DNA of 63,452 nt, counting the filler, from an uncultured Methanosarcinales archaeon (GTDB taxonomy: Archaea; Nanobdellota; Nanobdellia; Woesearchaeales; B54-G15): NCBI GenBank assembly GCA_964519225.1. It is 3 parts of 3 records of this genome, joined end to end, with 100 filler letters (N's around TTAATTAATTAA, not from the genome) between each part and the next. Parts side by side here need not be neighbours in the genome. Positions count along the whole stretch, not along the records: positions 1 to 25,902 come from CAZFJK010000012.1; 2 more parts are not named here. The stretch is one strand, 5' to 3'. The notes beneath the pieces were generated by a model. That model was not told the origin of the DNA, did no database searches, and saw only the letters and a program-made list of their open reading frames with translations. Of this stretch, positions 1-63,452 are shown piece by piece (positions within the stretch are counted from its first letter, which is position 1; every line of letters starts with the position of its first letter). The position numbers and the translations under genes were made by a program.

Positions 1-376
1 AAAGTAGGATTGTTGAAAGCGAATCAAAGAGGATTTGATGTTCTTGCCATTTTCTTAAGATCTCTTTTTGGAGTTCTGTTATTGTGATTGATATTTCATT
101 AAATGCGAGAGGACTGCTAACGCGTTTTATATTTGGTGTATCATTTGAAAAAATACCAAGATTGTGAGAATAGCAATCAATGAATTTTATTAAATCTTGT
201 TTAAGAATTATGTTTGATTTGATGAATCTTTTCATTAGTGTTTCAGGAGAATCATCGGTTAGAATGTATATTTCAGGAATGTTTTTTGCTAAAGATGTTT
301 TTGTTAATGCAAGGGCAAGTTCGCGCTTTCCTTCAAGAGGGGGACCAAGTATAAGATTCGCTACGGGCATTTTCAT
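1..376 (-). CDS. KaiC/RAD55-like RecA-fold ATPase, partial (runs off window start; not in ORF track)
   Basis: My translation: MKMPVANLILGPPLEGKRELALAL...IKFIDCYS...ILFDSLSTILL. Variant Walker A (GPPLEGKR), FIDCYS and Walker B DSLS typical of archaeal KaiC-like proteins. ATGA overlap with the stop of 373-1440. Confidence 0.75.
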   Translation of the reverse strand, partial: MKMPVANLILGPPLEGKRELALALTKTSLAKNIPEIYILTDDSPETLMKRFIKSNIILKQDLIKFIDCYSHNLGIFSNDTPNIKRVSSPLAFNEISITITELQKEILRKWQEHQILFDSLSTILL

Positions 377-1440
377 GGATTTTTAAGGGCCCTTAATATA
401 TTCCTGGGCAGAAGTTTTTTCACTTGAGGTATTTTCTTGATTAAGCTCTGTACGTCTTTTCTCATCAGTATTGCTGCAAGCTTGCCATATTTACCCCGTA
501 GTGTTTTTAATAAGGTATTCAGAAGTGCATCCCTTAATTTTATTTCTTTGCTCATTCTTCTTAAAGCATTAGAAAGTTCCTCGAATTCGTTTGTTGTAGT
601 GTGTGGTAAAGCGATATTGAAGTTCCCTTGCTTGAGTTTATTGAGCGCCGACGTTAAACGCTTTAATGGGGTAGTAAGCATTTTTGCTATGATTATTGAC
701 GTTGTGATTGCTGCTATTAAAGTTGTAATGAATATTATTACTAAAACTGTGCTGAGCTCAGCAAAGGTTTGATCCATTATATCCATAAGACTGTTAAGTT
801 TTGCTTGTGAATCGTTTTCGATTTGATTTATTTGCTGATAGAATTCATCAACATATGCTGTAGCTGCAACATTCATTCGTTTTCCATCGGCTGTTGTTGC
901 GTTTATTGGAATTATGTGCATGTACTTCTCTCGCAACTTTCCAGTATTTGGCTCTTTCCAAATATAAAAGCCGTAAGACTCTGCTCCCGATAAAGACTTC
1001 GCCATTATCCGCCAAAATTCAGGAAGTTTATCAGCGAGGGAATGTAAATCAAGATCGACTATTTCTTTTTTCTTATGAAATCTGCAAATTCCTTTTGGAT
1101 ATTCTGTTAGGGCTGTATAACCTGTTTTTCCAACCGGTTGAACAGCTATCGCTTTGAAGGCGGGATCTCGTTGAAGTTCAATAAGAGTTTTATTGTGAGA
1201 TTTCATGTAAATCTCTGCCTGTTTGGCAACAGAATATGCCTTTTCGTGAACTACATCCGCTGCAACTTGCTTTAATAGTTCTTTATTGCTAGCTATTATT
1301 TTATTGATTGTTGTTTTAGAGACTTGTTGGAAATCCTTATCCATTCTGTTTAATGTTAAGTGGGAAAAGAGCATGCCTAAGAGAAGAGGTATTGTAGTTA
1401 AGCAGATAATGATGATAAACAATTTTGTCCTTAAATGCAT
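373..1440 (-). CDS. Membrane sensor: TM - extracellular Cache-like domain - TM - HAMP - short tail, no kinase or MCP domain
   Basis: Two hydrophobic helices; VGKTGYTAL...YGFYIWKEP Cache-like segment; HAMP (PLKRLTSALNKLKQGNFNIALP..NEFEELSNALRRM); only ~50 aa follow the HAMP. Confidence 0.8.
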   Translation of the reverse strand: MHLRTKLFIIIICLTTIPLLLGMLFSHLTLNRMDKDFQQVSKTTINKIIASNKELLKQVAADVVHEKAYSVAKQAEIYMKSHNKTLIELQRDPAFKAIAVQPVGKTGYTALTEYPKGICRFHKKKEIVDLDLHSLADKLPEFWRIMAKSLSGAESYGFYIWKEPNTGKLREKYMHIIPINATTADGKRMNVAATAYVDEFYQQINQIENDSQAKLNSLMDIMDQTFAELSTVLVIIFITTLIAAITTSIIIAKMLTTPLKRLTSALNKLKQGNFNIALPHTTTNEFEELSNALRRMSKEIKLRDALLNTLLKTLRGKYGKLAAILMRKDVQSLIKKIPQVKKLLPRNILRALKNP

Positions 1441-1444
1441 TCTA

Positions 1445-1810
1445 TCACCCCAAGATTTTTTTAATTTTATTTACAGCTTTTTTTAATTCAACAAGAACCA
1501 AGCCGAGATTTATTGTCGGTTTTGCCATTACAACAAGGATTGCCTGTTCGCCTGCTCCTGTTGTGACGATTTTAGCATCCTTTGCTTCAACAAGAACTAT
1601 CGAAACGCTTCCTTTTTTTAGTTCGCTAATTGCCGTTTCTGCTGCTCCCATCATTGTTGCTGACATAGCAGCAAAGGTATCAGCATCAACATCTTGAAGC
1701 ATTACTGAATCAATGAGTAAGCCATCTCTGGTTACAACTGCGGAACCTTCTATACCCCCTATTGAAGAAAGTTCTTTTAGAACAACATCTAGCTCATCCT
1801 TTTTTGGCAT
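1445..1810 (-). CDS. Roadblock/LC7 (MglB-like) protein
   Basis: GIEGSAVVTRDGLLI..FAAMSATMMGAAE..NLGLV signature; 121 aa. Confidence 0.92.
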   Translation of the reverse strand: MPKKDELDVVLKELSSIGGIEGSAVVTRDGLLIDSVMLQDVDADTFAAMSATMMGAAETAISELKKGSVSIVLVEAKDAKIVTTGAGEQAILVVMAKPTINLGLVLVELKKAVNKIKKILG

Positions 1811-3014
1811 TTTTTAAACCTCCTTCGATGAAGTTTTTAAATAAGGATTCGAATACGAGCTGAATATCTTCCTTGTTTAATTTGGCTGGTTGGTTTGGTT
1901 CTGGTTTAGAAGAAAGTCTCATTGGAATGATTGGATATTCTTTTGGAAGGTTAAGCAAAGACCGTGCTTTTTCTATTGAAAGGGCATTTGGAGATTCGAT
2001 TTTATTGAGAACTACAACACAGGGAAGCAATTCGAACTTTGTTTTTTCAAGCATCTTTCTTGCTCTTGGAAATGAATCAGGATTTGTAGCGTCAACGATA
2101 AGTATGACGCCAAGAGATTCGTTGGCGAGTAACTCAAGAATGGGGTCAAATCTTTCTTGTCCAGGCGTGCCAAAGAGATCTATTGAGATTCCGTCATATT
2201 CAACATGTCCGTGATCAAGTGCTATTGTTGTTCCCAGCCGATCAACTGAAACTGGATTAATTGAAGCTGAATGAACGAAACTGCTTTTTCCTGCGTTGAA
2301 GGGTCCTGTTACAAGAATTTTTGGAATGAAAACCTTTATTCCGCCAGGCTTAACCACAGTAAATGGTATATAGGTTTGAGGCAGTTTTTCAACCCAATCA
2401 GCTTTTGTAACTGTAAAAAAATCTCTGAGGATTACTTTTTCTTCGAACGTTTTTATTTCTAATACGGCGTTTGATAATGTTTTTAGTTGTGAAATGATTT
2501 CCTCCTCATATGCCCATTTTACAAAAAAAGGGATTAAGTTCCATTTCTTTTTTGACGCCTCCTGCTGAAAAAATTTGAATAAATCGATAAATTTTTCATC
2601 GGATTCGAGCATATCACAGAACAAAGAAAGCGAGTCTATTGCGAGTATGCCCTCTTCTTCTGTCTCTTTTAGCTTGTTTTTTAACTGATCTATTAGTGTT
2701 TTTATAATATTTTTTGGACTAACATATTCATTGGACGTTCCGATCAGAATCGAATAAATATCGACGAAGAAAAGATTTTTATTTAAGAAAGGAAGTAAAT
2801 CCCAACCATTTCTTTTACATAGCTCTATTATTGCTTCGGATCGTTTATTGTTTGTTATGTAGATAACTGGTCTATTTTCTTTCAGCCTTGTAAAGATCGC
2901 TTGATGGAGGAACTCTATACTTTTTGCACCTGGATCAGAAAGTATAAGCATGCTTTTGCCCTGCGGAATGCCTCTTCTGAGAATATCATCTAATTTTGTT
3001 ATTCCTGTTTTCAT
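1794..3014 (-). CDS. Fusion of a degenerate KaiC/RAD55 domain and an MglA/conservon-type small GTPase
   Basis: N-term MKTGITKLDDILRRGIPQG with broken Walker A (SDPGAKS) and DSLS; C-term G1 GPFNAGKSS, G2 GTTIALDHG, G3 FGTPGQERF, G4 NKIE. Confidence 0.88.
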   Translation of the reverse strand: MKTGITKLDDILRRGIPQGKSMLILSDPGAKSIEFLHQAIFTRLKENRPVIYITNNKRSEAIIELCKRNGWDLLPFLNKNLFFVDIYSILIGTSNEYVSPKNIIKTLIDQLKNKLKETEEEGILAIDSLSLFCDMLESDEKFIDLFKFFQQEASKKKWNLIPFFVKWAYEEEIISQLKTLSNAVLEIKTFEEKVILRDFFTVTKADWVEKLPQTYIPFTVVKPGGIKVFIPKILVTGPFNAGKSSFVHSASINPVSVDRLGTTIALDHGHVEYDGISIDLFGTPGQERFDPILELLANESLGVILIVDATNPDSFPRARKMLEKTKFELLPCVVVLNKIESPNALSIEKARSLLNLPKEYPIIPMRLSSKPEPNQPAKLNKEDIQLVFESLFKNFIEGGLKNAKKG

Positions 3015-3097
3015 TTGTGCAAATTAAACTCTTCAAAAATATAAGACTAATTTTACTCTGAAAAGAAAACAAAATTTTCTCCCTAGATTCAGGAGAA

Positions 3098-3886
3098 TCA
3101 ATCTTTTAATTGTATGTGTTTAGCTTTAGCGAATTCAAATTGAAATATTTTGTTGATAAGTTTTGTAAATTTCTCGCTGATTATCCAAAATCCGATATCC
3201 CTACCATATAGAATCTCATCATCATCCGGAATTGGTTCTATGAACATAGTATGTTTATCGTCTATTGTGAAGATATGCTGTATAATGTTGGGATTGTGTT
3301 TAATATTGCAAAAATTAAGCGATTTTATATCTTCTGTAATACGCTTTGACACAGGTGTGAGGATATTTATTACTACGCCACGCTCTTTTGCGTCTTGAAG
3401 TTGATCTTTTTGAAATACCAGTCTCGAAAGTCCATTTTCTGTGAGATATACATTTATTCGTTTTTTTGCTTTTCTGAATAATTCCTCGATTTTTTTATTG
3501 TTGTTCGCTCGACCAGTAATCATCCATACAGCAACAGAAGGCTCGTTTGCTTCTTTTGCTTCGGTGAAAATTGGTTCGAGTTTTGATATTATTTGTTTTT
3601 CAAGATATTGGTATTTTTCTTCTATTCTTTTTCTCGTTGCTTCAAGTACTTCTCTTGGGCTCGCTGCGCGACACTTAATTGGTTTTGATGGAAGCAACAT
3701 TGCAAAACCTTTTGACGCAAGGGAATTCATTATTTCGTATACCTTGCCATAAGGAATTCCTGTGATTTCACTAAGATGTTTTGCTGTTGTCAGCCCCTCT
3801 GATACAAGAGTGAAATATACTTTAGCTTCATATGTGTTTAAGCCGAGTTCGGTCAATGCTTCAATAAATTCTCTTGGACTATGCAT
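3098..3886 (-). CDS. TrmB-family transcriptional regulator
   Basis: LGLNTYEAKVYFTL..LSEITGIPYGKVYEIMNSLASKGF wHTH plus C-terminal PLD-like effector domain. Confidence 0.9.
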   Translation of the reverse strand: MHSPREFIEALTELGLNTYEAKVYFTLVSEGLTTAKHLSEITGIPYGKVYEIMNSLASKGFAMLLPSKPIKCRAASPREVLEATRKRIEEKYQYLEKQIISKLEPIFTEAKEANEPSVAVWMITGRANNNKKIEELFRKAKKRINVYLTENGLSRLVFQKDQLQDAKERGVVINILTPVSKRITEDIKSLNFCNIKHNPNIIQHIFTIDDKHTMFIEPIPDDDEILYGRDIGFWIISEKFTKLINKIFQFEFAKAKHIQLKD

Positions 3887-3929
3887 AGATTAATCCTTGG
3901 TTAAAGAGGAAAATAACTTTTACTGGAGA

Positions 3930-4058
3930 TTTGGGATAAATTTAAAGTAAAGTTTATCCATTTTATTATAACCTTTAGCTTTTTTTGATATATTTTTTTT
4001 ATTTTTGGGATAAATTTTTTGAATAAAATTAAAAAATAATTTAATTATTTATCCCAAA
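3930..4058. promoter_or_regulatory. Divergent promoter region with three copies of TTTGGGATAAAT
   Basis: Exact 12-mer at 3930-3941 (+), 4004-4015 (+) and 4047-4058 (-); partial inverted copy at 3951-3960. Confidence 0.55.
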
Positions 4059-4059
4059 T

Positions 4060-4698
4060 ATGGAAAAGGGGTGGTGGGAAGAATATGCTAAAGTGTATGA
4101 TAGAATAATTTGTCTTAGTTCGCTTTATAATGAATTACTCGACAGGGCAAGTAATACTTTTCCACTTGAAGGGAGAATTCTTGAGGTTGGATGTGGAACA
4201 GGAAATCTGCTTTCAAGATTAAAAGACGAGAAAAGAATGCTTTATGGTATTGATTCAAGTCCGGATATGCTTAGATCGGCTAAGGAAAAAGTTCCTGGTG
4301 CTGTGTTGGTTAAAGGCGATGCTGCCAAACTTCCTTTTAAAGACGCGTTCTTTGATGGCGTTGCTTGTCTCAATGTATTGTATGTTGTGGAAAATCCACA
4401 AAAAGTAATTGGCGAGGCGCATAGAATCCTTAAAAATAGTGGAATATATGTTGTGAGCGGGCCAAAGCCGAATCAGGATTTTTCTCTGCTGGTCGATTCG
4501 CTTAGAAGGGATGTTGATGGGAAAGTAAGTGAAGATGAACTCTCTTCATTTATCGAGATTAACAAAAGATTGATTGAAAATGCACGGTTGTACGAGAATG
4601 AGGATGTTGTGGAGATGCTTGAGTCTGCTGGTTTTTTTGTTAAACTAAACTCTTCTGCTTATCTTGGTCAGGCATATTTTGTTGTAGCACAAAAATAG
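4060..4698 (+). CDS. Class I SAM-dependent methyltransferase (UbiE/Methyltransf_11-like)
   Basis: ILEVGCGTG, GIDSSPDML and GDAAKLPFKDAFFDGV motifs. Confidence 0.9.
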   Translation: MEKGWWEEYAKVYDRIICLSSLYNELLDRASNTFPLEGRILEVGCGTGNLLSRLKDEKRMLYGIDSSPDMLRSAKEKVPGAVLVKGDAAKLPFKDAFFDGVACLNVLYVVENPQKVIGEAHRILKNSGIYVVSGPKPNQDFSLLVDSLRRDVDGKVSEDELSSFIEINKRLIENARLYENEDVVEMLESAGFFVKLNSSAYLGQAYFVVAQK

Positions 4699-4719
4699 AT
4701 TTTAAAAGGGGGTGGTAAA

Positions 4720-5328
4720 ATGGTAGAGTTTAAGAATTTAGAACTGCGGGTTGCTGAAACTGATGAAGAAAAAGAAGAATGTTATCGACTAAGATATGAG
4801 GTTTTTGCTCAACACGGTTTTATAGACCCAGAGGAATATCCTGATAAATGCGTAAAGGACGAATATGATCCTATTTCAACGATTTTCTATGCAGCAAAAT
4901 ATGAGAATGGCAAAAGGGAAATCATTGGTACTATAAGAGTAACTCCGCCAAACGAAAGAGGATTTCAAATTGAAGGGCTTTTCGAAGTAAGTGAATGGAA
5001 ATTAAGATATGGTTCTGATTTATGGGAATCATCAAAAGTTGTTGTTAGAAATAGGGGTAGAGAAGGCTTTGGCGCTTTACTCGGTCTCGCTGGTGCAGTT
5101 TATAGATTTCTGAAAGAGAATGGATTGAGGGCAATTGTTTATATGACTGGAGAATGGAATGAGCGAATGTACCGGAAACTTGGTGTTGTAAGAGCATACC
5201 CTAAGGTAAAAATTCATCCAAATGGTCAGCCAACAGTAGCTTTGCTATGGGATATAAAAAATGTCCCAGAAAAATATAAGACGATTTTCGATAGAATACC
5301 AATCCAAATTCCGACTCTAGTTGGTTAA
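4720..5328 (+). CDS. GNAT acyltransferase of the LuxI / FeeM (N-acyl amino acid synthase) fold
   Basis: YRLRYEVF..GF..DEYD, IGTIRV, WESSK, RMYRKLG follow the LuxI/FeeM motif order; Shine-Dalgarno ggggtgg upstream. Confidence 0.72.
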   Translation: MVEFKNLELRVAETDEEKEECYRLRYEVFAQHGFIDPEEYPDKCVKDEYDPISTIFYAAKYENGKREIIGTIRVTPPNERGFQIEGLFEVSEWKLRYGSDLWESSKVVVRNRGREGFGALLGLAGAVYRFLKENGLRAIVYMTGEWNERMYRKLGVVRAYPKVKIHPNGQPTVALLWDIKNVPEKYKTIFDRIPIQIPTLVG

Positions 5329-5990
5329 ATGGGGTTAGTATTTGAGACTGCAAAATAAACATCTTTCAATGCTCCAAGATGTGAGAATTCATGGCAGTGT
5401 CTTTTCGGTTCTTGGGATTTGAATAATGGACGAGTGTTTAGCTCCGACGTTGGCTTTATAATAAAAGTACAAATTGGATGGCCTGCTGCTATGCATTTCG
5501 TTTCGATACATGACATTGGGATTTTAGTGATTTCCTCAACCAATGCAGCTGCTTGACCTCTGATATAGTGGTCCACAAAATTGTCTCTCTGTACACCAAA
5601 AAATTTTTTGTATTCTTGAGCTATTGCAGATTTTCCTTGTAGGATGAAAATGTTTGATTTAGTATCAGTCTTTACCCATTTAAATTTTCCTATGCCAATG
5701 AATTCAGCCCATGATGTATTAAAATGGAGTAAATTGATCTTGTCCAGTTTTTTCCCATAGCCAAATCGTCTTTCAACCAATTTGAATGCTTGCTTTGCTT
5801 GGAATTTTCCAAGATTATAAAATATGTCAATTACGGCTTGCTTTCCATATAGTTTTTCTATTGTTGCATGTTGATAAACAAAAACATAAAGTGCTGTGAT
5901 TAAACTGGGCATATTCCAAAGAAGAACTTTTCCATTCTTCCATTTAAGTGCATTGAACCTTAGGATTTTCTCGAGAATGGATCCAAACAT
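5325..5990 (-). CDS. V4R (4-vinyl reductase-like) small-ligand-binding domain protein
   Basis: GIGKF..G.SAIA.EY..VDHYIRGQAAAL..CIETKCIAAGHPICTFII, a V4R signature. Confidence 0.88.
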   Translation of the reverse strand: MFGSILEKILRFNALKWKNGKVLLWNMPSLITALYVFVYQHATIEKLYGKQAVIDIFYNLGKFQAKQAFKLVERRFGYGKKLDKINLLHFNTSWAEFIGIGKFKWVKTDTKSNIFILQGKSAIAQEYKKFFGVQRDNFVDHYIRGQAAALVEEITKIPMSCIETKCIAAGHPICTFIIKPTSELNTRPLFKSQEPKRHCHEFSHLGALKDVYFAVSNTNPI

Positions 5991-5991
5991 T

Positions 5992-6696
5992 TTATTTTAT
6001 CTTATGTACGATCAGGCCTGTTTTATTTATTTCAAGAGGATGTATATCCTCGTCATGATTAACTTCACGCATTTTTCTAACATGCAATGATCTAGAAAAT
6101 GGACCGCCTATCGACTCATAAATAAGGTGAATTATGCCATCACAAAGGAATTCAGAAACGCCATCTCGAGAAAGTTGTCCGTCTGTTGTTTGTGAGATTA
6201 ATATAGTAACAATTCCATTTAGATTCCTAAGCTCGGCTATAAAAGAGTAAATGAACCTTTTAATAATAAAATCATTTACTTCGGTAACATCAACATAAGT
6301 TGTAGGTGTAATGAATGTTAACGTTGATAATGAGTCTATGACAAGCCTCTTGATTTTGTTTCTTTTTACAATATCTATGATTTCATTTATTGTGTTTTTT
6401 GTAATATCGGTAGCCTTCATGCAGAAAAAAATGACTTTTCCTTCTTTTTCAAGCTTATCAAAGTCCCAATTGAATTTCCTAGCTTGACTTTTAACGTTAT
6501 TCAGGTTTTCTTCAAAACTCACGAACATGCCTTTTTCATTAAACCGTGTTGCACCGTTGTATAAAAATTGAAGTCCGAAGATCGTTTTCCCTGTGCCTGG
6601 TGTTCCACTGAGTAAGATAATTTTCCCTGGCAAGAATCCGCCATGAATCAATTCATCGAATCCTTTTATTCCTGTTTTAATTTTCTTCAAGTTCAT
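5992..6696 (-). CDS. KaiC/RAD55-family ATPase (single domain)
   Basis: TGIKGFDELIHGG, Walker A GTPGTGKT, SFEE, Walker B VIDSLS, VRKMR. Confidence 0.93.
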   Translation of the reverse strand: MNLKKIKTGIKGFDELIHGGFLPGKIILLSGTPGTGKTIFGLQFLYNGATRFNEKGMFVSFEENLNNVKSQARKFNWDFDKLEKEGKVIFFCMKATDITKNTINEIIDIVKRNKIKRLVIDSLSTLTFITPTTYVDVTEVNDFIIKRFIYSFIAELRNLNGIVTILISQTTDGQLSRDGVSEFLCDGIIHLIYESIGGPFSRSLHVRKMREVNHDEDIHPLEINKTGLIVHKIK

Positions 6697-6697
6697 T

Positions 6698-6994
6698 TTA
6701 ATATTTATTGACGGTATATATGAAGATTACTTTTGTTTTTGTTTCGATTTTTTGGCAGAGGATTTCTCCGCCAAGCCTGAGATTCTTCCTTAGTTCTTTT
6801 GGAATGAGAAAATATTTCGTTGCTGAATTTTTTCCTCTTGAAGCAATGTTTGTCTTTATCTTTGCTGTTCTTTCTGAAAAGAGATGAACATCTTCAATGT
6901 GGCCTTCAAGTTGCAGAGCTTCAGAAGGGTCGAGGCTTACTGTGAAGATGATCTTGTTGTCGTTGGTGACCTTAGAACCAAGTATTACTCCCAT
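6698..6994 (-). CDS. Small protein with a possible AbrB-like DNA-binding motif
   Basis: RGKNSATKYFLIPKELRKNL resembles the AbrB/SpoVT swapped-hairpin motif; closely coupled to the kaiC-like gene. Confidence 0.5.
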   Translation of the reverse strand: MGVILGSKVTNDNKIIFTVSLDPSEALQLEGHIEDVHLFSERTAKIKTNIASRGKNSATKYFLIPKELRKNLRLGGEILCQKIETKTKVIFIYTVNKY

Positions 6995-6996
6995 TT

Positions 6997-7836
6997 TTAT
7001 CTTTTATTTTGTTTGGTGGATGTTTTTCTTCTATTTAAAGTTTTAGGATAAATTTGTGCTGATTTTTGCCTCTTTTTTAAATAAATTTTCAATGCAATCA
7101 ACATTCCCAAAAGGATAAAAAAGATGATGGCTGAAGTATTGATTTTGAGTTGTGTTTCGGCTTGTGTCCTTTGATTTATTTTCCCTCTGGATTTGGGTTT
7201 TATCAAGTCATGTCGTATTAATCCTTCTTGTGAATATACAAATATCTCAAAAGTACAATTTTCGCATGGTGGAAGTATATAAGTATAAGAACGTTGGCTA
7301 AGTGGAGGAAGAGCGATTGACGCTATTTTTTGAAGCTTGCTGCTAAGTTCGTTGATCTTTGAAAAAATATTTACTGTGTTATTTATGTTTCCTGCATTTT
7401 CAAGTGTTAAATAAAGAGTTGTGTTTTTTCCCTCGATTAATTCGAGTTTTTTAACAATAACGTGACTTATAATATCATTAGACAAAGTGATTATTAAAGG
7501 AAGAGTTTGTGCTACAACTGAAGCTGTTGTTATCAGATCTGCTGGCTTTCTTTCGATGGTTAAAAAGCCATGGTAAGAACCCGGTTGTGCTTGTTCTGGT
7601 GGTTTGATGATCAAAACCAATCTTTCAGGCGTTTGATTTATTGATATCCAATTGCTTATTTCGCCTATTGTGTAATAGTTGATATAGTCTGAATCGTTTA
7701 TTGGGAGACTATATTCGGCGTATCCGCCCGGCCTCACATTGCTAATCAGGATTTCGTTGTTTATTGTTGTCCCAAATGCAGGCAAGGTTTGCAAAAAAGC
7801 GAGAAAAATTGCTATAAAAAACAACTTTTTTACCAT
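6997..7836 (-). CDS. Secreted, C-terminally membrane-anchored beta-rich protein
   Basis: Signal peptide (MVKKLFFIAIFLAFLQTLPAFG), Ig/CARDB-like ENAGN strand, C-terminal TM helix and basic tail. Confidence 0.65.
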   Translation of the reverse strand: MVKKLFFIAIFLAFLQTLPAFGTTINNEILISNVRPGGYAEYSLPINDSDYINYYTIGEISNWISINQTPERLVLIIKPPEQAQPGSYHGFLTIERKPADLITTASVVAQTLPLIITLSNDIISHVIVKKLELIEGKNTTLYLTLENAGNINNTVNIFSKINELSSKLQKIASIALPPLSQRSYTYILPPCENCTFEIFVYSQEGLIRHDLIKPKSRGKINQRTQAETQLKINTSAIIFFILLGMLIALKIYLKKRQKSAQIYPKTLNRRKTSTKQNKR

Positions 7837-8057
7837 TCGCTAAACTAACTCATGAGAGAATTTTTCTTTTTTCTTTTCTCCCAACGGAGAAAAAACAAAA
7901 TTAACTTATCCAAGAAAAGAAAATCTTTTCTGAAGTTTTCATAAAGAAAGATTATGTTAAAGCTTGGAATTGGTTTGGTTGGTGGAGCTTTTGTTGCTTT
8001 TTTTATTTTAATTAAATTACTTAAAATGAGGCTTAGAAAACGAATATTAAGATTAGA

Positions 8058-8621
8058 ATGAAAAGCAGAGATTTGTTTCTAGCTTTCATATTTGGCATTG
8101 TTGGGATGTTTATTGCCGTTTTCTTTTTAATAAAAAATAAAGAGCTATTTATGCTTGTTCCTACCGCTGTTGCGCGAGGAGAAATCTGGAGATTTTTAAG
8201 CTACCATTTAATACATAAAAATCTGAGCCATTTAATTGAAAATTGCATTGGATTTTTCTTTGTTGGATTTATTGCATACGAACTTAAAGTAGGATTGAAG
8301 AGATATATTTTTGCGTATATAATTGCAGCTATTTTTGCTGTGCTGCCTATTTGGATTGTGTTTCGGTTCATAGCCTTTGGTGCTTCTGCTGCTGTACTTG
8401 CTTTATTTTCTTTTAGTTCGATAAACCTCACGCGATTGGGAGTTAGTTTGGTTGTGGTTTATTTTCTGTTATTAGGACTGATTGTAATTGGAAGTTCTGG
8501 AGAATATTCTTTTCTTGGCCATCTTACTGGATTTGGCTTTGGATTTTTGATCTATGGAATTTTCAGCTTGTTCGATAAAAGAAAACAAAAGATTTTGAGG
8601 AGGTGTAATGAAAATGTATAA
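8058..8621 (+). CDS. Rhomboid-family intramembrane serine protease
   Basis: GEIWRFLSYHLIHKNLSHLIEN, catalytic GAS, GHLTGFGFG. Confidence 0.85.
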   Translation: MKSRDLFLAFIFGIVGMFIAVFFLIKNKELFMLVPTAVARGEIWRFLSYHLIHKNLSHLIENCIGFFFVGFIAYELKVGLKRYIFAYIIAAIFAVLPIWIVFRFIAFGASAAVLALFSFSSINLTRLGVSLVVVYFLLLGLIVIGSSGEYSFLGHLTGFGFGFLIYGIFSLFDKRKQKILRRCNENV

Positions 8622-9339
8622 GAGGATACCAACAGGAATCCCTGGTTTAGATAAGATGCTGTTCGGTGGGTTTTTAGAAGGAAGGAATATATTGATTTCA
8701 GGACCATGCGGTGCAGGAAAAACAATTTTTGGTATTCAGTTTCTTTACAATGGTGCAGTAAAATACAACGAACCTGGGTTGTACGTTACGCTTGAAGAGA
8801 CTAAGCAGAAGATTTTTGATGATTGTGCTGCTCTTGGATTTGATCTTCCTACGTTAGAAAGGCAAAACAAATTCCACATCATTGGCGGACCCATAGCAAA
8901 AATAAAGTATTATATGGATAAAGTTGATGCAAAGGCCAGACACATAATAAATGAGATTGGTGAAGTTGTAAAGGATAAGAATGTTAAGAGAGTTGTAATC
9001 GATTCATTGAATCTTTTAACTATCTTAGCAAGCAGCGACGAGGAGAGAAGAAGGATAATTGCTTCTTTGTGCAATATGCTTTCTTCGCTTGGATGCACAT
9101 CATTAATTATAAGCGAAACCGAAGAAGGCAGCATGAAATTGAGCAGGTATGGAATGGAAGAATTTGTTGTTGATGGCGTTGTTGTTTTGTATCTGGTAAG
9201 GCAAGGAAGTAGATTTATTTCAGGTATTGCAATAAGAAAAATGAGAGGAACTGATCATGATAGGGAGATTAGGGTTTATAAGATAGGAAAAGGAGGAATT
9301 GTTGTGTATCCGAATGAAACAATGTTTGGAGAAGTTTAG
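8608..9339 (+). CDS. KaiC/RAD55-family ATPase (single domain)
   Basis: TGIPGLDKMLFGG, GPCGAGKT, TLEE, VVIDSL, IRKMRGT. Confidence 0.93.
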   Translation: MKMYKRIPTGIPGLDKMLFGGFLEGRNILISGPCGAGKTIFGIQFLYNGAVKYNEPGLYVTLEETKQKIFDDCAALGFDLPTLERQNKFHIIGGPIAKIKYYMDKVDAKARHIINEIGEVVKDKNVKRVVIDSLNLLTILASSDEERRRIIASLCNMLSSLGCTSLIISETEEGSMKLSRYGMEEFVVDGVVVLYLVRQGSRFISGIAIRKMRGTDHDREIRVYKIGKGGIVVYPNETMFGEV

Positions 9340-9375
9340 AAAGTTTTTTATAATTCTTTTAGTAAGCTTGGGTGA

Positions 9376-9744
9376 ATGCTTGGCAGAAAAAAAGAGGTTT
9401 TAGTCGATGTGGATAAGGATTTGAAAGCGATTAATGAATTTTTATCGCGGAGTTCTGGCAAGGTTGAACTGCTTAAAAAACTTGCTAAGGATGTTAGTTT
9501 TCTTAGACATCAGGAGAGGATGCTTGCAGAAAAGAATGTTGAAAAAGCTAAGGAAAAAGTCTTTGAAGAAATGATTTTTGCTTTACTCGATTTACTAAAG
9601 CAATATAGTTTTTTTCAACTTGATGTTGACATAAGCGGTGAAAGACTAAAAAGGATTGGGAAGGTTTACTATCAAAGGTTGAAAAATGAATTTCCTGATT
9701 TGTTTGGAAAACTTAAAAAAGAAGACAGGATGTTCTTTGAATAA
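9376..9744 (+). CDS. Hypothetical helical protein
   Basis: 122-aa ORF; stop overlaps the thrS start (TAATG). Confidence 0.6.
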   Translation: MLGRKKEVLVDVDKDLKAINEFLSRSSGKVELLKKLAKDVSFLRHQERMLAEKNVEKAKEKVFEEMIFALLDLLKQYSFFQLDVDISGERLKRIGKVYYQRLKNEFPDLFGKLKKEDRMFFE

Positions 9745-11663
9745 TGACAACCATAATAATTACTTTGCCTGACGGTAGCAAGTTTAAAGCTCGGAAGGGT
9801 ATTAAACCGATTGATATAGCAAAGAAATTGCTCGGTAGCGCTTTTGCTAAAAAAGCCCTTGTTGCTTTAGTGAACGGTAAGCTCTGGGATTTGGATCGAG
9901 CGATAGAAGAAGATGCTAAAGTAAAAATTTTAACTTACGATGATGAAGAGGCAATTGCTGTTCTAAGACATAGTTGTGCACACGTTCTTGCCCAGGCTGT
10001 TAAAAGGCTTTATCTTGATGTAAAGCTTGGTATTGGGCCTGCTATAGAAAACGGGTTTTATTATGATTTTGATAAAAAAGAAGCATTTACTCCTGCTGAT
10101 TTAAAGCAGATAGAGGCGGAGATGAAGAAGATAATTAAAGCGAATTATAGATTTGAAAGAAAAGAGATCAGTAAAAAAGAGGCAAGGAAATTGTTTGCTG
10201 ATGAGCCTTATAAGCTCGAATTGATTGATGAGATGGAAGAGCCGATAAGTGTTTATAAAGATGGTGAGTTTATTGATTTATGCAAAGGACCTCATATTCA
10301 GAGCACAGGGATGATTAAAGCATTTAAGTTAATGAAAACAGCTGGAGCTTATTGGAAAGGAAAAGCTGAAAATCCTCAGCTGCAAAGGATTTATGGAGTA
10401 GCATTTAAAGATGAAAAAGAATTGAAGAAATATCTTTCTCTGCTTGAGGAAGCTGAAAAAAGAGATCATAGAAAACTTGGCAAAGAGCTTGATCTGTTTT
10501 CTATACATCCCGAAGGTCCTGGATTTCCTTTCTTTCATCCAAAGGGAATGGTTGTGATTAATGAAATTCTGAAATATTGGCGTGAAGAGCATGAAAAAGA
10601 AGGCTACAGCGAGGTTAAAACTCCGATTATTTTGAGCAAAACGCTCTGGGAGCAGTCAGGACATTGGGAGCATTATAAAGAAAACATGTATTTTACAAAA
10701 ATTGATGGTAGAGATTTTGCAATAAAGCCAATGAACTGTCCCGGAAGTATTTTGATTTACAAGGAAAGGGTGCATAGCTACAGAGAACTTCCTTTGAGAT
10801 GGGCTGAGCTCGGTTTAGTGCACAGGCATGAGTTAAGCGGAGTTCTTTCTGGTCTGTTTAGGGTAAGGGCCTTTACGCAGGATGATGCACATATCTATTG
10901 TATGCCTGAACAGATTGAGGAAGAGGTTATTGGGATAATTAAGCTTACTGAAAGGATTTACAAGACATTTGGATTCAAGTATGAGGTTGAATTGAGCACA
11001 AAGCCAGAGAAAGCAATGGGAACTGCTGAGCAATGGCATGAAGCAGAAACTGCTTTAAAGAATGCATTAGAAAAATGCAGGATTAAGTATAAGGTTAATC
11101 CAGGTGAAGGTGCTTTCTACGGGCCAAAGATAGATTTTCATGTAAAGGATGCTTTAGGAAGAAAATGGCAGTGCGGCACCATACAGCTTGATTTTCAAAT
11201 GCCTGAAAGATTTGATCTTAGCTATGAAGGAAAAGACGGGAGAAGACACAGGGTTGTTATGCTTCACAGAACTGTTCTCGGCAGCTTAGAAAGATTTCTC
11301 GGTGTTTTGCTTGAACATTTTGCTGGAAAGCTTCCTCTCTGGATTGCTCCTGAACAGATCAGGGTAATAACTGTTTCTGATAAAGTAAGAAATTATGCCA
11401 AAAAAGTTTATAAAGAACTGGAAAAGCAAGGATTTAGGGTTATGCTGGATGATAGGGCATCTACTGTTCAGTACAAGATCAGGGATGCGCAGCTGCAAAA
11501 GGTTCCTTATATGGTTGTGATTGGAGAGAAAGAAGAAAAAGCAAAGAAGATTGCTGTGAGGACTCGGGAGAATAAAGTTAAGTTTGGTGTTAAATTAGAG
11601 AAGTTTATTGATGCGTTGAAAAAAGAGATTAAGGAAAGGAAAGTTGAGTTGGAAGCGATTTAG
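9744..11663 (+). CDS. thrS: Threonine--tRNA ligase, bacterial type
   Basis: TGS domain, HSCAHVLAQAV editing motif, KPMNCPG, FTQDDAH, GAFYGPKID, anticodon-binding domain. Confidence 0.97.
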   Translation: MTTIIITLPDGSKFKARKGIKPIDIAKKLLGSAFAKKALVALVNGKLWDLDRAIEEDAKVKILTYDDEEAIAVLRHSCAHVLAQAVKRLYLDVKLGIGPAIENGFYYDFDKKEAFTPADLKQIEAEMKKIIKANYRFERKEISKKEARKLFADEPYKLELIDEMEEPISVYKDGEFIDLCKGPHIQSTGMIKAFKLMKTAGAYWKGKAENPQLQRIYGVAFKDEKELKKYLSLLEEAEKRDHRKLGKELDLFSIHPEGPGFPFFHPKGMVVINEILKYWREEHEKEGYSEVKTPIILSKTLWEQSGHWEHYKENMYFTKIDGRDFAIKPMNCPGSILIYKERVHSYRELPLRWAELGLVHRHELSGVLSGLFRVRAFTQDDAHIYCMPEQIEEEVIGIIKLTERIYKTFGFKYEVELSTKPEKAMGTAEQWHEAETALKNALEKCRIKYKVNPGEGAFYGPKIDFHVKDALGRKWQCGTIQLDFQMPERFDLSYEGKDGRRHRVVMLHRTVLGSLERFLGVLLEHFAGKLPLWIAPEQIRVITVSDKVRNYAKKVYKELEKQGFRVMLDDRASTVQYKIRDAQLQKVPYMVVIGEKEEKAKKIAVRTRENKVKFGVKLEKFIDALKKEIKERKVELEAI

Positions 11664-11708
11664 AAAATTTGATTATTTTTATAATCATTATTTTAGTAAT
11701 CAAAAAAT

Positions 11709-11842
11709 GCGGGGGTGGCCGAGTGGTCAAAGGCGCCAGGCTTAGGACCTGGTGGCTTAGCGCCTGCGCGGGTTCGAATTAACCCTTTCCGCCTTCGGCG
11801 CAAAGCGTTAACGGAAAGGGAACGAAAATCCCGTCCCCCGCA
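11709..11842 (+). tRNA. tRNA-Leu(TAG) with a 50-nt non-canonical intron at position 59/60 (11779-11828)
   Basis: Acceptor GCGGGGG/CCCCCGC, anticodon arm CCAGG-CTTAGGA-CCTGG, long variable arm; T-loop TTCGAA|T interrupted by a BHB-like insert. Confidence 0.9.
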
Positions 11843-12140
11843 TTATCATAATTTCTATGATAAGGTCGGGAAAATGCTTAGATCAAGCTATTTAATTAAA
11901 TTTAATATTCTAATATGAATTATTTTTCTTCGAAAGAAAAATAAAAAAGAAAAAAATTTTTAAAATAAAATATTCCTTTTGGGATAAATTTTTGAAGTTG
12001 TCTAGTGCCTAAATAGTAATAGTGAACGACTTTCCGATATTATTTTCTCTCTATCTAAGTGATGACTTCCTGATGCATTGAAATTTTAACTTTTCATGCT
12101 GGTTTCCACAGGAAATGGTGGTTTGGATTGTTTGTATTTA

Positions 12141-12155
12141 CGAAACGTTTTTAAA
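12141..12155 (+). promoter_or_regulatory. BRE/TATA promoter of the S-layer gene
   Basis: cgaaacg-TTTTTAAA ~130 bp upstream of the ATG; strong SD gaggtgaggtga just before 12281. Confidence 0.55.
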
Positions 12156-12177
12156 CAGATAACCAGGAAAAGCTTAC

Positions 12178-12239
12178 TAGTGTCTTTAGAAGGCTGGCCA
12201 GCCAGAAAGAAAAGACACTCAAAGCCTTCTAAGACACTA
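12178..12239 (+). other. Structured 5' UTR hairpin of the S-layer mRNA
   Basis: TAGTGTCTTTAGAAGGCT (12178-12195) pairs with AGCCTTCTAAGACACTA (12223-12239), 17 bp with one bulge. Confidence 0.65.
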
Positions 12240-12280
12240 AGACAACAAAAAAAGCAAAACACAAAGAGGTGAGGTGAAAG

Positions 12281-14623
12281 ATGGGAAAATTTAAGAAAAT
12301 TGTTGCCTTGGCCGCAGGCCTTGGTATGTTGGGAGCAACATTAAGTGGAGCATTGGCTGCACCGTGGACTTTGGACAACTATCCAAAGGCGCTTGGATCA
12401 CCAGTTACCATTGTTTTTGGCAAAGACGCTGATGTCAGCGATGTTGTTGGTGCGACTGAATTAGCAAGCGCATTGAAATATGAAGAAGAAACAACCACAA
12501 CAACCGCAGCCACAGTAAGCGAAGGAGTTTTGATAAAGTCTGCAGGAGACGAGTTGAATTATGAAGAGTGTTTTTCAAATATAACTTCCACACTTGATAG
12601 CAGTGACTTGGATATCTTAGCGGATCAAACATACGATGATAATGAAGGTGATAATGAAAATTCAGTAACTTATACTCAAGAGATCTCATTTACGTATGGT
12701 ACAGATGGCACAAACTGTCTTAAATTTACTATTGATGAAAATGAAGATAATGAACCTGCAGGCACATATATAGAAATTACTGATGATGATGACACTTATA
12801 CATATACTTTAGAGTTTGATGACTCGGTTGCTTACACAAACACATCGACTGGAGTAGACAATGATCTTGAAGATACCGAATTGACAATAATGGGTAACAC
12901 ATATACAATAGTTGATGCTGGCGTCAGTGGCGGAGAGCTCAATTATCTAAAATTATTTGGCGGAGTAATGGAACTAACAATCAAGGAGGGAGAAACAAAA
13001 ACTATTCAAATTGATGACACAAGCTATGAAATAACTTGTGATAATGTTTGGACAAGCGGTAACGACGAATACACTTTAATTAGCGTAAATGGAGAACAAT
13101 CAAGCAAATTAAGTGAAGGACAAAGTGATGAAGTTAGCGGACTGAGAATTGCTGTCAAGACAGTTGTTGATGAAGAAGCTGCTGAATCTGAAGACTGGGT
13201 TCAGTTATATGTTGGTGCAAATGTTGTTGAGTTAACAGATGGTCAAGAAGTTAAAGTAAACGGCGAAGAGCTCGATGGTTCTGAAGTAACTTTTGATGTA
13301 ACTAGTGATGAATGGGATGGTTTCTCAATATCGTATAAACCAGAAGATGACTTGTGGCTTGCAGTTGGCGAAGAATGGACGGATCCTGTGTTTGGTAGAT
13401 TCAAATTTGTGTTCGCTGGATTAGAAAAAACAACAGAAACAATAAAAGCAACCACATCCGGAGATGATGGAACTCTAACGCTTACAAACAATGCAGGAGA
13501 TACATTAGAAATTCCGTTCATAGGAAATGGAACAGTAGTGTATCCTGGTGATGATTTGGTTGAGAGTGATGTGTACACGAAACAAGGAGATGCTACATCA
13601 CAGATTGCGGGGGGCGGAAACTTGTTAATTAAAAACGAAAATTATTGTAATGCAACAGACAAGATTGAAGATTGTGAAGGAATACTCTTGCTTGTTGCTA
13701 GCAGTAATGAAGTTAGAATCATAGAAATAACCGATATTGATACCGACAATAACCAAACGGACTTAAAAGACTTGACAACAGGTACAACGTGGACTAATGA
13801 GGACTATACTCCTGGACAAGGAACGGTTATAGATCTATGGGGTAGTGCTACAATAAATATAACGATTGATCATGACAATAAGTTAGTAAAAATCAATGAT
13901 GGGTTGTTAGGTAGCGATTATATAGAAACGCCTCTTGAAGGAAGAGTATATCTCAGCTTTGATAAACCAAACTCACAGGTTACGGTGAAAAATGAAGATA
14001 ATGAAACGTTGTTTGTATTCAATTTCACGACCAGCGATGAAGACACGGTGTTAGATGATATCAATGTTTACAATGAAATGATGGACCAAGAAGAAGATTC
14101 TGACATTAAAGTAGGATTAGATGCTGCAGATTACGGAGCAATAATTACTTGGGACAGTGAGGATAAAGATGACCTAACAATAGAATATCCAGAAGAAGAG
14201 GTATATGCAGATGTGTATGTGACTCCGATTAGTGCGACATTGGTTGCAGGTACAAATGTTGAAGTTAAAACAGTAGATGCTGTATCAAAGCTTGATAGTG
14301 AAGTTGGAAATATCGCTGGTGTTACGACAGATGGCGTGATTTTGATCGGAGGTCCTTGTGTCAACACACTAACAGCAGAAGCCATGGGCAAGACATATCC
14401 GGCATGTGGCGCTGACTCAGGAATTCCAGAAAACAAAGGTATCATTAAAGCATATGAGGTTGGTGACAAGAAAGTACTGCTTGTTGCTGGATGGAGTGCT
14501 GACGACACAAGGAGAGCATGCCTAGCATTGAAATACCCAACCTACAAAGATTGGGGATTGACTGGAACAGAAGCAGAAGTTACTGGAACGAGCTTAAGCG
14601 ACATCAGCGTAACAACTGTCTAA
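12281..14623 (+). CDS. Major S-layer protein
   Basis: Signal peptide, acidic/Thr-rich with N-x-S/T sequons, N-term IVFGKDADVSDVVGA and C-term ILIGGPCVN..LLVAGWSADDT S-layer domains. Confidence 0.88.
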   Translation: MGKFKKIVALAAGLGMLGATLSGALAAPWTLDNYPKALGSPVTIVFGKDADVSDVVGATELASALKYEEETTTTTAATVSEGVLIKSAGDELNYEECFSNITSTLDSSDLDILADQTYDDNEGDNENSVTYTQEISFTYGTDGTNCLKFTIDENEDNEPAGTYIEITDDDDTYTYTLEFDDSVAYTNTSTGVDNDLEDTELTIMGNTYTIVDAGVSGGELNYLKLFGGVMELTIKEGETKTIQIDDTSYEITCDNVWTSGNDEYTLISVNGEQSSKLSEGQSDEVSGLRIAVKTVVDEEAAESEDWVQLYVGANVVELTDGQEVKVNGEELDGSEVTFDVTSDEWDGFSISYKPEDDLWLAVGEEWTDPVFGRFKFVFAGLEKTTETIKATTSGDDGTLTLTNNAGDTLEIPFIGNGTVVYPGDDLVESDVYTKQGDATSQIAGGGNLLIKNENYCNATDKIEDCEGILLLVASSNEVRIIEITDIDTDNNQTDLKDLTTGTTWTNEDYTPGQGTVIDLWGSATINITIDHDNKLVKINDGLLGSDYIETPLEGRVYLSFDKPNSQVTVKNEDNETLFVFNFTTSDEDTVLDDINVYNEMMDQEEDSDIKVGLDAADYGAIITWDSEDKDDLTIEYPEEEVYADVYVTPISATLVAGTNVEVKTVDAVSKLDSEVGNIAGVTTDGVILIGGPCVNTLTAEAMGKTYPACGADSGIPENKGIIKAYEVGDKKVLLVAGWSADDTRRACLALKYPTYKDWGLTGTEAEVTGTSLSDISVTTV

Positions 14624-14652
14624 ACCTTTTCTTTCTTTCTTTTTGATTTTCT
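14624..14652 (+). terminator. T-rich archaeal terminator after the S-layer gene
   Basis: ccttttctttctttctttttgatttt directly after the stop codon. Confidence 0.5.
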
Positions 14653-14691
14653 TCGATAAATATTTAAAGTGAGAAGAGTAAGTTTTAGAAA

Positions 14692-15204
14692 ATGTTATGG
14701 AAATTGCTAGTTTTCCTAATCTGTGTTTGTATAAGTATTTGTGTTGTTCATTCTTATGACTTAGAAGATTTTCCTGAGTTTCTTTCTGACACGGTTTATA
14801 TCATCGTCGGTGTTGGAGCTAAACCAAGTGATGTCGTTGGGTCTGTGGATATAGCAGTAAGTTTAGCTAAAATTGGAAAACACATTCGCTCAAGATTAGA
14901 TACAGAGATAGATGAATTGGATAAAGATATGATCGTTGTTGGTGGTCCTTGCGTAAATGCGGTTGCCGCTAAACTGCTGGGTTTTCCAGATGATTGCATG
15001 GAAGGTTTTGATTTGGGTGTTGGAAAGATCATTTTGTTTGAAAATAATGATGCTGTACAAATTCTTGTTGCTGGCGCTACTGCTTATGACACAAGGGTTG
15101 TAAGCAGGATTCTAGCTGATTATGACAATCCGAAGAATTCATTATCCGGAAAAGAGGTTATGATAAGAACTTACAAGTACAAAGAATTAATGATACTCGA
15201 TTAG
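14692..15204 (+). CDS. Short S-layer-domain protein (joined N- and C-terminal S-layer segments)
   Basis: IIVGVGAKPSDVVGS and IVVGGPCVN..ILVAGATAYDT match the two ends of the upstream S-layer protein. Confidence 0.8.
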   Translation: MLWKLLVFLICVCISICVVHSYDLEDFPEFLSDTVYIIVGVGAKPSDVVGSVDIAVSLAKIGKHIRSRLDTEIDELDKDMIVVGGPCVNAVAAKLLGFPDDCMEGFDLGVGKIILFENNDAVQILVAGATAYDTRVVSRILADYDNPKNSLSGKEVMIRTYKYKELMILD

Positions 15205-15243
15205 AGAAAACATTTAAAATCTATTCATCTATAGTTTCTTTTG

Positions 15244-15873
15244 ATGGAAGAAAATAAACGAGAGATTAATTTTGAAAGGCTGTTTGATATTTTAAGAGAA
15301 GAGAAAGCTAACGAAGAACTTCAATCGCTTGAAAAGGATTTCTTTGAAAAGGTAGGATCGTATGTTAAAGAATATGAAGAATACGCAAGCAAGATAGAAT
15401 CTTCTCTTGAAAAAGAAAAGGCCAAGAAGCAAGAAGAAAACATCAAAAAGATGATTAAAGAATTGTATAATTGGAGAGAAAAGAAAATCGTTGCTCTTGC
15501 TCTTGATGCTGCAAAAACATCGCTTGCATTAATCGATACGACACCTTTGTTAAAAGAGGAAAAGCTGTTGTTCGACAAACTCTATGAGATTTTGGCTAGG
15601 GGAAGAGAAGGCATTTTAGCAAGGCTGCTGTCCGGAGGTATTCCCAAGATTGAATTCGAAGAGAAAAGAAAAGAAGAGGAAGAACCTAAAAACGAAATGA
15701 AAACTGAAAAAAATTCGGGTACAAAACTTATAAGATTTATCTGTGCTGTTCCGAAGTTTGTTGCAGAAGATTTACAATGTTATGGTCCTTTTGAAAAAGA
15801 TGACATTGCAAGAATTCCAGCAAAAGCAGCTGATGTGTTAATTCAAAAGGAAAGAGCAGAAGAGATAAAATAA
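15244..15873 (+). CDS. DNA replication GINS subunit (Gins51/Gins15-like)
   Basis: EK..EELQSLEKDFF..REKKIV A-domain; VPKFVAEDLQCYGPFEKDDIARIP B-domain. Confidence 0.82.
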   Translation: MEENKREINFERLFDILREEKANEELQSLEKDFFEKVGSYVKEYEEYASKIESSLEKEKAKKQEENIKKMIKELYNWREKKIVALALDAAKTSLALIDTTPLLKEEKLLFDKLYEILARGREGILARLLSGGIPKIEFEEKRKEEEEPKNEMKTEKNSGTKLIRFICAVPKFVAEDLQCYGPFEKDDIARIPAKAADVLIQKERAEEIK

Positions 15874-15875
15874 CC

Positions 15876-15938
15876 TGTTACGAAAATCAATTTTCTGTTA
15901 CGAAATGTTACGAAAGAATGTTACGATTTTGTTACGTA
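15876..15938 (+). repeat. 63-bp direct repeat, left copy (5 x TGTTACG)
   Basis: TGTTACG at 15876, 15896, 15906, 15919, 15930; 62/63 identical to 17285-17347; overlaps the 3' end of 15921-17252. Confidence 0.95.
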
Positions 15939-17252
15939 AGTTGTCTTTCTTCCACTGCCTATTTTTTTGATAAGAGCTTTTTTCATAAGTTTTTTTAGGG
16001 TGCGCAATATAGTCATCTTGCTTACGCCAATGCTTCGTGCTAATTCTGTTGATGAACGTGGTTTTGTAAGTAAAGAAAGTATCTTAATCTCTTCCTCACT
16101 TAATTCCTTTACTTTAATTTTTGAAGGCAATCTTCTGAAAATGACAGTTGTATAGACCTCGTCCATTATAAATTCCGGCTCTGGATAATTATTTTCAGCA
16201 CAGTATTTTTTCATCAGTTCTATGCCTATGCCATAACGCTCTACATAGCCAATATCATAGAATAAAGAAGCAAGCAACGGATTTCTCGGAATATGGATTG
16301 GTTTTTCTGGAGACGTTCCAGGCGGAAACCTGCCAGGATTTCTTATTTCTATCCTGTCCTTAAAAACAAAGATAATAATTTCTACTGGAATAAAGTAGTT
16401 TCTGTGTATGGTTGCATTTAGAATTGCTTCACGTAGTGGAGGTATTGGGAATATAGGTCTTTCAATCCGCTGCAGTGCACCTTCAGGAAGATATGATTCT
16501 TTAGGTATTTCGTCCATGAGGATTTTATAAGCCCTATCGACCTGTTCTTTGAGATCGCCTTCGAGTTCGAATTTTGCAATAGGATTTTCCAATTCGGTTG
16601 ATGGAAAAAATTCGAGTCTTATTTTAGCATAAGGGAAAAATTGTTGTGGATTTTTTCCGAAAAAAAGCAATCCTCCGTTGGTTGGAGATTCGTTATGGAT
16701 AATTTTTAATTTTTGCATTGTGGATTTTGTTGGTTTTAGCAATGGTCCTCCACGGCGCTTTGATTTCACTTTCAAAAATTCCTCGATTTTTTTTATTGAA
16801 AGGTCTTTTATGGATGCATCTGGATTGGGTACTGAGTCAAATCTGACGAGGATGCTTTCTGCGGCTCTTGTAATGACTTCATCTATTGTAAGCGGTAGAC
16901 TGAGAGAGCCTATACGAACGTAAGCCACATTTTTATAAGAATATATTTTCCCGTTTGGTTGGAGCGTGAGTACGACGATTAATTTGTCCTGTATTCGAAA
17001 CGGTTGCATAGCGAATTTCGGTTTGGGATATATCGGCTGGATGATCTTTTCCTCGATTTCCTTTTTCCAATTAGTTCCGGGCTTTAGTCCAATGATTTTT
17101 CCATCGTCAGAAATGCCAAATAGGAGGGATCCTTTTCTTGTGTTCAGGAAGGCTACAGCATCTTTAGCTGCTTCGCCCGTGATTTTCGGCTTGAATTCTA
17201 CTCTTTGGTTTTCTCCTTCCTCGATCAGCTTTAAAAATTCGTTGAGATTCAT
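15921..17252 (-). CDS. Schlafen/AlbA_2 - HATPase_c_4 - wHTH protein (often annotated 'RecG-like ATP-binding')
   Basis: EGENQRVEFK..AFLNTRKGSLLFGISDDG; LREAILNATIHRNY..IRNPG..RNPLL..ERYGIGI; C-terminal wHTH. Confidence 0.9.
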   Translation of the reverse strand: MNLNEFLKLIEEGENQRVEFKPKITGEAAKDAVAFLNTRKGSLLFGISDDGKIIGLKPGTNWKKEIEEKIIQPIYPKPKFAMQPFRIQDKLIVVLTLQPNGKIYSYKNVAYVRIGSLSLPLTIDEVITRAAESILVRFDSVPNPDASIKDLSIKKIEEFLKVKSKRRGGPLLKPTKSTMQKLKIIHNESPTNGGLLFFGKNPQQFFPYAKIRLEFFPSTELENPIAKFELEGDLKEQVDRAYKILMDEIPKESYLPEGALQRIERPIFPIPPLREAILNATIHRNYFIPVEIIIFVFKDRIEIRNPGRFPPGTSPEKPIHIPRNPLLASLFYDIGYVERYGIGIELMKKYCAENNYPEPEFIMDEVYTTVIFRRLPSKIKVKELSEEEIKILSLLTKPRSSTELARSIGVSKMTILRTLKKLMKKALIKKIGSGRKTTYVTKS

Positions 17253-17284
17253 CTTTATAGGGCTAAGAGATCGGATTTTATAAA

Positions 17285-17347
17285 TGTTACGAAAATCAAT
17301 TTTCTGTTACGAAATGTTACGAAAGAATGTTACGATTCTGTTACGTA
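17285..17347 (+). repeat. 63-bp direct repeat, right copy (5 x TGTTACG)
   Basis: Same sequence as 15876-15938 except one T>C; abuts the minus-strand TATA (TTTATAAAA, 17276-17284). Confidence 0.95.
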
Positions 17348-17418
17348 TTTGATTCTGATTGAAAAGGATGCAGAACGAAGCGAAATACTTTTAAATTAGT
17401 TGATTCTTCTCGAAGAGA

Positions 17419-17736
17419 ATGAAAATTCCAAAAACGATTAACAGATATTGTCCATACTGCAAGAAAAAAACAGAACATAAAGTCATTCAAGCTAAAAGAA
17501 AGACTCCTGGAAGCGCCCATCCTTTGAGCAGAGGAGGGAAGGTAAGGACAAAATTAAGGGGCGAATGGCGAGGACACGGCAATCTTGGAAAGTACAGTAA
17601 AGGTGCGATGAGTAAATGGAAAAGATACGGTAAAAAGATAAGTAAAAAAGTTGATTTAAGATTTCAGTGCAAGGAATGTGGAAAGATGCATACAAAAAGA
17701 AAAACTAAAAGGGCTAAAAAGGTTGAGTTAAAATGA
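17419..17736 (+). CDS. rpl44e: 50S ribosomal protein L44e (eL42)
   Basis: MKIPKTINRYCPYCKKKTEH..KKVDLRFQCKECGK. Confidence 0.95.
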   Translation: MKIPKTINRYCPYCKKKTEHKVIQAKRKTPGSAHPLSRGGKVRTKLRGEWRGHGNLGKYSKGAMSKWKRYGKKISKKVDLRFQCKECGKMHTKRKTKRAKKVELK

Positions 17737-17915
17737 GGAGTTTTGAATGTAAAAGCAAGTTCGTGAAAGTAAGATGTAACAAATGCAAGAACGAGCAAAT
17801 CATCTTTGGCAAAACAAGTACTGTAGTTAAATGTCTTGTCTGCGGTACTGAATTGGCAAAACCAACTGGTGGAAAAGCCCAAATCAAAGCAAGAATTTTA
17901 GAAATTCTTGAATAA
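17733..17915 (+). CDS. rps27e: 30S ribosomal protein S27e
   Basis: SKFVKVRCNKCKNEQIIF..CLVCG..PTGGKA. Confidence 0.95.
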   Translation: MRSFECKSKFVKVRCNKCKNEQIIFGKTSTVVKCLVCGTELAKPTGGKAQIKARILEILE

Positions 17916-17916
17916 A

Positions 17917-18696
17917 ATGTTATATCGAAAGATTGGATTTCCTGAAGAGGATGAAATAGTCCTATGTACTGTTACAAAAATCTATCATAATTCTGTTTTT
18001 GTTCATATCGATGAATATGACATTCAGGGACTGATCTACATTGGTGAAATTAGTCCAGGAAGAATAAGAAATATAAGAGATTTCGTTAGGGAAGGAAAAA
18101 AGATTGTGTGCAAGGTTCTTAGGGCTGATCCAAAAAGAGGAGCGGTTGATCTTTCTTTGAGACGTGTTAATGAAGAGCAGAGAAGAAAGAAGCTTGAAGA
18201 GATAAAACAGGAAATTAAAGCTGAGAGAATTCTTGAAGAAGTCGCTAAAAAACTCGGAATGGACATTAAAAAATTGTATACTGCTGTAAGCGAAAAGGTT
18301 TTTAGAAAGTATGAATACCTTCATCAATTTTTCAATGATATTGCAAGTGGCAAAAGCAATAGCTTGAAAATTGGGCTGCCGGAAAATATTGCTTCTGCGC
18401 TTGATGAGGTTGTTTTAGCAAGGATAAAACCTGCCGAGGTAAAAGTAAAAGGAAAAGTGAAGCTTGGAAGTCTTGCACCAAACGGTGTTGAACTGATTAA
18501 ACGCGCTTTGCAGAGAGGACTTTCCCTGAGAAAAGGTAAGATCGAAATAAGATATGCTGGCAATGGTGAATTCAATGTTTCTGTTGTTGCACCGGAATAT
18601 AAAGTTGCAAACAAAACACTTGCTAAATGTATTGACAACATCGTTAAAACCATTCAATCCTTGGGAGGATATGGAGAAAGCATAATAGAAAAATAA
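17917..18696 (+). CDS. eif2a: Translation initiation factor aIF-2 alpha
   Basis: S1 domain FPEEDEIV..ISPGRIRNIRDFVREG..DLSLRRV; conserved L44e-S27e-aIF2a-Nop10-PAC2 operon. Confidence 0.95.
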   Translation: MLYRKIGFPEEDEIVLCTVTKIYHNSVFVHIDEYDIQGLIYIGEISPGRIRNIRDFVREGKKIVCKVLRADPKRGAVDLSLRRVNEEQRRKKLEEIKQEIKAERILEEVAKKLGMDIKKLYTAVSEKVFRKYEYLHQFFNDIASGKSNSLKIGLPENIASALDEVVLARIKPAEVKVKGKVKLGSLAPNGVELIKRALQRGLSLRKGKIEIRYAGNGEFNVSVVAPEYKVANKTLAKCIDNIVKTIQSLGGYGESIIEK

Positions 18697-18697
18697 A

Positions 18698-18877
18698 ATG
18701 GCAAAGCATATAATGTTTTGTGACGCGTGTAAAAAATATACAATGCAGAATGTGTGTCCTGTTTGTGGTAAAAAAACAGCAGAAGCTAAACCACCAAAGT
18801 TCAGCATTCAGGATAGATATGGGAAGTACAGAAGGGAAGCAAAAAGAAAGATGTTAATGGAGGCTGGATTATTATGA
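18698..18877 (+). CDS. nop10: Nop10 ribosome biogenesis protein (59 aa; not in ORF track)
   Basis: MAKHIMFCDACKKYTMQNVCPVCGKKTAEAKPPKFSIQDRYGKYRR; ATGA overlap with the next gene. Confidence 0.92.
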   Translation: MAKHIMFCDACKKYTMQNVCPVCGKKTAEAKPPKFSIQDRYGKYRREAKRKMLMEAGLL

Positions 18878-19647
18878 GCAAATGGTTTATTAATAGATAT
18901 CTGAAGAGCTTGAAGGTAGGTAATCCTTTGATGATTGTTGGTTTGCCTGGCATTGGAAATGTCGGTAAGATAGCTGTCGATTTTTTAATCGATGAGCTGA
19001 AAGCAAAGAAAGTGCTTGACTTTTTTTCTTATTCCTTTCCTAATGCTGTTTTTATAAACGAAGAAAGTTTAATCGATGTACCGATTATCGAGGTGTATTA
19101 TAAAAAGCTTAGCGGAGCAGATCTTTTTCTTGTTGGCGGTGATATTCAGCCAATAGATGATGTTGGATGCTATGAGTTCTGTGAATTGTTGTTGAATGAG
19201 TATAAAAAATTCGGTGGCAAGAGATTGATCACACTTGGCGGTGTTGGTTTACAGCATGTTCCAAAGGAGCCAAAGATTTATTGCAGTGGAAATTCAAAAC
19301 GATTTATTAATGCTTTCACTAAGGGAGTGAATGTAGAAAAAAAGGTTTATGGCAAGGTTGGTCCAATCATTGGTGTGAGCGGTGTTTTGCTTGGAATGGC
19401 TCCGAGGTTTGGCATGGATGCAATAACTTTGCTTGCAGAAACTTATGCTCATCCTATGTATCTCGGAATAAAAGGAAGCAGGGAGATAATAAAGATTCTG
19501 AAAAAGAAGTTGGGATTAAAGATCAATCTTAAAGATTTGGATAAAGAAATAAAAGAGATGGAAAGCGAATTGTTGAAAAGAACCGAGGAGCTAAGCACAA
19601 TAATAAAACCAAGAAGAAAAGGAAGGGATGTTAGCTATATTGGATAA
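18874..19647 (+). CDS. PAC2 family (proteasome assembly chaperone-like) protein
   Basis: GLPGIGNVGKIA..GDIQP..ITLGG..IIGVSG; C-terminal YIG (HbYX). Confidence 0.9.
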   Translation: MSKWFINRYLKSLKVGNPLMIVGLPGIGNVGKIAVDFLIDELKAKKVLDFFSYSFPNAVFINEESLIDVPIIEVYYKKLSGADLFLVGGDIQPIDDVGCYEFCELLLNEYKKFGGKRLITLGGVGLQHVPKEPKIYCSGNSKRFINAFTKGVNVEKKVYGKVGPIIGVSGVLLGMAPRFGMDAITLLAETYAHPMYLGIKGSREIIKILKKKLGLKINLKDLDKEIKEMESELLKRTEELSTIIKPRRKGRDVSYIG

Positions 19648-19678
19648 AGCTTTTATATTTTGAGATAACTTTGGTTCT

Positions 19679-20062
19679 ATGCGAAAAGAGATTAAGGTTT
19701 GGTTGGACCAGGCTGTGCAAGATTTTGATGCAGCGTTATATAATTTTGACGGTAGGAGATATTACGTTGCTGCTTTTTTATGTCAGCAGGCTGTTGAAAA
19801 GGCATTAAAGGCTTTATTTTTAAAAAAAAGAAAAGGGATTTTTCCTCAATCGCATTCTCTTATATATTTGGGTAAGGAAGTGAAAGTTCCGAAAGAATTT
19901 CTTGGATTTTTGAGAGAGCTGACTCCTAAATTTATTGATACAAGATATCCTGATGCTGCGTTAGGGATTCCTGCTGAAATTTACGGCGAAGAAAATGTTG
20001 CTGAAATAATTGAACGAACAAAGAAGATCTTAAAATGGATCAAAAACGAACTAGAAAAGTAA
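19679..20062 (+). CDS. HEPN domain protein (HEPN-MNT toxin-antitoxin)
   Basis: AAFLCQQAVEKALKAL..HSL..TRYPD. Confidence 0.9.
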   Translation: MRKEIKVWLDQAVQDFDAALYNFDGRRYYVAAFLCQQAVEKALKALFLKKRKGIFPQSHSLIYLGKEVKVPKEFLGFLRELTPKFIDTRYPDAALGIPAEIYGEENVAEIIERTKKILKWIKNELEK

Positions 20063-20367
20063 GAAGTTGTTTGGAAAAAGGCTTCTTGAGGTTTGTAGAA
20101 ACCATAAAGAAAAAGTTTGATGCAAAGGTTTTGCTTTTTGGAAGCAGAGCAAAGGGAGAATGTTTTAAGTTCAGTGATTATGATGTAATTGTGATCTCGC
20201 ACAAGTTTGAAGGAGTTCAGTGGCATGAGAGAATAAGCGACATCGTTAAGTATTGGCGTCTAAACAAAGATCTCCACGTTCTGCCCTATACTGAAAAAGA
20301 ATTCGAGAAGAAAAAGAAGATGCGAACGATTGTGCAGGTTGCAGTAAAAGAAGGTTTTTATCTGTGA
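20035..20367 (+). CDS. Minimal nucleotidyltransferase (MNT antitoxin)
   Basis: LLFGSRAKG..SDYDVIVIS..YTEKEF. Confidence 0.88.
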   Translation: MDQKRTRKVRSCLEKGFLRFVETIKKKFDAKVLLFGSRAKGECFKFSDYDVIVISHKFEGVQWHERISDIVKYWRLNKDLHVLPYTEKEFEKKKKMRTIVQVAVKEGFYL

Positions 20368-20430
20368 CTTGATTATTTTAGTAATTTTATTAGGAAAGTT
20401 TATATAAAGATTTGAACTTTTTGGTTGAAA

Positions 20431-21144
20431 ATGAAAATCGAATTGACAAAAAAACCAAAAAACGTAACGATAATTGAAGGTTTTCCTGGTTATGGTTTGG
20501 TTAGCACAATAACAACAGAGTTCTTGCTTGATCATATTGATGACATAGAAAAGATTGGAAGAATATGGCTACCTGAAGCGCCTGCAATGATTGCAGTACA
20601 CAAAGGAAAGGTTGTTGAGCCTTTTGGAATATTTTATAGCAAAAAATACAATCTCGTTATAATTCATGTTGTTACGACCGTTTTTGGCTTTGAATGGGAA
20701 ATGGCAGAGGCTGTTATGGAACTTGCCAAGCAGTTAAATGCAAAAGAGATCATAAGTGTTGAAGGTATTAGCAGCGCTGAGATCGGAGAAAAGCCAAGAG
20801 CATTTTATTTTTCAACGAATGCTACAAGATTAAAAAGGTTAAAACAAATTGCTGATGCTCAACTGCAGGAAGGTATTATTGTTGGTGTAACAGGAATAAT
20901 GATGTTGATGGGCGATAGAAAGATTCCTGTTACTGCTATATTTGCAGAGGCGCATAGTGAGTTGCCTGACAGCAAAGCTGCTGCAAGGATAATAGAGGTT
21001 TTGAATGAATACATAGGATTGGATGTTGATCCAAAGCCGTTGCTAAAGCAAGCAGAGATGTTCGAGAAAAAATTACAGCAATTACTTACTCAAACGAGAA
21101 AGATGATGGAAGAACAGAAAAAGAAGTTGAGTTATGTAGGTTAA
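20431..21144 (+). CDS. PAC2 family proteasome assembly chaperone paralog
   Basis: EGFPGYGLVSTI..GIIVGVTG..LPDSKAAA; C-terminal YVG. Confidence 0.9.
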   Translation: MKIELTKKPKNVTIIEGFPGYGLVSTITTEFLLDHIDDIEKIGRIWLPEAPAMIAVHKGKVVEPFGIFYSKKYNLVIIHVVTTVFGFEWEMAEAVMELAKQLNAKEIISVEGISSAEIGEKPRAFYFSTNATRLKRLKQIADAQLQEGIIVGVTGIMMLMGDRKIPVTAIFAEAHSELPDSKAAARIIEVLNEYIGLDVDPKPLLKQAEMFEKKLQQLLTQTRKMMEEQKKKLSYVG

Positions 21145-21203
21145 GTCTTTAGTTATTACTTTTTAGGAAAAAATTTAAAAAAATTGATTTTTTCTTTTTT
21201 CTC

Positions 21204-22268
21204 ATGGTTAGAACTTATTTGGATTTTTTGATTAAGCTTGAGGAAAAGGTTAATGATGCTTATAGAGAAGCTCAAAAAAACATTGGCCAGCATGTCGGGT
21301 ATTTCAAGGATGGAACTTACGAAAAAGAATTAAAAGGAACTCGGCTGGTTGGGTTAGTTTCACAAGGAAAAGAAGCGAAGCTGTCGATTAAAGGGCTTGG
21401 CGCGGTTATGCATGCCTATTCTCCAGAAGCGATGCTTGAAGGTAGAACAGAAGAACATCTCAGTAGAATCAGAACGCCAGAGGAATTATTGATTTATTTG
21501 TGTGTTGATTCTTCACTTTGCGTATGGGAAAGAAAAGATGAGATCAAAGATTGGGCGAATAAGTTGTTTAACGAAAAATTAGAAGAATGCGAAAATGAAA
21601 AAGAAAGAAAATATACTATTGCTCGGATGGAAGCAGTGAATAATTGGATAGATCTTGTTCCATTTGGTTTGAGGGTTTTTTCTCCGTTATATGAAGTCAG
21701 GGATGAGTTAAAGAGTTTGTATGGAATTGTTATTGCGTATTTTGGCGAGGCTGCAAACAGGGCTTATCCTATTTATTCGAGTTGGTTTAGGAATACTCTT
21801 GGATGGATCAGAAATAAACCTGATTTTTCAGAAAAAGAGGTAAGTAAAAAGAAAAAAGCGATAAAGAAAGCTATTCGTCGATTAGGAAAGGGATTACAAG
21901 AACTTGATGAAATCAAAGATCACTTAGGTAATTTAGCAAGCAGGGAAGATGGAGTGATGTTTTTCAATTATTATGCTTGGGCTCCTTGGCTCGGATTTGA
22001 AGATGCGCTCAAGGTTTATTATGGAAAAGATTTGGCAGTACGTTTTTTTGGTGCTGGTTCTAATTTGATAACGGCTTTTAGTAATGCTAAAGCGATTGAA
22101 ATGATGATTTCGAATCCGCCGAATGTGTTTATCGCTAAAGATAAAATTTTAGATAATGAAATTAAATTTTTGAGTAAGATATTTAATGAAAATCTTGGGT
22201 CCTTACTTGAAGGCTATCTTAAGTCTTGGAACATGGTTAACATTATTTTGGATTTAAAGAACATATGA
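21204..22268 (+). CDS. Hypothetical protein
   Basis: 354-aa ORF with an upstream TATA; no family recognised. Confidence 0.6.
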   Translation: MVRTYLDFLIKLEEKVNDAYREAQKNIGQHVGYFKDGTYEKELKGTRLVGLVSQGKEAKLSIKGLGAVMHAYSPEAMLEGRTEEHLSRIRTPEELLIYLCVDSSLCVWERKDEIKDWANKLFNEKLEECENEKERKYTIARMEAVNNWIDLVPFGLRVFSPLYEVRDELKSLYGIVIAYFGEAANRAYPIYSSWFRNTLGWIRNKPDFSEKEVSKKKKAIKKAIRRLGKGLQELDEIKDHLGNLASREDGVMFFNYYAWAPWLGFEDALKVYYGKDLAVRFFGAGSNLITAFSNAKAIEMMISNPPNVFIAKDKILDNEIKFLSKIFNENLGSLLEGYLKSWNMVNIILDLKNI

Positions 22269-22316
22269 ACTAGAATAAAGAAATTTTTTTAAAAAATTCT
22301 TCTTTTCTCTTTCTTG

Positions 22317-22543
22317 ATGCCAAAAAAGAGGTTAAGATCGTTTCTTATGTTAAAGAATTAGAAAAGTCCTTTGTAAAGTATCTTGATATTCTTGCTAGGT
22401 ATATTCCGATTAAAGAAAAGCATGTTAAAAGGATAGATAAGATTGCAAGTGAGATTCATAAAGAAATTACAAAGTTAAGAAAGGAGTTAGAAAGGATCTC
22501 GAAATTAAAGATAGAAAAGAAAACAAAAAGGAAGAAAAAGTAA
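22317..22543 (+). pseudogene. Small coiled-coil gene interrupted by a -1 frameshift at A_AAA_AAG
   Basis: ATG CCA AAA AAG then stop after 14 codons; the -1 frame is open to TAA 22543, giving MPKKEVKIVSYVKELEKSFVKYLDIL...KRKKK. Confidence 0.55.
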
Positions 22544-22544
22544 A

Positions 22545-23279
22545 ATGGGAATATTTAGCAGAATTTTCAAAAAGAGAAATCCTCCTGAAAGACAGAGGGC
22601 TGTCAGGTTTAGAATGGCAAGATTAAGCGAAACAGCCGAAGCAGTAACCTTAGGGATGAATTATATGATCAAACATCTTGCGAAACTAGAGGCAGAAAGT
22701 GAGGAAAGATTAAAGGAGCTTGCAAAGGCAATGAGAGAAAAAGCAGAGAAGCTAAGAGCTCTTAACACATTTATAACAGAAGAATCAAGAATATTTCAAA
22801 TCGAACGAGATTTAATGTTAAGAAGAACTGCACCAGAACTAAGGAAACAGCTGAGAAGAGAATTCGTTGCTTTGAGCAGGCTTCAGTTGAATGTTATGAG
22901 GGCTGCAGAAGCTGAGCTCAAAGAGATTCATCCAGCAAGAAGGAAGGTTATTATTAATTCTACTGAAGCGATTAGAAGATTAGTCCTAGAGATGGAAAAG
23001 CAAATAAGGAAGATTGAGGAAGAAGAGCGATTGCAGTTAGAAAATTTAAGGAAACTTGCAAGAATCTTGTCGAATGAACAAAAGATAGGAAGACAAATAG
23101 TAATGACAATAATTCCTGAAGAAAGAAAGGTGTTGGATAAAGTGATTGGTGAAATAGAAAAAGAACAAGAGGAATTGAAAAAAGAGTTGAAGGAGCTGGA
23201 AGCAATGGCAAAATTAGATGTCTTTGAAGAAAGAATAGCATGGAGACCTCCGCCTGAATTGCTGCCGCCACGAGAATAG
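22545..23279 (+). CDS. Long coiled-coil protein, possibly PspA/ESCRT-III-like
   Basis: MGIFSRIFKK amphipathic N-terminus, continuous E/K/R-rich helices, Pro-rich C-terminus PPPELLPPRE. Confidence 0.5.
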   Translation: MGIFSRIFKKRNPPERQRAVRFRMARLSETAEAVTLGMNYMIKHLAKLEAESEERLKELAKAMREKAEKLRALNTFITEESRIFQIERDLMLRRTAPELRKQLRREFVALSRLQLNVMRAAEAELKEIHPARRKVIINSTEAIRRLVLEMEKQIRKIEEEERLQLENLRKLARILSNEQKIGRQIVMTIIPEERKVLDKVIGEIEKEQEELKKELKELEAMAKLDVFEERIAWRPPPELLPPRE

Positions 23280-23280
23280 A

Positions 23281-24129
23281 TTATTCATCTAAAGGATTTT
23301 TCACTTTCTTTATCTGCTCTAAGCTTACCTTTGTGTAGCGTTCTGTTGTTGCAAGGTTTGCATGACCGAGAAGGGTTTGAATGACTCTTATATCTGTTCC
23401 TTGTTCAAGTAAGTGTGTTGCAAAGCTCGCTCTTAGAGCATGACAGTAAACTCTTTTTTTAATACCTGCCTTTTCAGCAAGGGATTTTATGATCTTTTCT
23501 GCCTGTCTTGGAGTTATTGGTTGATCTTGCCTGCTCGGGCTAGGGAAAAGAAATTCGTTTTCTGGAAATTTTTCCTTCAGTTTTGGAATATATTCCTGCA
23601 GATCTCTGACTAAAGCAGTTGAAAGTATAACAATTCTGTCTTTTTTCCCCTTTCCTGCTTTGACAACAGCTATTTTTTCTTTCAGATCGAGGTCGTTTAT
23701 TCGCATTTTAACAGCTTCAGAAACACGCAATCCAGCTGAATAGAGAAGCTCTACAAGAATCTTGTGTTTTTGATTCTTTGCTGATGCTATCATTTGTTTT
23801 ATTTCGTCTTTTGTTAGAACAGTAGGAATCTTTTTTTCTAGCTTTGGAGATTCTATCCTGCTGAATATGTCTCGTTCAAGGATTTTTTTATAGAAAAATC
23901 GTAAAGTGCATAAAGCTAAGTTGACTGAGGAAGGTTTTAGTTTTTTATCGAACAGGAGATGAGCGATATAGCTTTTTACGTCTTCTTCTGTTGCTTCTTG
24001 CGGATGTTTTTTGATAAAAGAAAGGAATTCTTTGTTGAAGAATAGGTATGTTTTTACTGTTTTTTCTGAAAAGCCTCTTAGCTTAAGCTCTGTTTCGAGC
24101 TGTTTTAAAGCAGAGTGGATTTGTTGCAT
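23281..24129 (-). CDS. xerA: Tyrosine recombinase XerA
   Basis: SAM-like N-domain (LRGFSEKTVKTY); catalytic R (GLRVSE), K (GKGKKDR), HALR, LGH, RY. Confidence 0.9.
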   Translation of the reverse strand: MQQIHSALKQLETELKLRGFSEKTVKTYLFFNKEFLSFIKKHPQEATEEDVKSYIAHLLFDKKLKPSSVNLALCTLRFFYKKILERDIFSRIESPKLEKKIPTVLTKDEIKQMIASAKNQKHKILVELLYSAGLRVSEAVKMRINDLDLKEKIAVVKAGKGKKDRIVILSTALVRDLQEYIPKLKEKFPENEFLFPSPSRQDQPITPRQAEKIIKSLAEKAGIKKRVYCHALRASFATHLLEQGTDIRVIQTLLGHANLATTERYTKVSLEQIKKVKNPLDE

Positions 24130-24132
24130 TTT

Positions 24133-24486
24133 TTAGCCGAGATGGTAATCAAAAATAATTGGGACTTGGATTAGCTTTGTAAGGCTGTGAATTTTGTTTC
24201 TATTTCTATTCTGCGCTTTTAAGGTTTCTGCTAGGTGCAATGCATCATGTTTTGTGCATGCGCAGGCATAAAGAACATAGGTATCTTGATATTTTCCTCT
24301 GTTTTTTCTCCTGAAGTATATGTCTGCTGTTATTGCAAGAAAGCCCGTTTCTTCTGTTGTTATATCAAAGGTTGTAAGTTGAATATAAATTTTTGAAATG
24401 TTCAGAGTGCGGATTCTTTCTTTTTTTAGTCTTGAATATATTTCTTTTGTTAAAGTTTCGAGATCTGGATAATCATGAATGTTCAT
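24133..24486 (-). CDS. Hypothetical protein, probably co-transcribed with xerA
   Basis: 117-aa ORF ending 3 bp before the xerA start. Confidence 0.55.
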   Translation of the reverse strand: MNIHDYPDLETLTKEIYSRLKKERIRTLNISKIYIQLTTFDITTEETGFLAITADIYFRRKNRGKYQDTYVLYACACTKHDALHLAETLKAQNRNRNKIHSLTKLIQVPIIFDYHLG

Positions 24487-24507
24487 TTTAGTTTTCTAAA
24501 ACGAACT
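24480..24507. other. dif-like site 1 (11-6-11 imperfect palindrome)
   Basis: TGTTCATTTTA-GTTTTC-TAAAACGAACT; arms 9/11 complementary. Confidence 0.5.
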
Positions 24508-24524
24508 TTTATATAAATTTTATT

Positions 24525-24552
24525 GGTTCGTTTTATGGTTATTAAACGAACT
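24525..24552. other. dif-like site 2 (11-6-11 imperfect palindrome)
   Basis: GGTTCGTTTTA-TGGTTA-TTAAACGAACT; arms 9/11 complementary; ~400 bp from xerA. Confidence 0.62.
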
Positions 24553-24653
24553 TTTTAGCGGTTTTATGTTTTGAGAAGGGATTTGATAAAAAATTTTAAG
24601 CGATGATTGAAAGTTTTTGTCTTTTATTTTTGTGTTTGTTCTTTGTTTTGCGC

Positions 24654-25202
24654 TTAAAACTTTTGATTAAAACCTAAAAGTTTTTGGTTAAGTCCGACGA
24701 TGTTTTCTTTTGCTTGAAGTTCTTTAAATCCTGGTTCTAATGAGATTAAAGGCCTGCCTTTTATGTATGTTTTTTGTACTGGAATGCCTTTTGAAATTAG
24801 GTTTGTAACATAGGTTCTGATAAGGGTAAGGGAAAGGTTTAACTTTTGAGCAAGTTCTAGGTAGGAAATTGGCTTTGATTCTGAATAAAGGGCGAGAAAG
24901 ACTTTTTGCTCTTCTTGCGTTAGGGGCTGGATTTGATGGATTTTTGGCTGGGATTGGATCGGCTGACCTGTAATTTTTGAAATTATGTTTTTGAGCTGCT
25001 TTATTTCTTCTTGCAGGTGCTGGACTTTTTTATCCAGTTCGCAGAGGTATTCATAATTTGCTTGGATTTCGTTTGTGTTTTCGTTTATTGCATCGAGGTG
25101 TTCTTCGAGTTCCTCGTGTATTTTTGAGAATGTTGATTGGACAAATTGCTTTAAGTCTTCTGGTTTTTCGTCGAAGAAGATGATTTTAGTTATTTTTGTC
25201 AC
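24654..25202 (-). CDS. Coiled-coil + winged-helix DNA-binding protein
   Basis: N-terminal heptads; LTQEEQKVFLALY..ISYLELAQKLNLSLTLIRTYVTNLISKGIPV wHTH; GTG start. Confidence 0.75.
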   Translation of the reverse strand: MTKITKIIFFDEKPEDLKQFVQSTFSKIHEELEEHLDAINENTNEIQANYEYLCELDKKVQHLQEEIKQLKNIISKITGQPIQSQPKIHQIQPLTQEEQKVFLALYSESKPISYLELAQKLNLSLTLIRTYVTNLISKGIPVQKTYIKGRPLISLEPGFKELQAKENIVGLNQKLLGFNQKF

Positions 25203-25238
25203 CTCTTTCTCCTGCTTGATTTTCTTGCTTTTGTTTGA

Positions 25239-25902
25239 TTATTTATATAATTTTCTCGTGTTTAAACTATAGGTTTTCTTTCGTTTTTTGCGCTTTGTTT
25301 GGGTTATTTTGCCTTCTTTTTCGAGTTCTGAGAGAAGGCGATAGAATGTGCTTTTTGAGCAGAGGGCTTGCTCATCAACTATGATTTCTTTGAGCTGGAA
25401 AGCTGTTGAGCCTGGATAGCGGGTTAGGAGGTTTAAGATGAGGTTTTTTATGTAGTCTTTTGAATGCTTAACGATTCTTTTAGCGATTCTTTCTTTTGCC
25501 TGAAGCTCTGATTTGAGCTTTTTCTTTTGGCGCTCTTTGGTTTGCTGCGTTAGGTTGGTCGCCTTGCTTTGTTTGTTCTGGAGCTGATCGAGGATAAGGG
25601 TAATGCGTTCAAGAATTGGCTTAAGGTCCGGGTCTTGGTTTTGTGATTGTTTTTGAGTTAAGCTTAAGGAGTTGAGCTGTGCAGCAAGTTGGTCGATCTG
25701 CTTTGAAAGTAGGGTATATTTTGATTCGAGATCAAGGAGCTTTGATTCCTGTGACTTGCTTCTTTCATTGAGGAAATTTATCCATGTGAAGAGCTGGTTT
25801 ATGTCTTCTTTGACGCGGAAGAAGGCGTTTGATACTGCTGAATGGAATCGTTGGAGAAAGGTGAGATGGTGTTCTTCTTGCTCCTGTCCTAAACGTTTGT
25901 GT
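25239..25902 (-). CDS. Coiled-coil + winged-helix protein, 5'-truncated by the contig end (not in ORF track)
   Basis: My translation: ...SNAFFRVKEDINQLFTWINFL...KDYIKNLILNLLTRYPGSTAFQLKEIIVDEQALCSKSTFYRLLSELEKEGKI...KLYK*. Confidence 0.7.
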
Positions 25903-26002
25903 NNNNNNNNNNNNNNNNNNNNNNNNNNNNNNNNNNNNNNNNNNNNTTAATTAATTAANNNNNNNNNNNNNNNNNNNNNNNNNNNNNNNNNNNNNNNNNN
26001 NN
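25903..26002. other. Artificial contig-join linker (N44-TTAATTAATTAA-N44)
   Basis: Ns around a six-frame stop linker. Confidence 0.97.
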
Positions 26003-26003
26003 A

Positions 26004-26077
26004 CGGGCCCGCCCGGATTTGAACCGGGGTCTGGTGGTCCGAAGCCACCCGTCCTATCCAGGCTAGACTACGGGCCC
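26004..26077 (-). tRNA. tRNA-Arg(TCG)
   Basis: GGGCCCG..GGTGG-CTTCGGA-CCACC..TTCAAAT..CGGGCCC on the minus strand. Confidence 0.95.
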
Positions 26078-26159
26078 ACGAAAGAACAAACGTTTCTAAC
26101 TTATATATGTTGCGTTCAAAATATAAAAAACAAGAAAGAAAAACAAAGAATAAAAGCAC

Positions 26160-26444
26160 TTACTTTTTAGCTAAAGTTATCTCGATTGTACTTACTCTGA
26201 CTTGCTTTCCTTCTTTGTTTGTAAATTCCTCACTATCGATTTTTATGTCTTTTACTTCAACCTGTCCTTCAAGGAACCTCTTGCTCGCTACTTCAGCTAC
26301 ATCAACTGCTCTGCTGATGAACTTTCCTCTTGCCTTTACTACCACTTCATTTGCTCCCTTGGTAGTGAACTGCATCACTACTCCAGTTACATAGTTCATA
26401 AATGGCTTTCCACCAACAAAGATGGTGTTTTCTTCTTCTGGCAT
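26160..26444 (-). CDS. albA: DNA/RNA-binding protein Alba
   Basis: [35 protein letters not shown]. Confidence 0.97.
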
Positions 26445-26462
26445 TTTTTAGTTCACCTCCGT

Positions 26463-26660
26463 CTATTCTTTTTCTTTTTTTGCTTTAACCAATCTTGTTA
26501 CATAACCAGCTATAACATTTCTAAGTTTTTTATACTGAATATCAGTGAATTGAGCAACCAACTGTTTGTTTGTTTCAAAATCTGTTGTAAATTTATCTCC
26601 ATACAACTTCATTAAATCCTGTGTTATTCTTTTAATCAGTGCTGTTTTGATCCTGCCCAT
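26463..26660 (-). CDS. rps17e: 30S ribosomal protein S17e
   Basis: MGRIKT..FTTDFETNK..KKLRNVIAGYVTR. Confidence 0.96.
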   Translation of the reverse strand: MGRIKTALIKRITQDLMKLYGDKFTTDFETNKQLVAQFTDIQYKKLRNVIAGYVTRLVKAKKEKE

Positions 26661-26722
26661 TGTATTTAAACCTATTTATTTAATTTATTTTAACGCAAAC
26701 AAACTCGGTGAATTTAAAAATA

Positions 26723-27520
26723 TTACGGAAACGTCTTCTTGTTCATAGCTTCTGCTAATATTTGACTTCCAAGCAATATCGTTTTGCTATCTCTATCCTT
26801 TTCAGGAATGATCTCAACTAAATCAACAACTTTAATGTTCTTTAAAAGCAAGAACTTTCTTAACATAAATAACAACTCTCGTCCGCTCAAACCACCAACT
26901 TCAGGATAATGCACAGCAGGTGCGAATGCAGGATCAACTACATCTATGTCAATACTCAAATAGCATGCGTCCCAATTCCTTGCCTGTTCCATAACAGTAA
27001 AGCACGTTTCAGCTAAGCCGATATCATCCATCTTTTCAATATCAAAATACAAAATTCCTCTTGAGCGTAGAAATTCTTTCTCGTTCGTGCTCATGCTTCT
27101 TAATCCAACAAGAACGCATTGCTCAGCTCTGAGCAAACCATCGTTAATCAGTTTACGCAAAAAATCCTCATGACTTGCTAAGTCAGTTGTTTCTTCACAA
27201 TCAGGATGTGCGTCAAGCATAATCAAACCAGCATTGGAATGTCCGCTTAAAGCTTTAAAACAAGGATAGGTTATTGAGTGGTCACCTCCCAGAATAATTA
27301 TTTTTTCACTCTTTTCTAATTCTTTTTCTACTTCACTTTGAATTTGCTCAAAACTAGAACGAATATCACTATTATCAACATCGACTTTATTTACAATTAT
27401 TTCCTTAGAAAACATATTTCTCTTTAACCATTCTTTTAAAGCCGTAATCACAGCTTCACTTTTATCTGCTCCCCTTTTGCCAAGAGAACCACCACAAAAA
27501 GGAACATGCAAAATTCGCAT
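26723..27520 (-). CDS. Arginase/agmatinase family ureohydrolase
   Basis: LGGDHSIT, DAHPD, SIDIDVVDPAFAP. Confidence 0.92.
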   Translation of the reverse strand: MRILHVPFCGGSLGKRGADKSEAVITALKEWLKRNMFSKEIIVNKVDVDNSDIRSSFEQIQSEVEKELEKSEKIIILGGDHSITYPCFKALSGHSNAGLIMLDAHPDCEETTDLASHEDFLRKLINDGLLRAEQCVLVGLRSMSTNEKEFLRSRGILYFDIEKMDDIGLAETCFTVMEQARNWDACYLSIDIDVVDPAFAPAVHYPEVGGLSGRELLFMLRKFLLLKNIKVVDLVEIIPEKDRDSKTILLGSQILAEAMNKKTFP

Positions 27521-27629
27521 TAAAAAAGAAGAGAATATTTGTTTAAAAATTTAACTTATTATACCTAAAGCATAAAATACGCAAATATTAAATATTCGAA
27601 ATCCATTTTCTTAGTTGAGAGGTGGAATT

Positions 27630-27893
27630 ATGCCAGAAGAAAACCTCAAAAAAATAGGCACCATAACGCATTACTTTCCAAAAGTTAGTGCTGCAGTCAT
27701 TAAACTTGAAGCAGACCTGAAAGTCGGCGACAGGATCAAAATAAAAGGCCATGGAAAAGAATTCGAGCAAACAGTCGAAAGCATGCAGATAAACAGGCAA
27801 TCAATAGAACAGGCAACAGCCGGGCAAGAAATAGGTCTGAAAGTAGACCAGCCTGTAAAAGAAAAAGACGAGGTTTATAAGATAGAAGAATAA
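27630..27893 (+). CDS. Small EF-Tu domain-II-like beta-barrel protein
   Basis: IGTITHYFPKVSAAV..LKVGDRIKIKG..QTVESMQI..GQEIGLKV. Confidence 0.8.
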   Translation: MPEENLKKIGTITHYFPKVSAAVIKLEADLKVGDRIKIKGHGKEFEQTVESMQINRQSIEQATAGQEIGLKVDQPVKEKDEVYKIEE

Positions 27894-27922
27894 ATCGATA
27901 AAAATTCTCTTCTTTTATTTTT

Positions 27923-29614
27923 TTACATCCTCTCCACAGCATCAATACCAAGTAAATTTAAACCTGTTTTCAAAACCTTTCTTACGCATTCAATCAAATA
28001 GAGTCTTGCATTTCTAAGCTCAGGTTCAGCGTCTAGAATTCTGTGCGCGTGATAATACTCATTAAACGCTTGAGCAAGATCAAGAAGGTATCTGCATAAA
28101 AGATGAATTTTGTAATTTTCACCAGCCTCTTCAACAACAGCTGGAAACTTACTCAATAGCATAATCAATTTTTCTTCTTCCTTTTCTTTTAACAGTTCCA
28201 ATCGAGCCTCGGCTGGTAATCGTTCACTGAATTTCCTGAAAATAGAACAAATCCTTGCATAAGCGTATTGAACATAAGGTCCTGTTTCACCTTCAAAAGA
28301 AAGTGCTTTATCCCAATCAAAAACAATATTCTTATTGTTCTCCCGCATTGTCATGCCGAACTTCAAAGCAGAAAAAGCAATCTTCTTTTTCAGCTTAGGA
28401 ATTTCCTCTTCAGGAACAAGTTTTCTTGCCCTAATCTCTTCTTCAGCTTTCTTGTATAATCTGTCCATTAGATCATCGTATAACACAATGGTTCCTTCTC
28501 TGCTGCTCATTCTTCCTTCAGGAAGCATAACCAATCCATAGCTAAGATGATAGCATTTCTTTGCCTGCTTGAATCCCATCAATTCAAGTGTTTTGAAAAG
28601 TTGTTTAAAATAAAGTTCCTGTTCACTTCCAACAACATAAATACTTCTATCAATTTTATAGCGTTCAAATTTGATCTTAGCCAGAGCAATATCTTTTGTT
28701 GAATAAAGCGGAACACCATCACTCCTAAGCAAGAGAAACACCCCAAGTCCGTACTTCTTCAAATCCATGATTATCGCTCCTTCACTTTTCTTTGCAATAC
28801 CTTTCTGCAGAAGCTCAAGAACAATCTCTTTTCCTATCTTTTCTACATCGCTTTCAAAAAACAAAACATCGAACTTCACTCCAAAGTCTTTATAGATTTT
28901 TTCAAAATCTTCCAAACACCACTGCCTTGTTTGCCGCCATAACTCAACCAGCTTAGGATCGCCCTCATACAGCTTTTTTGTCATCTCCCTGATTTCAGCC
29001 TCAAGCTTCTCATTTCCGCTGATTAGTTTGTTTGCTCTTGCATAGATTTCTCCTAACCATCTCAAGCGATTTTCTTTAGGCGGTTTTTCATTAAAATGCA
29101 TAATCCCCCACAAACACTTTACAACATGAGGTCCTATGTCGCCTTGATAATTTGCCCTTATCACTTTATAGCCAAGAAACTCAAGAATATTTGAAAGTGC
29201 TATGCCTAAACACATATTTCTTACATGACCGATATGCACAGCTTTATGCGTATTTGCTTGAAAAAATTCAACCATAACGCGCTCTTTTTTGCCAGCGCCC
29301 TTTCCGAAGTCTTCATTAGCAAATATCAAAGGAAGCAGTTGCTTTGCGACATACTGCTTATTTACAAAAATATTCAGGTAAGGCCCAACAGCTTTAACTT
29401 CTTTTATAATACAATCTTCAGGAAGCTTTGAAAGTTTTTCAGCAAATAGTTTTGCTGTCTCCACAGGATTAACTCCGGTTTTTTCAGCAAACTTAAAACA
29501 AGGCAGTGCAAAATCCCCAAATTCTTCACTCGGCGGAATATCCAATTCAAGTTCAGACTTTCTAAGTTTAAGATGCTTTACAAGAAAAGTCTTTACTTCA
29601 TTAGCAATATCCAT
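27923..29614 (-). CDS. argS: Arginine--tRNA ligase
   Basis: HIGH, RMSSREG, FEGETGPYVQYAYARI, DALR domain. Confidence 0.97.
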   Translation of the reverse strand: MDIANEVKTFLVKHLKLRKSELELDIPPSEEFGDFALPCFKFAEKTGVNPVETAKLFAEKLSKLPEDCIIKEVKAVGPYLNIFVNKQYVAKQLLPLIFANEDFGKGAGKKERVMVEFFQANTHKAVHIGHVRNMCLGIALSNILEFLGYKVIRANYQGDIGPHVVKCLWGIMHFNEKPPKENRLRWLGEIYARANKLISGNEKLEAEIREMTKKLYEGDPKLVELWRQTRQWCLEDFEKIYKDFGVKFDVLFFESDVEKIGKEIVLELLQKGIAKKSEGAIIMDLKKYGLGVFLLLRSDGVPLYSTKDIALAKIKFERYKIDRSIYVVGSEQELYFKQLFKTLELMGFKQAKKCYHLSYGLVMLPEGRMSSREGTIVLYDDLMDRLYKKAEEEIRARKLVPEEEIPKLKKKIAFSALKFGMTMRENNKNIVFDWDKALSFEGETGPYVQYAYARICSIFRKFSERLPAEARLELLKEKEEEKLIMLLSKFPAVVEEAGENYKIHLLCRYLLDLAQAFNEYYHAHRILDAEPELRNARLYLIECVRKVLKTGLNLLGIDAVERM

Positions 29615-29722
29615 GGGAAAAGGATATATGAGGGAGTATAAAAAGTTTCACTTTGGAACTTTGGAAAATTTCTTTCGAGCACCAATAAAAATAAAAATAG
29701 AAAATAAAGAAAAGATCAGAAA

Positions 29723-30040
29723 ATGTACCTTGGCAGACTTATCGAAGTTAAAAAACGCAACAGTGTCTTGCAGCTTAGGGCTGTAAATGAACGAGAAAAC
29801 CTCGAACACAGAGTTGTTTTCCTGCCTGTGCCGGAAAGAAACACAATCCCAAGAAAATATATAAGACAGCAAATAAGCATTTATGAAAAACTTGATGGAT
29901 GGGATATCCAGCTGGAACAAGTTTCAAATGACGAAAACATTTGTCCGCTCCAAAACATAACATTTATTAGAATCTATGCTTCGAATAAAATTCATAGAAC
30001 CCAGCGAACATTTCAGTTTCTCGAATATCCAAAACTTTAA
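29723..30040 (+). CDS. Hypothetical protein
   Basis: 105-aa ORF filling the intergenic gap; no family recognised. Confidence 0.4.
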   Translation: MYLGRLIEVKKRNSVLQLRAVNERENLEHRVVFLPVPERNTIPRKYIRQQISIYEKLDGWDIQLEQVSNDENICPLQNITFIRIYASNKIHRTQRTFQFLEYPKL

Positions 30041-30065
30041 TATACTTCTTTTCTAATCTCGAAAT

Positions 30066-30620
30066 ATGTTTTTTGATTTATCCCAGCTTAAACTTATTAG
30101 AAAGAAACTCAGGATAACTCAAGCAGAACTTGCTAAAAAAGCAGGAATCAGCCAAAGCATGATTGCAAAAATAGAAGCAGGAAGGTTAATTCCAACATTC
30201 ACAAAAGCAAAACGAATTTTCGAGGCATTAAAAAGCTTTGAACGAGGAAAAGAACTAAAAGCAGAAAATATAATGATTAAAAAATTCTACAAGATAGCCT
30301 CTTCGGACAAGTTAAGCCATGTCGTAAAATTAATGCAGAAGCACAACCTTAACAGCATTCTTGTTTTTGATAAAGACAAACCTGCAGGCCTGATAACAGA
30401 AAAAACCATTCTAAAAGCATTTGCCTATTTTGGAAAGAACTTATCCCAGATACAAGCAAAAGAGATAATGGAAGAAGCACCGCCAATAATAGCGAGAAAC
30501 ACACCAGTAGAAAAGATGTTTGACCTCTTCCAGCACTTTCCCATAATTCTGGTTGGCGACAAAGGAAAAGCAGAAGGTATTGTTACGAGAGCTTCATTCA
30601 TCTCTGTCCTCCATATATAG
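30066..30620 (+). CDS. XRE-HTH + CBS-pair transcriptional regulator
   Basis: ITQAELAKKAGISQSMIAKIEAG followed by two CBS repeats. Confidence 0.9.
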   Translation: MFFDLSQLKLIRKKLRITQAELAKKAGISQSMIAKIEAGRLIPTFTKAKRIFEALKSFERGKELKAENIMIKKFYKIASSDKLSHVVKLMQKHNLNSILVFDKDKPAGLITEKTILKAFAYFGKNLSQIQAKEIMEEAPPIIARNTPVEKMFDLFQHFPIILVGDKGKAEGIVTRASFISVLHI

Positions 30621-32082
30621 CACGTATAGCCCGATTGAAAAATTCTCCTAGGGACTTGTTTCCGTAGATTTTAAGATAAATCCTTTTTGCGGCTTCCTTA
30701 ATCTGCTCTGGTGTTAACCTGACGAATTGCTTAAGCAATTGACGACAATCATCTATTGAAAGTCGCTTCTTTCTGGGTTTGAATATGCTGTAATCAATGT
30801 TAGGATACAATTCAGGATGCTGAATAATATCTCCTAAAAGATGAGCTATCAAAACTCTTGCTGCATCCGTATGTTCATCAATAAATCCCTTTTTTTCAGC
30901 TCTAAGAAGCGCAAAAGCTTCTCCGAGTGCTTTCATATTCATTGGCATAGGAAGATGATACAATCGTGCAAGAAGCCCTCTTAGCTCCACATGAACATGA
31001 AGCAAAAGCCTTTCTTTTTTAGTCAAATTTTCTAAATTGATATCTTTAAAATCGTTTGCATGTTGAATTTCCTCAATATTTGTTTCCAGTTCTGCAAGTC
31101 TCACAAAACGCTCTTTAAATGTTTTAAAATCCTTATTGCTTATTTCTTTTAAGCCGATATACCTTAATGTTCTGGCTAATAGTAAATAAAAATTCGCTTT
31201 GTCTGTTCTTAAAATCGGATCAAACCTATTAGGATTACGAATGAGCTTTTCAAAGGCCGAACGTAACCTATTTATTCCTTCATAAACTCCTTTCGTCATC
31301 TCTTCAGCAACACAGGGATAGAATTCAATAGTCATTTTAGATGGTGTTTTTCTTTTCAGTAGAGCAGCGCCACCGATCTCTATGCCTAAATCTGTATATG
31401 CAGGAACTTTTGTCACTAAATATTCTGTAAATGATTTTATAATCGATTTTCCAAGTACAACTCTTTCTGCTTCAAACTCTTTTCCCCATAGTTTTACTTT
31501 CACACAGTCCTTTTTCAAAATTTTTCTTAAGCTATAATTAATAGGCAAATTCTGCTCACCGATATTGAAATGTTCAAAGAGCAAACCAAAATTACTAAAA
31601 TAATCCTTCAATTCTTTTGGAACTACCCCTCGATCCAAATCCTTTATATTACCTAAATGGTGCTTGGCAAGAAAATCCTTTAATGTCCTTTTCGCAACGA
31701 TATATTTTATCTTGAGTATTTCCTCAGAAAACCAGGGAAGTATCTCTGATAGTTTCATTGTTTCAACAGTTATTTCTATATCGCCATCTTTAGGAACGGT
31801 TCTAAAGAAACAAATTTCATCGGGCTCTCGTTCTCTGGATTTCCTGGCTTCTATAATCAAATCATAAAAAGAATAAGTATATGCTTTTAGATTTTCAATC
31901 AATGCTTCTAAAGTTCGATTTTTTCTTTCTCTCTTCTCTTCTGTCTTAACCAACATCCTATAAGCAGGAATATGCAAATGCCTGCTGCTGGTACAGCCAG
32001 AATTAGCACTAACAAATCCAAAAGCACCAGAACCAAGAACAAGATAAAACATGATGCGCATCAAATAATCCTTTATTCTCAT
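30598..32082 (-). CDS. Hypothetical exported/lipoprotein-like protein
   Basis: Likely start 32082 (ATGA overlap with the upstream gene); hydrophobic stretch ending ..SANSGC. Confidence 0.55.
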   Translation of the reverse strand: MRIKDYLMRIMFYLVLGSGAFGFVSANSGCTSSRHLHIPAYRMLVKTEEKRERKNRTLEALIENLKAYTYSFYDLIIEARKSREREPDEICFFRTVPKDGDIEITVETMKLSEILPWFSEEILKIKYIVAKRTLKDFLAKHHLGNIKDLDRGVVPKELKDYFSNFGLLFEHFNIGEQNLPINYSLRKILKKDCVKVKLWGKEFEAERVVLGKSIIKSFTEYLVTKVPAYTDLGIEIGGAALLKRKTPSKMTIEFYPCVAEEMTKGVYEGINRLRSAFEKLIRNPNRFDPILRTDKANFYLLLARTLRYIGLKEISNKDFKTFKERFVRLAELETNIEEIQHANDFKDINLENLTKKERLLLHVHVELRGLLARLYHLPMPMNMKALGEAFALLRAEKKGFIDEHTDAARVLIAHLLGDIIQHPELYPNIDYSIFKPRKKRLSIDDCRQLLKQFVRLTPEQIKEAAKRIYLKIYGNKSLGEFFNRAIRAIYGGQR

Positions 32083-32804
32083 TCTTTTATTCTCATAACG
32101 TTCTTTATTTTTCCGAAATAGTACGGTTGGTCTTCCACAATCCAAACCTTAAAATCTTCAATACCTTCCTGCAAATAAGGTGAGAGGAGATTTTCGCTCA
32201 GCAAATCAGTTCCTTCAACAACCTGAAGCAAAGAAGGTAAAACAACGAGTGCTTTTCCATTACTCTTGCCATACAGGAAACATTTAAATCTCTCAACCCT
32301 GCCGCCCTCGCGCAAGCTTATTGCAGGATGTTCGTGTGCAATTATAAGTGCTTTAACATTCTTTGGCGGTTTCTCAAATTTATGCCCGTGAGTAATAAAA
32401 TACTCACCGATTAAGGCATTTTCAATGATTTTAACGTTCTTCTTTTTTACAATAGGATTCAATATAGTATCGTGATTTCCTTTAACAATAACAAGTTCTC
32501 CATACGCTTTTAAAAAATCTATAAACTCTGATGCCTCAAACCATTCCTGTTTGCTTATATCGCCAAATTCGTGTTTCAAGTCGCCATTGAACACAATCCT
32601 TTCAACATCAAAATTAGAGAATATCTTTTCCAGCCTTTCCTTTATCAATTTTAAATTTATCCTTGGAACAAAAATCCCTTCTTCAGCTAAAGCATCTTCA
32701 TAGCCGAGATGGCTGTCGGCGATAAACAAGGTCTTTAGATTTGCAGAATACAGTCCTATATCAGCAATATACAGGTCATTGAATAATTTCACTCCTGTGT
32801 TCAT
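32079..32804 (-). CDS. ICC-like metallophosphoesterase (COG1407 type)
   Basis: ADSHLG, NGDLKH, KGNHD, THGH, AHEHP. Confidence 0.9.
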   Translation of the reverse strand: MNTGVKLFNDLYIADIGLYSANLKTLFIADSHLGYEDALAEEGIFVPRINLKLIKERLEKIFSNFDVERIVFNGDLKHEFGDISKQEWFEASEFIDFLKAYGELVIVKGNHDTILNPIVKKKNVKIIENALIGEYFITHGHKFEKPPKNVKALIIAHEHPAISLREGGRVERFKCFLYGKSNGKALVVLPSLLQVVEGTDLLSENLLSPYLQEGIEDFKVWIVEDQPYYFGKIKNVMRIKE

Positions 32805-34845
32805 TTTTCGTTACTCTTATTATATTATCAACAAAGCTTTCTATCTTTTTCTCATGGCTAACTATTATAACCTGCTCTGCATTCATTTGCTCTAAAACAT
32901 CCCTCATCTTATCTAGCTGCTCAGAACTGAACCCGTCTGTTGGTTCATCCAGAATTATTATATTTTTTGTTTTTATGACCATCAAATCATTTATTACTTT
33001 ATTTAAAGCCAGTCTATAAGCAAGTGCAGCCGCGGTTCTCTCGCCACCGCTTAAAAACTCGATATTAGTCTCATAACCGTTCTGCTCAATAACAGGGGTA
33101 AAATCTTCATCTATCCTTGCCTGCAGTTGCTCGTCTTCCACAAGCACATTAAACCACTCCCTAAAAAGAAGGTCAACCTCCTGCTGTGCTTTAGCCATGA
33201 TGTGCTGTTCAATTATTTCCATCAGAGGTATTAAAAAATCCTTTATCCATGTTGAAAGCCTGTTCAGTTTTTTAGCCAACTCTGCTTTTTCCCTCTTCTC
33301 GCAAATTATTCTTTCCAATTCTTTGATCTTGTTTTCAACAAATTGTTTTTCCTGTTTCTTTGTTTCGAATTTTGCAAGAGCATGCTTTTCCTTATCTAAA
33401 ATAGATTCAAATTCTTTTTTCGCCTCATTGTATTCGTTTTCTAATTCCTTTTTTGAATCGATTTTAGAACAAAGATTCCTAATTTCCTCATATAATTGCG
33501 ATGATTTTTTTAACAGGTCTGCTTTTAATTTTTTCAATTCGCTGATTTTCGTTTCAAGAAACTTAAGCAGCTCGAAATCCCTTGAGCGTTTTTCAGCTTC
33601 GATATACTTTACCCTCATCGAACTGATTTCCTGTTCCAAAACTTCTATTATTTTTTCATTATCTTTAACCTCTTTTTCTAACAGAGCAATTCTTTCATTT
33701 AAAACTTTGATTTTACTGTTCTCTCTATTAACAATTTCATCTTTGTGTTCCTTACTGACTTCCTGGTCGCAGAGAGGACATTTAGCCAATCTCAAAATCC
33801 TGTTTTTAACATCTTCCCTCTCTTTAATTTGGCTCTTCAAAGAAGAAATCTCCTCGCGCTTTTGTTGATTCGCTGCAAGCCTTTGTTTGAGTTCTTTTTC
33901 TTTAATCTTAAGCTCGTCTTGCAATGTCCTTGCATCATGAAGAGCAGCACCAGCCAATTCTCTTTTTATTTGCTCGTATTTCCTTGTAATTTCATTTAGT
34001 TCGGCGTCTCCTTTTTTAAGCGCTTCCTCATTTGCAGCATATTCGGTCCTTACTTTTGCAAGTAACTCTTTCGCTTTATTCAATTCTCTTATTTCATTTT
34101 CAAAATGCTCAAGGACTTTTTTCTTTTCATTCTTTAAACGCACAACCTCGTTTAGTTCTTTTTCAGAAACAGAGATATCACGTTCTATCTTTTGTCTTTT
34201 TTCCTTCAGCGAGTTTAGCTCCTTTTCTTTTTCTCCAAGATCCTTTGAAAGCTCTTCTAAGAGATTTATTCTGCCTTTTATTTCTTTCACTATCGTATTC
34301 GCGTTTCGAATCAGAAGCTCATATTTCTCAATTCCAAACACCTTCCTCAGAACCTTTTTTCTTTCTTCTGGACTCTCCAGCAAAATCATTTTCATCTCTT
34401 CCTGCGGCGTATAAACAGTATATCTATATACTAGATTCTTCCGCTTCTTAAGAAGGTCATTAGGATAACCTAACAACTTAAAGACTATTGCTTTCAATTC
34501 CTGCGGTGTTCCTATTTTTTTATTTCCGTCAATGATGATATACCCGCTCTCTTGTTGCGTTCCGTCATGCTGTGTTTTTCGTCCGCGCTTTAGTTCCCTT
34601 TTTATAATAACATCTTTTCCGTCAACTTCAAAATGCAGTTCAACGCTACCGCGATGCTTTCCATGTCTTAATAGTGCGCCTCCAGCTATGTTTCCCAAGC
34701 CGAACAAAGCAAATTCTATTGCTAATAAAATACTGCTCTTGCCGCTTCCGATATCTCCGGCTAGAAGTGTGCTGCCTTTAGAAAAATGAACAGTCGCATC
34801 AACGTAGCTCCTAATATTCTCTAAGCGAACTTTTTTAATCAGCAT
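32776..34845 (-). CDS. rad50: Rad50/SbcC-type SMC ATPase
   Basis: ENIRSY, GDIGSGKSS, Q-loop YTPQ, coiled coil with CPLC zinc hook, LSGGE, LDEPT, VSH. Confidence 0.9.
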   Translation of the reverse strand: MLIKKVRLENIRSYVDATVHFSKGSTLLAGDIGSGKSSILLAIEFALFGLGNIAGGALLRHGKHRGSVELHFEVDGKDVIIKRELKRGRKTQHDGTQQESGYIIIDGNKKIGTPQELKAIVFKLLGYPNDLLKKRKNLVYRYTVYTPQEEMKMILLESPEERKKVLRKVFGIEKYELLIRNANTIVKEIKGRINLLEELSKDLGEKEKELNSLKEKRQKIERDISVSEKELNEVVRLKNEKKKVLEHFENEIRELNKAKELLAKVRTEYAANEEALKKGDAELNEITRKYEQIKRELAGAALHDARTLQDELKIKEKELKQRLAANQQKREEISSLKSQIKEREDVKNRILRLAKCPLCDQEVSKEHKDEIVNRENSKIKVLNERIALLEKEVKDNEKIIEVLEQEISSMRVKYIEAEKRSRDFELLKFLETKISELKKLKADLLKKSSQLYEEIRNLCSKIDSKKELENEYNEAKKEFESILDKEKHALAKFETKKQEKQFVENKIKELERIICEKREKAELAKKLNRLSTWIKDFLIPLMEIIEQHIMAKAQQEVDLLFREWFNVLVEDEQLQARIDEDFTPVIEQNGYETNIEFLSGGERTAAALAYRLALNKVINDLMVIKTKNIIILDEPTDGFSSEQLDKMRDVLEQMNAEQVIIVSHEKKIESFVDNIIRVTKNEHRSEIIQ

Positions 34846-34913
34846 AGCCGATAGAAAGCGCGCCGCATATTAAAATTTTTATCAACTCGGCAAAATGCTT
34901 ATAACCTTATAAC

Positions 34914-36596
34914 TTAACGTTTCTTTAGCTCTTTTAAATGCCTTCTTTTATGCTTGAATATATTTTTAATATTTCTATCGGCTTCTTCTAAAACCAGAGC
35001 TACGTGCTTTCCGCTTAAATAGTGTGGCAGGATAACATAGTCTGCGCCAGCATCGTAAAGCTCAAGAGCCTCATCAGCATGACTTGCAGTAACTATAGCT
35101 ATAATCTTTTTATTAACACCTTTGGCTCTTCCAATCAAGAGCATGTTGTCTTCTGGATCTGGTATTGTTGAAACCAGAAATTGTGCCTGAGCAAAAGGCA
35201 ATCTTTCAATTAATTCAAGGTCGCCTATATCTCCATAAACACACGGCTGTTTCTGCCTGATGAAACGTTTAATTACTTCAGGATCAAAATCCACAACCAA
35301 AACATTCTTTTTCAGTTTCTTCAATGTTTTCAGTATGACACCACCCATTCGTCTGCATCCACAGAGCACTGCATCATAGCGTTTTATCGGGTAATATTCC
35401 AGTCTCTTCGGTCTTTTTCTTTCAAACAGCTTGGCAAAAGGCTTTAGCAGATGATAGAGTTTTTGATCATACGTAATCATATAGGTTGAAACAGTTATGG
35501 TAATTACGCCGACAAAAGCCACAATCGAAAATACTTTTTGAGTTATAATTCCAGCACCATAGGCAAAAGCAACCAAGATTAATGAAAATTCACTTATCTG
35601 AGCCAAGCTGATTCCTGTCAAAAAGGAAGTTCTTGCTTTGTAGCGAAATAAGCCCATCACTGCCTGAATGATGATCGGATTTCCGATTAAAACAAATAAA
35701 GAAAAGATAATTACTGGAATCAACACGCCTTTAAATGAACCAAAAGTCATTTCCATGCCGAGCGAGACAAAGAATATCGTAGCAAAGAAGTCCCTTAGAC
35801 TTCTCATCCTGCTTATTATTTCGATGTTATAAGGAAGATTAGCAAGCGAAACGCCCGCAAGAAAAGCACCAATAGCTATAGAAAAGCGAAAAGCATGGCT
35901 CAAGAGAGCAAGCAGAAAACACCAAGCAACTGAAAAAAGAAAAAGCAATTCTTGATTTTTTGCTATGAACCTAAACAAATACTTAAGAACATAAAAGCCT
36001 CCTGCAAAAGCGATTAATATCAAAGTCACTACTTTCATCAAAGCAAACGAGACAAAAACACCATTCGAACTTACACCTAAAATGCTCGTTTTTCCAGATA
36101 GTACAGTCAATAAAATGATTGCTACAAAATCCTGAACAAGCAGAACACCGAGGGCAGCTCTTCCGTGTAATGTATTAAGCTCGTTCTTATCCGATAAGAG
36201 CTTTACAACAATTACTGTGCTGCTGAAAGTAAGAGCTATTGCAATATAAAATGCCGCGGTAGATGAAAAGTGCAGCAATAAAGCTATAAAATATCCAATT
36301 AAAAAGGTAAAAAGAACTTGGCCAATGCCGACAGTAACTGAAATAATTCCAAGATGTCCTAAACGTTTGAGATCAAGCTCTAAACCTACGATAAAAAGCA
36401 TAAATGCTATTCCAATCTCTGAAAGCGTTAAGATATTTGCCTGGTCAGAAATGAGCTTTAGTCCTGCTGGTCCTAACACAATTCCAGCAAGCATGTACGC
36501 AAGAATAAGCGGTTGTTTGAAAAATCTCGCGATAAGAGCAAAAATCGCAGCAATTATAATTACCAGCCCGATGTCAAAAAAAAGATTTCCCGCCAT
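34914..36596 (-). CDS. Kef/CPA2-type cation:proton antiporter with TrkA-N (RCK) domain
   Basis: Multi-TM, FIVGLE, LTFSSTVIV, LLVQD, LRDFF, QISEFS; C-terminal VYGD..GADYVILP. Confidence 0.92.
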   Translation of the reverse strand: MAGNLFFDIGLVIIIAAIFALIARFFKQPLILAYMLAGIVLGPAGLKLISDQANILTLSEIGIAFMLFIVGLELDLKRLGHLGIISVTVGIGQVLFTFLIGYFIALLLHFSSTAAFYIAIALTFSSTVIVVKLLSDKNELNTLHGRAALGVLLVQDFVAIILLTVLSGKTSILGVSSNGVFVSFALMKVVTLILIAFAGGFYVLKYLFRFIAKNQELLFLFSVAWCFLLALLSHAFRFSIAIGAFLAGVSLANLPYNIEIISRMRSLRDFFATIFFVSLGMEMTFGSFKGVLIPVIIFSLFVLIGNPIIIQAVMGLFRYKARTSFLTGISLAQISEFSLILVAFAYGAGIITQKVFSIVAFVGVITITVSTYMITYDQKLYHLLKPFAKLFERKRPKRLEYYPIKRYDAVLCGCRRMGGVILKTLKKLKKNVLVVDFDPEVIKRFIRQKQPCVYGDIGDLELIERLPFAQAQFLVSTIPDPEDNMLLIGRAKGVNKKIIAIVTASHADEALELYDAGADYVILPHYLSGKHVALVLEEADRNIKNIFKHKRRHLKELKKR

Positions 36597-36698
36597 TTTC
36601 CTCTTTTTTGATTTTTCAAACAGAAACTTATGTTACTTAAAAAACTTTCTTTCGATATTTCGAAATCTTTATAAAAATAAAGAAAAAAATCCAATCAA

Positions 36699-37256
36699 AT
36701 GCCTGCGCAAAAAAGAAAAAAGAAAGAATGGTATCAAATTATTGCTCCTAAAATCTTTAAGGAAAAGGTTTTAGGCGAGACTCACTTGCTGGACCCTACT
36801 AAGAGCATAGGACGATGTCTTTCTGTTAGTTTAGCCGACCTCGTCGGAGATATAAAAAGACAGAACATCTATGTAAGATTTCGAATAACTGATTTTACAG
36901 GAACAAAACTTTACACAACTCCCGTAGGATATGAAATATCACCTACGGTAATAAAAAGGATGGTAAGGAGAAGAACAAGAAAAATAGACGACTCTTTTAT
37001 GGTCGAAACACTTGATAAAAAGAAATTCAGAGTAAAACCATTTATTCTTACAAGAGCGAGAGTGAACAATTCCGTTGCATCTGTTCTAAGAGCAACAGCA
37101 AGAGAAAAACTAACAGAATTTATCAAAAACACAAATTCTGAAAAACTTTTTGAAACTGTTGTCAGCCACAAAATACAAGCTACAATGTACAAAGAATTAA
37201 GCAAAATTTATCCATTAAAACATTTTGAGATAAGAAAACTCGAATTAATAGGTTAA
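36699..37256 (+). CDS. rps3ae: 30S ribosomal protein S3ae (eS1)
   Basis: KKKEWYQIIAPKIF..RMVRRRTRKID..KIYPL..EIRKLE. Confidence 0.93.
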   Translation: MPAQKRKKKEWYQIIAPKIFKEKVLGETHLLDPTKSIGRCLSVSLADLVGDIKRQNIYVRFRITDFTGTKLYTTPVGYEISPTVIKRMVRRRTRKIDDSFMVETLDKKKFRVKPFILTRARVNNSVASVLRATAREKLTEFIKNTNSEKLFETVVSHKIQATMYKELSKIYPLKHFEIRKLELIG

Positions 37257-38072
37257 TCTTTCAGAAGGTAAAAATAATTTTAACAAGTCTGTTAAGGTCA
37301 CTATTCCTATTGGCTTCTGCTCTTTTTCAATAACTACACTATTAATATTATAATTAATCAAGTCGTCAATTATCTCATTCACAGTCGTGTCAGGATGTGC
37401 TGTAACAAGAATCGGCGCCTTAAACCCAACCACCTCAAGCGCCCTTAAATCAGGAGGATTTCCATCAAAACTTTTTGTTTCTGTATGTTTGCTTCTACTA
37501 CCGTAGTCACTTTTCGCCTGCTTCAAGATATACTTCTCGATAAAATCTGTAAAACTGAAAATTCCAATCAACTTTCCTTCATGATCAACAAGAGGCAATC
37601 TTGATATACCTTCTTCACGATAAATCTCTATCGCCTTGCCAACCCTGTCACGTTCATGCAACACAAAAGGTTTTTTAGTAGCTATTTCTTTCACCTTTTT
37701 CTTTCCTTCGGGCCTTTCTTTCAACACTTTCACAACATTTATTGCTTTAACTACACCAATTACTCGCTCATTTTCGACTATCGGAAGCAAATACGCATTC
37801 GCTGTGAGAAGCAATCTTGCAACATCCTCAATTGATTCATCGCCCTTTAATTTCGGAGCACTTATCGTAATCTCGCCTACTTTCATGTTAGCGGGATGAG
37901 CTTTACTTTTTAGCAACCATTTTTTTGAAAGCACTCCTTTGTATTTCTTGCCGTCAAAAACAACAGCCCCCCTCTCGTGTGTTTCCATCAACCTTCCTAT
38001 GAGCTTAGAAATAGGATCATGTACATCTACTTTTACATAATCTGTACTCATCACCTCTTTTGCAATCGGCAT
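37245..38072 (-). CDS. Four-CBS-domain protein
   Basis: Repeated CBS motifs (LPIVE..VIGVV, ISRLPLVD..LIGI, PIGIVT..DLL). Confidence 0.88.
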   Translation of the reverse strand: MPIAKEVMSTDYVKVDVHDPISKLIGRLMETHERGAVVFDGKKYKGVLSKKWLLKSKAHPANMKVGEITISAPKLKGDESIEDVARLLLTANAYLLPIVENERVIGVVKAINVVKVLKERPEGKKKVKEIATKKPFVLHERDRVGKAIEIYREEGISRLPLVDHEGKLIGIFSFTDFIEKYILKQAKSDYGSRSKHTETKSFDGNPPDLRALEVVGFKAPILVTAHPDTTVNEIIDDLINYNINSVVIEKEQKPIGIVTLTDLLKLFLPSERLTY

Positions 38073-38169
38073 AAAGGAAAGGCAAAATAAACTGATATTT
38101 AATTTTTATGTTTCTGAAATTCGCCGTTAAACCACAATCTTTATAAAACACTGTTTTTTCAAAAGAACC

Positions 38170-38697
38170 ATGGCAAGGCTCAGAAAGGGCGTAGCTTATA
38201 GAAACCTTGAAAGACCTTATACAAGGATTAGCAAGTTTAGAGAAAAGAGTTTTATCAGGGCAACTCCAAGGGTCAATATAATTAAATTTACAATGGGCGA
38301 CCCAAATGGAAAATTTGAATACAGGCTTGACTTAGTTTCAAAAGATTCAATTCAGATACGACATAACGCTCTTGAAGCAAGCAGGCTGACAGTAAATAGG
38401 CATCTTGAAAAAAAACTCGGCAAAAAAGGTTATCACTTTAAGCTAAGGGTTTATCCATTTCATATTCTTCGTGAAAATCCGATTGCAGCTGGAGCAGGTG
38501 CAGACAGAGTTAGCAAAGGAATGAAGCAATCCTTTGGCAAACCAATCGGCAGTGCAGCGCAAATAAGTGCAGGCCAAAGCATAATGTTTGTTGATGTAAA
38601 CAAAGCTGACATTCCAGTAGCAAAAACAGCTTTGGAAAGAGCAATTAAGAAACTACCATGCAAATGCACCATAAAGATTTCTGAAATCAAAGCTTAA
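38170..38697 (+). CDS. rpl10e: 50S ribosomal protein L10e (uL16)
   Basis: QIRHNALEASR..YPFHILREN..GAGADRVSKGMKQSFGKP. Confidence 0.97.
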   Translation: MARLRKGVAYRNLERPYTRISKFREKSFIRATPRVNIIKFTMGDPNGKFEYRLDLVSKDSIQIRHNALEASRLTVNRHLEKKLGKKGYHFKLRVYPFHILRENPIAAGAGADRVSKGMKQSFGKPIGSAAQISAGQSIMFVDVNKADIPVAKTALERAIKKLPCKCTIKISEIKA

Positions 38698-38739
38698 CTA
38701 AGCGACAAATTTTTAATAACGCCTTCTTTTCTCTTCGCT

Positions 38740-40014
38740 ATGGAATTGCAAAGAGCAAAAGGAACTCGCGACTTTATGCCTGAAGAAAAAATTTTAAGAA
38801 ATGAAATAGTTGATACTTTAAAAACAATATTCGAATGTTATGGATTCTATCCTATAGAAACACCGATTCTCGAGCGATTCTCAACACTCTCTGCAAAATA
38901 TGCTGGCGGCTCAGAAATACTTAAAGAAACATTCAAGCTCACTGATCAAGGTGGCAGACAACTCGGTCTTCGCTATGATCTTACTGTACCATTAGCACGA
39001 TTTATTGCTATGAATCCAACACTGAAAATGCCTTTCAAACGCTATCAAATAGGCAGGGTTTTTAGAGATGGCCCAATAAAGCTTGGCCGTTACAGAGAAT
39101 TTTGGCAGTGCGATGCTGACATTGTCGGTTGTAAGGACTTAATTGCAGATGTTGAAATTCTCCAAATGGCTCTTGACGCATTCAATGCACTAAATTTAGA
39201 TGTTGTTATAAAGCTAAATAGCAGAAAGCTTCTCGATGAAATCTTTGCCTACGCCAAGGTTTCTCAAGAAAAACGAATCGATGCAATACTTTCTATTGAT
39301 AAACTGGAAAAATTCGGTTGGGATTATGTTGAAAAAGAATTAACGGAACTTGGCCTAAAAGAAGAAACCATCAAAACATTAAAAGACATATTTTCAATCG
39401 AAGGCGCAAACAAAGAAATTATTGCAAAGCTAAAAGACCTTTTCGGTTCTGATTCAGAAGGGCTTAAAGAAGTAGAAGAAATCTTAAGTTATTTTGAAGA
39501 TGAAAAAAGAATATTGTTTACTCCTTCCCTTGCAAGAGGTTTAGCTTATTACACAGGCCCGATCTATGAGGTTTTCTTGCAGAAAAGCAAAATAACAAGC
39601 GCAATTGCTGCAGGCGGCCGCTATGATGAAATGATAGGCCGCTTTTCAAATGTGAATCGTGAAATTCCTGCAACCGGAATAGCTTTTGGCTTGGATGTGA
39701 TCATGGATGCGCTAAAAGAAAAGAGAAAAGAACTTCCAAAGACTAAAGCAAAAGTGTTGATCATCCCAATAGGAACAAAAAAAGAAAGTTTCAAGCTTGC
39801 AGTTCAGCTCAGAAAGAAAGGAATAAACACCGACCTTGCAATAATCGAGCGCGGCATCAAAAAACAGCTTGAATATGCTAATGCGTTAAAAATTCCTTAT
39901 GTAATATTCTATGGCGATGAAGAGTTAAAAAAGAAGAAAATCAAAATTAAAAATATGTGTAGCGGTGAGGAAACTGAATTAACTTTAAAAGAATTAATCA
40001 GTTTTTTGAGCTAA
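38740..40014 (+). CDS. hisS: Histidine--tRNA ligase
   Basis: KGTRDF, LRYDLTVP, GRYREFWQCDAD, RGLAYYTG, GGRYD. Confidence 0.97.
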   Translation: MELQRAKGTRDFMPEEKILRNEIVDTLKTIFECYGFYPIETPILERFSTLSAKYAGGSEILKETFKLTDQGGRQLGLRYDLTVPLARFIAMNPTLKMPFKRYQIGRVFRDGPIKLGRYREFWQCDADIVGCKDLIADVEILQMALDAFNALNLDVVIKLNSRKLLDEIFAYAKVSQEKRIDAILSIDKLEKFGWDYVEKELTELGLKEETIKTLKDIFSIEGANKEIIAKLKDLFGSDSEGLKEVEEILSYFEDEKRILFTPSLARGLAYYTGPIYEVFLQKSKITSAIAAGGRYDEMIGRFSNVNREIPATGIAFGLDVIMDALKEKRKELPKTKAKVLIIPIGTKKESFKLAVQLRKKGINTDLAIIERGIKKQLEYANALKIPYVIFYGDEELKKKKIKIKNMCSGEETELTLKELISFLS

Positions 40015-40683
40015 TCTCTCTAAGCCTCTTTGTTTAAAAGCATTTGACAGTCGTTTTAACCTTCCATAAGCATCAACAGCAATCAACTTGGCATGTTCAT
40101 CCAACGCCCGTCTAAGTTCTTTTCTTTTAGGATCCGAGACAAGATAATTGTTTACTAATTTTCGTAGACTGTCCTGTTTATTTATTCGCATATAGGCGGC
40201 ATCACTCCGTATGTTTAGTCGTGCTTCGATGTCAAATTCTTGTTTTAACACAACTACTATTTCAGCTAACAATATTTTTCCACGCGAATGACATAACTCG
40301 ATTCTAACAAACCTCCTTGGAAATGATGAATGTTTGATTCTATGTTCAACGTAGTCTATTCGTCCTTTTGAGTCGAAAACACCTCTAAAGTAAGCCCTGA
40401 GGCGTCGTCTATCGTTCAAAACAAACCGAGACATCTGCTTTAGGTCTTTAGTTTCGTCTAAAACATCTTCAATGTTACCTGAAGAAATATAAAAACTAAT
40501 ATAACCACCTTTTTGGCTTTCTGATATATAACCGCCAAGGCATCTTATTCTTTTTCTAACCAAGTTTAGATTTGGATGACATGCTCGAACTTCTAGATTT
40601 AACGCTCTTCTGTTCCTTGCTTTACTTCGCCTGATTTGAATGAATCCAATAATATATGCCAAATCAATGTTAAGTTTTAACAT
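39994..40683 (-). CDS. Free-standing LAGLIDADG-fold protein, degenerate
   Basis: LAYIIGF (motif 1) and LRAYFRGVFDSKGRI (motif 2); catalytic acidic residues replaced. Confidence 0.68.
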   Translation of the reverse strand: MLKLNIDLAYIIGFIQIRRSKARNRRALNLEVRACHPNLNLVRKRIRCLGGYISESQKGGYISFYISSGNIEDVLDETKDLKQMSRFVLNDRRRLRAYFRGVFDSKGRIDYVEHRIKHSSFPRRFVRIELCHSRGKILLAEIVVVLKQEFDIEARLNIRSDAAYMRINKQDSLRKLVNNYLVSDPKRKELRRALDEHAKLIAVDAYGRLKRLSNAFKQRGLERLAQKTD

Positions 40684-41585
40684 TCTTCAAGAAGTGTTAA
40701 TATTACAGGTTTATCTTTAACCAATATAGTGTGTTCTGCTTGACTGACCAAGCCGTGCTCCTTATCCACCAACGGCGGAAAGCTTTCAATAATCTTTTCC
40801 TTTAATAATTGAGTCAGCGCAAAATTCACCTGGTGTTTTGGAAATTTCTCAGTTAGCCATCTCGTCGTAAAAGGTAGCCCTTTTCTCTTTTCAATCTCGC
40901 GCAGGATGTTTCTAACAAAACCAAGCCTTACTGGTTTCTTCTGTTTCAGAGCAAATATTGTTGCAGGACTGCTTTCATATACCATGCCTGCACCAGTTGA
41001 TGCAAACGGCTCGATCGCAATCAACTGATTTTCTTCTAGTTTTGTTTCATCGCCATTATCATAGTTAGGTATGATCGGCTTTGAATGGATATTATATTCG
41101 TCAAGTCCGTGTCCTGTTAAATTAACTATGGGCGAAAAGCCATACTTAACTATCACGTCATATATTATTTTTCCCAATTCACAAACTTTTACACCAGGTT
41201 TTGCCAACTTAATAGCTTCATTCAAAGCTTCAACCGAGGCTTTAACAAGCTCGCTGTTTTTTTTGCTTAAATCGATTGTTGCTGCATTATCTCCGATATA
41301 ACCATCTACATGCACTCCTACATCGATTTTCACAACCTGATCATCAAATTCCAGATCATCATCTTCTAAAGGACAGAAATGCGCAGCCACATCGTTCAAG
41401 CTTATTTGAACAGGAAAAGCAAGCTCACAGCCCTTTTCAATAATGAACTCTTCAACAGCATTGCAGACATCAACCACGCGCTTTCCTGGCTTAACAAGAG
41501 ATTTAGCGTATTCTAGAGCTTCAGCTGCAACACGACATGCTTTTTTAAGCTTAGAAAATTCCTCTGATTTTAAATCTATAATCAT
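40677..41585 (-). CDS. map: Methionine aminopeptidase type II
   Basis: AFPVQISLN..AAH, KIDVGVHVDGYIGD, NLTGHGL, AIEPF, SQAEHT. Confidence 0.96.
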   Translation of the reverse strand: MIIDLKSEEFSKLKKACRVAAEALEYAKSLVKPGKRVVDVCNAVEEFIIEKGCELAFPVQISLNDVAAHFCPLEDDDLEFDDQVVKIDVGVHVDGYIGDNAATIDLSKKNSELVKASVEALNEAIKLAKPGVKVCELGKIIYDVIVKYGFSPIVNLTGHGLDEYNIHSKPIIPNYDNGDETKLEENQLIAIEPFASTGAGMVYESSPATIFALKQKKPVRLGFVRNILREIEKRKGLPFTTRWLTEKFPKHQVNFALTQLLKEKIIESFPPLVDKEHGLVSQAEHTILVKDKPVILTLLEEC

Positions 41586-41617
41586 AACTTAAGGAGAAAA
41601 TTCTCGCTATTAAAAGT

Positions 41618-42097
41618 TTATTCTTTTATTTCCCAATAATGAACTTCAGATTGCGGAACAATGTAAACACGATTTCCTTTCTTAATGTGAATATAATCGC
41701 CGACAATACCGACGATAACACCATTTATCCGTAAATGTTCTTTTTTAAGTATAGCCGTAGCCTGCTTACCGATGTACTGTCGAATAGGATATATCATCTG
41801 AAAATCTCTTTCAATATCTTCTCGGATTTGCAATTCAGCAACCTGAATTCCTTGAAGATAGATAACTCCGGGCACTTTAACTAGTTTTTCATTTTCGCCT
41901 TCACTGCTTAATACTTTTGTTAAAATACTTCCTGAAAGCTCTCCAGTCCTTTTATTATAATGCTTCGGTATTATTCTAACGACTGTATTTGGAAAGCAGA
42001 GTCGCAATGCTTTTCCTTCTTTAATTGCATGTTCAATCAAACTTTCAAGTCCTTGTTTTCCTTCTTGTTCTTCTTCTTTTCCAAATCCGACTACCAT
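41618..42097 (-). CDS. Hypothetical protein, C-terminal Sm/SH3-like barrel possible
   Basis: YIGKQATAIL..INGVIVGIVGDYIHIKKGNRVYIVPQSEV pattern. Confidence 0.45.
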   Translation of the reverse strand: MVVGFGKEEEQEGKQGLESLIEHAIKEGKALRLCFPNTVVRIIPKHYNKRTGELSGSILTKVLSSEGENEKLVKVPGVIYLQGIQVAELQIREDIERDFQMIYPIRQYIGKQATAILKKEHLRINGVIVGIVGDYIHIKKGNRVYIVPQSEVHYWEIKE

Positions 42098-42098
42098 T

Positions 42099-42590
42099 TT
42101 AATATATCACCCCTACAACCACGCCTACAATTTGTTCAAATCTAACTTTTTCTGGATCTTCTATTGGATTATTATCTCCTTTAACTATGAAATAAAATCC
42201 TTTTTCATCAATGCCTTTTCCAACAACTCTGTGCACAACAATGCAATTACACAGCTTTGACCTATATGAAATAATATCTCCTATCCTTATCTGAGTCGGA
42301 TCCTTTGGAGTAATCTCAATAGTATTTGCTTCTGCATCAAAAACAGGATCCATTGAATTCGTATCTGTAAACATTGCCCAGCTTGGATTTTCAACATCAA
42401 TTATAACTTTATCCTGAAAAACATGAATCTGCTCTGGCTTTATCCAATCGCCAGGAGAAGGTCTTTCAGGAGCGACATTGCTAAAAGGAAACTGTGCTTT
42501 GGAAAGCTCAGAAACAGCGCTATTTGAAAACCAGCCAAGTAAAAACATGCCTGCTACAAACAGCACCAAAAACAACCTTCTCCAAACCAT
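42099..42590 (-). CDS. Signal peptidase I (Sec11/S26 family)
   Basis: N-terminal TM, TNSMDP (Ser), GDIISY, VHRV (His), KGDNN..DP; likely start MVWRR at 42590. Confidence 0.88.
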   Translation of the reverse strand: MVWRRLFLVLFVAGMFLLGWFSNSAVSELSKAQFPFSNVAPERPSPGDWIKPEQIHVFQDKVIIDVENPSWAMFTDTNSMDPVFDAEANTIEITPKDPTQIRIGDIISYRSKLCNCIVVHRVVGKGIDEKGFYFIVKGDNNPIEDPEKVRFEQIVGVVVGVIY

Positions 42591-42675
42591 GTTATCACTA
42601 CTAAGTAATTTATAATATATAAATCTTTTGCTTTTTAAAAGTAGTAAAAACATATACAAAAGAAATGTAAACGAC

Positions 42676-43437
42676 CTATAATAGCTCAAACCGAGCAACG
42701 AAGTCCTTAAAAGAACCGCTCCAAGTTTCAAAAAGAAAAAGTAACCCCCAAAAATTATACACCTTCTTTTCCAAGAGATAGGGATTATTCATCGAACTTA
42801 AGTTCTCAAGTATTCTTTCAATGCATTCCTCGTTTAGCATTGTTCTTGCAGAAAGTTCTTTAACAGGATTATTAGACGGCGTTTTTGACAGATCAATTCC
42901 AATTTTTCTCAAATAGAGCTCAACAAGACCATTTACAGAATTTGGAAAACTCATATCAGGCAAACCGACCCCTTTTTCTTGAAAGATTCTTCTGATTTCT
43001 TCTTCGACAGCTTTCTCTCCTCTGCAAGGTATGTGGATTTTGCACGATTCAATTTTTCTTCCAAAAACTGCTGAAAAGAATTCTTGCGTTAAAGTAATCG
43101 GCCAATGAGGTGATACTTCCCTAAATGGGATAATAGTTAAGCCATCTTTTTTATAGTTCGGTTCATAGATTAAAGAATATCTGCCCCTATTGTTTGGAAT
43201 CAGGCGCTGACGGTCGCTTACTCTAACTATTCCCGGGAGCACTTTGTAATGTCCAAAAACAACAGGGCAGTCGGGATTTTTAATCCATTCTTGAACATCT
43301 TTTTTGATTTGCTCCTCAACCGATTTATTGTTTCCTTTCAGTGTTTTTTTACGTTCTTTGATAAAGTTATATATTACATCATCGAGTACCCATGTTGGAT
43401 GATGAGACACACTAAAATATATTTCTTTCTTAGACAT
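42676..43437 (-). CDS. Hypothetical protein
   Basis: 253-aa ORF; no family recognised. Confidence 0.55.
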   Translation of the reverse strand: MSKKEIYFSVSHHPTWVLDDVIYNFIKERKKTLKGNNKSVEEQIKKDVQEWIKNPDCPVVFGHYKVLPGIVRVSDRQRLIPNNRGRYSLIYEPNYKKDGLTIIPFREVSPHWPITLTQEFFSAVFGRKIESCKIHIPCRGEKAVEEEIRRIFQEKGVGLPDMSFPNSVNGLVELYLRKIGIDLSKTPSNNPVKELSARTMLNEECIERILENLSSMNNPYLLEKKVYNFWGLLFLFETWSGSFKDFVARFELL

Positions 43438-43472
43438 TATTTATTAACCATACTAGATAATTTTTAAAATTT

Positions 43473-43873
43473 ATGCAAATTCCAAAAGATATTAAAAAGA
43501 AAATGAATCCAAACTTCAAAATGGAAGGAGTGAGCGAAAATTATCCGATTCTTTCTTACGGAAACGCTAAACACCGACTTTTAAAACACGATCAATACAT
43601 TCTTTTGAAAGCAGGCATAGAAAACCAACCTACAATCCAGAAGAATTCGAGCAAAGAATAAAAGCTGTAGAATTTGAACATATTTACAAATACGAACCCA
43701 GAACCCTTTTAGAGCGAAGAAGATTGTTTCTGCTTCTATGCGCTGAATTCGCGCAAGAGAGCGGTAACGTTATTCAAATAGAAGGCTTAAACAAAACTGA
43801 AGAAAAAGATCTCGAAGCATTTGTAAATAAAACCTTTAGAAAAATTCTCAGAGACGCAGCCAATAAGAGGTAG
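43473..43873 (+). pseudogene. Hypothetical gene broken by one missing A near 43621-43624
   Basis: ORF 43473-43661 continues in the -1 frame (KPTYNPEEFEQRIKAVEF...AANKR*) if GAAAAC were GAAAAAC. Confidence 0.5.
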
Positions 43874-43942
43874 TCTTTCAAATCTCTCAAACGAATTTTA
43901 GTGGTTATCTCAAATCAAAAAATCAAAACCTTTATATATAAG

Positions 43943-43962
43943 TTTTGAATATATATTCAAAA
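43943..43962. promoter_or_regulatory. Perfect 20-bp palindromic operator TTTTGAATATATATTCAAAA
   Basis: Lies between the TATA (tttatatata, 43931-43940) and the ATG at 43963 of the DUF134 HTH gene. Confidence 0.75.
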
Positions 43963-44472
43963 ATGCCAAGGCCAAGGCGAAGCAGATGGATATGGTATCA
44001 ACCGCAAGTAACTTATTTCAAACCAGTAGGTATTCCGTTAGCGCAACTAGAGGAGATCACTATCACTTATGATGAACTTGAAGCTCTTAGACTAAAACAC
44101 CTAGAAGACCTAGAGCAAAAGGAAGCAGCAAAGAAAATGAAGATTTCCCAGCCAACTTTCCACAGAATAATTGAACAAGCATGCAAAAAAATTGCAGATG
44201 CCTTGGTCAATGGCAAAGCAATAAAAATTGAAGGAGGTGAGATAAAAATGGTTGTTCCTGGCTTTGGAAGAGGCCCTGGTGGAAGAGGGAGAGGCGCTGG
44301 CAGAGGCAGAGGCTTTCGTGGCCCTGGCGCAGGAAGAGGCTTTGGCAGAATGGGCGTTCCTCCAACAAAGTGTGTCTGCCCAAATTGCGGCTACGAAGAA
44401 GCAAAGGTAAGGGGCATTCCGTGCAGAAGCAAGAAATGTCCTAAGTGCGGAACACCTTTAATGGGCGCTTAA
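43963..44472 (+). CDS. DUF134 HTH regulator fused to a Gly/Arg-rich Zn-ribbon module
   Basis: MPRPRR..FKP.G..DELEALRLKHLEDLEQKEAAKKMKISQPTF..ADALVNGKAIKIEGG; GRGRG repeats; CxCPxC..CPKCG. Confidence 0.9.
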   Translation: MPRPRRSRWIWYQPQVTYFKPVGIPLAQLEEITITYDELEALRLKHLEDLEQKEAAKKMKISQPTFHRIIEQACKKIADALVNGKAIKIEGGEIKMVVPGFGRGPGGRGRGAGRGRGFRGPGAGRGFGRMGVPPTKCVCPNCGYEEAKVRGIPCRSKKCPKCGTPLMGA

Positions 44473-44490
44473 AATCTTGGAGGTGGAAAA

Positions 44491-44853
44491 ATGCGTATAG
44501 CAATAAGTTGCGAAGGAAAAACCCTTGAAAGCAATGTCGATCCACGCTTCGGAAGATGTGCTCATTTACTTATAGTCGAAGCAGAATCCCCAGACAAAAT
44601 AAGCTTAGTGAAAGCAATCGACAATCCGAATGTAAATGTCGGCGGCGGCGCAGGAATAAGTACAGCACAGCTTGCAGCAAATGAAAATGTTGAAGCAGTA
44701 ATCACCGGCAACATCGGCCCAAGAGCGTTCGGCGTAATGCAGCAATTAAACATAAAAGTTTACAGAGCAGCCGGAAAAGCAATCGATGCAATCAAACAAC
44801 TCTTAGAAGGAAAACTCGAGGAAATAACAGTTCCAGGACCTATGTGGAAATGA
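44491..44853 (+). CDS. NifB/NifX-family FeMo-cofactor-binding-like protein
   Basis: VDPRFGRC..GGGAGI..VITGNIGPRA. Confidence 0.9.
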   Translation: MRIAISCEGKTLESNVDPRFGRCAHLLIVEAESPDKISLVKAIDNPNVNVGGGAGISTAQLAANENVEAVITGNIGPRAFGVMQQLNIKVYRAAGKAIDAIKQLLEGKLEEITVPGPMWK

Positions 44854-45308
44854 CATCAAACAGCAACAATTCCGACGAAATTTCCTTTATCAGAAAGAAA
44901 AAAGTTGAGGAAATGCTAAAAAGATTGGCGTTCAGTCAGCAAAAAGAGAAAATATCAGCTATGCCAATCATCGACCGTGCAAACAGCAAAAACTTCAACC
45001 TTAAAGTAATTGAGCGTTCAACGATTTTACCGGTTCTGGTTGACTTTTATGCAGATTGGTGCATGCCGTGCATTATGCTGGGTCCGATTCTCGAAAGGTT
45101 GATACGTGCAGAAAATGGAAAAATCGCTCTTGTTAAAGTGAATATCGACGAATCACGCAGCCTTGCAGAAACATACAGAATAATGAGCATTCCCGCATTA
45201 AAGCTTTTCAAAGATAAAAGAATAATAGCCGAACACATTGGCTTCGCTTCTGAACAACAGCTTAAGTACTGGATTGAAAGAGCGCTTCAGAAATGCCAAA
45301 AACAATAG
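44850..45308 (+). CDS. trxA: Thioredoxin
   Basis: VLVDFYADWCMPC..IMSIPAL. Confidence 0.9.
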   Translation: MTSNSNNSDEISFIRKKKVEEMLKRLAFSQQKEKISAMPIIDRANSKNFNLKVIERSTILPVLVDFYADWCMPCIMLGPILERLIRAENGKIALVKVNIDESRSLAETYRIMSIPALKLFKDKRIIAEHIGFASEQQLKYWIERALQKCQKQ

Positions 45309-46150
45309 CAGTAACAGGCGGAAAAGGAGGAACAGGAAAATCAACAATAGCTGCTTTACTCGCAATTGGACTTTCAAAAGAATACAAGGTTCTTTTAGCA
45401 GATGCGGATGCTGACTGCCCGAATTTGCATATAATCCTCAAAGCAAAAAGAAAACTGCTGAGCGAAGTAAAGCAGACAATTCCAGAATGGGACTTTAGCA
45501 AATGCATTAAGTGCGGAAAATGCTCGCAGGTCTGCAAAGAAAATGCAATAGTATTCGTCAAAGGAAAATATCCTATCTTTGTAAAAGAACAGTGCATTGG
45601 TTGCAATGCCTGCAGGATTATATGTCCTACAAAAGCAATAGGAAAAGCAGAGCAAAAAATAGGGTCTCTGTACTTTTCTGAGATAAATTCAAATCTGCAC
45701 CTGATCAGCTCAGAGATGCTTATTACATACGAAGAAACAAGTCCGATTGTGAATGCATTAAAAAAAGAGGTGTCAAAGCTCAAGGATAAGTACGACTTTG
45801 TCATAATCGATACAGCAGCTGGAACTCATTGCAATGTTATCTCGGCATTGCTCGGCACTGACTTTGCTCTCGCTGTAACAGAACCAACACCTCTGGGAGC
45901 CCACGATTTAAGTTTGATCCTTTCGTTGACTAAAAAGCTTGACATTCCTGCATTTGTCTTGCTGAACAAGGCAAACATGGCAAAAAGCAAAGCAGAAGAA
46001 ATCAGATCGATAGCAGCGCAATTCAACGCAGAAATCGTTTCAGAAATACCATATGATAAGAAAATATTTGAGGCGTATTCGTCTACAAATCTGGAAAAAA
46101 TACCTGAAAGTCTATACAAGCCTCTAATCGACTTTGTAAAGAAAAAATGA
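45293..46150 (+). CDS. MinD-superfamily P-loop ATPase with inserted 2[4Fe-4S] ferredoxin
   Basis: GGKGGTGKST, CIKCGKC..C, CIGCNAC..C, DTAAGTHC, VTEPTP. Confidence 0.9.
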   Translation: MPKTIAVTGGKGGTGKSTIAALLAIGLSKEYKVLLADADADCPNLHIILKAKRKLLSEVKQTIPEWDFSKCIKCGKCSQVCKENAIVFVKGKYPIFVKEQCIGCNACRIICPTKAIGKAEQKIGSLYFSEINSNLHLISSEMLITYEETSPIVNALKKEVSKLKDKYDFVIIDTAAGTHCNVISALLGTDFALAVTEPTPLGAHDLSLILSLTKKLDIPAFVLLNKANMAKSKAEEIRSIAAQFNAEIVSEIPYDKKIFEAYSSTNLEKIPESLYKPLIDFVKKK

Positions 46151-47058
46151 AAACAATAACAGTAAGCTCTGGAAAAGGAGGAGTAGGAAAGAGCTCAATT
46201 ACAGCAATAATTGCTTTGTATCTTGCAAGAAAACAAAACAAGCAACTTGTTTATGCAGACTGCGATGTTGATGCACCGAACGCGCACATTCTTTTAAATC
46301 TAAAAGAAAAAGATTTTTACGAAAAAGAGGAAATCTTTGCAAGCGAAAAAGCAACGCTAATCGCTGAAAAATGCATCCACTGCAAGAAATGCGTTTCAGA
46401 GGAGATATGCAATTTCAGTGCAATCTCATGGAACAAAGAAAAAAACATACCTGAATTCAACAAATACCTCTGCGAGGGTTGCGGCTCATGTTCTTTGATT
46501 TGTCCAGTAAAGGCAATAACTCTGAAAAAAGTGAAAAATGCAACATTCCGCATCGCAAAAACGAGCTACGGCTTTCCTCTTGTCACAGCCCAGCTTGAAA
46601 TAGGAGAAAGCGGAAGCGGAAAAATAGTTACTGAAGTAAGGAAAAGAGCAGAAAAACTTGCAGAAAAAAACAAAGCAGACTTGATTCTAATTGATGGCGC
46701 TCCTGGTATAGGCTGTCCTGTCATCGCTTCAATCCAAGGAACAGATTATGTAATATCAGTTACAGAGCCAACTCCTGCAGCATTGCACGACCTCTCAAGA
46801 TTGATTACGCTTGCCAAATATTTTCAAGCAAAAACAGGCATCATCATTAATAAATACAACTTAAACTTAAAAATGACAGAAAAAATTGAAACATATGCAA
46901 AAGAGCAAAATGCTCATTTGCTTGCCAAAATTCCGTATGACGAGCGTTTTATAAAAGCTTTGGTCTGGAAAGACGAAATATTACTTCAAACCTTATCTGA
47001 AATCTATGTACCAGAAATGCTGAAAACCATTCAATCTATTCAATCCTTTTCAATATAA
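46147..47058 (+). CDS. MinD-superfamily P-loop ATPase with inserted ferredoxin (paralog)
   Basis: SGKGGVGKSS, DCDVDAPN, CEGCGSC..CP, DGAPGIGCPVIAS. Confidence 0.9.
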   Translation: MKTITVSSGKGGVGKSSITAIIALYLARKQNKQLVYADCDVDAPNAHILLNLKEKDFYEKEEIFASEKATLIAEKCIHCKKCVSEEICNFSAISWNKEKNIPEFNKYLCEGCGSCSLICPVKAITLKKVKNATFRIAKTSYGFPLVTAQLEIGESGSGKIVTEVRKRAEKLAEKNKADLILIDGAPGIGCPVIASIQGTDYVISVTEPTPAALHDLSRLITLAKYFQAKTGIIINKYNLNLKMTEKIETYAKEQNAHLLAKIPYDERFIKALVWKDEILLQTLSEIYVPEMLKTIQSIQSFSI

Positions 47059-48637
47059 TCTCAGCCTTTCCTATTGCATGTTCTTTCAGTTCAAATCCAA
47101 GATCGTCCCATTTTAAACTAGAAAGATTCAGCTGTTTTTCGAGTTCAGCAGAAAATCGCGGCAGGATCGGCTGTAGCAGAATTGCAAGATTTTTAACAAT
47201 GTTTGCACATATGCTTACAACTTCGTGAGCCTTGCAAACATCTTCCTTTATCACTTTCCACGGTTCTTCTTTTTGAAAATATGCATTTCCAAGCGACGAT
47301 ATTTTAAGAATATGCTTAACAGCATCTCTAAAGTTCAATTCTCTGTAGTATTCTTTAATCTTGTTAAATTCTTTTTTGCATTCAGTTATTACATGATGAT
47401 CTTCTGAAAAACCTCCAATAGTGGATGCAAAATTCTTATTCAAAAAGGATAAAACCCTATAACAGAAATTTGCAATATTTCCAATCAGTTCTGTATTGAT
47501 AAAGTGCTTGAACTCTTCTTCAGAAAAATCCACATCGCTTAGTTTTTTGCTTAGCATACTGGCATAATAGAGTCTGAGAAATTCTGGCTCTTTAAACCGT
47601 TCAATAAATTCCCTTGCAAGAATAAATGTTCCTCTGCTTTTGCTCATCTTTTCTTTTTCAACAGTAATCATTCCATGTACATATATTGCCTTAGGTAGAT
47701 TAAATTCAGCACCCATTAACATTGCTGGCCAAAATAAGAAATGAAAATAAACTATGTCCTTTCCAATGAAATGAATAACCTCGCATTCGTCATTCTTCCA
47801 GTAGTCCCTGAAAGCATCAAGCCCGGTTTTTTTGCAGAATTCTTCTGTAGCGCTGATGTAACCTATCGGAGCATCAAACCATACGTAGAAAAATTTGTCT
47901 TTTGCATTTGGAATTTTGAATCCGAAATAAGGTCCGTCCCTGCTTATGCACCAATCATTTAAACCATGCTTAATCCAGTTTTTCACATAATTTACAATCT
48001 CTGGTTGCAATTCATTATTTTGCAGAAGCCAATCCTTAAGCTTGTCTGAAAAAGAAGAAAGTCTGAAGAAAAAATGCTCGCTTTCTCGCTTTTCAGGTCT
48101 CGCACCGCAAATAGCGCATCTCGGCTCTTTTAATTCAAACACATTGTAAGTTGAACCACACTTCTCGCAAATATCGCCATATTGCTCAGGAGCACCGCAT
48201 CTGGGACAGATTCCTCTGACAAACCTATCTGGTAAAAAACGCTTGCATTGCGGACAGTACATAACAAAAATTGGTTTTGTGTAGATATAGCCTTTTTTCC
48301 TTAATGTTTCAAAAAACAGATTTGTAAATTTTTCATTGATATGCGTATTAGTGTGCGAATAGCTATCAAACGAAATTAAAAATTTAGAAAAATCTTCTTT
48401 ATGTTCTTGGTGAAAACGCATTGCAAAATCTTCTGGCTTCATTCCCTGCTTTTCGGCATTAACCTGAATTGGCGTTCCGTGCATGTCATCAGCGCACACA
48501 TAAATGGCATCATCTCCAATCAATCTTAGAAATCTAACAAATATGTCTGTTTGGATATATTCTAGCAAATGACCAATATGCAGTGGACCGTTTGCATAGA
48601 TAAGCGCCGAAGTTATAAGATATCTTTTCTTTGTCAT
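47036..48637 (-). CDS. metG: Methionine--tRNA ligase (no C-terminal tRNA-binding domain)
   Basis: YANGPLHIGH, Zn knuckles, YVWFDAPIGY, KMSKS. Confidence 0.96.
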   Translation of the reverse strand: MTKKRYLITSALIYANGPLHIGHLLEYIQTDIFVRFLRLIGDDAIYVCADDMHGTPIQVNAEKQGMKPEDFAMRFHQEHKEDFSKFLISFDSYSHTNTHINEKFTNLFFETLRKKGYIYTKPIFVMYCPQCKRFLPDRFVRGICPRCGAPEQYGDICEKCGSTYNVFELKEPRCAICGARPEKRESEHFFFRLSSFSDKLKDWLLQNNELQPEIVNYVKNWIKHGLNDWCISRDGPYFGFKIPNAKDKFFYVWFDAPIGYISATEEFCKKTGLDAFRDYWKNDECEVIHFIGKDIVYFHFLFWPAMLMGAEFNLPKAIYVHGMITVEKEKMSKSRGTFILAREFIERFKEPEFLRLYYASMLSKKLSDVDFSEEEFKHFINTELIGNIANFCYRVLSFLNKNFASTIGGFSEDHHVITECKKEFNKIKEYYRELNFRDAVKHILKISSLGNAYFQKEEPWKVIKEDVCKAHEVVSICANIVKNLAILLQPILPRFSAELEKQLNLSSLKWDDLGFELKEHAIGKAEIILKRIE

Positions 48638-49038
48638 GGAAAATATCCCTCGATATCCTTCATCTTTTTAGCTAAAGGAATCTTCTTTCCGCAATGCTCG
48701 CATTCAAAAATATATGCTTTTGTTCCTTTGAAATTTTTTAATTTGTACTCTGTCGTTGTCTCACCGCTTTTTCCGCAGAAAGGGCAAGTATATTTTATCT
48801 CTATCTTTAGATTTTTATCAATCTCTGAACAAGGAACTTTATAGCCGCAAACAGGACAAACATATTCCTTTGCTTTTTTCTGTACCTTTCCTTTCACAAC
48901 AGGCTTTCCGAGATATCCTTTTCCGCACTTAGGGCATTTCGGCCTGTAAACCCAAGCTTTAACCTGTCCTTTACTTCCAAGCAATCTATTGGTGAAATAA
49001 AAACATTCTTCCATGCTCTTTGGTTCCTGCAATGCCAT
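48634..49038 (-). CDS. Multi-Zn-ribbon protein
   Basis: Four CxxC pairs (CPKC, CPVC, CPFC, CEHC). Confidence 0.75.
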   Translation of the reverse strand: MALQEPKSMEECFYFTNRLLGSKGQVKAWVYRPKCPKCGKGYLGKPVVKGKVQKKAKEYVCPVCGYKVPCSEIDKNLKIEIKYTCPFCGKSGETTTEYKLKNFKGTKAYIFECEHCGKKIPLAKKMKDIEGYFP

Positions 49039-49130
49039 GCTTTAGTTCAGAGAAGAAATGATTTATAAAATTTCCTTTTGCTTTTGCTTTTCCACAAATT
49101 TTTTAAATTATTTTCCCTTTTAATCAAACA

Positions 49131-50762
49131 ATGAAAAAAAGAGGTAAGAATAACATTGGGCTTCGTGATTTAGTTATTTCTTTATTAGCTCTCATCGTTT
49201 TTACTGGTCTTTTTTTCCTCGTTGGAAAATACTTCTTTCCAGAATTCTTTTCAACTGGATCAACGGGTTTTTTTGTTTATACTATCCAACCACCAGACTT
49301 TGAAGAACAGGAAAGTTACACCACAGCTACATCTATCAACCAATGTGGTTATAACATTACCTCACCAGGAAGTTATAATCTCTCGAGCGATCTGTTAAAT
49401 TGCCCTGATTATGGAATAAAAATCAATGTGAGCGATGTCGTATTGGACTGTTTAGGCCATAAAATATCTTCAGCTAATGGGCTCGAGAACGGAATCGATA
49501 CAGAAAATTCATTGACGAACATAACTATAACAAACTGCATAATAGAATTATTCTCATACGGCATTGAATTCGCAAACATTCAAAATGGGACAATTAAGCA
49601 TTGCACTTTTATAAACAATTCTAATGATGGAATTAATTTTTTCAATGTTTCAAATATTGACGTTTTTTCAAATAGGTTTGTGAATAGCACTGTTGGTATA
49701 AAAGGCGATGCAAAAGAAAGCAAAATTCATCAAAACAACTTTTCAAGGATTATTCAATCAATACACCTTTATTCATCTTTTTTTACTACAAGTGCTAACA
49801 ATACTATTTCAAATAATAGATTTATGTTGCATCTTCTAGGAAGCCAAGATACCTTGGGAGTTAAGATAGAAAATTCGTACAATGATATCATAGAAAACAA
49901 TACGTTTGACACATTTCCAAATGGAAGTTTTGCTATATATGTATCTGCCTCGGAACCGCTCGGCACAATAATCAGAAATAACACCTTTACGAATACCGAT
50001 ACAAATATATTAATATACTACTCCTCTAGTACAAACTCAACTGTTCTTGTAACATCGAATAAGCACAATAATTGTAACATTGGAATAAATATTACTAACG
50101 CACATAAAAATAGAATCATTAATGATTCATTGAACTGTAAGAATATAAACATTTTTATTGAAAACACACAGCTTGAAAACAACATCACAGGAGCAATCAT
50201 CTCTGGCGGGGATTTTGGAATTCGTCTTGAAAACGCAAGACATGTCAATATTAAAAGCTCTGAGATCAAAAACACCTTTACAGGTTTGTTCATAAAGAAT
50301 AATTGTCCCTATACTTATGTATCAGATTCAAATTTTACTTCTAACTACTTTGGGTTTATCATTTATAATAACACAGACATTGTGGTATTAGACCTGGACA
50401 GATTTAATTCAAATACAAACGGCGGAAGCGTATTGCATTCTACCAACTTAACATTTATAAATGTAACAGCCAACAATAATTTAAACAATGGTTTAATTAT
50501 AGATTTATATTCGAATCATATTAATATTTCATATTCAAATATAACAAACAACCAAGGCCACGGCGTTAAGCTTAACTTCTTCGCTCATCACAACACAATC
50601 AGCAATAACGAAATCACAAATAATGCAGGCTATGGCATATACATGGATTTCTATGCCACAAACAACACAATTCAATACAATGATTTATCAGGAAACACTC
50701 AAGGACCTTACTATGAAGGAGATTTCTGCACTGATAATACATTTACTGGAAATACCCCTTAA
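49131..50762 (+). CDS. Membrane-anchored right-handed beta-helix (NosD/pectin-lyase-like) surface protein
   Basis: N-terminal TM; Asn-rich parallel beta-helix repeats (NNTISNN.., GI.l); many sequons. Confidence 0.85.
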   Translation: MKKRGKNNIGLRDLVISLLALIVFTGLFFLVGKYFFPEFFSTGSTGFFVYTIQPPDFEEQESYTTATSINQCGYNITSPGSYNLSSDLLNCPDYGIKINVSDVVLDCLGHKISSANGLENGIDTENSLTNITITNCIIELFSYGIEFANIQNGTIKHCTFINNSNDGINFFNVSNIDVFSNRFVNSTVGIKGDAKESKIHQNNFSRIIQSIHLYSSFFTTSANNTISNNRFMLHLLGSQDTLGVKIENSYNDIIENNTFDTFPNGSFAIYVSASEPLGTIIRNNTFTNTDTNILIYYSSSTNSTVLVTSNKHNNCNIGINITNAHKNRIINDSLNCKNINIFIENTQLENNITGAIISGGDFGIRLENARHVNIKSSEIKNTFTGLFIKNNCPYTYVSDSNFTSNYFGFIIYNNTDIVVLDLDRFNSNTNGGSVLHSTNLTFINVTANNNLNNGLIIDLYSNHINISYSNITNNQGHGVKLNFFAHHNTISNNEITNNAGYGIYMDFYATNNTIQYNDLSGNTQGPYYEGDFCTDNTFTGNTP

Positions 50763-50888
50763 ATAATGAGCCTTAAACACAGCACAAAACAAGCACAAAC
50801 CTATTTTTGATACCGCTGATTTGATACCACTGAGAAGTGGATAAAAACCGAAAGATTTATAAATGAAGAACTTTCTTTAATTGTTACA

Positions 50889-51094
50889 ATGCCAACTCAA
50901 CAGCCACAAACACCAATGGATATTTGGAATGGAATTATAGGAAAGTATCAAAAGCTTGTAGACCAAGCTAACCAAGAACCTGACCCACAAAAAGCAATCC
51001 ATGAAGCGCTGGATATCGATGGTCTAGATGCACAAGTTCAACAGTATATTGTAGATCGAGATGTACCTGATGAATTAATTAACAAGGTTAATTC
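50889..51094 (+). CDS. Hypothetical protein, 3'-truncated by the contig end
   Basis: ATG ~25 bp after BRE/TATA cgaaagaTTTATAAA; runs into the linker. Confidence 0.5.
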
Positions 51095-51194
51095 NNNNNN
51101 NNNNNNNNNNNNNNNNNNNNNNNNNNNNNNNNNNNNNNTTAATTAATTAANNNNNNNNNNNNNNNNNNNNNNNNNNNNNNNNNNNNNNNNNNNN
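51095..51194. other. Artificial contig-join linker
   Basis: N44-TTAATTAATTAA-N44. Confidence 0.97.
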
Positions 51195-51196
51195 AT

Positions 51197-51270
51197 GGGC
51201 CCATAGCTTAGCCTGGAAGAGCACCCGGCTCTTAACCGGGGGGTCGGGGGTTCAAATCCCTCTGGGCCCA
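51197..51270 (+). tRNA. tRNA-Lys(CTT)
   Basis: GGGCCCA..CCCGG-CTCTTAA-CCGGG..TTCAAAT..TGGGCCC. Confidence 0.95.
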
Positions 51271-51282
51271 TATTTAATCAAA

Positions 51283-52143
51283 ATGTATCAAAACAGGAAA
51301 ATATTTGATGTGCATGCACACGTAGGAAAATTTGGAAAATGGTTCTTAAAGGGTCATGAAATAGAGCCATTCAAAAATAGAGAAATTGATTCTATTGAAT
51401 CTCTGCGTACGTTCATGAAAGAGAAAGGTATAGATTACATCATTGTTATGCCGCATTATACGCCAGATCAGACAAAACCTTTTGTTGAATATAATCCGCT
51501 TGTAGTTGAATGTATCTCGAAAATAGAGAATGCGTACGGTGGACTGTGGATTTCGCCAAGAGAAGACGTTTGGCATCTTTCTGAAAAAGTACTTGATAAA
51601 GAACCTCACCCAAAAATAAAAGTGTTAAAAATCAGTCCTGATAGCTGGCCAAAAGGAGTAAGTATGGATCCAGGCAGTTGGAATGAAACATTTAGGAAGA
51701 ACTTTGAAGAGATAATAGATTTTGCCAAAAAACATAACTTGATAATACATTCTCATACAGGAAGCGGCAATTCTGATGTTATGAAATATGTGCCCTTTGT
51801 CGAGGCTTATGGTAGAAAAGTTAGACTTCATTTTGTTCATATGGGTGGTTCTGCAGGAGGACACTTTGCATTTATTCCGAGATTTATTGAATGGTTAAAA
51901 CAGGGATATGACTTTTATTGTGATACTTCTTTCTGTAGGGGATTTGCGCCTTATTGGCTCGTAAGGAAACTTCTTGAGGAATACCCAGAGGGCTTATCGA
52001 GAATTATGTTCGCTTCTGATAATCCTTGGGGATTATGGGAAAGTGAGTTTTGGAGAGTAGAGGGAATGCCCGTCGATGATGATATTAAGGAGAAAATTTT
52101 TTATCATAACGCCGTAAGAGTATATCTGGGTGATGAAAGATGA
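51283..52143 (+). CDS. Amidohydrolase-family (TIM-barrel) metal hydrolase
   Basis: DVHAH, HSHTG, VHMGG, DTS, FASDNPW, YHNA. Confidence 0.88.
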   Translation: MYQNRKIFDVHAHVGKFGKWFLKGHEIEPFKNREIDSIESLRTFMKEKGIDYIIVMPHYTPDQTKPFVEYNPLVVECISKIENAYGGLWISPREDVWHLSEKVLDKEPHPKIKVLKISPDSWPKGVSMDPGSWNETFRKNFEEIIDFAKKHNLIIHSHTGSGNSDVMKYVPFVEAYGRKVRLHFVHMGGSAGGHFAFIPRFIEWLKQGYDFYCDTSFCRGFAPYWLVRKLLEEYPEGLSRIMFASDNPWGLWESEFWRVEGMPVDDDIKEKIFYHNAVRVYLGDER

Positions 52144-52784
52144 AGTTGATCGTTTTTAACTTAAGTACTTTGCTTTCAGGCGAACATGTTGGTGGCATTT
52201 ACAGGTTTCTTGCGGAACAATTTGGAAAAAGTGAAGAATATGATCGCATAGGAAAAGAATACAAAGAAAGAAGGAAAGAGGGGCCCTGGGGTTTGGATCA
52301 GGTTGCAAAGCTCTTTGAAGGAGTTAGCTGTGATGAATTTAGAAGAGCATGTGCCTCATATGTAGATAATTACATAAAAGAAGAAGCTAAGACGGTCCTA
52401 AGAAAATTAAAAGAAAAAGGAATTATGATTGGTATTCTTACTTCGAATCCGTATGCTGTTATAGATGCTCTTGCAAAGAAAATAGGTGTTGAATTTGATT
52501 TAGCGGTAGGTAATGAATTTGAATGTGTTGAAGGAAAGCTGAGTGGAAAATTGAAAGAAGTTGTTGATAGGCATGTAAGAAAAGAAAAATTAGAAAAGTT
52601 TATCTCGGAACACAATATTTCGAAAAATGATATAATTTATGTGGCATGTTCATTAACAGACATTCCTGCAGCAGAACTTTGCGGAAATATTTTCTGTGTT
52701 GATGCGCACGATGAAGAGCTTAAAGAAAAATGCACATCACCTTTAGGTAATTTAAGTGAGCTTTTGTCTTATGTCGAGTGTTGA
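52140..52784 (+). CDS. HAD-superfamily (SerB-like) protein with a degenerate active site
   Basis: SerB-like fold, but motif I reads FNLSTLL (no DxD) and motif IV reads ACSLTD. Confidence 0.72.
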   Translation: MKLIVFNLSTLLSGEHVGGIYRFLAEQFGKSEEYDRIGKEYKERRKEGPWGLDQVAKLFEGVSCDEFRRACASYVDNYIKEEAKTVLRKLKEKGIMIGILTSNPYAVIDALAKKIGVEFDLAVGNEFECVEGKLSGKLKEVVDRHVRKEKLEKFISEHNISKNDIIYVACSLTDIPAAELCGNIFCVDAHDEELKEKCTSPLGNLSELLSYVEC

Positions 52785-52847
52785 CTTAAAACAAAACTTT
52801 TTTATTTAACTTTTCAACGGATTTCTAAAAGCCTCCCTTATGCTTAT

Positions 52848-52964
52848 GCGGGGGTGGCCGAGTGGTCAAAGGCGCAGGACTTAAGAGCTTGCGCAAAGGG
52901 CTACTCGCCCTCTAAGAAATCCTGTCCCGAAGAGGGTTCGTGGGTTCAAATCCCACCCCCCGCA
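52848..52964 (+). tRNA. tRNA-Leu(TAA) with a canonical 33-nt intron at 37/38 (52886-52918)
   Basis: CAGGA-CTTAAG|intron|A-TCCTG; BHB central helix CTTA/TAAG; long variable arm. Confidence 0.92.
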
Positions 52965-52992
52965 TTATCAAATTTAGAAAATATGAAAACAT

Positions 52993-53064
52993 GCCCCCGT
53001 AGCTCAGTGGTTGAGCGCTACCTTGGTAAGGTGGAGGTCCCGGGTTCGATCCCCGGCGGGGGCT
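52993..53064 (+). tRNA. tRNA-Thr(GGT)
   Basis: GCCCCCG..CTACC-TTGGTAA-GGTGG..TTCGATC..CGGGGGC. Confidence 0.95.
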
Positions 53065-53078
53065 GATTTAACTTTACG

Positions 53079-53426
53079 ATGAGAAAGAAAAGGGTTTCAA
53101 AAAGAAAGGATATAAAAAAAATTGCAAGGCAGAGAATACGAATATTGTTCGGGCAGGCAGAAAAAGTATTCAAAAAAGATCCGAAGCTTGCTGATAGATA
53201 TGTGGCAATAGCAAGAAGAATAGCAATGAAAGCCCGTGTCAGGATTCCGAGGGAGTTTAAAAGAAGATTCTGCAAACATTGTTATGCTTATCTCGTTCCT
53301 GGCGTAAATTGCAGAGTTAGGCTTGTCGGACAAAAGGTTGTTTATTACTGTTTTAGATGTAAAAAATACATGAGATTTCCTTATATAAAAGAAAAGAAGA
53401 ATCAGAAGAAAGAGAAGAGAAAATGA
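53079..53426 (+). CDS. rnp4: RNase P protein Rpp21
   Basis: IARQRIRILF..ADRYVAIARRIA..KRRFCKHC..CFRC..RFPY. Confidence 0.95.
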   Translation: MRKKRVSKRKDIKKIARQRIRILFGQAEKVFKKDPKLADRYVAIARRIAMKARVRIPREFKRRFCKHCYAYLVPGVNCRVRLVGQKVVYYCFRCKKYMRFPYIKEKKNQKKEKRK

Positions 53427-53677
53427 ATTTCAAACTCGAACTTGACAAGGTTGCAGAATTGATCCAAAAAGAAAAAGCAAAAAGGGTTTGCATTCAGTTA
53501 GCTGATGGATTGAAGCCTAAAGCCAAGGAGATTGTTGATTTTTTAGAAGAGAAGACAGATGCAACAATATTTATCTGGTATGGCAGCTGCTATGGTGCCT
53601 GTGATGTTCCGAAAATTGACGAATCCTTTGATTTGCTCGTTCAATTTGGACATAAGGAATTTAAGAAAAATGATTAG
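53423..53677 (+). CDS. dph2: Dph2 (diphthamide synthesis) N-terminal domain only
   Basis: RVCIQLADGLK..SCYGACDV..LLVQFGH; only 84 aa. Confidence 0.75.
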   Translation: MNFKLELDKVAELIQKEKAKRVCIQLADGLKPKAKEIVDFLEEKTDATIFIWYGSCYGACDVPKIDESFDLLVQFGHKEFKKND

Positions 53678-54023
53678 CAAAAGTATTATTTATATTATCG
53701 GTTTCTCAGGAGTTCTGTTTGGATTCTTGCTCAAAAAACTTGCTTTGGATGAATTGAAGGAAAAAAGCTTTGTCAAAAAGATAGTGCTGGCAAGAAAAAT
53801 TGTGTTTGCTGTTACAACTTTCTTTTCAGTTATTCTAATAAAGAATTTTTATATTGATCTGGTTTTGATTTTTCTCTTTATTCTGTTTTTCAAAAGACGA
53901 TTTTTGCCTTATACGTCTTTTGCTTTGATGTTTTTGTTTGGGTTTTCTTTTTTAACAGCACAATTGATTTTTATCTACGGTTTATTAGCGCCAGTTGAAA
54001 TTAAAAATGGAATCCGCAATTAA
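53670..54023 (+). CDS. Small multi-pass membrane protein
   Basis: Likely start MISKSIIYIIGF; several hydrophobic segments. Confidence 0.6.
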   Translation: MISKSIIYIIGFSGVLFGFLLKKLALDELKEKSFVKKIVLARKIVFAVTTFFSVILIKNFYIDLVLIFLFILFFKRRFLPYTSFALMFLFGFSFLTAQLIFIYGLLAPVEIKNGIRN

Positions 54024-54693
54024 AAGATACGATCTTCATGTACATAGCTGTTATTCGCCGTGCTCAAATTTAAAACCTAAAACAATCCTTAAGATAGCTC
54101 GCAGACTTGAATTAGACGGAGTAGCTATAACAGATCACAATACAATTAAGGGCGGTTTGGCTGTGAAGAGAGAAAACAAGGAAAAAGGATTTGAAGTGAT
54201 TGTTGGTGAGGAAATTTCGACAAATCGCGGCGAAGTGATTGGGTTGTATTTGAATGAAGAAATTGAAAAAGGAACTGATTTTTTTGAAGCGATTGATTTG
54301 ATCAAGCGCCAAGGCGGCTTAGTTGTGATTCCGCATCCGTTCAGTTTTGGTTTGATAAGAAAATCTGTTTCTTCATTAGATGAGGTTAGAAGTAAGATCG
54401 ATGCAATTGAATGTTTCAATGGAAGATGCTTTTTTCCCTGGGAGAATTCTAAAGCAAGAAATCTTGCTAAGAAGTTTAATATTGCGTGTACTGCTGGAAG
54501 CGATGCGCATTTCTGGTTTGAGCTTGGAAATTGCATAACAATGTTTGAAAAGAAATTTTCATTGAGTGAGGCAATAAGCAAGAAAAAGACTTCTGTTGTC
54601 GGAACAATAAAAGGTGCTTACCTTGGCAGAGGATTGAGTCTTCTCGTTAAAGTTTACCAAAACTTTTTTAAAAATGGTAAGGGCATGGTTTAG
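54007..54693 (+). CDS. PHP-domain phosphoesterase
   Basis: DLHVHS, AITDHN, GEEIST, IPHPF, GSDAH. Confidence 0.92.
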   Translation: MESAIKRYDLHVHSCYSPCSNLKPKTILKIARRLELDGVAITDHNTIKGGLAVKRENKEKGFEVIVGEEISTNRGEVIGLYLNEEIEKGTDFFEAIDLIKRQGGLVVIPHPFSFGLIRKSVSSLDEVRSKIDAIECFNGRCFFPWENSKARNLAKKFNIACTAGSDAHFWFELGNCITMFEKKFSLSEAISKKKTSVVGTIKGAYLGRGLSLLVKVYQNFFKNGKGMV

Positions 54694-54696
54694 AAT

Positions 54697-54768
54697 GCCC
54701 CGGTAGCTTAGTGGTGGAGCGCGCGGCTGTTAACCGCGAGGTCGCCGGTTCGAATCCGGCCCGGGGCG
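54697..54768 (+). tRNA. tRNA-Asn(GTT)
   Basis: GCCCCGG..CGCGG-CTGTTAA-CCGCG..TTCGAAT..CCGGGGC. Confidence 0.95.
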
Positions 54769-54827
54769 CTTATTTTTGTTTTCTGGCACTCAAAAATTTT
54801 AAAAATAAATGCATAGTCGCCCATCAT

Positions 54828-55661
54828 ATGCGAAGAAATCTTGAAGCAATAATAGACACCATATGTGCAATTTCGCTCGCTGATATTCATTTTGCACGTA
54901 TTGTTGATTTTGATGGAGAAGGGGAAGCCTTGTTTTTCGTGAACGATTTGTGGTATGAAATCTTTAATAGAGTTAGTTCGCAAGCCCCAAGAGAGAGATT
55001 GAGCAATCTGTATGCACCTGAACTATCTGTTATTAGGGTTAGAAAAAATGTTCCTAATATTATGAAATACGTATGCGCTTATGCAGACTCCAAACATTTT
55101 CCAGGTGTAAAACCAATCCATTATTTATCAGGCATCTTGGTTTTTTTAACCGAAGGTGTTGGTTTTGATGAAAAGCGTTTATATCATGAATTTCCTTGGA
55201 TTGTGTACAAAACAATTTTGACTATTGCTCCTGTGCTTGGAAGCAGATTTTGCTATGATCAATTTGAAAGAGAAATTCTAATGCTATCTTCCAGAAAGGA
55301 ATACCAACGGCTTATAGTGCGAGAATATCTGAAGTTCGGTTTCCTTTTTAGCTGGCGTAACAACACATCTTTATACGAAAGTATTGAAGAATACCATGGG
55401 CTTAGAAAAGCATTGGTTTTGAGAAGCATAGCTTACGGAATCGATTCCATGTTTAATAATCCATTGCTGGAAAAATTCTCTTTTGGATTTGCACAGCGTA
55501 TTATTTGCGAAGGAATGGGTGTGCTTAAAAATATCTACGAAATCTTAAGGAGGGGTTTGCATCTGATAGGAGCATACGAACGGGAGATTCCTGGCTTAGA
55601 CCCGATATTTTTAAGCGTGATGCAAGGAAAGCCTTTTGTGCTTATGCAGGAAAATGATTAG
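54828..55661 (+). CDS. Hypothetical protein between two tRNA genes
   Basis: Likely start MRRNLE at 54828 after a TATA; the ORF-track start lies inside tRNA-Asn. Confidence 0.55.
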   Translation: MRRNLEAIIDTICAISLADIHFARIVDFDGEGEALFFVNDLWYEIFNRVSSQAPRERLSNLYAPELSVIRVRKNVPNIMKYVCAYADSKHFPGVKPIHYLSGILVFLTEGVGFDEKRLYHEFPWIVYKTILTIAPVLGSRFCYDQFEREILMLSSRKEYQRLIVREYLKFGFLFSWRNNTSLYESIEEYHGLRKALVLRSIAYGIDSMFNNPLLEKFSFGFAQRIICEGMGVLKNIYEILRRGLHLIGAYEREIPGLDPIFLSVMQGKPFVLMQEND

Positions 55662-55731
55662 CATAAGTTTTAAGGATTTAAAAGAAAAATTCTTAAATAA
55701 CTGTTCTTGCTCTTTAGTTTTTGGAGTTTTT

Positions 55732-55806
55732 GGGCCCGTGGCCTAGCCTGGTTGGGGCGTTCGCCTGATAAGCGAAAGGTCCGGGGTTCAAATCCCCGCG
55801 GGCCCA
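55732..55806 (+). tRNA. tRNA-Ile(GAT)
   Basis: GGGCCCG..TTCGC-CTGATAA-GCGAA..TTCAAAT..CGGGCCC. Confidence 0.95.
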
Positions 55807-55924
55807 TTGTTTTTATTTTATTTTCTTTCTCTTTCGATAAGTTGTAATTCATCACCATAAAGTTTAAATATCAGTTAGTATTCGAGAATGCTAACAAATT
55901 TATTGAAAACGAGGGGGTGTGTTA

Positions 55925-57097
55925 ATGAAAAAGCTATTTTTAGTATGTTTTGTGGCTCTACTTTTATTGCTGAGTGGGTGCGGGATTTCTGATTACATGA
56001 AACAAAAGGAAGTTGGTGAAGAAGAGGAACTTAGTCTGCTTGAAGAGAAGGAATTGATTGAAGAGGGTGTAGAGAACATAACTGAAGAAACAGCTGAAGT
56101 TGAGGAAGAAGCAGAGATCAAAAAAGGAATCGAAGAAGTCGAAGAAGTGGTAGCAGAAGAAATTACTGAAAAAGAAACTAACGTTTCTGAAGAGAAAGAG
56201 GAGGAAGAAACAGTTTCTACAAAGGTTGAAGAAGTAAATGAAGAAGACTTTGATGTTATAATTAAAGTAAAAGAAAGAGACCTGGTTAATCTTCAACCAA
56301 AAGTTATAGATCCCGATAATGATGATATTGCTTTTACTTATAGTGAACCTTTAGATGAAAATGGGAAATGGCAAACTGATTACGGTGATGCTGGAAAGTA
56401 TGTCATAACAATAACTGTGAGTGATGGTGTTACAACAACTGAGAAACAGATTCTTTTGGTTGTTGAAAAGGTAAATGTGCCGCCAGTAATTGAAGGTGTG
56501 GAAGACAAAATCGTTATTGATGAAGGTGACGTGCTCGAATTAAAGCCGCACGTTTATGATCCGAACAAAGATGAAGTGACGGTAAGCATAAGCCAACCAG
56601 TTGGAGACGATGGCATTTGGGAAACAGACTATCAAAGTGCAGGAGAATATACTGTTGTTATAACAGCAAGCGATGGTGAGCTTGAAACAACAAAAGAGAT
56701 ACAAGTTATCGTTAACAGAAAAAATGTTGCGCCAATAATTGAAGAATTAGAAGATGTTGAAGTGGATGAAGGTGAAGTAATTAAAATAACACCTAAAGTA
56801 ACTGATTTGAACGGCGATGAAGTGACGATCACCTTGAGCGAACCCGAAGGTAAAGAAGATGTTTGGAGCAAAGAGAATGGCTCCTTTATTTGGAATACGA
56901 CTTACACTGATCACGGTGAATATGTTATAACAGTCACTGCTTCCGACGGTGAATTAGAAAGCACAACAAACTTTACCATAACAATCAATGATATAAATAT
57001 GCCGCCAGAAATTATTGACGTTATAAATGTGGGTGAAGAGGCCGAAGAAACAGAAACTACAGCTGAAGCAGAAAGTGAAAACGCGACTGAAGAATAA
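55925..57097 (+). CDS. Lipoprotein with an acidic linker and three cadherin-like/Ig repeats
   Basis: Lipobox LLSGC; repeats D.D.D..WQTDYGDAGKY..TVSDG..N.PP. Confidence 0.85.
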   Translation: MKKLFLVCFVALLLLLSGCGISDYMKQKEVGEEEELSLLEEKELIEEGVENITEETAEVEEEAEIKKGIEEVEEVVAEEITEKETNVSEEKEEEETVSTKVEEVNEEDFDVIIKVKERDLVNLQPKVIDPDNDDIAFTYSEPLDENGKWQTDYGDAGKYVITITVSDGVTTTEKQILLVVEKVNVPPVIEGVEDKIVIDEGDVLELKPHVYDPNKDEVTVSISQPVGDDGIWETDYQSAGEYTVVITASDGELETTKEIQVIVNRKNVAPIIEELEDVEVDEGEVIKITPKVTDLNGDEVTITLSEPEGKEDVWSKENGSFIWNTTYTDHGEYVITVTASDGELESTTNFTITINDINMPPEIIDVINVGEEAEETETTAEAESENATEE

Positions 57098-57098
57098 A

Positions 57099-59297
57099 AT
57101 GTGGTATTGTAAATTTATTTTATTTTTCTTATTTTTAACCTTAGCTAGTTTTACTTGTTCTAATCTCCTTTATGCTAGTGATTTAGTTCCTAGTAAAGAT
57201 GATATCCTTAAGGAGATTGTTGTATGCGAAACAGACACTATCAAATTGAAACTTTCTACATATGATGCTGACGGAGACAAACTTACTTATATCTTTTCTC
57301 CGCCATTAAATGAAGAAGGGGAATGGAAAACCAATTATGGTGACGCTGGTGAATATATTGTTAATGTAACTGTTTCTGATGGAGAAAATATCATTGCGAA
57401 AAGGGTTAAAATTATTGTTCTGCCTAAAAACAGGCCGCCGAAGGTTGTTATGCCTGATGAGGTCGTTGCTTTTGAAGGTGATTTGATCGAGATCAAACCA
57501 GAAATTTATGATTATGAAGATGATCAAATAACAGTAAGCGCGACACCTCCGCTAGGGGATGATTTGAAATGGCAGACCACCTACGATGATGCCGGGATTT
57601 ATGATGTTGAGATTTTGTTTTCTGATGGTGAGAATGTCGTTAAAAAAAATGTTAAAATCATTGTTCAGGATAAGAACAGATTGCCAGAATTCACTGTAAT
57701 TGAACCTGAAGATGATGCAATTTCGATAAAAGAAAGCCAAAATATTTCTTTTTATGTTGATGCTTTCGACCCAGATTTAGATGAACTTAATTTTCTCTGG
57801 TTTGTGGATGAAAAAAAAGTTGGTGAAGGAAAAAGTTTTGTTTTGAAAACTGGGTTTAAAGATGCAGGTAAAAAAACAGTTGAAGTTGTTGTTAATGACG
57901 GGAAAAACATAGTGCAGAAAAAGTGGTTTGTGCATGTTAAAGATGTGAATAGAAAACCAACATTGGAAGTAAGTCCTGAAAAATTAAAAGTGAAGGAGGG
58001 AGATCTTGTAAAACTCACAGTTAAAGCATCTGATCCGGACGATGATCCTTTTGACATTGACATTGAAGAGCCGTTTGATAAAAATTTCGAATGGCAAACA
58101 GACTACGATGATGCAGGCAATTATACAATAATGATTAAAGTTAGCGATGGAAAAGATAGCGTAAAAAAATTTGTTCATGTAGAAGTTAAGGATATGAATA
58201 GAAAGCCTGTCTTTAAAGATGTTCCTAAACTAAAGGTTGTTGAAGGCGGCTTTGTGACGCTAGATTTGAATACGTATGTTAATGATCCTGATGGCGATGA
58301 AATTACTTTATATGCTGGAAGGCTGCCGAAGGGGGCTGAATTTATTAACGGTATTTTAATTTACAAACCCGGCTTCGATACCGTAGTACATAGCCACGGT
58401 TTGCTCGGCTGGAAAAACAAAACTCAAAAGAAGATTGTTGTTTACGCTTCTGATGGAAAAGATGAAACAAAGAAAAAAATACGTATTGATGTTTTTGATA
58501 AGAACAGACCGCCAACAATTGAATCTATAGACGATATTTGGATAGAAGAAGGCGATGAGATTAGAATTAATCCTAAAGTGAGCGATCTAGATTGTGATGA
58601 ATTAAAAATTACTTTCAGTCCACCACTTAATGAAAGAGGGCAGTGGCAAACAGATTACGATGATGCAGGGTCATACGTTGTTAGAGTAACTGTTTCAGAC
58701 GGAATCGACAATACATCTTTACAGTTTAAAATCAATGTTGAAAATGTCAATCGGCTTCCTGAAATAAATTTGCCCGAGAAATTTGAGATTTTTGAAAATG
58801 AAACATTAAAGATAAATTTTGCTTCTGGTATTTTTGATCCTGATGGAGATGAGTTAGAAATTCTTGTAAAGAACGTGCCAGAAAATGCAACTTTTGTTAA
58901 TAACACTTTTGAATGGATACCGAGTTTTGACTTTGTTCAAAATGCCGAACTTAGAAATGCTACACTTGATTTTGTTGTAAGTGATGGAAAAAATTTAACC
59001 AGCGGCAAGATTGTGATTGAAGTTAAAAATAAAAACAGGCCGCCAAAGATAGAAAAAGCATTACAATCAGCTAAAACAGTGTTTGTTGGTGATAGTGTTC
59101 ATTTCAAAGTTGTTGCGTCTGATCCTGATGGTGATGAGCTTTTATATAAATGGAAATTCGGTTTGCTTGATGCTGTTGAGGGCGCAAGCATGCTAAGAAG
59201 AACTTTTACTTCCAGTGGTAATAAGCTGATTAAGGCGATTGTTTGCGACAAAGAATCATGCATAGAGCAATCTTTTTCTGTAAGTGTTGTAGGTTAA
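57099..59297 (+). CDS. Secreted protein with tandem cadherin-like/PKD Ig repeats
   Basis: Signal peptide from MWYCK; repeated DPDGD..WQTDYDDAG..VSDG..NRPP units. Confidence 0.85.
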   Translation: MWYCKFILFFLFLTLASFTCSNLLYASDLVPSKDDILKEIVVCETDTIKLKLSTYDADGDKLTYIFSPPLNEEGEWKTNYGDAGEYIVNVTVSDGENIIAKRVKIIVLPKNRPPKVVMPDEVVAFEGDLIEIKPEIYDYEDDQITVSATPPLGDDLKWQTTYDDAGIYDVEILFSDGENVVKKNVKIIVQDKNRLPEFTVIEPEDDAISIKESQNISFYVDAFDPDLDELNFLWFVDEKKVGEGKSFVLKTGFKDAGKKTVEVVVNDGKNIVQKKWFVHVKDVNRKPTLEVSPEKLKVKEGDLVKLTVKASDPDDDPFDIDIEEPFDKNFEWQTDYDDAGNYTIMIKVSDGKDSVKKFVHVEVKDMNRKPVFKDVPKLKVVEGGFVTLDLNTYVNDPDGDEITLYAGRLPKGAEFINGILIYKPGFDTVVHSHGLLGWKNKTQKKIVVYASDGKDETKKKIRIDVFDKNRPPTIESIDDIWIEEGDEIRINPKVSDLDCDELKITFSPPLNERGQWQTDYDDAGSYVVRVTVSDGIDNTSLQFKINVENVNRLPEINLPEKFEIFENETLKINFASGIFDPDGDELEILVKNVPENATFVNNTFEWIPSFDFVQNAELRNATLDFVVSDGKNLTSGKIVIEVKNKNRPPKIEKALQSAKTVFVGDSVHFKVVASDPDGDELLYKWKFGLLDAVEGASMLRRTFTSSGNKLIKAIVCDKESCIEQSFSVSVVG

Positions 59298-59381
59298 TTG
59301 TTGTGAGTTGATATTTAACTGAAAAGTTTTTAAAGAGCAATGTGTGTTCTGCTAAAATAAAAAAACAAAAGGGGTGAAAAT

Positions 59382-59759
59382 ATGACTCCGATCGAGGTTA
59401 TGGCTCTTATTTTTGTGCTTCTTGGCATTGCAAAGCTTGTTGCGGTGTTTGTTAGTCCGAGAAGCTGGTTGAAAGTTGTTAGGATCGTATATAAAATACC
59501 CTGGATAACAGCAATCGTTGCATTGGTATTAGTATTTGTTACATTGGGATATCTCCTTATAGAGTTGACAATAGTTCAAGTATTTGCAGTAATGCTGTTT
59601 GTATGCTTTTTGATGATGCTCGGATGGGCGCCGTTATCAAAAGAAATGATAGAGTTCAAAGAAAGATTAGCAACAAGGACAAACTTAAAACGATTGTGGC
59701 TTGCAATAGCGGTTTGGATAATCCTGCTTGTTTGGGCATTGTATACAATCCTTTCTTAA
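59382..59759 (+). CDS. Small 4-TM membrane protein
   Basis: Hydrophobic 125-aa ORF with SD ggggtga. Confidence 0.7.
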   Translation: MTPIEVMALIFVLLGIAKLVAVFVSPRSWLKVVRIVYKIPWITAIVALVLVFVTLGYLLIELTIVQVFAVMLFVCFLMMLGWAPLSKEMIEFKERLATRTNLKRLWLAIAVWIILLVWALYTILS

Positions 59760-59772
59760 TTTTATTTTTTAA

Positions 59773-61215
59773 ATGGACCCTACGATTAAGCTTGCTTTGG
59801 AAACTGTTGAACTTGGTAAGCAGGCTATAGTTTTCTGCGGAACAAAAAGCAGTGCTGAGAAAACAGCCGAAGAAATCGCAAAGAAAATTAAAGTTGATGA
59901 TGTAAAGCATAAAGAACTCTCTGTTCTTTCAGATCAGCTTTTGCACGTGCTTGATAAGCCAACAAAGCAGTGCGAAAGACTTGCTAAATGCGTGAAAAAG
60001 GGAATTGCATTTCATCATGCAGGACTTGTAAATAAACAGAGAAGATTAATTGAGGATAATTTTAGAAATGGAACAATAAAGATAATATGCGCAACTCCAA
60101 CTTTAGCTTATGGAGTCGATCTTCCAGCTTTTAGGGTTATTATCAAAACATTGCGAAGATACGAACATGGATATATGGAATGGATTCCTGCGCTTGAGTA
60201 TTTGCAAATGGCCGGAAGGGCTGGCAGACCTAAATATGATAAAATAGGCGAGGCAATAGCTATAGCTACAACAGAAGCAATGAAGGATGAGATTATAGAG
60301 CGTTACATTCAGGGGTTGCCTGAAGAAATTGTTTCAAAGCTTGCTGTTGAGCCCGTCCTTAGAATGCATCTTCTTGCGTTAATAGCGACTGGTTTTGTGC
60401 GAACAAAGAAAGATATAATTGAATTTTTTAAATCAACTTTTTGGGCAAAACAATTCTCTGATTTTGAAATGATCAGCGTGATTATTGAAAGAATGCTGAA
60501 CCTGCTCGTGAAAATTGGTTTTGTTAAAAAACAAAAAGATATTTATAGGGCTACAAGGCTTGGCTTAAGAGTAAGTCAGTTATACATAGATCCTTTAACT
60601 GCGTATCACATTGTAAATTGTATCAAAGTTGCTGAAAAAGTTGGAAAAGAACCCAGTGCATTGGCTTTATTGCAAATGATTTCGCATACGGCTGAAATGA
60701 GACCGTTGCCGGCGGTTAAAGCTAAAGAATACGATGAACTGCAGGAATTCTTATTCAAGCATAGTAGAGAATTGCTTGAAAAAGAGCCAAGTATGTGGGA
60801 TATTGAATATGAGGATTTTCTTTCATCAGTAAAGTTAGCAAGATTGTTTTTAGATTGGATAAATGAAATCGATGAAGAGATTATTCTTGAAAGATATAGA
60901 ATAAGGCCTGGAGAAACGAGAGCGAAACTTGAGATAGCTGACTGGTTGCTTTATTCGGCAAGCGAACTGGCTAAGATTATTGGAAATAAGCTTTTTGCTA
61001 GTGCTGTTAAAAAGCTAAGGTTAAGAATGAAGTACGGTGTTAAAGAAGAACTGCTTGAGCTAGTTCAGCTTAAAGAGATCGGTAGAGTTAGGGCAAGAAT
61101 GCTTTATTCTTTTGGAATAAAAAATATTGCTGATTTACGCATAGTAAAGAAGGAGCGTTTGAAAAAGATACTTGGAAAAAAGATAACTGAAAAGGTTTTA
61201 TCGCAAATTGAATAA
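59773..61215 (+). CDS. hel308: Hel308/Ski2-like helicase, C-terminal part only (no Walker A / DExH domain)
   Basis: Starts just before motif IV (IVFCGTK); has FHHAGL, ATPTLAYGVDLPA, QMAGRAGRP, WH, ratchet and HhH (IGRVRAR); 480 aa. Confidence 0.85.
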   Translation: MDPTIKLALETVELGKQAIVFCGTKSSAEKTAEEIAKKIKVDDVKHKELSVLSDQLLHVLDKPTKQCERLAKCVKKGIAFHHAGLVNKQRRLIEDNFRNGTIKIICATPTLAYGVDLPAFRVIIKTLRRYEHGYMEWIPALEYLQMAGRAGRPKYDKIGEAIAIATTEAMKDEIIERYIQGLPEEIVSKLAVEPVLRMHLLALIATGFVRTKKDIIEFFKSTFWAKQFSDFEMISVIIERMLNLLVKIGFVKKQKDIYRATRLGLRVSQLYIDPLTAYHIVNCIKVAEKVGKEPSALALLQMISHTAEMRPLPAVKAKEYDELQEFLFKHSRELLEKEPSMWDIEYEDFLSSVKLARLFLDWINEIDEEIILERYRIRPGETRAKLEIADWLLYSASELAKIIGNKLFASAVKKLRLRMKYGVKEELLELVQLKEIGRVRARMLYSFGIKNIADLRIVKKERLKKILGKKITEKVLSQIE

Positions 61216-61226
61216 ATAATTCAAAT

Positions 61227-61856
61227 CTAGAATTTTGATTTAAAATATACAGCATTTAGATTATTTTGCTTTGCTAAAGCTTTGGCTAAATCATAATCTT
61301 CTTGAGAATCTCCAATGACAAGTACATTTTTTCCATGGCAAAGAAGTTCAAGTTTTTCTATTGTTTCTGGATCGGTTTTGTTTCCTGTTAAGATTACATA
61401 ATCGAATTTAAATTGATTACCGTACTGCTCCGCTATTTCTTTCCTTGTTCTTGTAACTAAGATTTTGGTTGCATTTCTGTAGGTATTGAGTAATGCCCTT
61501 ACGGCTTGGGGAAGTATTCGTCTTCTATAAAATGATGGATTTTGCGGCATCTTTATTTTAAAACCATTGAGATGATGTTCCAGCCATAAAGAACTTTCAT
61601 GTTTTTTGCCATGCAGTAAATAGGATATGCCGCATTTAAATAGCCATATTAAAAAAGATGGTTTGGAAATATTCTCAGGTATCGATCTTAAAACAAGTTC
61701 AAGAGTGATTTGACCTGCCAGAGTTCCGTCAAGGTCTACTATAATAGTGTCTATTGAACTTGGATCAGTTCGCCTTTTGATTTTCCTCGCCATGGAAATC
61801 GCCTTCCAAATTGGTTTAAAACTATTAGAGTTCTTACGAAAAAGGTCCATTTGCAA
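61227..61856 (-). CDS. HAD-superfamily hydrolase
   Basis: IIVDLDGTL, LVTR, VIGDSQED; true start may be 61793. Confidence 0.78.
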   Translation of the reverse strand: MQMDLFRKNSNSFKPIWKAISMARKIKRRTDPSSIDTIIVDLDGTLAGQITLELVLRSIPENISKPSFLIWLFKCGISYLLHGKKHESSLWLEHHLNGFKIKMPQNPSFYRRRILPQAVRALLNTYRNATKILVTRTRKEIAEQYGNQFKFDYVILTGNKTDPETIEKLELLCHGKNVLVIGDSQEDYDLAKALAKQNNLNAVYFKSKF

Positions 61857-62836
61857 TAACTTTCTTTGTTCATCTCATAATATTTCTTTGGAAATCTGCT
61901 TTTCGATATGGCTTTTTTCAGAGACGCAATGAATTTTTCTTCGCTTGAGAAGTCTATTTCCTCTGGCCTTGGACAAAAAAGTGATGTTGCAATATCTTTT
62001 GGATGTCTTGAATCAGGGGTTGCTATTGCTGGAATTCCTGTTTCTGCAGCATATTGTTTTGCAAGTTGATTGTATTTGCGGGCATCAATTAAGCATGGAA
62101 CTAATCTTATGCACTGGCTATTATGAACTTCAATAGCATCAATAAGTTCTTTTTCAAGAAGTTCGTCGAGTTTTTGTTTTCCGCATCCTCCGAAAGCTAC
62201 GGCAAAAGGATGTGCTGCTATTGGTATGCCATCCATTTCTTTGATTTGCTTAGCATTGTCTGCAGGAGTGTTGTAAATTTTTGGCTGTTGATTTATGCAT
62301 ATTCCAAGTATATGGCCTTCTAATTCGTGGAATTCGATTGCGTGCAGCAGATAAAGATGATTTCCTGTTTTTTTATGTTTGATGATTGCTAGCCTATCTG
62401 AATAATGATCAAGCGAATATTTCTCTGCTAGTTCTTGCTCCGATAAAATTTTCGGAAGGTTTCTGTAAAGAAAATCATTGCTTGTGTCTGTTATTGCAAG
62501 AATGCCTGGTTTTTCAGCATTGGTAAGCTGCTTAAAAGCATCTCTCAAAAGCACCGGGATTTTTGAGTAGTTTGTTGAATAATCAGAAAATTCGCTGTGG
62601 TTATGCAATGAGATTTTTATTCTATCGGTTAAATCAATAGATTTTGGTTTTTTAGCTTGTTCTGGAAAGAGCAGCATATCTAAGCCAAAAGCAACTGTTG
62701 AAAGAGAAGAAAATCCAAGCAAATCTATTATTTCTTGAGGAATTGCATGAGTGGCTTTTCCTGCAGCATAAATAGCTGAAAGTCCAATGCCAGATAAAAT
62801 TGTTGGAAGACCATAGTTATGATTCTTTTGATTCAT
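61751..62836 (-). CDS. PHP-domain protein with an N-terminal membrane anchor
   Basis: SLHNHS, AITD, GHILG, AAHPF, IEVHN, PDSRH. Confidence 0.78.
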   Translation of the reverse strand: MNQKNHNYGLPTILSGIGLSAIYAAGKATHAIPQEIIDLLGFSSLSTVAFGLDMLLFPEQAKKPKSIDLTDRIKISLHNHSEFSDYSTNYSKIPVLLRDAFKQLTNAEKPGILAITDTSNDFLYRNLPKILSEQELAEKYSLDHYSDRLAIIKHKKTGNHLYLLHAIEFHELEGHILGICINQQPKIYNTPADNAKQIKEMDGIPIAAHPFAVAFGGCGKQKLDELLEKELIDAIEVHNSQCIRLVPCLIDARKYNQLAKQYAAETGIPAIATPDSRHPKDIATSLFCPRPEEIDFSSEEKFIASLKKAISKSRFPKKYYEMNKESYCKWTFFVRTLIVLNQFGRRFPWRGKSKGELIQVQ

Positions 62837-62844
62837 TTTAATTT

Positions 62845-63444
62845 TTATTCTGTTTTTTGTTTATGTCTTCCTCTCTTTTCGACTTTTTCGAGACGTTTCA
62901 GAATTAGATCTGCATCTTTTGCGTGCTTTGCATAAGATTCTAGTGCTACTTTGAATGCTTCCTGCCAAACAGTGTAATGCTTGCTTTCAAGGGCTTGTCT
63001 GAAAAGGTGGAGGTCTACGGCTTTGTCTTCTACTTTATGTGAAAAGAAGCTCAGTCCAAAATCTATAAGATGGATTTTATTATCTTTTAAGATCATGTTT
63101 GAGGTTGTTAAATCGCCGTGAATTATGCCAAGGTTGTGAATTTGGGCTATTAGTTTTCCTATTTCTTTAGCGTAATCAATAGGGCTTTCTTCAAAGCAAT
63201 CTCTGAGTTTCTTTCCTGCTAGAAATTCCATTTCTATGCGCATTTCTTTATCGCAAAAAGAAAAAAGCATCGGAACTGGAATTCCTGCTTCAGCAAGCTT
63301 TTGGATTACTTTTGCTTCACGTCTTGTTCTTTGCTTTCTAAATTGAAGATCCACTTCAGCTATTCTGTAATCTTTTGGCTGTCTTATCTTCACGACTCTA
63401 TCTCCTTCTTTAATCAAAATTGCTTCTGCGCCTTGGGAGAGCAT
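62845..63444 (-). CDS. bud32: KEOPS complex kinase Bud32
   Basis: QGAEA, RTRREA, HGDLTTSNM, IDFGL, EDKAVDL, VEKRGR. Confidence 0.94.
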   Translation of the reverse strand: MLSQGAEAILIKEGDRVVKIRQPKDYRIAEVDLQFRKQRTRREAKVIQKLAEAGIPVPMLFSFCDKEMRIEMEFLAGKKLRDCFEESPIDYAKEIGKLIAQIHNLGIIHGDLTTSNMILKDNKIHLIDFGLSFFSHKVEDKAVDLHLFRQALESKHYTVWQEAFKVALESYAKHAKDADLILKRLEKVEKRGRHKQKTE

Positions 63445-63452
63445 TTTAGATT

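Follow-up and report, generated by a model that had tools for sequence, protein, structure and literature searches.

The precedent for pairing a small GTPase with a Roadblock protein comes from MglA/MglB and conservon biology (in the portion of PMC4316618 available to us), and KaiC and Roadblock genes occur at archaeal type IV pilus loci (accessible part of PMC4858521). MglB and CvnB act as Roadblock GAP/GEF platforms, and we propose the same role for a Roadblock protein encoded within positions 1-9339 of the 63,452-nt stretch of DNA analysed here (the window). The host is Woesearchaeota-like: its ThrRS shares 94% identity with a named Woesearchaeota protein. We think it reasonably probable that in this island a Woesearchaeota-type archaeon carries a conserved sensory cluster that is kinase-free and organised around a small-GTPase switch. 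The presence of a kinase-free sensory module of the G-protein type is well supported, and the proposal of a sequence-only reading that a DPANN-type archaeon carries a kinase-free signalling cluster here is supported.

Gene content of the island

ORF calling recovered, at the stated places, the 13 tightly packed genes that the sequence-only reading had described. They form four transcription units. On the minus strand, the first runs from TrmB (3886-3098) across an 83-bp gap to a KaiC-GTPase fusion (3014-1794), which overlaps Roadblock (1810-1445) by 17 bp; a 4-bp gap precedes the receptor (1440-373), which overlaps a KaiC-like gene (376 to beyond position 1) by 4 bp. A methyltransferase (4060-4698) and an acyltransferase (4720-5328), 21 bp apart, make up the second unit on the plus strand. 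The third, on the minus strand with gaps of 1-2 bp, comprises genes for a surface protein (7836-6997), a 98-aa protein, p98 (6994-6698), a KaiC (6696-5992) and a V4R protein (5990-5325), and on the plus strand a rhomboid gene (8058-8621) overlaps a further KaiC gene (8608-9339) by 14 bp. Pfam agreed with the HAMP, Roadblock, KaiC-GTPase, V4R, TrmB, FeeM-like, rhomboid and KaiC names given earlier; the Cache-like name stands by transfer from homologues, and an AbrB-like name for p98 did not hold. No HisKA, HATPase_c or Response_reg domain was found among the 14 proteins scanned, which bears out the reported absence of histidine kinases and receivers. KaiC-superfamily genes account for 4/13 genes in the island versus 0/57 ORFs scanned across the remaining 54 kb (Fisher p=7.8e-4), and KaiC, Roadblock, HAMP and V4R genes together for 7/13 versus 0/57 elsewhere in the window (p=1.4e-6).

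A GTPase and Roadblock module with an exchangeable sensor

The 406-aa fusion (1794..3014, minus strand) matches both KaiC (4.3e-19) and Arf/Ras/MMR_HSR1 (1e-8) in a single protein, with a KaiC-like domain at residues 1-229 and a Ras-superfamily small GTPase at 232 to ~400 (pLDDT of the predicted structure, 85.6). Its relatives number 1386 proteins at E<=1e-3, and one is encoded in 327 of 500 matched genome stretches, many of them short contigs; we studied the best 80 of these 327. Among these relatives, the GTPase motifs G1 and G[TS]PGQ are present in 80/80 and 79/80, respectively, and GK[ST] is found in 0/80 N-domains at the P-loop position aligned with the GTPGTGKT/GPCGAGKT of the island's own KaiC proteins. 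An alignment with PH0284 revealed the same P-loop loss. Judged by these motifs, the fusion is predicted to have an intact GTPase and a dead KaiC domain. Since the NKxD motif reads NKIE here and NKxN in 22/80 relatives, guanine specificity is not assured. In the tree the fusion has a long branch of length 1.0, with 46% as its best identity, and where it groups beside the Woese/Nano and Altiarchaeota clades is unsure.

The MglB-like Roadblock/LC7 protein (1445..1810, minus strand; Robl_LC7 PF03259, 1.5e-17) matched solved structures of archaeal Roadblocks (4e-16), CvnB5 (5e-7) and MglB (5e-3). A Roadblock gene accompanies the fusion in 75 of the best 80 loci, directly downstream in 62, and in four of the five loci without one the contig ends <700 bp past the fusion. 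At the left edge of the window, an ORF that is open at its 3' end (2..376, minus strand) encodes residues 1-125 of a short degenerate KaiC-like protein, which measures ~210 aa in relatives. This partial ORF had no Pfam match of its own; homologues of full length, found by phmmer with E down to 1e-32, match KaiC PF06745 (2.8e-16), DUF7504 and DUF7090. The P-loop of the short protein reads GPPLEGKR and therefore has no Ser/Thr after GK. It is matched by 61 ORFs in 58/80 loci, and in the neighbourhood count the short gene is present in 55/80, directly upstream in 39. Seven relatives show the end of the operon: this gene closes it or, in L039, precedes a stand-alone receiver, and no kinase was found there in 7/7.

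The short KaiC-like protein, the fusion and Roadblock form a core triad that recurs in Woese/Nano, Altiarchaeota, Parvarchaeota-type, Methanosarcinales/ANME-2/Methanoperedens, Archaeoglobi, Thermoplasmata and Thermoproteota records. Two additions mark the Woese/Nano clade: TrmB in front of the triad, and a sensor slot of variable content that separates Roadblock from the short KaiC-like gene. A TrmB homologue lies upstream of the fusion in 11/80 loci, all inside this 16-row clade (11/16). The survey of 80 neighbourhoods thus upheld the view that receptor, Roadblock, KaiC-GTPase, KaiC-like protein and TrmB are a module kept in distant genomes.

The receptor occupying the slot in the island (373..1440, minus strand) has TM1 at residues ~2-30, an extracellular sCache-like part of ~195 aa, TM2 at ~224-256, HAMP at 251-300 (1.4e-9) and a tail at 301-355; no kinase or MCP output domain was detected in it. 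The Cache assignment is transferred from 3 of 24 scanned full-length homologues (P0173, P0183 and P0194), which match sCache_2/Cache_3-Cache_2/dCache_2 over the same region. As homologues elsewhere carry HisKA/HATPase_c (7/24 scanned) or MCPsignal (2/24), we regard this HAMP-only form as an ordinary receptor type that lacks the kinase. After HAMP follows a conserved tail of ~50 residues (376..540, minus strand), a candidate transmitter or docking motif with invariant R303, L306, L311, G316, K317, G319, I324, R327, L333, P338 and P345. The tail is shared by seven receptors in six loci despite unrelated extracellular domains, and is present in only 2/150 of the best receptor homologues. In the Woese/Nano clade the slot holds tail-bearing HAMP receptors with dCache_1, sCache-like or SBP-partnered inputs in six loci and cytoplasmic PAS proteins in seven more; it is filled in 13/16 rows, and the other three contigs end <700 bp past the fusion. 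Since many different input domains occupy the slot, no single ligand defines the pathway.

Based on these data, we propose that a ligand would act at the sCache-like domain and signal through HAMP to the tail, which may dock on the Roadblock dimer or on the KaiC-like scaffold. Roadblock would then set the nucleotide state of the GTPase domain, on a platform that would consist of the dead KaiC domain and the short KaiC-like protein. Two active KaiC ATPases with their partners, V4R (a small-molecule-binding fold) and the rhomboid with the surface protein, could serve as accessory input/output branches. The output would most likely be transcription via TrmB, whose targets would include the divergent methyltransferase/acyltransferase pair as well as the TrmB operon itself, and/or cell-surface or pilus functions.

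Accessory genes and the cell surface

Of the two single-domain KaiC-like ATPases (KaiC 6.6e-58 and 9.3e-69), the first (5992..6696, minus strand) has an intact Walker A motif (GTPGTGKT), FEEN and Walker B (VIDSLS), and the second (8608..9339, plus strand), translationally coupled to the rhomboid gene, reads GPCGAGKT, LEET and VIDSLN. The 221-aa V4R protein (5325..5990, minus strand; V4R 1e-7) matches over residues 13-182 an HMM of Roadblock-adjacent V4R proteins built without it (1.9e-16); members of this full-length family adjoin the fusion or Roadblock in 11/80 loci from three fusion clades. The rhomboid protease (8058..8621, plus strand; 3.8e-12) retains the family-invariant Ser110/His155 and the WR and HxxxN motifs. 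The rhomboid-KaiC pair is kept in 5/5 informative loci and lies within 4 kb of the module in six. The surface protein, p279 (6997..7836, minus strand), has an N-terminal signal/TM, a ~200-aa extracellular part, a C-terminal TM and a basic tail, and in four loci of one subclade (L016, L024, L025 and L049) the fusion operon opens with a gene for a similar protein. The rhomboid-KaiC pair and p279-like proteins thus adjoin the module in 4-6 Woese/Nano loci; the rhomboid, p279, p98 and methyltransferase associations comprise 2-6 loci each, several of them close relatives. Because relatives repeatedly have V4R, rhomboid-KaiC and the surface protein next to the module, the island is for the most part a conserved neighbourhood. 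p98 (6698..6994, minus strand) is a lineage-restricted protein of unassigned fold: it has no Pfam match at E<=1, an AF2 pLDDT of 54.7 and an hhalign probability of 0.1% against a SpoVT/AbrB-domain protein. Homologues occur in 2/80 loci: in L004 one adjoins KaiC, and in L021 one lies upstream of TrmB.

Some of these genes would also suit a switch governing structures of the cell surface (type IV pili or adhesion, the surface protein, rhomboid processing) for host attachment of an episymbiotic DPANN cell, a reading we consider unlikely. L001, whose fusion is the nearest relative (46%), has T2SSE and a pair of T2SSF/TadC genes directly upstream on the same strand, and type IV pilus genes occur within 8 kb in L014 and L029. 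A p279-like gene heads the fusion operon in the four loci above, and the KaiC-paired rhomboid appears catalytically intact from its motifs. In the excerpts available, archaeal pilus loci are reported to include KaiC-family ATPases and Roadblock (arCOG02603) (PMC4858521), MglA/MglB/SofG act on pilus-based motility (PMC4316618) and KaiC is among the most abundant Nanoarchaeum equitans proteins (PMC3149612). However, pilus linkage was seen in only 3/80 loci including L001, no pilus genes were present in the 57 other ORFs of the 63-kb window, and euryarchaeal triads sit among housekeeping genes (S19e, YhbY and a dsDNA-binding protein).

The divergent enzyme pair

The TrmB-family regulator encoded by the operon's first gene (3098..3886, minus strand) has a wHTH and a TrmB C-terminal domain (TrmB 3.5e-19, Regulator_TrmB 2.2e-5). 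Between it and the methyltransferase lies a 173-bp divergent control region (3887..4059) with three exact copies of the 10-mer TGGGATAAAT, at 3932-3941 (+), 4006-4015 (+) and 4047-4056 (-). The operator-like motif GGGATAAA also occurs upstream of TrmB in L003 (three copies) and L021 (two), measured against a background of whole loci rather than AT-rich intergenic DNA; it was not found in intergenic 3015-3097 or 7837-8057. The class I SAM-dependent methyltransferase (4060..4698, plus strand; Methyltransf_11 1.6e-23) has homologues within 7 kb of the fusion in 5/80 loci and a full-length homologue in L003 (32% identity, 2e-30). The GNAT-fold acyltransferase (4720..5328, plus strand) exceeds the Pfam cut-off for FeeM (2e-12), its best solved relatives are the AHL synthases TofI (1e-4) and BjaI (3.5e-4), and its nearest Atlas clusters are all FeeM/Autoind_synth and all bacterial. 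Aligned with TofI, the N-terminal R, F, D, D, R and later E-S positions agree, which we take to be hallmark residues. Its LuxI/FeeM-like assignment is real.

The sequence-only reading had joined all 13 genes into one autoinducer loop for quorum or host sensing, in which an acylated/methylated signal is sensed outside by Cache and inside by V4R/TrmB and relayed by KaiC/GTPase switches. Such a loop could draw on the genuine LuxI/FeeM-superfamily enzyme, on the repeated motif between it and the TrmB operon, on V4R and Cache as small-molecule-binding folds (in the part of PMC10933270 available), and on L003, where an analogous operon of the orthologous methyltransferase, GNAT and B12-radical-SAM genes lies opposite TrmB with the same motif. 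The L003 GNAT, however, is not a homologue of the island acyltransferase (E=0.029), whose family is so rare that a word-index search of 5.8 billion clusters gave four proteins including three relatives (P0122-P0124). It was found in 0/80 of the best loci. The sole link between the acyltransferase and the signalling operon is their common 173-bp divergent control region with its repeated motif, and a divergent promoter fits a regulated target as well as a signal source. Nothing ties the product to Cache or V4R. The receptor's extracellular domain is common and occurs also on ordinary kinases and chemoreceptors, the varied slot inputs argue against a single ligand, and no LuxR-type or other dedicated acyl-signal receptor was found among the 14+57 proteins. 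As the acyltransferase is rare, absent from the 80 loci and linked by the divergent region only, a self-signalling quorum circuit is weakly supported, and we regard it as quite improbable. The system probably regulates the methyltransferase and the LuxI/FeeM-like enzyme as a lineage-specific target; a role for them as its signal source is less likely.

The four separate units, the lack of the TrmB-region motif in the other two intergenic regions and the low recurrence of acyltransferase, p98 and methyltransferase would all be expected if a conserved five-gene operon merely stood beside an unrelated methyltransferase, acyltransferase, KaiC paralogues and rhomboid in a compact genome. This is highly improbable given the 7/13 versus 0/57 enrichment and the recurrence of V4R, rhomboid-KaiC and p279 by the module in loci where the fusions are 40-47% identical. 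A role in anti-virus defence or as a KaiC-based timer, suggested by KaiC-like P-loop proteins in viruses and defence contexts (available part of PMC13700489) and by the two putatively active KaiC paralogues, deserves almost no credence, as PADLOC on the 14 proteins gave only a generic methyltransferase-core match and marginal P-loop matches, domain scans of the island proteins found no KaiA/KaiB families, and the KaiC proteins are single-domain only.

For the favoured kinase-free sensory cluster, two relatives add a further observation: stand-alone receivers adjoin the operon in L004 and L039, with a CheB-CheR-PAS fusion also in L004, and given these neighbours there may be cross-talk with phosphorelay parts.

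Gene layout at the start of the window

The first 9.34 kb of the window contain 13 genes arranged in four tight units. On the minus strand, the first unit runs from a TrmB-type regulator (3886-3098) through a fusion of an inactivated KaiC domain to a small GTPase (3014-1794), a Roadblock protein (1810-1445) and a receptor (1440-373) to a KaiC-like gene that begins at 376 and runs off the window edge, with successive spacings of +83, -17, +4 and -4 bp. A methyltransferase (4060-4698) and an acyltransferase (4720-5328) make up the second unit, on the plus strand. The third, on the minus strand with intergenic gaps of 1-2 bp, encodes a surface protein that we refer to as p279 (7836-6997), a 98-residue protein, p98 (6994-6698), a KaiC ATPase (6696-5992) and a V4R protein (5990-5325). 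In the fourth, on the plus strand, a rhomboid gene (8058-8621) is overlapped at its end by another KaiC ATPase gene (8608-9339).

The domains that a sequence-only reading had named in these proteins were verified by Pfam and NCBIfam, apart from the 'AbrB-like' label given to p98 and the Cache-like label of the receptor, which draws its support from homologues. Its observation that the island holds no histidine kinase or receiver also stood, as HisKA, HATPase_c and receiver domains were all absent from 1-9744 (Pfam, NCBIfam). The PF06745 KaiC/RecA domain was matched directly in three window proteins and through full-length homologues in a fourth; the truncated ORF at 2-376 was judged KaiC-like via its full-length homologues. 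The remaining 54 kb are housekeeping in character (aminoacyl-tRNA synthetases, ribosomal proteins, GINS, eIF2-alpha, S-layer-like proteins), and none of the 57 ORFs scanned there was a KaiC, Roadblock, HAMP or V4R gene, as against 7 of the 13 in the island (p = 1.4e-6). The reading as a defence island was rejected, PADLOC being negative.

The KaiC-GTPase fusion and its core triad

Residues 1-229 of the fusion matched KaiC, and residues 232 to ~400 matched Arf, Ras and small_GTP (Pfam, NCBIfam). The protein carries G1 (GPFNAGKSS), the conserved Thr262/Thr263, G3 (DLFGTPGQE) and the NK of G4, and by its G1, G3 and G4 motifs it belongs to the Ras superfamily of GTPases, the G4 Asp aside. Among 80 fusions from related loci, G1 (GxxxxGK[ST]) was found in every one, G[TS]PGQ in 79 and the NK of G4 invariably; the Asp position of NKxD was D in 57, N in 22 and S in one, and the window protein reads NKIE. 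A profile search with the GTPase domain gave its best scores with Rab and Arf (1e-11), and MglA was not among the 60 matches listed. The AF2 model of the fusion is confident (pLDDT 85.6), and a fold search with it returned KaiC hexamer subunits and double-domain KaiC; being loose over the full length (TM 0.44-0.52, rmsd 11-12 Å), these matches do not allow a GTPase subfamily to be named.

In the fusion the P-loop of the KaiC domain is lost. None of the 80 N-domains has GK[ST] at the place that aligns with the window's GTPGTGKT/GPCGAGKT, and a profile alignment of the fusion to PH0284 gave the same loss, which, at the level of sequence, fits the 'iKaiC' notion set out in PMC5847659. A raw regular expression had returned Walker A in 22 of the 80 N-domains; these hits proved to be an upstream GGIPxGK[ST] turn. 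The short KaiC-like family is degenerate too, the residue after GK being E, D or K in 30 members and S or T in six, with the motif missing in 16. As read from the sequence, Walker A and B and the catalytic glutamates are intact in the KaiC ATPases at 5992-6696 and 8608-9339.

In the protein collection the fusion had 1386 relatives, the best of which (P0001) is 94% identical and the rest at most 47%; the named ones come from Nanoarchaeota, Woesearchaeota and Altiarchaeota. Their database names are only 'GTP-binding protein', 'ATPase domain-containing protein' and 'DUF7090 family protein'. We confirmed 327 genome loci carrying a fusion relative, and all neighbourhood counts refer to the best 80 of these 327 (loci are numbered L001 onwards, protein relatives P0001 onwards). 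In every one of the 80 loci and 120 listed proteins a KaiC-like domain is fused N-terminally to the GTPase. A FastTree phylogeny resolved Woese/Nano (16 rows), Altiarchaeota-type (20), Parvarchaeota/Nanoarchaeota-type (8), Archaeoglobi-type (9; Archaeoglobi and unclassified-archaeon records) and Methanosarcinales/ANME-2/Methanoperedens (24) clades, with one row each for Thermoplasmata and Thermoproteota. The window fusion forms a long branch beside the Woese/Nano and Altiarchaeota-type clades, and its placement is unsure.

A Roadblock gene (PF03259, 1.5e-17 in the window) was present in 75 of the 80 loci and lay directly downstream of the fusion in 62; in four of the five loci that lack it the contig stops less than 700 bp past the fusion. 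The short KaiC-like gene was found in 55 loci, directly upstream of the fusion in 39, and in Woese/Nano rows it is instead the last gene of the operon, in line with the order that the window shows up to its edge. Both genes accompany the fusion in 53 of the 80 loci, and the short KaiC-like protein, the fusion and Roadblock are the core of the module.

Small membrane ORFs of 103-130 residues, with two or three predicted TM segments and no family, separate the fusion from Roadblock in several Woese/Nano loci (L001, L003, L004, L022 and others); the window has none. An AIR-synthase-related gene (AIRS/AIRS_C) lies directly upstream of the fusion in 16 loci of Altiarchaeota type (e.g. L044, 8896-9855). 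In L001 the genes directly upstream of the fusion operon (6115-9861) encode T2SSE, an ATPase like those of type IV pili, and two T2SSF proteins resembling TadC; comparable genes occur within 8 kb in L014 and L029.

Sensors, accessory genes and the candidate signal enzymes

In 13 of the 16 Woese/Nano rows, as in the window, a sensor gene is found between Roadblock and the short KaiC-like gene, and the other three contigs stop too early. Sensors are exchanged as modules at this position. Membrane HAMP receptors occupy it in L001 (two), L005, L008, L009, L022 and L039, and cytoplasmic PAS proteins in L003 (two), L004, L016, L021, L024, L025 and L027. Of the membrane receptors, those of L008 and L009 have a dCache_1 input and the others no Pfam-recognised extracellular domain; in L001, L005 and L022 the receptor adjoins a solute-binding protein. 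The membrane receptors are unalignable outside the membrane (overall identity 19-23%) and have in common a post-HAMP tail of ~50 residues with 11 invariant positions. A tail HMM matched only the seven slot-receptor ORFs across the 80 loci, and only two (P0125 and P0158) of the 150 best homologues of the window receptor.

The extracellular domain of the window receptor has no direct Pfam match to Cache, and the homologues P0173, P0183 and P0194 match sCache_2/Cache_3-Cache_2/dCache_2 there. Among 24 receptor homologues scanned, HAMP is followed by HisKA/HATPase_c in seven, MCPsignal in two, PAS in one, or nothing. Since homologues of the same layout carry kinase or MCP outputs and sCache_2-type matches, the receptor reads as an ordinary Cache/HAMP sensor in which the kinase has been swapped for a tail specific to GTPase/Roadblock operons. 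HisKA/HATPase_c was also absent among 141 neighbour proteins of related loci, and only L004 and L039 have two-component receivers next to the operon. In these two loci the module adjoins stand-alone receivers and a CheB-CheR-PAS fusion (L004, 4413-7622 and 14737-15150; L039, 15118-15510), which hints at cross-talk with phosphorelay parts, though no kinase was seen.

V4R proteins of 170-240 residues adjoin the fusion or Roadblock in 11 of the 80 loci, comprising eight of the nine Archaeoglobi-type rows, the Thermoplasmata locus L075, the Woesearchaeota locus L021 and a weak match in L041. An HMM built from these neighbours, with the window protein excluded, matched the window V4R over nearly its full length (1.9e-16). 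Rhomboid homologues occur in six loci, all Woese/Nano and each within 4 kb of the fusion, and a KaiC of the 8608-9339 type follows directly or almost directly downstream in five of five informative loci. Residues G108-A109-S110, H155, R45, H58 and N62 (the catalytic Ser of GxS, the His, WR and HxxxN) are invariant in the six sequences. The rhomboids also carry a conserved basic cytoplasmic C-terminal tail, K-R/K-x-x-x-L-R, with L180 and R181 invariant, that could contact the co-translated KaiC. A p279-like surface protein opens the fusion operon in L016, L024, L025 and L049; these form one subclade and count as one or two independent observations. Two homologues of p98 were found, one adjoining KaiC in L004 and one upstream of TrmB in L021. 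Its naming as AbrB-like was not upheld: there was no Pfam match at E ≤ 1, and hhalign gave no match to a MazE/SpoVT-domain protein of L021. The AF2 model of p98 has a pLDDT of 54.7, and the Atlas returned only unnamed Nanobdellota clusters.

The regulator at 3886-3098 matched TrmB families at its N-terminal wHTH (PF01978, 3.5e-19) and C-terminal domain (PF11495, 2.2e-5). Since its scores fall far under the NCBIfam equivalog cut-offs, it is not an orthologue of TrmB, TrmBL1 or TrmBL2. In 11 of the 16 Woese/Nano rows a homologue precedes the fusion on its own strand. The 173-bp divergent region between TrmB and the methyltransferase holds three of the five exact TGGGATAAAT copies in the whole window (clustering p ~ 7e-5). 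Upstream of TrmB the core recurs three times in L003 and twice in L021; the background rate is 0.083 per kb, taken across whole loci and not just their intergenic stretches. Genes for a GNAT, a B12-radical-SAM enzyme and the methyltransferase homologue lie in the operon that faces TrmB in L003. The repeated motif and this divergent operon suggest that a TrmB-type regulator may control a small-molecule-modifying operon in at least two lineages. The L003 GNAT was rejected as a FeeM homologue (E = 0.029). A single regulon joined by a common motif was likewise rejected, TGGGATAAAT not being present in 3015-3097 or 7837-8057. The only two exact copies outside the divergent region, at 11980-11989 (upstream of an S-layer-like gene, 12281-14623) and 30076-30085 (at the start of an HTH-CBS gene, 30066-30620), may mark other genes under the control of this TrmB-type regulator.

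The methyltransferase is a generic class I enzyme with full-length homologues in five of the 80 loci. The 202-residue acyltransferase is a true member of the LuxI/FeeM superfamily (PF21926, 47.6 bits against a cut-off of 27; PF13444, 33.2 against 22.4). It is rare: a word-index search returned four proteins including itself, the relatives being P0122-P0124. In the Atlas, the clusters closest to it are bacterial throughout, a pointer to transfer and not proof of it. Autoind_bind/LuxR had no match among the 14 + 57 window proteins.

The sequence-only reading had joined synthase, V4R, Roadblock, GTPase and HAMP sensor into one circuit that senses its own product. Our survey of the 80 loci bore out the association with Roadblock (75), V4R (11) and HAMP receptors (six) and gave no acyltransferase homologue in any of them. 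The quorum-sensing loop is therefore unsupported, the only tie of the methyltransferase-acyltransferase unit to the module being the divergent region with the repeated motif. As a LuxI/FeeM-like enzyme of a kind rare in archaea, the acyltransferase is a separate lead on archaeal small-molecule chemistry.

Relation to known systems and a candidate mechanism

Each part of the cluster belongs to an established class, be it GTPase-Roadblock pairs, KaiC hubs, HAMP receptors or LuxI/FeeM enzymes. As in MglA/MglB of Myxococcus and Thermus, a small GTPase gene adjoins a Roadblock/LC7 gene, and MglB structures are weakly matched by the window Roadblock (5e-3). The G3 of MglA typically has no Asp at the canonical position, and the GTPGQ of the fusion likewise lacks it. 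MglA, however, is a single-domain protein, whereas the GTPase here lies behind an inactivated KaiC domain, which places the fusion outside MglA in the strict sense; unlike MglA/MglB, it also has a second degenerate KaiC-like gene nearby (55/80 loci). Archaeal Group 4 MglA is described as having no conserved neighbours by Wuichet and Sogaard-Andersen (PMC4316618), in whose text neither 'KaiC' nor 'fused' occurs.

Operons of actinobacterial conservons (CvnA-D, Mfp) likewise hold a membrane sensor, Roadblock and a small GTPase along with accessory genes that vary, and CvnB5 is a solved relative of the window Roadblock (5e-7). CvnA is described as extended at its C terminus by a conserved stretch that carries an LPxR motif (PMC4316618). 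The receptor tail likewise ends in a conserved LP (LLPRN; ILPKS in relatives), a likeness at the level of motif that does not imply homology. In contrast to the kinase-like ATPase of CvnA, the window sensor has HAMP only, without HisKA/HATPase_c, and DUF742-type CvnC had no Pfam match in the window proteins or relatives' neighbours. With neither a kinase-like sensor nor CvnC, the cluster is not a conservon; conservons are found in Actinomycetota, whereas this cluster is archaeal and has KaiC-like parts added.

Makarova, Galperin and Koonin reportedly described KaiC-like ATPases in 2017 as archaeal signalling hubs, including inactivated 'iKaiC' domains. The cluster resembles such hubs in its expanded single-domain KaiC paralogues, some inactivated, near sensor and output domains; the iKaiC domains are also described in PMC5847659, which cites the 2017 paper. 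The cyanobacterial KaiABC clock, with its double-domain KaiC and KaiB (and KaiA) partners, differs, as the window KaiC proteins are single-domain only, and KaiA and KaiB families had no match in the cluster proteins (Pfam, NCBIfam). In 11 of the 80 loci V4R genes neighbour those for Roadblock and the small GTPase, a combination known from regulators of TRAPP/Ragulator type (TRAPPC3/V4R fold, longin/Roadblock and GTPase); these core TRAPP folds are discussed for Asgard archaea in PMC10933270. Unlike TRAPP, the window cluster has no longin domain, and its V4R gene lies at a distance of 2 kb and shares an operon with a KaiC ATPase gene.

The acyltransferase resembles LuxI AHL and FeeM N-acyl amino acid synthases in its Pfam matches (FeeM, Acetyltransf_5) and best solved relatives (TofI and the CoA-dependent BjaI), but its host is archaeal and it has no LuxR-type partner. 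A table in a CPR/DPANN genome survey lists LuxI homologues for CPR only (PMC7567580). The receptor shares the layout of sensor kinases and chemoreceptors with Cache inputs (TM, a putative sCache-like domain, TM and HAMP), and some of its full-length homologues carry HisKA/HATPase_c or MCPsignal, whereas in the receptor the ~50-residue conserved tail takes the place of the output module. In the literature searched, which did not include the 2017 KaiC-hub paper, we found no description of an iKaiC-GTPase fusion as the centre of a triad, of the sensor slot or of a kinase-replacing tail.

From the gene content, its conservation, the intact versus degenerate catalytic motifs and the modular sensor exchange, a mechanism can be drawn by analogy with MglA/MglB and conservons, as far as these are covered in the available portions of PMC4316618, PMC13343842 and PMC13621833. 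The receptor tail would dock on Roadblock or on the KaiC-like scaffold, Roadblock would set the nucleotide state of the GTPase, and the dead KaiC domains would act as a platform. V4R may feed in the signal of an intracellular ligand or be a regulatory partner of TRAPP type (PMC10933270). There are two candidate outputs, transcription that depends on TrmB and functions at the cell surface or in pili. The latter has in its favour the pilus-type genes directly upstream in L001 and the archaeal pilus loci for which PMC4858521 reports KaiC and Roadblock genes.

A joint reading would pass the signal from a HAMP receptor with a short docking tail in place of its kinase to Roadblock (with V4R, TRAPP/Ragulator-like) and on to the Ras-like GTPase on a dead KaiC scaffold, and in this Woesearchaeon loop it through a self-made N-acyl or methylated signal from the LuxI/FeeM-like enzyme and the methyltransferase. 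We regard this whole as improbable. If true, it would be an equivalent in prokaryotes of receptor-coupled G-protein signalling, and its loop the first DPANN archaeal autoinducer circuit and the first to use no kinase.

To our knowledge, two-component systems are few or absent in archaea, DPANN above all. Table 1 of PMC5847659 gives none for Nanoarchaeota or Nanohaloarchaeota. For the sensing of surroundings or hosts by DPANN archaea, the cluster offers a specific candidate that is widely conserved and open to testing, in which defined parts would lead from receptor to GTPase. The ~50-residue tail can serve as a search handle and pull-down bait, and the presence of the fusion in cultivable Methanosarcinales/Methanoperedens relatives makes genetics conceivable. 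At the level of the operon, the module also links V4R, Roadblock and a small GTPase, whose folds make up the TRAPP/Ragulator regulators of eukaryotes.

The source organism is Woesearchaeota-like. Elsewhere in the window, the ThrRS at 9744-11663 is 94% identical to a protein from a Candidatus Woesearchaeota archaeon and ~60% to Clostridium and Thermosediminibacter enzymes; by sequence it is a bacterial-type enzyme in an archaeon, and ThrRS is also near the fusion in L065-type loci. A tyrosine recombinase (23281-24129, minus strand) and a wHTH protein (24654-25202, minus strand) beside a tRNA-Arg (26003-26078, minus strand) possibly make 23281-26078 an integrated element. The cumulative GC skew changes direction twice, at ~26 kb and ~50 kb. 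An overlapping HEPN/minimal nucleotidyltransferase gene pair at 19679-20367 is toxin-antitoxin-like. A 117-nt tRNA called by Rfam at 52848-52964, and not reported by ARAGORN, possibly contains an intron.

What the first reader, a model, noticed from the sequence alone, without database searches (positions are those of the whole stretch)
15876..17347. Schlafen/AlbA gene cassette bracketed by 63-bp TGTTACG-array direct repeats that abut its promoter and supply its stop codon
Seen: two 63-bp copies (62/63 identical, 1409 bp apart), each with five TGTTACG units at 20/10/13/11-bp spacing, flank one antisense gene sitting between gins and rpl44e. The left copy encodes the protein's last codons and stop (YVTKS*). 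The right copy abuts its TATA box. Recombination between the copies would excise a 1409-bp circle with promoter, intact ORF and stop, or amplify the gene in tandem. No transposase or integrase is encoded. Known: Schlafen/AlbA_2 domains include RNases, some implicated in antiviral defence. Inference: a minimal, possibly self-regulated, mobile or amplifiable defence cassette whose wHTH binds the iteron-like heptamers.
Basis: partly seen in the sequence, partly recalled or inferred. Interest (0 to 1): 0.76.

Follow-up and report, generated by a model that had tools for sequence, protein, structure and literature searches.

The report
Schlafen gene flanked by docking-site arrays
A DPANN archaeon has a single Schlafen-type nuclease gene inserted between two housekeeping genes and flanked by two copies of a five-unit repeat array, and similar arrays sit at the tail end of distant relatives of this gene on bacterial plasmids, so the array is probably the protein's own DNA docking site.

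Summary
Two 63-nt copies (62/63 identical, 1409 nt apart), each with five TGTTACG units, bracket one minus-strand gene. The left copy encodes YVTKS plus the stop, and the right copy abuts the gene's TATA box.

- **The gene.** It is a prokaryotic Schlafen nuclease fused to a GHKL ATPase and a winged HTH, with nuclease and ATP-binding motifs intact.
- **The host and the insertion.** The host is a Woesearchaeon. gins and rpl44e are adjacent in 31 of 50 related loci, and none of the 79 more distant loci has the gene or the array. The segment is therefore a lineage-specific insertion.
- **The new result.** Distant homologues on bacterial plasmids also carry phased short-repeat arrays that start at or in their last codons: 5 of 25 independent loci by a strict rule, 7 of 25 relaxed (chance about 1e-9 to 1e-4). 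The units differ between homologues and track the HTH subtype. None of the 8 loci tested has bracketing repeats.
- **Reading.** The left copy is a family-typical cis array, probably the HTH docking site. The promoter-side copy is the local peculiarity and probably acts as an autorepression operator.
- **Mobility.** Excision or amplification by recombination between the copies is geometrically possible but nothing supports it here.

The parts
15876..15938 (.). Left copy of the 63-nt array (R_L). It has five TGTTACG units at 15876, 15896, 15906, 15919 and 15930. On the gene strand these read CGTAACA x5, starting at the Tyr codon of the protein's wHTH wing, and they contain the stop codon.
   Evidence: The conserved wing Tyr aligns with Y439. 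The wing strand 438-441 appears in the model.
15921..17252 (-). 443-aa prokaryotic Schlafen protein. Domains: SLFN_AlbA_2 (residues 14-120), GHKL ATPase HATPase_c_4 (291-372), C-terminal winged HTH (about 383-441).
   Evidence: Pfam scores of 67.3 and 70.3 bits are above the gathering cut-offs. E14-x4-E19-x-K21, N37, E275, N279, G341 and G343 are invariant in 18 homologues. The AF2 model has pLDDT 88.9. Foldseek matches 3lmm, SLFN11/14, PDK2 and SmtB.
17276..17284 (-). TATA-like box (TTTATAAAA on the gene strand) of the Schlafen gene, 23 nt upstream of the ATG. This geometry implies a leaderless transcript.
   Evidence: The box is conserved in L001. Promoter function is inferred from archaeal promoter geometry (recalled knowledge).
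17285..17347 (.). Right copy of the 63-nt array (R_R), with five TGTTACG units. It abuts the Schlafen TATA box and overlaps the expected BRE position. It ends 41 nt upstream of the rpl44e TATA.
   Evidence: The orthologous copy in L001:623-685 differs at 4 of 63 sites, all in spacers.
17348..17375 (.). Junction patch between R_R and the rpl44e promoter. It is scrambled between the window and L001, so it appears unconstrained.
17387..17399 (+). rpl44e promoter TATA region (ACTTTTAAATTAG). It matches the AACCTTTTTAAA-type box found about 20 nt upstream of rpl44e in related loci.
15241..15873 (+). gins51, the left boundary of the insertion. Its stop lies 2 nt before R_L.
17419..17736 (+). rpl44e, the first gene of the conserved rpl44e-rps27e-eif2a-nop10-PAC2 string and the right boundary of the insertion.

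Best explanation
The 1.47-kb segment is a lineage-specific insertion into the gins-rpl44e junction of a Woesearchaeon, a junction that is otherwise tightly conserved. The insert is a one-gene prokaryotic Schlafen module: Slfn nuclease, GHKL ATPase and winged HTH.

The 63-nt repeat is the gene's own cis element. It consists of five heptamers phased at about one helical turn, and it begins inside the last codons of the gene. I read it as the docking site for the protein's C-terminal wHTH, bound by an ATP-dependent oligomer.

The copy at the 3' end is the family-typical one. The second copy abuts the TATA box and overlaps the BRE position of the gene's own promoter. Binding there would repress the gene's own transcription, and possibly touch the divergent rpl44e promoter.

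The two copies most likely arose because the inserted DNA was longer than one unit of a circular or tandem donor, or through a later duplication. They are kept alike by selection on the heptamers and possibly by gene conversion.

- **Shown:** the anatomy; the insertion; the intact motifs; the heptamer-versus-spacer conservation; the recurrence of 3' arrays in homologues.
- **Inferred:** wHTH-heptamer binding; oligomerisation; autorepression; the origin of the duplication; any tRNase or defence role.
For: **Family and motifs**
- The Ex4(E/D)xK and SAFAN-like motifs and the GHKL residues are invariant. The motif definitions were read in passages of 10.64898/2026.05.29.728809 and PMC13056530.

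**Insertion**
- Of 80 loci anchored on eIF2a, 50 have GINS and L44e co-oriented, and 31 of those 50 are adjacent.
- Intergenic regions in the adjacent loci are 33-85 nt. Removing R plus the gene from the window leaves 73 nt.
- Of the 80 loci, 79 have no TGTTACG pair and no Schlafen hit.

**R belongs to the gene**
- The Tyr codon inside R aligns with the conserved wing Tyr/Trp of 18 homologues.
- All 12 of 12 full-length cluster members end in YVTKS.

**Functional units**
- Across the three available copies the variable sites are 0 of 35 heptamer positions against 4 of 28 spacer positions (p = 0.034). The neighbouring patch is scrambled, and the coding DNA is only 89% identical.

**Family trait**
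- 27 plasmid or phage loci with homologues were fetched, 25 of them independent.
- Arrays whose first unit lies between -31 and +30 of the stop occur in 5 of 25 loci under the strict rule (L083=L089, L088, L090, L101, L108). Under the relaxed rule it is 7 of 25, adding L094 and L093.
- In 126 kb of the same replicons the detector found only 4 other arrays. All 4 lie upstream of rep or par genes, and none lies at another gene's 3' end.
- The binomial chance is 2e-9 under the strict rule and 8e-5 under a generous null.
- The units differ between homologues. Array presence and type follow HTH similarity: L083-L090-L094 group together, as do L088-L101, and the GGYW-type HTH group has none in 5 loci.
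- A pair-76 nt-pair geometry is shared by L090 and L094. This fits a dimer-of-dimers, in line with the ATP-driven tetramerisation reported for the same supradomain (passages).
Against: - No binding was tested.
- In the bacterial homologues the unit does not recur upstream of the gene, so autoregulation at a promoter is not the family-wide role of the array. It can hold only for the extra copy here.
- 9 of 14 HTH-bearing homologues with a free 3' flank show no array by my detector. HTH presence in those loci was judged from C-terminal sequence and length only.
- In the Streptococcus elements the array lies between the gene and an integrase gene, so it could be integrase arm sites instead.
- Two arrays (L093, L108) follow HTH-less relatives.
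- Homogenisation of the two copies is only suggested: 1 paralogous against 4 orthologous differences, Poisson p = 0.09. The sister genome's left copy was not available.
- The homologue sample was hand-picked from BLAST lists, not drawn systematically.
Confidence: 0.55

Rival explanations
1. Active mobile or amplifiable cassette. Recombination between the two 63-nt copies, by homologous recombination or by a recombinase acting in trans, excises a 1409-nt circle carrying promoter, ORF and stop. The circle can reintegrate or amplify in tandem.
For: - The geometry is correct.
- The longest exact stretch shared by the copies is 53 nt.
- The segment is certainly an insertion.
- The copies are more alike than the orthologues.
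- The repeat boundaries coincide exactly with the array boundaries.
- A tyrosine recombinase lies 6 kb away.
- One cluster member sits on a 1438-nt contig. That length is what a k=31 assembler would print for a closed 1408-nt cycle. This is numerology; I could not inspect the contig.
Against: - There is no second copy or other insertion site in the 63-kb window or in 1.13 Mb of related loci.
- The gene sits at the same locus with the same right junction in the sister genome, at 89% nt identity.
- 0 of 8 homologues tested have bracketing repeats.
- The nearby recombinase looks like housekeeping XerA, and R has no dif-like inverted arms.
- No empty site with a single R was seen.
Confidence: 0.15
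2. Remnant of an integrated mini-replicon. A roughly 1.4-kb circular element whose iterons are R and whose only protein acts as its initiator was captured as a terminally redundant (longer than unit length) copy.
For: - Five phased direct repeats resemble iterons. My detector picks up rep-proximal iterons in pRMAR01.
- R-gene-R equals one unit plus one extra R.
- The family is common on plasmids: 167 plasmid records hold homologues.
Against: - The protein has the Slfn-GHKL-HTH architecture, not that of any known initiator.
- In plasmids the homologues sit beside separate rep and par genes that have their own arrays.
- No AT-rich unwinding element was looked for or seen.
Confidence: 0.05
3. R is a host regulatory element of the rpl44e operon or a gins terminator that was duplicated when a gene landed in it, in the manner of a target-site duplication.
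For: - R_R lies 41 nt upstream of the rpl44e TATA.
- Many relatives have a conserved YCGACGR motif at the equivalent place.
Against: - 0 of 79 other loci have a TGTTACG pair.
- Empty junctions measure 33-85 nt, which matches the window without R.
- R contains the gene's conserved wing Tyr codon and its stop.
- Homologues in unrelated contexts have 3' arrays of their own.
Confidence: 0.03
4. Assembly artefact: the duplication is a misjoin at a repeat in a metagenome-assembled genome.
For: - The window is a concatenation of MAG contigs.
- Several related contigs end near this gene.
Against: - The two copies differ at one site.
- The right copy and its junction to the gene are assembled independently in L001.
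- The left junction is implied by the YVTKS end in 12 of 12 full-length proteins from separate assemblies.
- Both outer junctions lead into conserved syntenic genes.
Confidence: 0.03

Closest known systems
Prokaryotic Schlafen, HisKinase/GHKL-HTH class ('Schlatpase' supradomain with a C-terminal HTH)
   Same: It has the same three-domain order, with nuclease and ATP-binding motifs intact. This class is described as 19.2% of 5,930 pSlfns (PMC13056530, passages). More than 90% of Schlatpase tails are described as carrying an HTH (10.64898/2026.05.29.728809, figure legend).
   Different: - Neither paper's text mentions repeats, operators or iterons next to these genes (term searches). The HTH class was not among the four architectures tested for defence.
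- This gene is archaeal (DPANN) and sits in a ribosomal-protein neighbourhood rather than a defence island. Its array is present twice.
SLFN-pAgo (RzAgo)
   Same: It shares the Slfn + GHKL module. The PADLOC pAgo model matches residues 33-310. ATP-driven tetramerisation and caging of the nuclease in an inactive assembly are reported for it (abstract and passages). Those findings are the basis for my oligomer-on-array idea.
   Different: The sensor here is a wHTH, not an Argonaute core. No guide RNA is involved. The activity of this protein is untested.
Iteron and centromere arrays bound by the neighbouring gene's product, e.g. R1 parC-ParR with two sets of five 11-bp iterons
   Same: These are short direct repeats at helical spacing, in sets of about five, next to the gene of a DNA-binding protein. 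Units are conserved while spacers are free. The parC description comes from the abstract shown in the listing (PMC2241845). Rep and par arrays were detected by the same script in pRMAR01.
   Different: - The array starts in the gene's last codons, at the 3' end rather than the promoter.
- The protein is a nuclease-ATPase, not a Rep or ParR.
- The two sets are 1.4 kb apart with the gene between them.
att-flanked integrative elements and integron cassettes
   Same: An inserted gene is bracketed by direct repeats whose recombination would release a circle.
   Different: - The unit encodes no recombinase.
- R is built of direct heptamers and shows none of the inverted symmetry of attC or dif.
- The cassette has its own promoter.
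- Only one site is known.

Membership tests
Prokaryotic Schlafen (pSlfn) GHKL-HTH class | SLFN_AlbA_2 domain (PF04326) above the curated cut-off | tested here: met
   67.3 bits against a cut-off of 25.3, residues 14-120. Foldseek matches SLFN11/13/14 and the SAMD9 tRNase domain.
Prokaryotic Schlafen (pSlfn) GHKL-HTH class | Ex4(E/D)xK nuclease motif and a SAFAN-type Schlafen box | tested here: met
   E14, E19, K21 and N37 are invariant in 18 homologues, and the box reads VAFLN. The motif definition comes from paper passages.
Prokaryotic Schlafen (pSlfn) GHKL-HTH class | GHKL-type ATPase domain (PF13749) with ATP-binding residues | tested here: met
   70.3 bits against a cut-off of 26. E275, N279, G307, G341 and G343 are invariant. 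PDK2-type folds match. Assignment of these residues to the Bergerat motifs is from recall.
Prokaryotic Schlafen (pSlfn) GHKL-HTH class | C-terminal helix-turn-helix domain | tested here: met
   Pfam and NCBIfam give sub-threshold wHTH hits at 383-441. The model shows three helices plus a beta-hairpin wing. SmtB/CzrA superpose at 1.3-1.4 A over 58 residues.
Prokaryotic Schlafen (pSlfn) GHKL-HTH class | tRNA cleavage and phage defence | not testable with these tools
   Known only for other architectures (PMC13056530 and the RzAgo preprint, passages).
Protein-binding phased repeat array (iteron or operator type) | At least four short direct repeats at about one helical turn, next to the gene of a DNA-binding protein | tested here: met
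   Five units with spacings of 11/13/10/20 on the gene strand. Analogous arrays occur in 5-7 of 25 homologue loci.
Protein-binding phased repeat array (iteron or operator type) | Units conserved while spacers vary | tested here: met
   0 of 35 heptamer positions against 4 of 28 spacer positions vary, p = 0.034, from only three copies.
Protein-binding phased repeat array (iteron or operator type) | Demonstrated binding by the cognate protein | not testable with these tools
Mobile cassette / att-flanked integrative element | Flanking direct repeats at the insertion boundaries | tested here: met
Mobile cassette / att-flanked integrative element | Element-encoded or dedicated recombinase or transposase | tested here: not met
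   The only ORF product has Slfn, GHKL and HTH domains. The nearest recombinase is XerA-like and lies 6 kb away.
Mobile cassette / att-flanked integrative element | Empty site with a single repeat, or further copies at other sites | tested here: not met
   31 of 50 relatives have empty junctions but none carries R. There is no further copy in the window or in the 80 loci.
Mobile cassette / att-flanked integrative element | Circular or tandem intermediates | not testable with these tools
   No reads are available. The 1438-nt contig of cluster member P0077 could not be inspected.

The most novel reading that the evidence does not exclude
Slfn-GHKL-HTH genes, the commonest class of prokaryotic Schlafens, are self-contained 'gene plus docking array' modules. 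The protein loads in cis onto phased repeats that begin in its own last codons and is held there as an inactive ATP-dependent oligomer. Loss, damage or titration of that DNA, by phage attack or by loss of the locus, frees the tRNase. That would make the module a one-gene DNA-tethered abortive-infection or addiction switch. In this Woesearchaeon the module carries its array on both sides, forming a 1.4-kb unit that can loop, silence itself and pop out as a circle.
Probability: 0.15. Interest if true: 0.8.

Novelty: new variant of a known kind. Interest (0 to 1): 0.58.

Why it matters
Prokaryotic Schlafens were recently shown to be antiviral tRNases whose fused domains act as sensors. What the HTH of the very abundant GHKL-HTH class recognises is not addressed in the two papers I read in part.

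A recurrent array of short phased repeats starting in the last codons of these genes offers a concrete candidate ligand: a defined DNA sequence next to each gene. It can be tested with gel shifts, footprints and array-deletion constructs in cultivable hosts such as Rhodothermus, Hymenobacter or Streptococcus.

The archaeal case adds a natural variant with the array on both sides of the gene. It is inserted into a ribosomal-protein junction of a reduced DPANN genome. This shows that the gene and its array travel together.

Tried and rejected
- **RNA reading of R.** The Rfam gathering scan of the whole window found only tRNAs, and ARAGORN found no tRNA near the feature. R is therefore not a tRNA-derived att site or a known RNA.
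- **R as a dispersed genomic repeat.** No further copy exists in the window.
- **DNA similarity to plasmids.** Blastn of 15850-17400 gave no match.
- **Flanking repeats in homologues.** 0 of 8 loci had an exact bracketing repeat of 14 nt or more.
- **The unit upstream of homologue genes.** None was found in L083, L089, L090 or L088.
- **Unrelated inserts at the junction.** Other Woesearchaeal loci carry unrelated genes at the same junction (GT2, TrmB, AdoMet decarboxylase, radical SAM, GGDEF and others). The junction is a rearrangement spot, but none of the inserts is related to this gene.
- **PADLOC.** Only partial matches were found, to pAgo-associated Slfn/GHKL models and Csa3-type HTH. No known defence system is called.
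- **The one genome-contig scan.** I therefore could not scan genomes for the array pattern, fetch distant archaeal homologues with their flanks, or fetch the other contig of the sister genome that should hold its left copy.
- **Supplements.** Supplementary tables of the two Schlafen papers were not opened. They may list the HTH-class genes and their neighbourhoods.
Full report
**Observation.** The repeat is real and sits exactly where it was stated.
- The repeat finder reports 15876-15938 and 17285-17347 as a 63-nt direct repeat, 62/63 identical and 1409 nt apart.
- Each copy has five TGTTACG units at spacings of 20/10/13/11. The heptamer occurs 15 times in the window against 2.8 expected, and 10 of the 15 are in the two copies.
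- A script that looks for any 7-mer present four or more times within 80 nt finds only these two arrays in 63 kb.
- Between the copies lies one ORF, 15921..17252 on the minus strand, 443 aa.
- The last five codons (YVTKS) and the stop lie in the left copy.
- On the gene strand the right copy ends directly at TTTATAAAA, which lies 23 nt before the ATG. That is the geometry of a leaderless archaeal promoter (promoter rules recalled).
- The window is three contigs joined by N-linkers at 25903-26002 and 51095-51194. The feature lies well inside the first contig.

**The gene.**
- Pfam gives SLFN_AlbA_2 (residues 14-120, 67 bits) and HATPase_c_4 (291-372, 70 bits), both above their cut-offs. Weak winged-HTH hits cover residues 383-441. 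NCBIfam and PADLOC add only Csa3-type HTH and pAgo-associated Slfn/GHKL partial matches.
- An AlphaFold2 model built on 18 homologues has mean pLDDT 88.9 and ends in three helices plus a beta-hairpin wing.
- Foldseek matches the uncharacterised full-length protein 3lmm, the SLFN11/13/14 and SAMD9 nuclease domains, PDK-type GHKL kinases and SmtB-type wHTH repressors (1.3-1.4 A over 58 residues). The PDB profile search agrees.
- E14-x4-E19-x-K21, N37 of a VAFLN box, and E275, N279, G341 and G343 are invariant in the 18-sequence alignment.
- Two recent papers, of which I read passages, define Ex4(E/D)xK plus a SAFAN box as the Schlafen nuclease signature. They describe the Slfn+GHKL pair as a widespread supradomain that mostly ends in an HTH. 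They report ATP-driven tetramerisation in one Argonaute-fused member (10.64898/2026.05.29.728809). They also report that HisKinase-HTH fusions are 19.2% of 5,930 prokaryotic Schlafens but were not among the four architectures tested for phage defence (PMC13056530).
- The protein is therefore an ordinary member of a large, known and functionally untested class.

**Host and insertion.**
- Named members of the protein's 90% cluster and the record titles of related loci point to Candidatus Woesearchaeota.
- I spent the single genome scan on the neighbouring eIF2a gene, so that both occupied and empty sites would be fetched. It returned 80 loci.
- The string S-layer protein, gins, rpl44e, rps27e, eif2a, nop10, PAC2 is conserved across them.
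- In 50 loci gins and rpl44e are both present and co-oriented. Of these, 31 are adjacent, 10 have gaps of 100-500 nt and 9 have larger gaps. The remaining 30 loci were uninformative: 13 had no L44e hit, 9 had no GINS hit, in 7 the contig was too short, and 1 was rearranged.
- Adjacent junctions are 33-85 nt long and contain little more than the rpl44e TATA box. The window without R and the gene would leave 73 nt.
- None of the other 79 loci has a Schlafen homologue or even a pair of TGTTACG units.
- The larger gaps hold unrelated genes.
- The segment is thus a lineage-specific insertion, and R is not a host element of this junction.

**R belongs to the gene.**
- In the alignment of 18 homologues the Tyr of YVTKS aligns with the conserved Tyr/Trp of the wHTH wing. 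In the model it lies in the last beta strand. R therefore contains genuine coding sequence.
- All 12 full-length members of the 14-member cluster end in YVTKS. The 14 members are 92-95% identical to the window's protein and come from separate assemblies.

**Sister genome.**
- Only one close relative was in the collection. It is L001, whose contig starts inside the gene.
- L001 carries the right copy in the same place. Four of 63 positions differ from the window's right copy, all in spacers. All five heptamers are unchanged.
- Over the three available copies, 0 of 35 heptamer positions vary against 4 of 28 spacer positions (p = 0.034).
- The 25 nt beyond R are scrambled between the two genomes, and the coding DNA is 89% identical.
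- The window's two copies differ at one site, whereas the orthologous right copies differ at four. This hints at homogenisation but is not significant (p = 0.09), and the sister's left copy could not be fetched.

**Homologues elsewhere.**
- The next relatives in the protein database are only 44% identical or less.
- tblastn finds homologues at 24-35% identity on 167 plasmid and 29 phage records.
- I fetched 27 of these loci, chosen by hand for diversity. Two pairs are orthologues, which leaves 25 independent loci.
- None of the 8 loci tested has bracketing direct repeats.
- Arrays of short direct repeats begin at the very end of the gene in several of them:

| Locus | Host | Unit and copies | Position and spacing |
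|---|---|---|---|
| L083 = L089 | Rhodothermus | ATTGGGCA-type, five | from the wing Tyr codon past the stop; 11/9/11/11 |
| L090 | Hymenobacter | ATTGGCTCA | two units across the stop, then 76 nt, then two more |
| L094 | Phocaeicola | ten-mers | same 11/76/11 layout |
| L088 | Streptococcus | 10-nt unit, 15 copies | from +1 |
| L101 | Streptococcus | 10-nt unit, 19 copies | from +30 |
| L108, L093 | enterobacterial-type, HTH-less | TTGCTTGAT units | from +26 and +18 |

- Under the strict rule (an exact 7-mer four times within 90 nt, first unit between -35 and +30 of the stop) this is 5 of 25 loci. Allowing three copies makes it 7 of 25.
- It is 7 of the 19 loci with a free 3' flank, and 0 of the 6 loci where the next ORF abuts.
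- Among the 14 loci that look HTH-bearing and have a free flank, 5 have an array. HTH presence in these was judged from C-terminal sequence only.
- In 126 kb of three of the same replicons the detector finds seven arrays. Three are these 3' arrays. The other four lie upstream of rep or par genes, and none lies at the 3' end of any other annotated gene.
- The binomial chance of 5 of 25 is 2e-9, or 8e-5 under a deliberately generous null.
- Array presence follows HTH similarity. L083, L090 and L094 are each other's nearest C-terminal domains, and two of them have similar units. L088 and L101 pair up. The five loci with a GGYW-type HTH have no array. The window's closest C-terminal domain is L083.
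- In these bacterial loci the unit does not recur upstream of the gene.

**What this means.**
- The left copy in the window is the local form of a family trait: an array of phased short repeats that starts inside the last codons. The array moves with the gene and differs from homologue to homologue.
- By analogy with iterons and centromere repeats, which the same script recovered next to rep and par genes, the simplest reading is that the array is bound by the adjacent gene's own DNA-binding domain.
- The pair-76 nt-pair layouts fit a dimer-of-dimers, and the five contiguous units fit an oligomer on one DNA face. This agrees with the reported ATP-driven tetramerisation of the supradomain. It remains inference.
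- What is special here is the second copy. It abuts the TATA box and covers the position where TFB would contact the BRE. Binding there should shut off the gene's own promoter. It also lies 41 nt upstream of the divergent rpl44e TATA.
- How the second copy arose is open. R-gene-R equals one unit plus one R. That is what capture of a longer-than-unit piece of a circular or tandem donor would give, and a later duplication is equally possible.
- No remnant of a second gene copy is visible next to the right copy.

**Mobility.**
- Recombination between the copies would indeed release a 1409-nt circle with promoter, ORF and stop, and 53 nt of perfect identity are available.
- I found no positive evidence that this happens. 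There is one locus, the same in both genomes. There is no other copy, no empty site with a single R, and no recombinase in the unit. Homologues lack brackets.
- A cluster member on a 1438-nt contig has the length that a closed 1408-nt cycle would give with k=31. This is an untestable coincidence for now.
- I put an active mobile or amplifiable cassette at about 0.15.

**Defence.**
- The family-level evidence is good for other architectures and absent for this one.
- Several plasmid homologues sit in restriction-modification or BREX operons.
- The window's gene sits among translation genes, with a HEPN/nucleotidyltransferase pair 2.3 kb away.
- The defence role is plausible but unproven.

**Novelty.**
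- The gene family is known.
- The association with 3' arrays did not turn up in my searches. The full-text searches used the terms HATPase_c_4, AlbA_2, COG2865, PF04326, PF13749 and Schlatpase, plus prokaryotic/bacterial Schlafen combined with direct repeats or iterons. Term searches inside the two Schlafen papers also found nothing.
- These searches cover only the held library. Supplements were not opened.
- I therefore class the finding as a new variant of a known kind, with a testable family-level lead attached.

Noticed in passing
window 25903-26002 and 51095-51194: The window is not one contig. It is three contigs (1-25902, 26003-51094, 51195-63452) joined by N44-TTAATTAATTAA-N44 linkers. 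Contigs 2 and 3 each begin with a tRNA gene (tRNA-Arg at 26003-26078, tRNA-Lys at 51196-51271). Adjacency across the linkers is not evidence of synteny.
   Followed up: yes
L001:9290-9600 (the window's contig 1 ends at the equivalent edge, 25902): About 20 TGGGACTA/TGAGACTA units at 11-nt spacing, interspersed with three TTATCGACGATAA-type palindromes. They lie upstream of a 226-aa gene encoding a coiled-coil plus wHTH protein (L001:8570-9250, minus strand). A XerA-like recombinase and two small wHTH genes are nearby. This could be a centromere-like or origin-like region. The window's assembly breaks there.
   Followed up: partly
L006, L012, L016, L024, L027, L031, L032, L043, L051 and others, between the gins stop and the rpl44e TATA: A conserved YCGACGR motif (often TGTCGACGATAA) lies about 25-35 nt upstream of the rpl44e TATA box in many groundwater Woesearchaeota. 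The same palindrome recurs in the L001 repeat region. It is absent from the window's junction.
   Followed up: no
window 19679-20367: A HEPN / nucleotidyltransferase (MNT) gene pair is inserted between two PAC2-family paralogues (18874-19647 and 20425-21144). In most related loci a single PAC2 gene follows nop10.
   Followed up: no
L003, L005, L011, L013, L030, L052, L053, L061, L065, L070, L074 (gins-rpl44e gap): The same junction holds unrelated inserts in other Woesearchaeota. They include GT2 glycosyltransferases, TrmB- and AsnC-type regulators, AdoMet decarboxylase, a radical SAM enzyme, a GGDEF protein, a pyruvate:ferredoxin oxidoreductase and small wHTH ORFs. The junction is a recurrent rearrangement spot.
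   Followed up: partly
L006, L008, L012, L014, L016 and many others, between rpl44e and rps27e: A 1.5-2.3-kb gap separates rpl44e from rps27e in a large subset of Woesearchaeal loci, whereas the two genes overlap in the window. I did not identify what fills the gap.
   Followed up: no
L093 (Citrobacter IncC plasmid) and L108 (Vibrio cidicii plasmid), 18-120 nt after the stop: Slfn-GHKL genes that lack an HTH (L093 follows a TrlF-type ATPase gene) are also followed by TTGCTTGAT units (spacings 11/67 and 54/24/11), ahead of a type I restriction gene in L093. The binder of these units is unknown.
   Followed up: partly
L104:9026-12622 (Streptococcus respiraculi record NZ_CP022681.1): The record filed as a plasmid looks like a phage-type element. 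It has tail, holin and lysin genes, and its lysogeny module reads integrase, then 15 x 10-nt repeats, then the Schlafen-GHKL-HTH gene, then a LexA/CI-like repressor. This is the position typical of prophage-borne exclusion genes.
   Followed up: partly
protein cluster of the window's gene: Member P0077 lies on a 1438-nt contig. Member P0075 (376 aa) has a different N-terminus in place of the first ~76 residues. Member P0074 is cut at residue 197 by a contig end. Assemblies often break in or near this gene.
   Followed up: no
window 23281-24129 (-): A 282-aa tyrosine recombinase with an N-terminal SAM-like domain (XerA-like), followed by a 117-aa ORF and a 182-aa wHTH ORF. The same genes occur in L001 (6653-8520).
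   Followed up: partly
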